Assembly: GCA_016840035.1 (NCBI GenBank)
Contig: JAEOTC010000234.1
Location: 1 to 18,887 of the forward strand
Length of the DNA stretch: 18,887 bases
Direction of reading: 5' to 3'
Origin: Candidatus Hodarchaeota archaeon
GTDB lineage: Archaea > Asgardarchaeota > Heimdallarchaeia > Hodarchaeales > Hodarchaeaceae
Part shown: in pieces, positions 1 through 18,887 of the stretch
Position numbering within the stretch: the stretch's first letter is position 1
Layout of the letters: each line of letters begins with the position of its first letter
The notes under the pieces: model-generated
The model's database searches: none
Told to the model about the DNA's origin: nothing
What the model saw: only the letters and a program-made list of their open reading frames with translations
Program-made: the position numbers and the translations under genes

Positions 1-510
1 AAATGCCTCTAAAGTATGAAAAATTCGTAATAGAGACTCTTTCAGGTAGTTTCTGGGTATATTTGTGAATAGCGGACTGGTTTGTTGTATCTCTTCTGCT
101 ATAGCTCCAATCATCTTTCTTAAATTATCACTATAGTCTTTAAATAGTGTCTGATTTGATAATATTGCTTGATTGACCGCTATATGGTACTGATAATTCT
201 CTCGATGAATTCTTAGATGTTTTTGGATCAGATGCTCAATCAATTCAGGTAAATTTTCCTCATTCATGTTGTTGAAGTCTTCTATATCAAAAATTTTGTT
301 AGAAGTATGTTCAAGGGTTCCTTTCATTATTGATGATTTGCCTTCAGGGAAATAACGGTAAATTGTACCGATACTAATCTTGGAAACCTCTGCAATAACA
401 TTCGTTGTGATTTTATCATACCTAACTTCATTAAGGAGTCTGTAAAAAGTTTTGTAGATAGCATCAATTTTTTCTTGCTTATTCCGAGAAAATTTTTTTG
501 GTTTCTCCAT
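1..510 (-). CDS. TetR/AcrR family transcriptional regulator (3' end runs off the window; absent from the ORF track)
   Basis: Manual translation from ATG at 510: MEKPKKFSRNKQEKIDAIYKTFYRLLNEVRYDKITTNVIAEVSKISIGTIYRYFPEGKSSI..., open to position 1. Classic TetR HTH (ITT..IAE...ISIGTIYRYF..K). Confidence 0.9.
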   Translation of the reverse strand, partial: MEKPKKFSRNKQEKIDAIYKTFYRLLNEVRYDKITTNVIAEVSKISIGTIYRYFPEGKSSIMKGTLEHTSNKIFDIEDFNNMNEENLPELIEHLIQKHLRIHRENYQYHIAVNQAILSNQTLFKDYSDNLRKMIGAIAEEIQQTSPLFTNIPRNYLKESLLRIFHTLEAF

Positions 511-546
511 ATTCTCATGAAATCCCTGCCTATAAATTAAACTTTT

Positions 547-567
547 TAACTGAGCAATGCTCAGTTA
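547..567. promoter_or_regulatory. Perfect 10-1-10 inverted repeat, likely TetR operator
   Basis: TAACTGAGCA-A-TGCTCAGTTA lies between the divergent tetR and membrane-protein genes. Confidence 0.75.
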
Positions 568-583
568 TTTTTTAGAAGAGAAA

Positions 584-1297
584 ATGATTACAATGACCAA
601 CCATCTTGCGAAATATAAAGACTGGAGAAGGATGGCCTTTTTTCTAGCAATGATTGGCGTTATACAATTTTTTGTTTTATGTACTATAGCTATGCTCTTT
701 TATCCTGGTGGTACAGAATTAAATCCAAATATAAATGGGTATTCGTTTTTTATGAACGCTTACAGTGATTTAGGCCGTATTTATTCCCCTTCAGGGATAT
801 CAAATACTATTTCTAGGATGCTTTATGTAATAGCTTTGATCTCCATCAATGTACTCTTAATCCCTTTTTACTTATCAATGAATTATTTCTTTAGGGAGAA
901 TAATACTGAACGTATATTCAGTCCTTTGGCAACCATATGTGGAATAATATCAGCTTTGTTTGGTATTGGAACAGCTCTTTTTCCTGTCGACCTATTTCCT
1001 ACCATCCACTTATTTTTTGCACTAATTTTCGGATTATTTTCTTCTCTTATGCTTGGTTTTTATACTATTCCTATCTTGTTACATCAATCTTATCCAAATC
1101 GCTATGGTTATGTTAACATATCGTATGCAGTTTTATTAGCGATTTATATGCTACTTGTATTAATAAATCCTGTTCCAACGACTGAACTAGAATTAATAAT
1201 GATAACAACCGGTCAAAAATTAATTCTTATTTCTGGATTTTTCTGCATATTCATTCTAGCTCTTGGAGCTATAAGAAGGTATAATATCTCTTCTTGA
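584..1297 (+). CDS. Multi-pass membrane protein (DUF998-like)
   Basis: About 6 hydrophobic segments and a YPGG...YSF..N..SDLG motif. Start is probably ATG 584 or 593, since the ATG at 557 lies inside the operator palindrome. Confidence 0.7.
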   Translation: MITMTNHLAKYKDWRRMAFFLAMIGVIQFFVLCTIAMLFYPGGTELNPNINGYSFFMNAYSDLGRIYSPSGISNTISRMLYVIALISINVLLIPFYLSMNYFFRENNTERIFSPLATICGIISALFGIGTALFPVDLFPTIHLFFALIFGLFSSLMLGFYTIPILLHQSYPNRYGYVNISYAVLLAIYMLLVLINPVPTTELELIMITTGQKLILISGFFCIFILALGAIRRYNISS

Positions 1298-1303
1298 AGC
1301 AAA

Positions 1304-1355
1304 GTATATACCATGGTATATACTTTTGTAACCTAAACCAGCCTTTGACGGAGTT
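1304..1355 (+). repeat. Module-boundary repeat R1 (full copy)
   Basis: gtatatac catg gtatatac ttttgtaacc taaaccagcc tttgac ggagtt. 1301-1326 is a perfect 26-bp palindrome, starting just after the stop at 1297. Confidence 0.9.
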
Positions 1356-1669
1356 CGAGAAAAAGTTAGATACAAGGAAGTTGATCAGATGTTATTTTAA
1401 TATAACAAACGAAAAAATTGAGAAAAGAACATTTGTTCCTCAGACCTTAAGATTTTGAAGTTGAACTAATCTATCTTCGAAATATTCTCTTATCTTTTAC
1501 TTCGATGAGGTTGCTTTTCACTCTTCGAAATAAAGGAGAATCTAAACTAATACATTAGATATTTCAGACTTATAACAGGCTTTTTCTCATCGATGTGGGA
1601 ATATACACGAGAATGTATCTTAAGGTGGTAAGATATTTATACCCTAATCCCCTAGTATTCTTGAATGGT

Positions 1670-1939
1670 ATGAAAGGAATAAAAGTGTATATTGATCCAA
1701 GAATTGAAGAAGAATTTCGAAAAACAGCAATGAAAGTATTTGGTTATGGAAAAGGATCTTTGAGTAAAGCAGCAGAGCAAGCTTTCAAGAAATGGATTCA
1801 AGAATATTCGAGTGACCTAGAAACTATTAACATTCCAGAAGATCCAATTCGTGAAATAAGAGGACAACTTGCGGAGATTACTCTCACATCTGTAGAACTT
1901 CAACACGGAGTAAAGGAATATCGCATTGGAAGTCAATAG
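1670..1939 (+). CDS. vapB: Antitoxin (RHH/CopG-like), partner of the downstream PIN toxin
   Basis: MKGIKVYIDPRIEEEFRK...GKGSLSKAAEQAFKKW..., ending in the typical archaeal antitoxin TSVELQH tail. TATA-like tttata at ~1636-1641 supports ATG 1670 over 1595. Confidence 0.75.
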   Translation: MKGIKVYIDPRIEEEFRKTAMKVFGYGKGSLSKAAEQAFKKWIQEYSSDLETINIPEDPIREIRGQLAEITLTSVELQHGVKEYRIGSQ

Positions 1940-1955
1940 TTTGTAGGGAGTAATC

Positions 1956-2357
1956 GTGTTAATTGATACAAATATATTCTTGGAAGTACAACTCAATCAG
2001 CAAAAAGCACAAGAAGCATCGGAAATATTAGAAGCTGTTTCTAAAAATATCATCCAGGCATATGTCACTGATTTTACCATTGATTCAATTGTACTTATTA
2101 TGGAACATTATAACAAATCACCAGCCGAAATAAAACAATTCCTTGTTTCTTTACTTGCTTATGAAGGCCTGGATTTCTATCAACTATCTATTTTCGACAA
2201 AATTAAAGCTACAGAGTATATGAACTCACTACACCTAGATTTTGATGATGCTTGTATGTATCAAGCCATGAGAGCATTAAAAATCACTACGATTGCTTCG
2301 TTTGATACGGATTTTGATAAAATTTCCAGTATCAAACGGTTAGTATCTTTAACTTAG
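1956..2357 (+). CDS. vapC: PIN-domain ribonuclease toxin
   Basis: LIDTNIFLE...LDFDDA...SFDTDFD acidic PIN motifs. Confidence 0.9.
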   Translation: MLIDTNIFLEVQLNQQKAQEASEILEAVSKNIIQAYVTDFTIDSIVLIMEHYNKSPAEIKQFLVSLLAYEGLDFYQLSIFDKIKATEYMNSLHLDFDDACMYQAMRALKITTIASFDTDFDKISSIKRLVSLT

Positions 2358-2407
2358 GTTCTGCCCACTATTCCTCTTCAATGTCCATGACTTCTAATAT
2401 TTAGGGA

Positions 2408-2458
2408 ATATATACCTTGGTATATTTTTTGTAATCTAAACCAGCCTATGAAGACATC
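2408..2458 (+). repeat. Module-boundary repeat R2
   Basis: atatatac cttg gtatattt tttgtaatc taaaccagcc tatgaa gacatc. Confidence 0.85.
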
Positions 2459-3045
2459 GACGGGTGCATACTCATCATTGTTTGCTCTGAATACTTCTTG
2501 AAATTTAGTAGCTGTTTTCTCATCATTATCAAATCTAATCTTGGGACAAAAAAGCTTAGAAGTTTACCAATAACGCCGTTTGGAAACGACCATCTAATTT
2601 TAACCAAGAGTCGAGATTTTTGCGAATTTAACTTATATATCACATAACTCACTAAAAATTGTCCATAGAGATGAGTAAGAAGTGGATTAGACGGAGATGC
2701 AAACGTTATATGTTTGTTAGGAGAATATGCAAGAAGTGGGAATATTGTCATGATTGTTTGTCGTTTTTCTAACTTATGCGCATTTTTAATCAAATAATTA
2801 GGGCTTTTTATACCAAAATTATCTAACCAATCGTAACTATACGGAGCATAATTCATCTGGCATACCCATAAAAAGACAATCTTTGGAGAAGCCTCAATTG
2901 TGACCCCTCTATAATAGCTTATAGCGTTTTTTAACAAATATCTGTCACAAGGGTATGTCATCTTTCGTTCCTTTAAACTTGTACCCCATGTTTCGTTTAC
3001 TGACAAAATTAATTTTTCTCCAGTTCCGGTTATTTGATTTTTCAC
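2446..3045 (-). CDS. SRPBCC/polyketide cyclase-like protein
   Basis: WG....YPCD...RGVTIEASP..VF.W.CQM..APYSYDWLDN.G..SP, ending D.IMMRKQLL. This pattern resembles bacterial SRPBCC-like proteins. Confidence 0.6.
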   Translation of the reverse strand: MKNQITGTGEKLILSVNETWGTSLKERKMTYPCDRYLLKNAISYYRGVTIEASPKIVFLWVCQMNYAPYSYDWLDNFGIKSPNYLIKNAHKLEKRQTIMTIFPLLAYSPNKHITFASPSNPLLTHLYGQFLVSYVIYKLNSQKSRLLVKIRWSFPNGVIGKLLSFFVPRLDLIMMRKQLLNFKKYSEQTMMSMHPSMSS

Positions 3046-3120
3046 TTATCTTTGAGAGTCTGACACCTTTTAAATTTTCAATCTTTTCGGGGATGTTGAT
3101 CTAGTTTCCAAAGTTCTAAT

Positions 3121-3807
3121 TTATGATTCTGTAAGAACCTGTATCCATTCTTCTGCTGTAAAATATGCCTTTGACTCACCTGACATACATCTTCTTCTTA
3201 TAATCTCCAACATACTTGGATAATCTTCTGTTGTATTTCCAGCGTTTACTGTTTCAGTAATTGCAGTATAAAGAAAAAAATCGTGAAAATAGAGAAAATT
3301 AGACAAAAGACTAATCCATTTATATTCTAACGTATAAAATTTAGTATAACCTCTGTAAAATGAAGGAATGAATTCCTTTAGAACCTTAATTGCAGAGGTG
3401 ACAGGTTTTTCCCAAATTAAACTCTATACTACTATTACTATGTCATAAATAAACCAGCCGTAACAACATGAATCAAATAGTATTAGCTTTGTTTTATTAT
3501 GAATATAGTAGTTTCCCCAGTTTAAATCACCATGAACCATTCCATAAGCGTTTTTCGGTTTAGGGAGAGTTGAAATCCAATTTATCAACTGATTATATAC
3601 TCTGATAATGTCTTTGTCTTTTTCATGATCGAGAATGGTGTTATATATTAGAAAAATGTCTTCCTCAAACTCTATTCTGTTAGAAGTTTTATTAGGAACA
3701 AAATCTATTGATAAGCTATGCATTTTAACTAAGATTTCTCCCATTTTTTCCCACAGAGCTTCATTCCATTCTTGACAAAATAATCTGATTAAGAAATAAT
3801 ACTTCAA
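3121..3807 (-). pseudogene. APH/choline kinase/type II homoserine kinase-like phosphotransferase, 5'-truncated, with an internal TAG
   Basis: HGDLNWGN Brenner motif and CCYGWFIYDI. ORFs 3424..3807 and 3121..3306 are in the same frame and separated only by TAG at 3424-3426 (...IVV*SLIWEKP...FYRGY...). The N-lobe is missing and DFD is degraded to LFD. Confidence 0.75.
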
Positions 3808-4020
3808 TCATAAATATACTCAATAATAATAACTTACGGTTTGAGAAGGATTGATAAAGATATTTATTATCTTAGCAAACTATAGACAGATAGAGAGGGA
3901 AGTAGAATTCTTAGATCGTAAATAAAGTTCTGAATTAGAAAAATATAAACAGGAGGAAGAGCTATAAACATCATCCTCTAAAGGTTATACTGACCAATAC
4001 TTTCGAATGGATTTGAGAAA

Positions 4021-4968
4021 ATGAAATCAGAATATGATTTATCGGTTTCAGATGAGGCATTTGGTAAAATAGAGAAGTATATTACTACATCAATTATTGA
4101 AGCAATGAAATTTCACCAAACGGAGGGAGCGCTCGTCATTTATTCGGGACAAGTTGACTCTTATGTCGCCACTAGACTAACGATAGCAGCTATTGGATTA
4201 GAAAAAGTTAATTTGGTGATTCTCTCTGATGTTGATGAAAATAGACGAAAAAGAATTATAGAAGAAGCGTATAGATTATTTAATATTCCAAGTGAGAGAA
4301 TTCATGCATTTAAGATTAAAAAAATCATGAAGAAAATTGACACAATAGAAGAAATTGATCCCTCAATATCATCAAGCTTATCTCACCAGAGGATCCACAA
4401 TATTGGCCACCTGCTTTTAAAATCCCCCTTTGCCCAGAAATTAGTGGAGGAGAAAACTCTGTCGATTGTAGGACCACCAAAATCAGAAAGAGAGAAGTTT
4501 GTGGCTAAAATACTTGCGTATTCAAAGCTAAAAAAACGATTAAAGACCCTATTAGCTTATTTGGTGGCTGAAACAGAGAATTTATTATTAGTGAACAAAA
4601 CGAATAAAACAGAATGGGATTTAGGCTTGCTGACAACGTGGGGGTATGGCCATGTCGGCTCCATTATGCCTTTGGGAAACTTATACAAAACACAAGTAGT
4701 AGAAATAGCAAAAATTCTGCATGTACCAAAAGAATTACTTGATAAGACGTATAGCGACATTATGCCTGGTGTAGAGAATAAATATCAATATTTATTCCAG
4801 TTACCGTTTCATGAGATAGACCAAATTCTATTACGACTGAAAAAAGGTCTTTCTACTGCTGAAATTGTCAAAGAATTACAACGGAAGGAAAAAATTATCC
4901 TGAGAATAGAGTATTTTTACAAAGTCGCTCAGTATATGCTGAATCTGCCCGTGATTCCCTTTTGGTAA
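4021..4968 (+). CDS. NAD+ synthetase (NadE)-like protein with degenerate motifs
   Basis: SGQVDS PP-loop variant, NKTE and PLGNLYKTQV..IA..L.VP, typical of the NH3-dependent NadE fold. Confidence 0.7.
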   Translation: MKSEYDLSVSDEAFGKIEKYITTSIIEAMKFHQTEGALVIYSGQVDSYVATRLTIAAIGLEKVNLVILSDVDENRRKRIIEEAYRLFNIPSERIHAFKIKKIMKKIDTIEEIDPSISSSLSHQRIHNIGHLLLKSPFAQKLVEEKTLSIVGPPKSEREKFVAKILAYSKLKKRLKTLLAYLVAETENLLLVNKTNKTEWDLGLLTTWGYGHVGSIMPLGNLYKTQVVEIAKILHVPKELLDKTYSDIMPGVENKYQYLFQLPFHEIDQILLRLKKGLSTAEIVKELQRKEKIILRIEYFYKVAQYMLNLPVIPFW

Positions 4969-5113
4969 TTAATTTATTATTTCAATCATTTCCAAGTTTG
5001 TCAAAGAACATCGACCTTGTAGTTTTTTGTAAGAATAAATCATTCTATTCCAGCAAAATTGACTGACAACTTTGATTGTTTTTGGTAAAAGAAAAGAAAC
5101 CTCATCTTAGTGT

Positions 5114-5135
5114 TAATCCAGCCTTTGACGGAGTT
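5114..5135 (+). repeat. Module-boundary repeat R3 (right half only)
   Basis: taatccagcctttgacggagtt matches 1334-1355 at 21 of 22 positions, with no GTATATAC arms upstream. Confidence 0.85.
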
Positions 5136-5141
5136 GGGAAA

Positions 5142-5172
5142 TTTTATATATGTTTGAACATACACATAAACA
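5142..5172 (+). promoter_or_regulatory. TATA box and probable antitoxin operator of the second vapBC
   Basis: ttttatata about 25-30 bp before ATG 5172, followed by inverted tgttt...aaaca / atgtt..aacat. Confidence 0.5.
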
Positions 5173-5390
5173 TGGTATCGAAAACAATTACTGTGAAAGA
5201 AGCAGCTTATCAAGCTTTAAAATCATTACAATTGGAAGGGGAATCTTTTTCAGACACAATTTTACGTATTTCTGGACTATTTGGAAATTTAAGAGATTAT
5301 TGGGGAGTTGGTACTAAATCTAAGCGTGAGTATGAAGAAGAACTCGCTGAAATTGAACAAAGACGTCACAATTTTTTCCAAGGACGATAA
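5172..5390 (+). CDS. vapB: Archaeal VapB antitoxin (DUF217-like)
   Basis: MVSKTITVKEAAYQALKSL..EGESFSDTILR signature; ATG at 5172. Confidence 0.85.
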   Translation: MVSKTITVKEAAYQALKSLQLEGESFSDTILRISGLFGNLRDYWGVGTKSKREYEEELAEIEQRRHNFFQGR

Positions 5391-5394
5391 GGTT

Positions 5395-5790
5395 ATGAAG
5401 TTCTTGGACACTTCTTTTTTAATAGATGTAATAAGAAAACATGCTCCAGCTAAAACACTTTTAGATGATTTGGACAAAGAAGGTCCTCACATAACAAATA
5501 CGATTGTAGCTCATGAATTCTTAGTAGGAGCTTTTGGAACAATAAACTCGGAAATGGAACTGAAATTTCGAAATAACCGTCTAAGTGGAATAGTTATTCT
5601 GGACTTTGATCTGGCTGCTGCAAATCGATCTGTTATAATAGAAGCAAACTTACGAGCGAAAGGCGAAATGATTGGGGGAGCTGATATTCTAATTGCTGGT
5701 ACAATGATTTCACGAGGAATTTCAACCATAGTTACAAAGAATACTCGTCATTTTGAGAAAATTCCTCAAATCGCTATCAAAACCCGGTGA
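5395..5790 (+). CDS. vapC: PIN-domain ribonuclease toxin
   Basis: MKFLDTSFLID...E...G..IGGADILIAG...IVTKNTRHF; ATG at 5395, just after the vapB stop. Confidence 0.9.
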   Translation: MKFLDTSFLIDVIRKHAPAKTLLDDLDKEGPHITNTIVAHEFLVGAFGTINSEMELKFRNNRLSGIVILDFDLAAANRSVIIEANLRAKGEMIGGADILIAGTMISRGISTIVTKNTRHFEKIPQIAIKTR

Positions 5791-5817
5791 TTAATGACCA
5801 ACTTTTTCAATTCATGA

Positions 5818-5867
5818 ATCTATAAGAGGATTTACTGTTGTAATCTATACCAACTATGGACGACGTT
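5818..5867 (+). repeat. Module-boundary repeat R4 (degenerate)
   Basis: ...ggatttac tgttgtaatc tataccaact atggac gacgtt aligns with the consensus spacing; the left arms are decayed. Confidence 0.6.
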
Positions 5868-5973
5868 CATCATTCAAATCAATTTTTAAATTTCCCTATT
5901 ATGGACGACAATTTTATATGGTTATATTTCCTTAGATGTAAGCTAGTAATAATACATCAGAATTGATAAAATC

Positions 5974-6369
5974 ATGATTAAGACATTACAGAGTGGGACT
6001 AGAAAGCTTAAGAAAGAAACTTATACCCTTTATCTTGTGTATAAAGACTCCCGAATCTCTTGGTGGAAGCGATTATTTCTCGGTATCGTTATTGGTTATG
6101 CTTTTTGCCCAATTGATCTTGTCCCAGATTTCATTCCTATTTTAGGTTATTTAGACGATTTGATCTTAGTACCTATTGGTATATCTATTGCCCTAAAACT
6201 GATTCCCAAAGAAATCTTTGAAGAATGTCGAGCTAAGGCCAATGAAGAAAAAGAGAAAGATGTACCAATTGGAAAGAAAACAGCTCTTTTAATCATCTTT
6301 ATTTGGATCGTTGGATTAGGCCTTCTTTTTATATGGATTGTTGATTTATTGAAGATAGTATTACAATAA
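5974..6369 (+). CDS. YkvA/DUF1232 family membrane protein
   Basis: YAFCPIDLVPDFIPILGYLDD motif. Confidence 0.9.
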   Translation: MIKTLQSGTRKLKKETYTLYLVYKDSRISWWKRLFLGIVIGYAFCPIDLVPDFIPILGYLDDLILVPIGISIALKLIPKEIFEECRAKANEEKEKDVPIGKKTALLIIFIWIVGLGLLFIWIVDLLKIVLQ

Positions 6370-6430
6370 TTTACATCTTTTAACAGTAGTATTGGTTTTT
6401 GACTCTTCTTCAGATGTTTTTTGAGTGAAG

Positions 6431-6486
6431 GTATATACCTCAGTATATACTCTTGTTATCTAAACCAGCCATACGACATTTGTCGT
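6431..6486 (+). repeat. Module-boundary repeat R5
   Basis: gtatatac ctca gtatatac tcttgttatc taaaccagcc, then a divergent right end containing the hairpin acgaca-tt-tgtcgt. Confidence 0.9.
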
Positions 6487-6551
6487 CATTCACCTGTAGA
6501 TTATTTTCATATCTAGGATATTTATCTTAAACATAAAATTTATTAGTATCT

Positions 6552-6579
6552 GTCTTACAAATTAATCGTTTTGTCTTAC
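6552..6579. promoter_or_regulatory. Candidate NikR operator
   Basis: gtctta-N16-tcttac resembles the NikR operator GTATGA-N16-TCATAC. It is also a tgtcttaca direct repeat (6551, 6572) upstream of the nikR-containing operon. Confidence 0.5.
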
Positions 6580-6614
6580 AGAAGAAAATTCCTCTTCAAT
6601 AAAGGTATATAGAA

Positions 6615-7301
6615 ATGCACATTCCTGACGGTTGGATTGATCCTTTTTTCTTGATAATCACCTGGCTCGTAACGATTGTCATCCTAATGATTAGTATTAG
6701 AAAAATGAAAGATATTAATGAAACTCGATTAACTTACATGGCTGTTCTTGCTGGAACTATTTTTGCTGCTCAAATGTTGAACTTTCCGATTCTGGGTGGT
6801 ACTTCAGGTCATCTTTTAGGAGGTGCTCTAGCTGCATCAATTGTGGGTCCATGGGGTGGGTGTTTAGTCGTTTCTGTGGTATTAGTCATACAAGCTTTTC
6901 TTTTCGCTGATGGGGGAATAATTACTCTCGGAGCTAATATCTTTAACATGGCTATTGTTGGGGTCTTTTTAGCATATTTTATTTTAAGGATTTTTATGCT
7001 CAATTCCACTCCTAAGGATCGATATCGATATTATGGAGGAGTATTCCTGGGTTCCTTCCTCTCTGTGATAGTCGCTTCCGTTTTTGCGGCGATAGAAATT
7101 GGAATTCCTGTAATAAATAATATTTCACAAGTAAAATTCTTTGATTCCATTTTCATCATTTTGTTTTATCATCTTCTTATTGGTCTTGGTGAGGGAATCA
7201 TTACCGTCATCATTGTGAGATATTTCAATGCTATTCAAATGAATGTATTTCTTGAGATTGATAATCCCTCTTTTTCTTATAATTCTACCAGGAGGAGATA
7301 A
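6615..7301 (+). CDS. cbiM: ECF Ni/Co transporter S component CbiM/NikM
   Basis: N-terminal MHIPDG metal-binding motif; AQMLNFP..GGTSGHLLGG; FADGG...LGAN. Confidence 0.95.
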   Translation: MHIPDGWIDPFFLIITWLVTIVILMISIRKMKDINETRLTYMAVLAGTIFAAQMLNFPILGGTSGHLLGGALAASIVGPWGGCLVVSVVLVIQAFLFADGGIITLGANIFNMAIVGVFLAYFILRIFMLNSTPKDRYRYYGGVFLGSFLSVIVASVFAAIEIGIPVINNISQVKFFDSIFIILFYHLLIGLGEGIITVIIVRYFNAIQMNVFLEIDNPSFSYNSTRRR

Positions 7302-7304
7302 AAA

Positions 7305-7604
7305 ATGGAGAACCGTTCTAAGATTTTAATTGGATCCGTATTTATTATCATCTTACTGCTTATTTTAAGTCCTTTTGCTGATCCTAATCCCGATGGTTTA
7401 GAAAGCGCTGCTGGTGAGGGTAATTACGAAGGTAGTGCGTTTAATTTAGGATTCTTAACTGATTATGGATCTGAAGACTCTTTAATCTATCAATTTGTCC
7501 AGAATGACATGATAGCTACCATTGTTTCTGGTTTAATTGGAATAATTGTTGTTGTTGGCATATTCAGTCTGCCTCTTTTATTCTTACGACTAAAAAAAGA
7601 GTAA
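7305..7604 (+). CDS. PDGLE-domain protein (NikN-type auxiliary subunit)
   Basis: Two TM helices flanking PDGLE; operon position. Confidence 0.9.
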   Translation: MENRSKILIGSVFIIILLLILSPFADPNPDGLESAAGEGNYEGSAFNLGFLTDYGSEDSLIYQFVQNDMIATIVSGLIGIIVVVGIFSLPLLFLRLKKE

Positions 7605-7611
7605 ACATTAA

Positions 7612-8409
7612 ATGATAGTTAAACATCATCACTATATCGATCTAAGAACTCAGAAACAGTTATTTGATACTAGGAGTAAACTAATAGGATTAATTGTCAT
7701 TGTCCTCGGAGGTTCATTGCTTGTTGATCTATTTCAGGTCTCCTGGTATTTTCTTCTTCTTCTTCTCCTCCTCCCTATTTTAAAACCTCGAAGGACATTT
7801 TTAAAACAGATTATCTTTACTCTTCCCTTGATTCTTTCTCTTTCATTAATTTCATTTTTTTCTTTTGATCCTCACTCTTTTAGTAATTTTTTGTACGAAG
7901 CTGTTCATACTAAAACCTCCTTTGCGTTTTTTACTGCTTTTCGTAGTATTATGATTATATCTTTTATCCTAGTAATCGTCAATTCTGAGGAGTCATTTTT
8001 CGAGATTATTTACGGATTGGATGATTTAAAACTACCAGGGTTACTTACAAACCTATTATTTTTGACCTATCACTTTTTCAATCTTATCCAAGAGGAATTT
8101 TCACGAATTTTAGATGCTCGTTCAAATCGAATGTTTAGTGAAAGTTCTATCATGCAATTAGGGTCATTAAAACTTATCGGTAATATTTTAGGAGCCTCTC
8201 TTGCACGATCATTTAAACGGGCTGAATACATATCAGCTTCGTTGTCTGCAAGAGGATTTACAAGTACTAGTACCTTCTCTCATCCTGAAAAACCATGGAC
8301 ACGAAGTGGTGTTTTATTTATTATCTGCATACTAATTATTAGTATTTTTATTGGGATTTATGGGCAGAATTCACTTATTGATTTGGTTTTAGGATTGAAA
8401 ACACAATGA
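7612..8409 (+). CDS. cbiQ: ECF transporter T component CbiQ/NikQ
   Basis: Hydrophobic; D.R.K near the N-terminus; AR..R and RAE....L.ARGF motifs. Confidence 0.9.
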   Translation: MIVKHHHYIDLRTQKQLFDTRSKLIGLIVIVLGGSLLVDLFQVSWYFLLLLLLLPILKPRRTFLKQIIFTLPLILSLSLISFFSFDPHSFSNFLYEAVHTKTSFAFFTAFRSIMIISFILVIVNSEESFFEIIYGLDDLKLPGLLTNLLFLTYHFFNLIQEEFSRILDARSNRMFSESSIMQLGSLKLIGNILGASLARSFKRAEYISASLSARGFTSTSTFSHPEKPWTRSGVLFIICILIISIFIGIYGQNSLIDLVLGLKTQ

Positions 8410-9116
8410 AATCGCAAAAAAAATATGCAGTGAGTGTTCGGAATTTAAGTTATAGATATTTGAAAAACCAACCTGAGGTTTTAAGAAACATTTCTATTAA
8501 TTTTCCTCTTCATAAAATTACAGCCATTGTTGGTCCGAATGGATCGGGAAAAACCACTTTATTAAAGCATTTCAATGGTCTTTTTATGGCTCAAAATGGT
8601 GAAGTATTCGTAAATGGCCAGATTGTAAATAAAAAAACTCGTACAACCGTTCAAAAACAAATTGGTATTGTTTTTCAAAATCCAGATGAACAGATATTTT
8701 ATCCTAAGGTCTATGATGATGTAGCATTTGGCCCGAGGAACATGAAGTTAAGTATAGCTGAAATTCAGGAAAGAGTTGCTCAAGCTGGAAAATTAGCACA
8801 GATATCACATTTAATGGATCGAATCACTTTCAATTTGTCCTTTGGAGAAAAAAAGAAAGTAGCTATAGCCGGTATCTTAGCAATGCAGCCTGAAATTCTT
8901 GTATTAGATGAACCTACAATAGGTATTGATCCATGGTCGAAGGGTCATTTCATTTCCCTCATCAATTCTTTTAGTCCAGAAAAGACAGTAATAGTAATAA
9001 CTCATGATTTTGAAATAATGAAATCTGTTGATAATATTATCCTTTTAAAAAATGGAGAAGTTGAAGGAGAATATATTGATTTTAATTCCTTTTATCAAGA
9101 AGAATTTGTAAGTTAA
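8406..9116 (+). CDS. cbiO: ECF transporter ATPase CbiO/NikO
   Basis: GPNGSGKT Walker A, FQNPDEQ, LSFGEKK signature, LDEPT, THD. Confidence 0.95.
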   Translation: MKSQKKYAVSVRNLSYRYLKNQPEVLRNISINFPLHKITAIVGPNGSGKTTLLKHFNGLFMAQNGEVFVNGQIVNKKTRTTVQKQIGIVFQNPDEQIFYPKVYDDVAFGPRNMKLSIAEIQERVAQAGKLAQISHLMDRITFNLSFGEKKKVAIAGILAMQPEILVLDEPTIGIDPWSKGHFISLINSFSPEKTVIVITHDFEIMKSVDNIILLKNGEVEGEYIDFNSFYQEEFVS

Positions 9117-9125
9117 GGTGATTCA

Positions 9126-9542
9126 ATGACTTTAAAAGAAATCCGTGAAACTATTACATTTTCTTGTGATCCACGATTTAAGAAAATGCTTTCAACAAAG
9201 AAAAGAGAATTGGGATATCGAACAAATTCCCAGATGATAAGGGATGCACTTATGTTTCTTTTCAATTCAGAAAACATGCTAGAGAAGATTTCTGATACTG
9301 ATATGATCGTGACATTGATTTCATTAGTTTATAATCCTCAAGATTCTAGTACACTTGAAGAATATTTGCGTGTACAACATCAATCTAATGTAACATTCTC
9401 TTCACATTTTCATCTTCCCTCTGGAGACTGCTTTGAAATTTTAATGCTGAATGATAAAGCTAGAAATGTTAAAAACCTAATTCAAAAGTTGCGCGGAGTC
9501 AAAGGTTTGCAGAATATTTCTGTAAAAGTGATTAATATTTAA
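9126..9542 (+). CDS. nikR: NikR-like nickel-responsive regulator
   Basis: N-terminal RHH (ITFS...GYRTNSQMIRDA) and a C-terminal ACT-like domain with QH...HFH....DC Ni ligands. Confidence 0.8.
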   Translation: MTLKEIRETITFSCDPRFKKMLSTKKRELGYRTNSQMIRDALMFLFNSENMLEKISDTDMIVTLISLVYNPQDSSTLEEYLRVQHQSNVTFSSHFHLPSGDCFEILMLNDKARNVKNLIQKLRGVKGLQNISVKVINI

Positions 9543-9624
9543 TTCAGGAGGACGATTTTAGCTACAAATTCATCTACTTAAGTGAAAGAACATTTATGTA
9601 AATAATTCAACAATTCAACCGTTA

Positions 9625-9676
9625 ATATATACCCTAGTATTTATTTTTCTTATCTAAACCAGCCCTTGACAGAGTT
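9625..9676 (+). repeat. Module-boundary repeat R6 (full copy)
   Basis: atatatac ccta gtatttat ttttcttatc taaaccagcc cttgac agagtt. Confidence 0.9.
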
Positions 9677-9809
9677 CCGACATTATGTTGAAGTATAAAC
9701 TTGGACAGAAAACCTAGGGATACAAATATACATTTATACTTGTAGTATTTGATCCTTAAATAGAATTTATGGCTGATATCTGAGGTAGATAGAATAAAAA
9801 GTTGTTACA

Positions 9810-10082
9810 GTGAGAAATATGACAACAGTTCGGTTAAATAAAGATGATGAAGATCTTTTAGAAAGATTAAGAGCTCGTTATATATTAATGGGTAAAAAAA
9901 TGACTAAAAAAGAAATTTTAGGGAATTTGATTAGACAAGAAGCTAAAAAGTTTGAAGACGAAGTACTAAATCATCATCTACCAAGTCTAGAAGATGATTT
10001 TGCTTGGAAACTACTTCAAAAACCAATAAAATGGGGAATTAAAGACACTTCTACCACCGTTGATGAATATCTTTATCATTGA
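9810..10082 (+). CDS. vapB: Putative antitoxin
   Basis: Small protein (MTTVRLNKDD...L..L; ends W G..DTS..VDEYLY) directly upstream of a PIN gene. Start is GTG 9810 or ATG 9819. Confidence 0.7.
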   Translation: MRNMTTVRLNKDDEDLLERLRARYILMGKKMTKKEILGNLIRQEAKKFEDEVLNHHLPSLEDDFAWKLLQKPIKWGIKDTSTTVDEYLYH

Positions 10083-10091
10083 GGTATTTCT

Positions 10092-10502
10092 ATGGTTATT
10101 TTTTTAGACACAGGTTTCATTCTTGCTATACGCAATTCTGATGATAATAATCATATGAAAGCAGCTGAACTTATGAAAGAATGTTTAGCAGGAAAATTTG
10201 GAAGAATCATTGTATCAGATTTTGTATTTGATGAAACTGTAACATTAACATTGGTAAGAACCCATAATAAAAACCTTGTCAAAGATATTGGAGAGTTTAT
10301 TTTCAATTCACCCAGAATCAATTTACTTCATCTAAGTGAAACGGAATTTTTGGCTACTTGGGAATTATTCCTCAAATACTTTGAAAAAGGACTTTCATTT
10401 ACTGATTGTTCCATTCTAGTTATGGCAAAGCTCTTTGAAAGCAATGTGTATATTGCTACATTTGATAGTCACTTTGAAGGCCTCCTTCCTATCATTGAAT
10501 GA
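10092..10502 (+). CDS. vapC: PIN-domain ribonuclease toxin
   Basis: IFLDTGF...D.NH...VFDET...LSFTDC...ATFDSHF. Confidence 0.9.
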   Translation: MVIFLDTGFILAIRNSDDNNHMKAAELMKECLAGKFGRIIVSDFVFDETVTLTLVRTHNKNLVKDIGEFIFNSPRINLLHLSETEFLATWELFLKYFEKGLSFTDCSILVMAKLFESNVYIATFDSHFEGLLPIIE

Positions 10503-10505
10503 TTC

Positions 10506-10556
10506 TTATAATCCTAAGTATATACTTTGTTATCTAAACCAGCCTTTTACGAAGTT
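10506..10556 (+). repeat. Module-boundary repeat R7
   Basis: (ttataatc ctaa) gtatatac tttgttatc taaaccagcc ttttac gaagtt, starting a few bp after the vapC stop. Confidence 0.85.
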
Positions 10557-10619
10557 GTAACTTCTTCTCAATTTCTCTTTTAAGGTAAGGACTGGAAAAA
10601 GCGCTATTGTTAATTTTGT

Positions 10620-10715
10620 TCCATTAGATTTCAAAATTGGGTTACATTCCATAAATGACCTCTTGGCTACAGCATCGAAAAGAAATTTTTCTTTCTTAAG
10701 CGTGAAATCACGATA
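10620..10715 (-). pseudogene. Fragment of an MDR/NAD(P)-dependent alcohol dehydrogenase-like gene
   Basis: Manual translation YRDFTLKKEKFLFDAVAKRSFMECNPILKSNG resembles the MDR C-terminal pattern DFT....YD.IFDAVGK.SF..C...LK.NG. No upstream part of the gene is present. Confidence 0.4.
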
Positions 10716-10892
10716 GAAACCATAAATAAAGAGTTAATTTTTTGTCTATTCCGAAGAAAGAAGAAAAAAGCACCATCCGGATGTTAAAAAGTACAAAAAA
10801 AAGTAATTATTAGAGTAGTAACAAATTCTAGAATATTTATACAAACCAAAAGGTTTATAATTACCAAGTGGTTAGTACAAAAATGATGAAAA

Positions 10893-11981
10893 ATGCCACG
10901 AGGAGAAAAAAACAAGTTAAATCCTAGTGATATAGAAGGTATACTTGAATTACGGGGAAAAAAGTCAGGATACTCTGTTGCTGAGGATTTTAATGTTTCT
11001 CCAACAATGATCTACAAGATATGGAATAATCCACATCTTTACATCCGATTAGATCCCTCGATAGACGAATTAATTTTGAAGAAGATTCTCAGCAGAGTCA
11101 GTCCATTGGATCTACGATCTCTTGTTACATTTTCTAGACCAGTAGAAAAATGGGAAATTAATTACAGGGATGTTAATCCCTTTGATTTTACACAACATGA
11201 GAAATTTCGGCTTGATAGCCTGTATAAGAAGACTTATTCAACTCCTTATCGCCAGAATTATAACATTCTAATAATTGGTGATGAAGCAGCGGGGAAACTG
11301 ACATTACTAACAAGATATTTGGATGGATATTTTGATGAAGATATGCCAAAAACGGCAATGCAATTTAGAAAGCATCATACCACATTAAAAGACGTAATAA
11401 ATGAATCAACTATACCAATGGATGAAATTGATGATCATTCATTATGTTTTAATTACTGGAAGATGGGAGGGCTGTCAATGTTTGATGAATTAAGATCAAA
11501 TTATTTAGCAGGTACTCAGGGAATAATTCTAACTTTTACTTTAACTGATGAAAGAGCATTAACAAGTTTTATAGGAGATAAAAGCCATATAATTGGTCGT
11601 TTTTTAAAACAACTAGTAGATTATTTCGATAAAAAAACATTAAGAAATATTCCAGTATTATTAGTAGGAACAAAAGAAGATCTGATAGCTACGGAGGGGA
11701 ACAAAGAAGAAGAATTGATTAAGAAAGCAAATAAAATTGCATCTCAACTTAAAAAAAATGGAATAAACTTAGTAAAGTACTCTAAATCTGAAGAAAATCT
11801 CATAAAAGTTATGGAAGATAAACAACAATCTAATGAAAATGAAAACGTCAGTTATTGGTTACCTATATCTTCAAAAACTGGTAAAAATGTTTTTTTAATG
11901 TTTAAACTAATTGAAATCGCTGTACTCTCTCAATATGAGCATATTAAGAAATTCAAAAAACATAACTTTATAATCCATTAA
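10893..11981 (+). CDS. HTH-fused Ras/Rab-like small GTPase with degenerate G boxes
   Basis: N-terminal HTH-like segment (YSVAEDFNVSPTMIYKIW); ILIIGDEAAGKLT (G1), YWKMGG (G3), LVGTKEDL (G4), ISSKTG.NV..MF (G5). Confidence 0.75.
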   Translation: MPRGEKNKLNPSDIEGILELRGKKSGYSVAEDFNVSPTMIYKIWNNPHLYIRLDPSIDELILKKILSRVSPLDLRSLVTFSRPVEKWEINYRDVNPFDFTQHEKFRLDSLYKKTYSTPYRQNYNILIIGDEAAGKLTLLTRYLDGYFDEDMPKTAMQFRKHHTTLKDVINESTIPMDEIDDHSLCFNYWKMGGLSMFDELRSNYLAGTQGIILTFTLTDERALTSFIGDKSHIIGRFLKQLVDYFDKKTLRNIPVLLVGTKEDLIATEGNKEEELIKKANKIASQLKKNGINLVKYSKSEENLIKVMEDKQQSNENENVSYWLPISSKTGKNVFLMFKLIEIAVLSQYEHIKKFKKHNFIIH

Positions 11982-12002
11982 TGGTTAAAAATTGGTCTCC
12001 GC

Positions 12003-13286
12003 ATGGTGACAACAATGAAAAGAGAATTTCTGATTTTAATAATTATTATATCAATTCTTATGTTTCCTACTTTGACCTTTAACAAAAAACAGAATAGTGG
12101 TTTTCGTGCATTAAATTATCATTCAAATGCAGAAGATATGCACCATAATCCGGTGTTATTTTTACACTGTTGGACTGGAACAAATTACTCCTGGTACCTT
12201 CACAAAAATTTGTTAGAACAAGATGGATGGCCAGCCAGCTATTTGCATGCGTATAATTTTGATGATACAAATAATTGCTCCCTTCAAGCAAGTTTCCATA
12301 AAGCCAACCAAGTAAAAGAATGGGTAGATACTATTCTAAACCAGACTGGAGCTGATAAAATCGACCTTGTAGGCCATTCCTTAGGCGGAATGATAGCTCG
12401 GTATTATATTAAGTTTCTGGGTGGAAATAATATGGTTGATGACTATGTGAGTCTGGGGAGTCCACATCATGGGGAATTGAATACACCCTGTGGAGCAGCT
12501 GGCGTGAATACACTTGCAGTTATGTTAAACGAAGGTGATGCAACCCCTGGAGGCGTTTTAAATGATACAATTGGGGAAAGAGTAGATCCTATACTTGGAT
12601 ATATCTATAACAGCACACACATCCCAGGGACTATTTCATATACCTCTATTTACAGTCTTACTGATGACGTAGTTCCATATATCTCATCAGTCCTAGATGG
12701 AGCAAAGAATATTCCAGTCACAGATGTAACTCATATGGCAATACCGACAGATACGGAAATTTTTGAACTTACAAAACAAGCTATTGATGATCCTCATGAG
12801 CTATCATCTCCTAGCCTCATTACTCCAATCGGTAATGAAATAATCCCGGGAAATGTCAATATTTCTTGGACTACTTCGATTGATACCTGGGGATATGATG
12901 TAACTTATGACGTCTATTATTCCCTAGATCAGGGGGATAATTGGGTCTTATTAATAACAAATACGACTGAAACAAGTTTTATTTGGAATGCAAGTTTGAT
13001 TACGGAAGATTCAAATTTAATTCTGAAAATTCTTGCATTTAGCTCTGGGGATTTGAGTACAGAATTTGTTTCTACAAACTTTATTTTTGTAGGCCAGACG
13101 AGTAGTACTCAAACCACAACAACAGCTTCCTCTTCCAATTTCATTACTACTCCGGTAAGTTCTACACAAACTACTACGACTGAACCAACATTTGGTTGGG
13201 AAGTGCTTTTCTTACCCCTTTCTGTCTCATATCTGATTAGTCTTCGTCGGTTGAAAAGAAGGAAGAATGTTCCCAAGAAAAAGTAG
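12003..13286 (+). CDS. Secreted, cell-anchored alpha/beta-hydrolase (lipase/esterase) with an Ig/FN3-like domain and CTERM-type anchor
   Basis: Signal peptide; PVLFLH; VGHSLGG nucleophile elbow; LGSPHHG; D.VV and VTH; ISW...YDVYYS.D.G.NW beta domain; Ser/Thr-rich linker; hydrophobic helix plus basic tail. Confidence 0.85.
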   Translation: MVTTMKREFLILIIIISILMFPTLTFNKKQNSGFRALNYHSNAEDMHHNPVLFLHCWTGTNYSWYLHKNLLEQDGWPASYLHAYNFDDTNNCSLQASFHKANQVKEWVDTILNQTGADKIDLVGHSLGGMIARYYIKFLGGNNMVDDYVSLGSPHHGELNTPCGAAGVNTLAVMLNEGDATPGGVLNDTIGERVDPILGYIYNSTHIPGTISYTSIYSLTDDVVPYISSVLDGAKNIPVTDVTHMAIPTDTEIFELTKQAIDDPHELSSPSLITPIGNEIIPGNVNISWTTSIDTWGYDVTYDVYYSLDQGDNWVLLITNTTETSFIWNASLITEDSNLILKILAFSSGDLSTEFVSTNFIFVGQTSSTQTTTTASSSNFITTPVSSTQTTTTEPTFGWEVLFLPLSVSYLISLRRLKRRKNVPKKK

Positions 13287-13378
13287 TGCCAAAATTTATT
13301 ATTTTTTAATTTGAATTGGTAAAATGTTAAGATTACTTAAATGAGTTTACAGGAAACTGTAAAAGGAGAAATCTATAA

Positions 13379-13999
13379 ATGACAGAAACGAATTGCAGAA
13401 CTGAAAACTCAGTGTGGAAGTACACATATGTCATCGGTGGAGTTGCCTCTTTAGTAATAGGTGCAATATTCTCTATTGCCCTTATAGAACTTATGACTGG
13501 AACGATTGAGATCTTTCAAAATAATTTTGTGATCAGATTAATCAAACTGCATGCTGAATATAGTGAAAGTTTAGAGGAGTTATTAGGGGTAGTTAACCTT
13601 TTAGATATGAGTATACTAGTTCTTGTTAGTTTAACAGCTCTTGCTTTTTATCCTACTCTCAGAAATGTCAATGGAACTTTAGCTATTATTGCACTATGCC
13701 AACCCTTCCTCGGTATATTACTTTTTCTAATAACTCAAGAGATCGGTCGAACAGTAACATTTTCTACCGCTTTAACAATTTCTGCTATTATATTATGGAA
13801 TGAACGATCCGATAGAGACGCAATTTTGGGAGTTGTCTCAGCAGGGCTTATTTTAATTCCTGACATTAGTTTTATGTTCTTTTATTCAGAGATAATGTCG
13901 ATTATTATGAGTACTGGATATTTACTCTTTATTCCATGGTGGTTTCGGAGCAGTTTGAGACTCTTTCAGCAAGCAAATAATGCACTTTTAAAAAAATGA
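13379..13999 (+). CDS. Hypothetical multi-pass membrane protein
   Basis: 206-aa ORF with about 6 hydrophobic segments and an AGGAG upstream. Confidence 0.65.
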   Translation: MTETNCRTENSVWKYTYVIGGVASLVIGAIFSIALIELMTGTIEIFQNNFVIRLIKLHAEYSESLEELLGVVNLLDMSILVLVSLTALAFYPTLRNVNGTLAIIALCQPFLGILLFLITQEIGRTVTFSTALTISAIILWNERSDRDAILGVVSAGLILIPDISFMFFYSEIMSIIMSTGYLLFIPWWFRSSLRLFQQANNALLKK

Positions 14000-14114
14000 G
14001 ATCACCAGTGATATAACTAGAATAACTCCAGAAAAAACCCCGTTCTCCTTTATTTTTACGCAGATATTATTATTTAAATTTGTGATTTACTCGTAAAATA
14101 ATCGGTGTAAAAAA

Positions 14115-14642
14115 TTGAATAAACACAATATCTCTTTTTCGTTTGTTGAAAAACAAGTTAGGAAGAAAACATTTGGGATTTTAACCACGCTCAACAAAAA
14201 TGGAACACCACATACTACAGGTATTCTTTATGGAGTTTCATCCCCTGCTAAGGAGTTTGTCTTATACAGTTTAACATCGAAGAAATATAAAAAAGTAAGA
14301 AATATCAAACGAAATCCAAATATTTCCTTTCTTATTCCGTTTCCACATTATTACATTAGATTTGCTCCGGCATCCACTGTTACATTCCAAGGAATAATAG
14401 ACTTCATCCCAGTAGATGATCTAGAGTTCCTTGAGATTTTTTCTAAGAAAAGAATACTTAGACTAATAGTAAAACAAATCCAGAAGGGGGATCATGATAA
14501 TATGACTTTCTTGAGGATAAAACCTAATGCGAAGGTACTCTGTCACGGGTTGGGTATTAATGTGTTCAAAATGAGGAAAGGTCATGCACAAGGAGGGTAT
14601 TCGGTCACAATACCTGAAGATCGGATATTCAAGAAGAACTGA
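14115..14642 (+). CDS. Pyridoxamine 5'-phosphate oxidase-like (FMN/F420 split-barrel) protein
   Basis: FGILTT...G.PH...; KKVRNIKRNPNISF motif. Confidence 0.8.
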   Translation: MNKHNISFSFVEKQVRKKTFGILTTLNKNGTPHTTGILYGVSSPAKEFVLYSLTSKKYKKVRNIKRNPNISFLIPFPHYYIRFAPASTVTFQGIIDFIPVDDLEFLEIFSKKRILRLIVKQIQKGDHDNMTFLRIKPNAKVLCHGLGINVFKMRKGHAQGGYSVTIPEDRIFKKN

Positions 14643-14683
14643 ACTTTTTTAGATAACTTCCCTATTCTTTTTCATATTTAAAA

Positions 14684-14714
14684 GTGTATACCACAGTACA
14701 TACGTTTCTAGTCT
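14684..14714 (+). repeat. Module-boundary repeat R8 (left half only, degenerate)
   Basis: (aaa)gtgtatac caca gtacatac gtttctagtct; similarity stops before AAACCAGCC. Confidence 0.55.
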
Positions 14715-14900
14715 GGATTTATGTACGGTATATAAGTACACTTTGTGATGCGATGGGGGTTAGAATTTCGATTTCTTGTTTAGTGTTCTTTTGAATCTCT
14801 TCAATTCTATTGGTTTGTCTCACAATTGTTTCAATATTAGCTGCAGTGAACTAAAATCTCTGAAAACGATAATTCACGGAGAGGAATAAACGAGAGGAAT

Positions 14901-15686
14901 TTATTGCATAATCATCTGGGCTCCAATTGAAGCAAAATCTTCTGAAATTCTAGATACATCCCGACGCAAACCATCAAGGTAGACTTCATTATTCCATTTT
15001 TCAGGAAAAATTTCCAGAAGGTTGGGTTTAATTCTCCTAATACCAGGGATATTCTCTTCATATAAGCTATTTGTAGACTCTAATGCAATTTCATTCACAA
15101 AGATACTATTGAAAAATTCGCAAATAAGAACTCTCATCGGCGCAGGAGAGTAGTAGAATTCTTCATTATTTTCCGCTGCTTTTCTTAACATAACCATTGG
15201 TTCCTTGAGTGGAAAAACGAGTTGTGTCAATATTTTTCCTCGCTCAAAAGCCTGACGACTTTGTCTTGCATAATCTTCTTGTACCTGTAATGTAATAAAA
15301 GAGAACTCTAGGAGATTATCCCCCGAAATCATGAATTCATTGAAAGGAGGAAACACAAATGGTTCGGTATTGAAGTGGTGATTAAGCCATTTTTCTTCTG
15401 GTATGACAAGACCAGTTAAATACCTATTATCTGTAGCTATTCTATTTCCTATGGAAAATTTAGTCCAATATATCCCTATTCCATGAAGTAGGATATATGA
15501 AAGATTATAAAGTATCAAACGTGAAAAATTCACTGGAATAAAAATCACACTGGATGTTTTAATGGATTCAACGTCTTGATTCTTATAAATCCATTTCTTA
15601 TCTCTTGACTTGTCAGGATCAGCAAAAGAAATCCAGTCTGGTATTACAACTAATGATCTTAACAATCCTAAAGGTTGCTTTCTCAT
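14901..15686 (-). CDS. Hypothetical protein
   Basis: 261-aa ORF with no recognised motif. Confidence 0.6.
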   Translation of the reverse strand: MRKQPLGLLRSLVVIPDWISFADPDKSRDKKWIYKNQDVESIKTSSVIFIPVNFSRLILYNLSYILLHGIGIYWTKFSIGNRIATDNRYLTGLVIPEEKWLNHHFNTEPFVFPPFNEFMISGDNLLEFSFITLQVQEDYARQSRQAFERGKILTQLVFPLKEPMVMLRKAAENNEEFYYSPAPMRVLICEFFNSIFVNEIALESTNSLYEENIPGIRRIKPNLLEIFPEKWNNEVYLDGLRRDVSRISEDFASIGAQMIMQ

Positions 15687-15919
15687 TTTAAGTCAACTTC
15701 GTATGAATCTAGTTCAAGAATGTTGCTTCAATTATATAGATTAGCTATGACTGAATTTGTCAGACAACTCTTTGAAAAGAATTCTGGACTGGATAAGTCA
15801 CATATCCACTATCTGGCAGGATCGATCAAGAACATGAGTGTGTGTGTTGCTTTAATCTAAAAAGAATTTAATATTAGAGGTCTGAAACAAAAAAAGAAGA
15901 AGGAGCGATTAAATCACTC

Positions 15920-16312
15920 CTACTGAAATTCTTCAAGATAATAGCTATAACCAAAACCTATGAGAAAACCAATTAGCATAAGTGGCGATGTTATAGCAAA
16001 TAGAGGATATTCAACCTCTCCTAGTAAACTCCAAAATGCCCCGATAATACCGAATATTAACCAGATTATTTCCATCTGGACAATCAATTTTACTTTGTCC
16101 CAACTAGTCGTTAAATAGCCAAGAATTGAGCTGGAACCAATTCCGATAAAAGCTGCTCCTAGAACGCGTACTACATAAAGATCTTGGACTGGCCATTCAA
16201 AAAACTCAAGTAAAGCGTCTGGAACGAAAAAGTAACCTAACCCGAAGGCTATTGCGACAATAAAGTGAACTAAAAACACATATTTAAGAATTTTAGAATA
16301 TTCTTTATCCAA
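15920..16312 (-). CDS. Hypothetical 4-TM membrane protein
   Basis: Four hydrophobic helices; GGAGG upstream on the minus strand. Confidence 0.7.
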   Translation of the reverse strand: MDKEYSKILKYVFLVHFIVAIAFGLGYFFVPDALLEFFEWPVQDLYVVRVLGAAFIGIGSSSILGYLTTSWDKVKLIVQMEIIWLIFGIIGAFWSLLGEVEYPLFAITSPLMLIGFLIGFGYSYYLEEFQ

Positions 16313-16525
16313 TTAATCTACCTCCATAAAAAGTTGTTTTCTGAAATCAAACCTCCTTTTTTGGCCTATTCACCTATAAATAGTTGACCTAAGTTTCCGT
16401 TTGTACTGGAATTGAGGTGATGTATAGAAAATCAGGAACAATTTTAGTAAAAAACACTAAAATGAGAATTGCCTCAAGGGGTACATATAACTTCAGCCAT
16501 CGATAATACAATAAGTGAACATACT

Positions 16526-17476
16526 ATGGAAAAAATTGTAGTTTCAGCACCTGCGACACTCGCAAATATTGGACCGGGATTTGATGTCTATGGATTAGCT
16601 GTTGATTCCCCTGTAGACATCATCAAGGCGAAAAAATTAGAAGATAGTCCTAAAAAGGTAGTTATTAGTGAGACGAATCTCCCAGAACTGCCTTTGGAAG
16701 CAAATCAAAACACAGCTGGAATTGCAGCTCAGTTTATCTTGAACAAGGTCGATGCTGACTTCGGAGTAGAGTTTAAAATTGAAAAAGGTATGGGAATTGG
16801 AACTGGTCTAGGAAGCAGTGCAGCAAGTGCAGCTGCTGGAGCTAAAGCTGTTGCCCATTTTATTAACGATGATATTAAGGATTTAGAATCATTATTATTA
16901 GAAGGATGTATCATAGCAGAAGAAGCTATTGATGGAGGGATTCATGGAGATAATGTAGCACCATCACTTTTTGGAGGATTTATTGTAATTCCTTCATCTA
17001 GAAGTCCATTACTTTTTTCCAAATTTCTATTACCAAAATCACTCAGAGTAATCCTTGCAACACCACCCATTTCTATCTTAACAGCTGATGCTCGAAGGAT
17101 AATTCCCAAAGAAATACCTTTACAACATTCAATCCATAGCACTGGTTATGCGGGTCTAGTAATGGCTGGAATTATTAAAAAGGACCTCAAATTAATGGGA
17201 AAAGGGATTGTTGATACCATTATTGAACCCGTCAGAGCAAGTCTTATCCCCCATTTTTACGAAGTTAAGCAAGCAGCTTTAGATGCAGGGGCATATGGTT
17301 GTTCAATTTCTGGGGCTGGCCCTACTGTTTTCGCGATTGCAGATGAAAATTGTGATTTAAAAAACATTGGAAAGGCAATGGCGGAAGCATTTGAGATGCA
17401 TAAACAAGTAACGGTTCGAATAGGCCTACCCAATAATGATGGAGCAAAAGTTCTTGCCAGAAGTTTCCACTTTTAG
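16526..17476 (+). CDS. thrB: Homoserine kinase (GHMP family)
   Basis: APATLANIGPGFD, G.GLGSSAAS, HGDNVAP, ISGAGPT; ATG 16526 preferred. Confidence 0.95.
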   Translation: MEKIVVSAPATLANIGPGFDVYGLAVDSPVDIIKAKKLEDSPKKVVISETNLPELPLEANQNTAGIAAQFILNKVDADFGVEFKIEKGMGIGTGLGSSAASAAAGAKAVAHFINDDIKDLESLLLEGCIIAEEAIDGGIHGDNVAPSLFGGFIVIPSSRSPLLFSKFLLPKSLRVILATPPISILTADARRIIPKEIPLQHSIHSTGYAGLVMAGIIKKDLKLMGKGIVDTIIEPVRASLIPHFYEVKQAALDAGAYGCSISGAGPTVFAIADENCDLKNIGKAMAEAFEMHKQVTVRIGLPNNDGAKVLARSFHF

Positions 17477-18677
17477 ATGTATTAAATGTAACCGTACGTT
17501 TTCTATTTCATCAGGAAGAATGACATGCTCCTGTGGGGGATTACTCGAAATTAAGCATGAGTGGGCACTTCTCTCACTTAAAACAGAATTAAAATACTAT
17601 GAACACATTCCTTCAGGAGTCTGGCGATTTAAACCTCTAATTCATCCTGAGATTTCTGAGAAAGAAATAGTAATGAGAGGTGAGGGGAACACAGGATTAT
17701 ATAACGCCTCGCAACGTATACTTGAGTATGCAAATTGTAACAACCTCCTTTTTAAACATGAAGGAGAGAATCCAACAGGCTCGTTTAAAGATCGGGGAAT
17801 GACTGTTGGCGTTTCTGAAGCTAAACGTCTAGGAATGCATACGGTAATTTGTGCTTCAACAGGGAATACATCTGCATCATTAGCAGCATATGCTTCATAT
17901 GCAGGTATTAAAGCCATTGTAATTCTACCAAAGGAAAAAGTAGCGTTTGGAAAATTATCTCAAGCGATAGCTTATGGAGCTAAAGTCTATACCGTAGAAG
18001 GGACATTTGATCTAGCGCTACAACATGTAATTGATCTAGCCACGAAAGATGGAAGATATTTATTAAATAGCATTAATCCTTGGCGAATTGAAGGACAAAA
18101 AACGATCATTTTTGAAATGCTGGAAAATCTCAAGTGGGAGCCACCAGATTGGATTGTAGTTCCTGCGGGAAATCTTGGTAACACCTCTGCATTTGGAAAG
18201 GCATTGAAAGAAGCACAGGAACTAGACCTAATCAAAGACATTCCGAAAATTATCGCTGTCCAAGCCAAAGGATCAGAACCTTTCGTAAACTATTGGATTA
18301 GTGGAAAATACGAACCTGAACATAATCCTCACACTCTGGCAACAGCGATTAATATTGGTAACCCGGTCAGCCGTCCAAAAGCTCTCGAAGCATTGAGATT
18401 CACAAACGGTATAGCCACGAGCGTCTCTGACCAATCCATTCTTGATGCAAAGGCAATAATTGACAGTGCTGGAATTGGATGTGAACCAGCATCCGCTGCT
18501 ACGTTAGCAGGAATAAAGAAGTCAGTAGATGAGGGGATGATATTAGCTTCAGAGAAAATTGTATCGATATTAACGGGCCATCTACTGAAAGATCCCCAAA
18601 TCATAATTGACTATCATCAAAATCAGCTCGAAAATATAGATTCCACATTTGCAAATAAGATCAATACGTATGACTGA
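17436..18677 (+). CDS. thrC: Threonine synthase
   Basis: N-terminal CxxC..CxC, GEGNT, KHEGENPTGSFKDRG (PLP lysine), CASTGNTSAS, PAGNLGN, EPASA. Confidence 0.95.
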   Translation: MMEQKFLPEVSTFRCIKCNRTFSISSGRMTCSCGGLLEIKHEWALLSLKTELKYYEHIPSGVWRFKPLIHPEISEKEIVMRGEGNTGLYNASQRILEYANCNNLLFKHEGENPTGSFKDRGMTVGVSEAKRLGMHTVICASTGNTSASLAAYASYAGIKAIVILPKEKVAFGKLSQAIAYGAKVYTVEGTFDLALQHVIDLATKDGRYLLNSINPWRIEGQKTIIFEMLENLKWEPPDWIVVPAGNLGNTSAFGKALKEAQELDLIKDIPKIIAVQAKGSEPFVNYWISGKYEPEHNPHTLATAINIGNPVSRPKALEALRFTNGIATSVSDQSILDAKAIIDSAGIGCEPASAATLAGIKKSVDEGMILASEKIVSILTGHLLKDPQIIIDYHQNQLENIDSTFANKINTYD

Positions 18678-18887
18678 TGAATTCGAAAAAAGATCGTATA
18701 TACTCGGAGGATGGATGAACAGGAAAGGGATAGATTTTTCATTTATTCCTTACTTGAAACAAATTTCTTATAGTATTTATTTGACCAAAATGATATGCAT
18801 CGTGAAAGATCAAGGTTGAGATTATTCTTTTCATTGGCCACAACTCATCCCTACGAGTATCTATCTTATCATCCAATTGTTCATCTG

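Follow-up and report, generated by a model that had tools for sequence, protein, structure and literature searches.

A short, asymmetric repeat, found at eight places and always in the same orientation along 18,887 nt of archaeal DNA, is probably a double-stranded site-specific recombination site that joins modules of accessory genes into arrays. The stretch analysed (the window: contig JAEOTC010000234.1, positions 1 to 18,887, + strand, from the 4.3 Mb assembly GCA_016840035.1) comes from Candidatus Hodarchaeota archaeon (Asgardarchaeota; Heimdallarchaeia; Hodarchaeales; Hodarchaeaceae), and we treat its genus as Candidatus Hodarchaeum. A preliminary description had read the repeats as recombination sites of a cassette-shuffling system, a reading that our comparisons support and that tests of clustering, of gene order and against known elements failed to refute; no published description of these arrays was found. 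The sites and cassettes of the window are:

1304..1356, + strand: full site R, consensus right arm, core CCAGCC (profile match)
about 1595..2357, + strand: Cassette 1, vapBC-type pair (114-aa ORF and PIN toxin; family match for PIN)
2408..2458, + strand: full site R with atypical right arm; left arm and core retained, foreign sequence on the right
2446..4968, mixed strands: Cassette 2, 199-aa ORF (- strand, no family), APH fragment (- strand), NAD-synthase-like gene (+ strand)
5110..5135, + strand: simple site S, with 8-nt arm GTGTTAAT, core CCAGCC and right arm, without octamers
5136..5790, + strand: Cassette 3, vapBC pair (VapB antitoxin and PIN; family matches)
5816..5868, + strand: degenerate full site R, core CCAACT (nhmmer E 4e-9)
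5974..6369, + strand: Cassette 4, DUF1232 (YkvA-like) gene
6431..6483, + strand: full site R with atypical right arm
6615..9542, + strand: Cassette 5, cbiM, PDGLE, cbiQ, ABC ATPase, nikR
9625..9677, + strand: full site R
9810..10502, + strand: Cassette 6, vapBC-type pair (90-aa ORF and PIN)
10506..10557, + strand: full site R, first octamer degenerate
10893..14642, + strand: Cassette 7, Ras-type GTPase, class-2 lipase, 206-aa ORF, PNPOx-like gene
14684..14714, + strand: site remnant, left part only (octamers, T-run, left arm), core lost
14901..15686, - strand: Cassette 8, 261-aa ORF of no known family
18723..18887, - strand: DinB-family cassette, start only, continuing on contig C256

A full site spans ~53 bases: a pair of GTATATAC octamers, 12 bp apart, and a T-run accompany the 6-bp core CCAGCC, of which the left arm is conserved and the right arm looser. 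All eight places where repeat copies had been described on the + strand were confirmed, but they represent two site classes rather than one: five are full, one is degenerate, one is simple and one is a left-half remnant. Assignment of the 5114 copy as a truncated repeat was rejected, as it belongs to the simple class S (5110-5135), strict matches to which number 12 in arrays, every one on the array strand and zero on the opposite strand. The full copies in the window score nhmmer E values of 1e-16 to 4e-11, the site at 1304..1356, which has a perfect 20-bp double octamer, being the best match in the window genome (E 3e-16). A chance origin of the repeats is excluded, because neither the count of the double octamer (7 matches in the window vs 0.11 expected) nor that of the 10-mer TAAACCAGCC, which includes the core (9 matches vs 0.67 expected), was reached in any of 200 shuffles. 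The proposal that seven copies lie within ~90 bp after the stop of a + strand gene agrees with the measured distances, i.e. 4-83 nt for 7/8 window sites, with 142 nt for the eighth.

The module contents that had been assigned from sequence were mostly matched by Pfam or NCBIfam families, including three PIN/VapC toxins (with a VapB match for one), a cobalt-type module (CbiM, PDGLE, CbiQ and ABC ATPase, plus NikR), an APH fragment, an NAD-synthase-like gene, DUF1232, a Ras-type GTPase, a lipase, PNPOx, thrB and thrC; the gene at 2446-3045 that had been called 'SRPBCC' gave no match in the same search. It is true that there is no copy in the thrB-thrC part, yet the array runs past it: the contig end shares 127 identical bases with contig C256, where the next full site R is located.

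With a sequence-only model (R1), the site was found in 21/21 Ca. Hodarchaeum genomes, at 1-29 copies each, and a search of 39 genomes from other genera gave marginal matches only (E 0.003-0.009), none of them convincing; an exact 22-base pattern was likewise restricted to Hodarchaeum-type MAGs among 185,579 species genomes searched. In the window genome about 21 copies lie co-oriented on roughly 9 small contigs, i.e. they are clustered and not scattered, and copies are confined to variable arrays, being absent at other genes. Throughout the genus arrays, neighbouring sites are co-oriented in 92/93 cases, regardless of which way the intervening genes point (101 on the site strand, 66 on the opposite strand; flanking genes in the arrangements +R+ 35, +R- 21, -R- 19 and -R+ 15). 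The sites are mostly intergenic (99/107), have a median spacing of 1380 bp and usually enclose 1-2 genes per interval, with up to 8 in a cassette. No tRNA gene or other anchor gene marks an array start. Tandem sites (R-R and S-R pairs), 10-48 nt apart, also exist and are left unexplained by the recombination-site reading.

Gene order across the repeats is not conserved between relatives, the cbi-nikR, vapBC, DinB, endonuclease V, ADH, HepT and NosD modules all recurring between sites with different neighbours. The cbiM-nikR module (6615..9542) is present in three other species at 81-84% identity with differing neighbours, the vapBC pair of Cassette 3 recurs together with both its flanking sites in two genomes (G014 and G020, 85-89% identity), and the 261-aa gene of Cassette 8 is a cassette flanked by sites in G004 and comes after one in G014. 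The vapBC module of Cassette 1, at 86-87% nucleotide identity, is inverted between sites in two other species; this observation counts against the recombination-site reading, as re-insertion by way of an asymmetric site leaves it unexplained, and a strict cassette consisting of a gene plus its own site does not predict one module in both orientations. Neither an excised circle nor an empty site was seen, which likewise counts against that reading.

Comparisons of species and of near-identical strains place the breakpoints at the edge of the 6-bp core. In near-identical strains homology ends at the core 3' edge or 3 nt past it: one pair, 99.6% identical over 2.5 kb, retains 100% identity through the core plus 3 nt and is then unrelated, and in a second pair, of 95% identity, one valid right arm is replaced by another precisely at the core 3' edge. 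Between two species, 90% identity extends as far as the final base of CCAACG, with unrelated sequence beyond it. Sites differ in their left part according to the upstream module and in their right part according to the downstream one, and the hybrid sites detected on the array strand (9 left-side-only and 21 right-side-only) have no counterpart on the opposite strand. Three core classes, CCAGCC, TGTGCG and CCAACG, share common arms and are not mixed within an array, 34 arrays being homogeneous and one apparently mixed because of the degenerate copy at 5816 (core CCAACT). Local duplication could alternatively account for core homogeneity.

We propose that in a full site an accessory part (the T-run and a pair of palindromic octamers separated by one helical turn) would accompany a left arm, the core and a right arm, with the core as the probable place of strand exchange and the simple class reduced to a short arm, core and right arm. 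Gain or loss of a module would add or remove one site, so that sites would stay in direct orientation whatever the gene direction; sites with different cores would form separate, non-mixing sets, as expected if both partners must share a core.

The enzyme is most likely a tyrosine recombinase, and the best candidate appears to be a genus-specific two-gene unit encoding a roughly 135-aa helical partner protein and a 290-aa non-IntI integrase, the partner being the putative reader of the octamers. At four places in three genomes, a tyrosine integrase gene and its small partner gene adjoin sites built in this way. Sites with a CCAACG core lie within about 70-350 nt of every intact operon (G010, G021:C94, G012:C70 and G012:C27); the arrangement of octamer pair, T-run and core, with other octamers, is clear at the G010 site and looser at the G021 site, where two 8-mers are similar but non-identical. 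The CCAGCC core is linked only to broken operon remnants, inside arrays at G011:C11, where an octamer pair lies 11 nt upstream of the partner ATG, and G013:C160. As anticipated in the preliminary description, which placed the recombinase elsewhere, neither candidate gene was found in the window or the assembled window genome, so the window would be an integrase-less, CALIN-like array; this absence, and the lack of an intact operon at CCAGCC-core sites, count against the recombination-site reading. Hodarchaeum may possess a dedicated gene-capture platform that arose independently of integrons, in which a non-IntI integrase and an octamer-reading partner insert and excise double-stranded cassettes at a 6-bp core, alternative cores permitting parallel, non-interfering arrays in one genome; we put this fuller scheme forward tentatively, as possible rather than probable.

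Recombination might instead be carried out by host XerA at sites mimicking the dif of the genus, as in IMEX and pdif modules, which we consider unlikely. A XerA-like gene, with one match in nearly every Hodarchaeum genome, represents the only tyrosine recombinase so widely present in the genus; the same query revealed no other in the array-rich genomes G020, G014, G004 and G006. The window genome has two PF00589 genes, and its XerA, on contig C174, passes the archaeal XerA model NF040815 (272.6 bits vs a cut-off of 220). A Xer/dif site has 28 bp, with 11-bp inverted arms on either side of a 6-bp spacer, and site S has about 26 bp with a 6-bp centre; moreover, two single-contig genomes have an R/S locus almost diametrically opposite the best Orc1/Cdc6 gene. 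However, searches with dyad-symmetric versions of either arm gave noise-level counts only and identified no host chromosomal dif, the arms have little of the symmetry that a homodimeric enzyme would call for (dyad symmetry at 3-4 of 6 inner arm positions, as read here), and the complete genome G010 has sites at several distant loci. The change of the octamer pair along with the dedicated integrase operon also points to a dedicated system.

A regulatory role for the repeat, as insulator, operator or terminator, with shuffling by ordinary homologous recombination across the shared 50-bp stretch, would be in keeping with the 30-50 bp of homology that the conserved block supplies at every junction, with the proximity of window copies to stop codons and with the resemblance of the octamers to TATA boxes or an operator, the G011 pair lying directly before a gene start. 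We regard it as improbable, since half-sites abut unrelated DNA with the joint precisely at the core edge, a product that homologous recombination cannot make; site direction is independent of the flanking genes, which does not fit a terminator or promoter, copies are limited to the variable arrays and no stable hairpin is conserved. Insertion of a non-autonomous mobile repeat (MITE, REP or PATE type) into intergenic DNA in a strand-specific manner is very improbable. The repeat is short, partly palindromic, intergenic and uniform in direction, and the window genome has one Y1 (IS200-type) transposase gene, but this gene contains an in-frame stop, the build of the site is unlike an IS or MITE end, and neither target duplications nor a conserved flank were seen. 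Conservation is by motif, with a free spacer and alternative cores, and not uniform as after a recent burst; genomes differ by module plus site and never by a bare insertion, no orthologous intergenic regions differing only by a bare repeat having been seen.

That the array is a canonical integron or CALIN whose attC sites have diverged is scarcely credible, despite the similar layout and toxin-antitoxin cassettes and the integrons and CALINs reported in Asgard MAGs (the archaeal CALINs of Ghaly et al. 2022, PMC9668308), given the absence of a folded attC and of R''/R' pairing, the presence of genes in both directions, and scores on integron-integrase models well below cut-off (TIGR02249, cut-off 265: XerA 169.6, C244 integrase 63.8, G010 integrase 69.5; NF011946, cut-off 435: all three below, best 104). 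DNA folds of 6 copies on both strands gave only an octamer stem of 8-11 bp, in well-kept copies, with the site ends unpaired and z-scores of -3.3 to +1.5, many copies folding no better than shuffled sequence; Rfam gave no match at the gathering score and no tRNA was found in the window. As suggested, the site is not attC, since it has no conserved hairpin, nor is it a recognisable dif.

Among known organisms, the nearest relatives of eukaryotes are Asgard archaea, and especially Hodarchaeales; their genomes are large and carry many transferred genes. If our reading is correct, a cassette system unlike integrons in both site and enzyme would provide a concrete, testable mechanism of Asgard gene flow and add to the short list of gene-capture platforms, such as integrons and pdif modules. 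Short, clearly delimited sites, together with an available candidate integrase and partner, make in vitro recombination tests feasible without culture. The non-mixing core classes may represent natural sets of orthogonal recombination sites.

The arrays share features with several known systems. In integrons, the single-stranded attC site adopts a hairpin through its imperfect inverted repeats (R''-L'' and L'-R'), and IntI is a tyrosine recombinase with an IntI-specific insertion. Like CALINs, the Hodarchaeum arrays hold small, functionally unrelated cassettes with many toxin-antitoxin pairs, have co-oriented sites and vary in content among relatives, many are without a nearby integrase, and a tyrosine recombinase is the likely enzyme; as in integrons, most of each site moves with the upstream cassette and the last part with the downstream one. 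However, whereas the integron site is a folded single strand conserved only in structure, that of Hodarchaeum is double-stranded, conserved in sequence and built on a fixed 6-bp core, and it comes in two site classes with three or more core classes; IntI is absent, genes face both ways with up to 8 per cassette, and the candidate integrase is paired with a small partner gene. The pdif modules of Acinetobacter plasmids and IMEX (e.g. CTX phage) likewise have accessory or toxin-antitoxin modules and sites of arm, 6-bp centre and arm, with no dedicated recombinase gene in the array and host Xer as a possible actor. Sites of pdif modules alternate in direction around a module, whereas those of Hodarchaeum are direct repeats, with weakly symmetric arms, a large accessory part (the octamers) on most sites and no demonstrated similarity to a host dif, in arrays that are chromosomal and archaeal. 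Lambda att offers a parallel to the pairing of a complex site with accessory repeats and a simple core-only site sharing the core (attP/attB), as well as to the hybrid junction sites, the integrase and small accessory gene beside a site, and the direct repeats left by serial insertion; the adjacent integrase gene occurs in other genomes at CCAACG-core sites and as remnants in two CCAGCC arrays. Unlike lambda-type elements and their accretion, the Hodarchaeum units are mostly of 1-2 genes, lack replication or transfer functions and a tRNA or anchor gene at the array start, and are reshuffled among species by the dozens per genome.

The repeat that divides the window is a 53-bp unit when its copies are aligned, and its build is specific. 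In the full site (R), two GTATATAC octamers with starts 12 bp apart jointly form a near-perfect 20-bp palindrome, the central bases of which are free; next come four consecutive T, a left arm that closes with ATCTAAA, the CCAGCC core and a looser right arm, which is either TTTKACGRAG-like or the ATGGACGAC variant. A second, simple class (S) comprises an 8-nt arm (GTGTTAAT), the core and a right arm, the octamers being absent. The double octamer has 7 matches in the window versus 0.11 expected, and the 10-mer TAAACCAGCC, which includes the 6-bp core, has 9 versus 0.67 expected. Most gene calls of the preliminary description were confirmed, and its repeat copies stand as five full, one degenerate and one left-part copy, but the copy near 5114 belongs to class S.

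Site copies in the window
1304, full R copy
2408, full R copy
5110-5135, S site (second, simple class)
5816, degenerate R copy
6431, full R copy
9625, full R copy
10506, full R copy
14684, left-part-only copy

Two further places in the window resemble parts of a site. At the truncated end of an APH fragment (3424-3807) stands a lone core (3450-3459) that has four bases of the left arm and a weak right arm, and this may represent a decayed joint by which the APH gene was cut; an intact APH gene adjoins integrase remnants in genome G013 (contig C160, L157:2173-3186). The stretch 15846-15880, ~100 nt past a 261-aa gene, resembles the T-run and left arm with the core absent; it is possibly a decayed site, the copy of this cassette in G004 having a full site at the matching place. 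Arrays of class S alone seem to exist, as at G008:C43:11295-14702, where four co-oriented S-type sites lie 0.7-2 kb apart and no full site was reported.

The source assembly (G000) is a 4.3-Mb, 293-contig Asgard MAG, and the window is its contig C220, 18,887 bp, in full. An HMM scan located ~21 site copies in it, and the proposed clustering was borne out, the copies being grouped on ~9 small, slightly AT-richer contigs with one strand per contig. With a sequence-only covariance model, sites were found in 21/21 genomes of the same genus, at 1-29 copies each, and 39 genomes from other genera of the class gave marginal matches only. Matches to the exact pattern were confined to Hodarchaeum-type MAGs when one genome per species was searched across 185,579 species. 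The 20 pattern matches in IMG/VR viral contigs are attributed to chance, since octamers, a matching right arm and an integrase are all missing from them and their GC content varies.

The layout figures are based on 29 array loci, drawn from 14 genomes and from metagenome contigs. Neighbouring sites are co-oriented in 92 of 93 cases, 99 of 107 sites are intergenic and the median spacing is 1380 bp; one or two genes occupy 57 of 79 intervals, the maximum being eight. Of the genes between sites, 101 share the strand of the sites and 66 are on the opposite one, and all four arrangements of flanking-gene direction are present, so that site direction is independent of transcription, which speaks against a role as terminator, promoter or UTR element. 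A model in which the sites are copies of the tail of one anchor gene was likewise rejected, as the first sites of arrays have no common preceding gene. The sole inverted site pairs observed, one 2 kb apart and one head-to-head, are on metagenome contigs (L115:5019-7144 and L112:608-690). Some units are 'empty', being R-R or S-then-R pairs 10-48 nt apart, with the same joint occurring twice on one contig.

'Empty' units, by locus
L061, 539-651 and 7239-7328
L048, 5103-5198
L065, 7586-7662
L049, 12626-12745

Comparisons of strains and species place breakpoints inside the repeat, at the 3' edge of the core or 3 nt further. SDBT01000985.1 and G005:C160 are 99.6% identical across 2.5 kb, through the octamers, arm, core and three further bases, and are unrelated from the next base. 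In a second pair (95% identical) the switch falls exactly after the last core base, from a valid right arm and cassette to another. For G017 and G001, 90% identity extends as far as the final base of a CCAACG core, and the sequences past it are unrelated. Pairs with only the upstream module in common retain identity to at least site position 46, one of them through the whole site; in one pair sharing the downstream module alone, identity begins at about position 34. When every core occurrence was scored on both sides, 54 occurrences on the array strand were complete, 9 were left-only and 21 right-only hybrids, and the opposite strand gave zero complete or one-sided sites. Joints of half-sites with unrelated DNA at the core edge are of the kind that a site-specific recombinase makes; homologous recombination cannot be their source.

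Modules recur next to sites in other genomes. The cbiM-PDGLE-cbiQ-cbiO-nikR module of the window is found in G020, G002 and G014 at 81-84% identity, with two flanking sites in G020 and G014, one preceding site in G002 and different neighbours in all three. In G004 the 261-aa gene (14901-15686) is flanked by a site on either side. Three further genomes have the DinB-family gene of the contig end as a cassette, and the vapBC pair at 5136-5790 recurs along with both its sites. For two window cassettes, strain variants were sought by exact protein match, and the records had none. In two other species the vapBC pair of 1610-2372 lies the other way round with respect to its co-oriented flanking sites (86-87% nucleotide identity; L062:5422-6185 and L048:2914-3659), which simple excision and re-insertion via an asymmetric site does not explain. 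The cargo at 10893-11981 is a Ras/Roc/Arf-type small GTPase with an N-terminal extension of ~120 aa without known family, i.e. a eukaryote-like signature gene in a mobile context. The last 127 bases of the window (18761-18887) match an end of contig C256, from the same assembly, without a difference, and the next full site follows on C256. This looks like an assembly-graph overlap, making the two contigs neighbours; the variable region thus exceeds the window, and thrB-thrC is embedded in it rather than forming its border.

Sites with the same octamers and arms and a TGTGCG core occur on source-genome contigs C4, C211, C200 and C46 and in at least five other genomes, and a third class, with core CCAACG, is present in 17 of 22 genomes. 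Of the 35 loci that have at least two sites, 34 are of a single class, the exception being the degenerate window copy at 5816. Such uniformity would be the behaviour of heterospecific sites needing matched overlap regions; local duplication could also produce it.

Of the two tyrosine recombinases encoded in the source genome, the one on C174 is XerA, as it passes the archaeal XerA model, and the one on C244 is an integrase of sporadic distribution; neither reaches integron-integrase cut-offs. It has no intact serine recombinase, and its sole Y1 transposase gene is broken. No integrase was found beside the source-genome arrays, in keeping with the earlier suggestion that the recombinase is encoded elsewhere. 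The C244 integrase follows a small overlapping upstream partner ORF (189 aa, no family; L069:3896-5417), has TGCA-rich repeats downstream and showed no R-like site in the 5.6 kb examined.

The same two-gene layout is seen in G010, a complete genome, where a 135-aa partner ORF (L152:9254-9658) and a 290-aa integrase (L152:9658-10527) overlap at the end of the former. A site of R-like build, with TATACGTA octamers and a CCAACG core, lies 349 nt after the integrase, followed by a NosD-type gene, the family of which is also a cassette in CCAGCC arrays, and by a second such site, whose right arm is that of chromosomal CCAACG sites. The whole unit (L152:9254-13450; G010:C1:737253-741449), i.e. the operon, a 55-codon ORF, the TATACGTA-octamer site, the NosD/beta-helix gene and a double-core composite site, resembles a platform with one cassette, or an integrated element. 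On G012:C52, sites as in this unit lie 105 nt apart without cargo. Further intact copies of the integrase-partner unit, on G021:C94, G012:C70 and G012:C27, all have a CCAACG-core site 70-190 nt upstream (the chance of a hexamer that near was estimated at ~0.16 per operon). Broken remnants of the unit occur within CCAGCC arrays: on G011:C11 the partner gene and the first 65 integrase codons are enclosed by sites, an octamer pair preceding the partner start codon by 11 nt, and on G013:C160 two integrase fragments lie near two sites. The AlphaFold model of the partner (mean pLDDT 68) has two short helices, then a long helix, and the protein matched no PDB structure and no Pfam family; a ribbon-helix-helix at its N-terminus, and its binding to the octamers, are guesses.

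Neither the G010-type integrase nor its partner gene was found in the 87%-complete source assembly, and the window is therefore read as an integrase-less array, for which the recombinase would act in trans, would be XerA, or would come from a gene that the assembly lacks. That XerA (L068:2998-3885, - strand) is the enzyme appears unlikely. It is the sole tyrosine recombinase common to the genus, and two genomes assembled as a single contig have an R/S locus close to the position opposite their best-scoring Orc1/Cdc6 gene (G010:C1 289494-334358, with Orc1/Cdc6 at 2.72 Mb of 4.94 Mb; G016:C1 3076170-3076433, with Orc1/Cdc6 at 1.68 Mb of ~3.2 Mb), a weak argument given four Orc1 paralogues per genome. 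Against it, G010 has sites at several distant loci and no dif-like relative of the sites was found: four attempts at the host dif gave noise-level matches only, the queries being the inner-arm pattern in the source genome, a dyad-symmetric S arm there and genus-wide, and, in complete genomes, S arms separated by arbitrary spacers. Papers on XerA supplied no dif sequence in their text for comparison.

As the preliminary description had proposed, the site is not a canonical attC, there being no conserved fold and no IntI, and it matched no known RNA family or tRNA-derived site. No description of the system was found in a paper on archaeal integrons, a study of Asgard mobile elements or full-text searches of the literature. 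The arrays differ from pdif modules in that the Hodarchaeum sites are direct repeats. Both defining features of integrons and CALIN arrays, the folded attC and the IntI integrase, are absent, whereas the way of working of this array system is like theirs.
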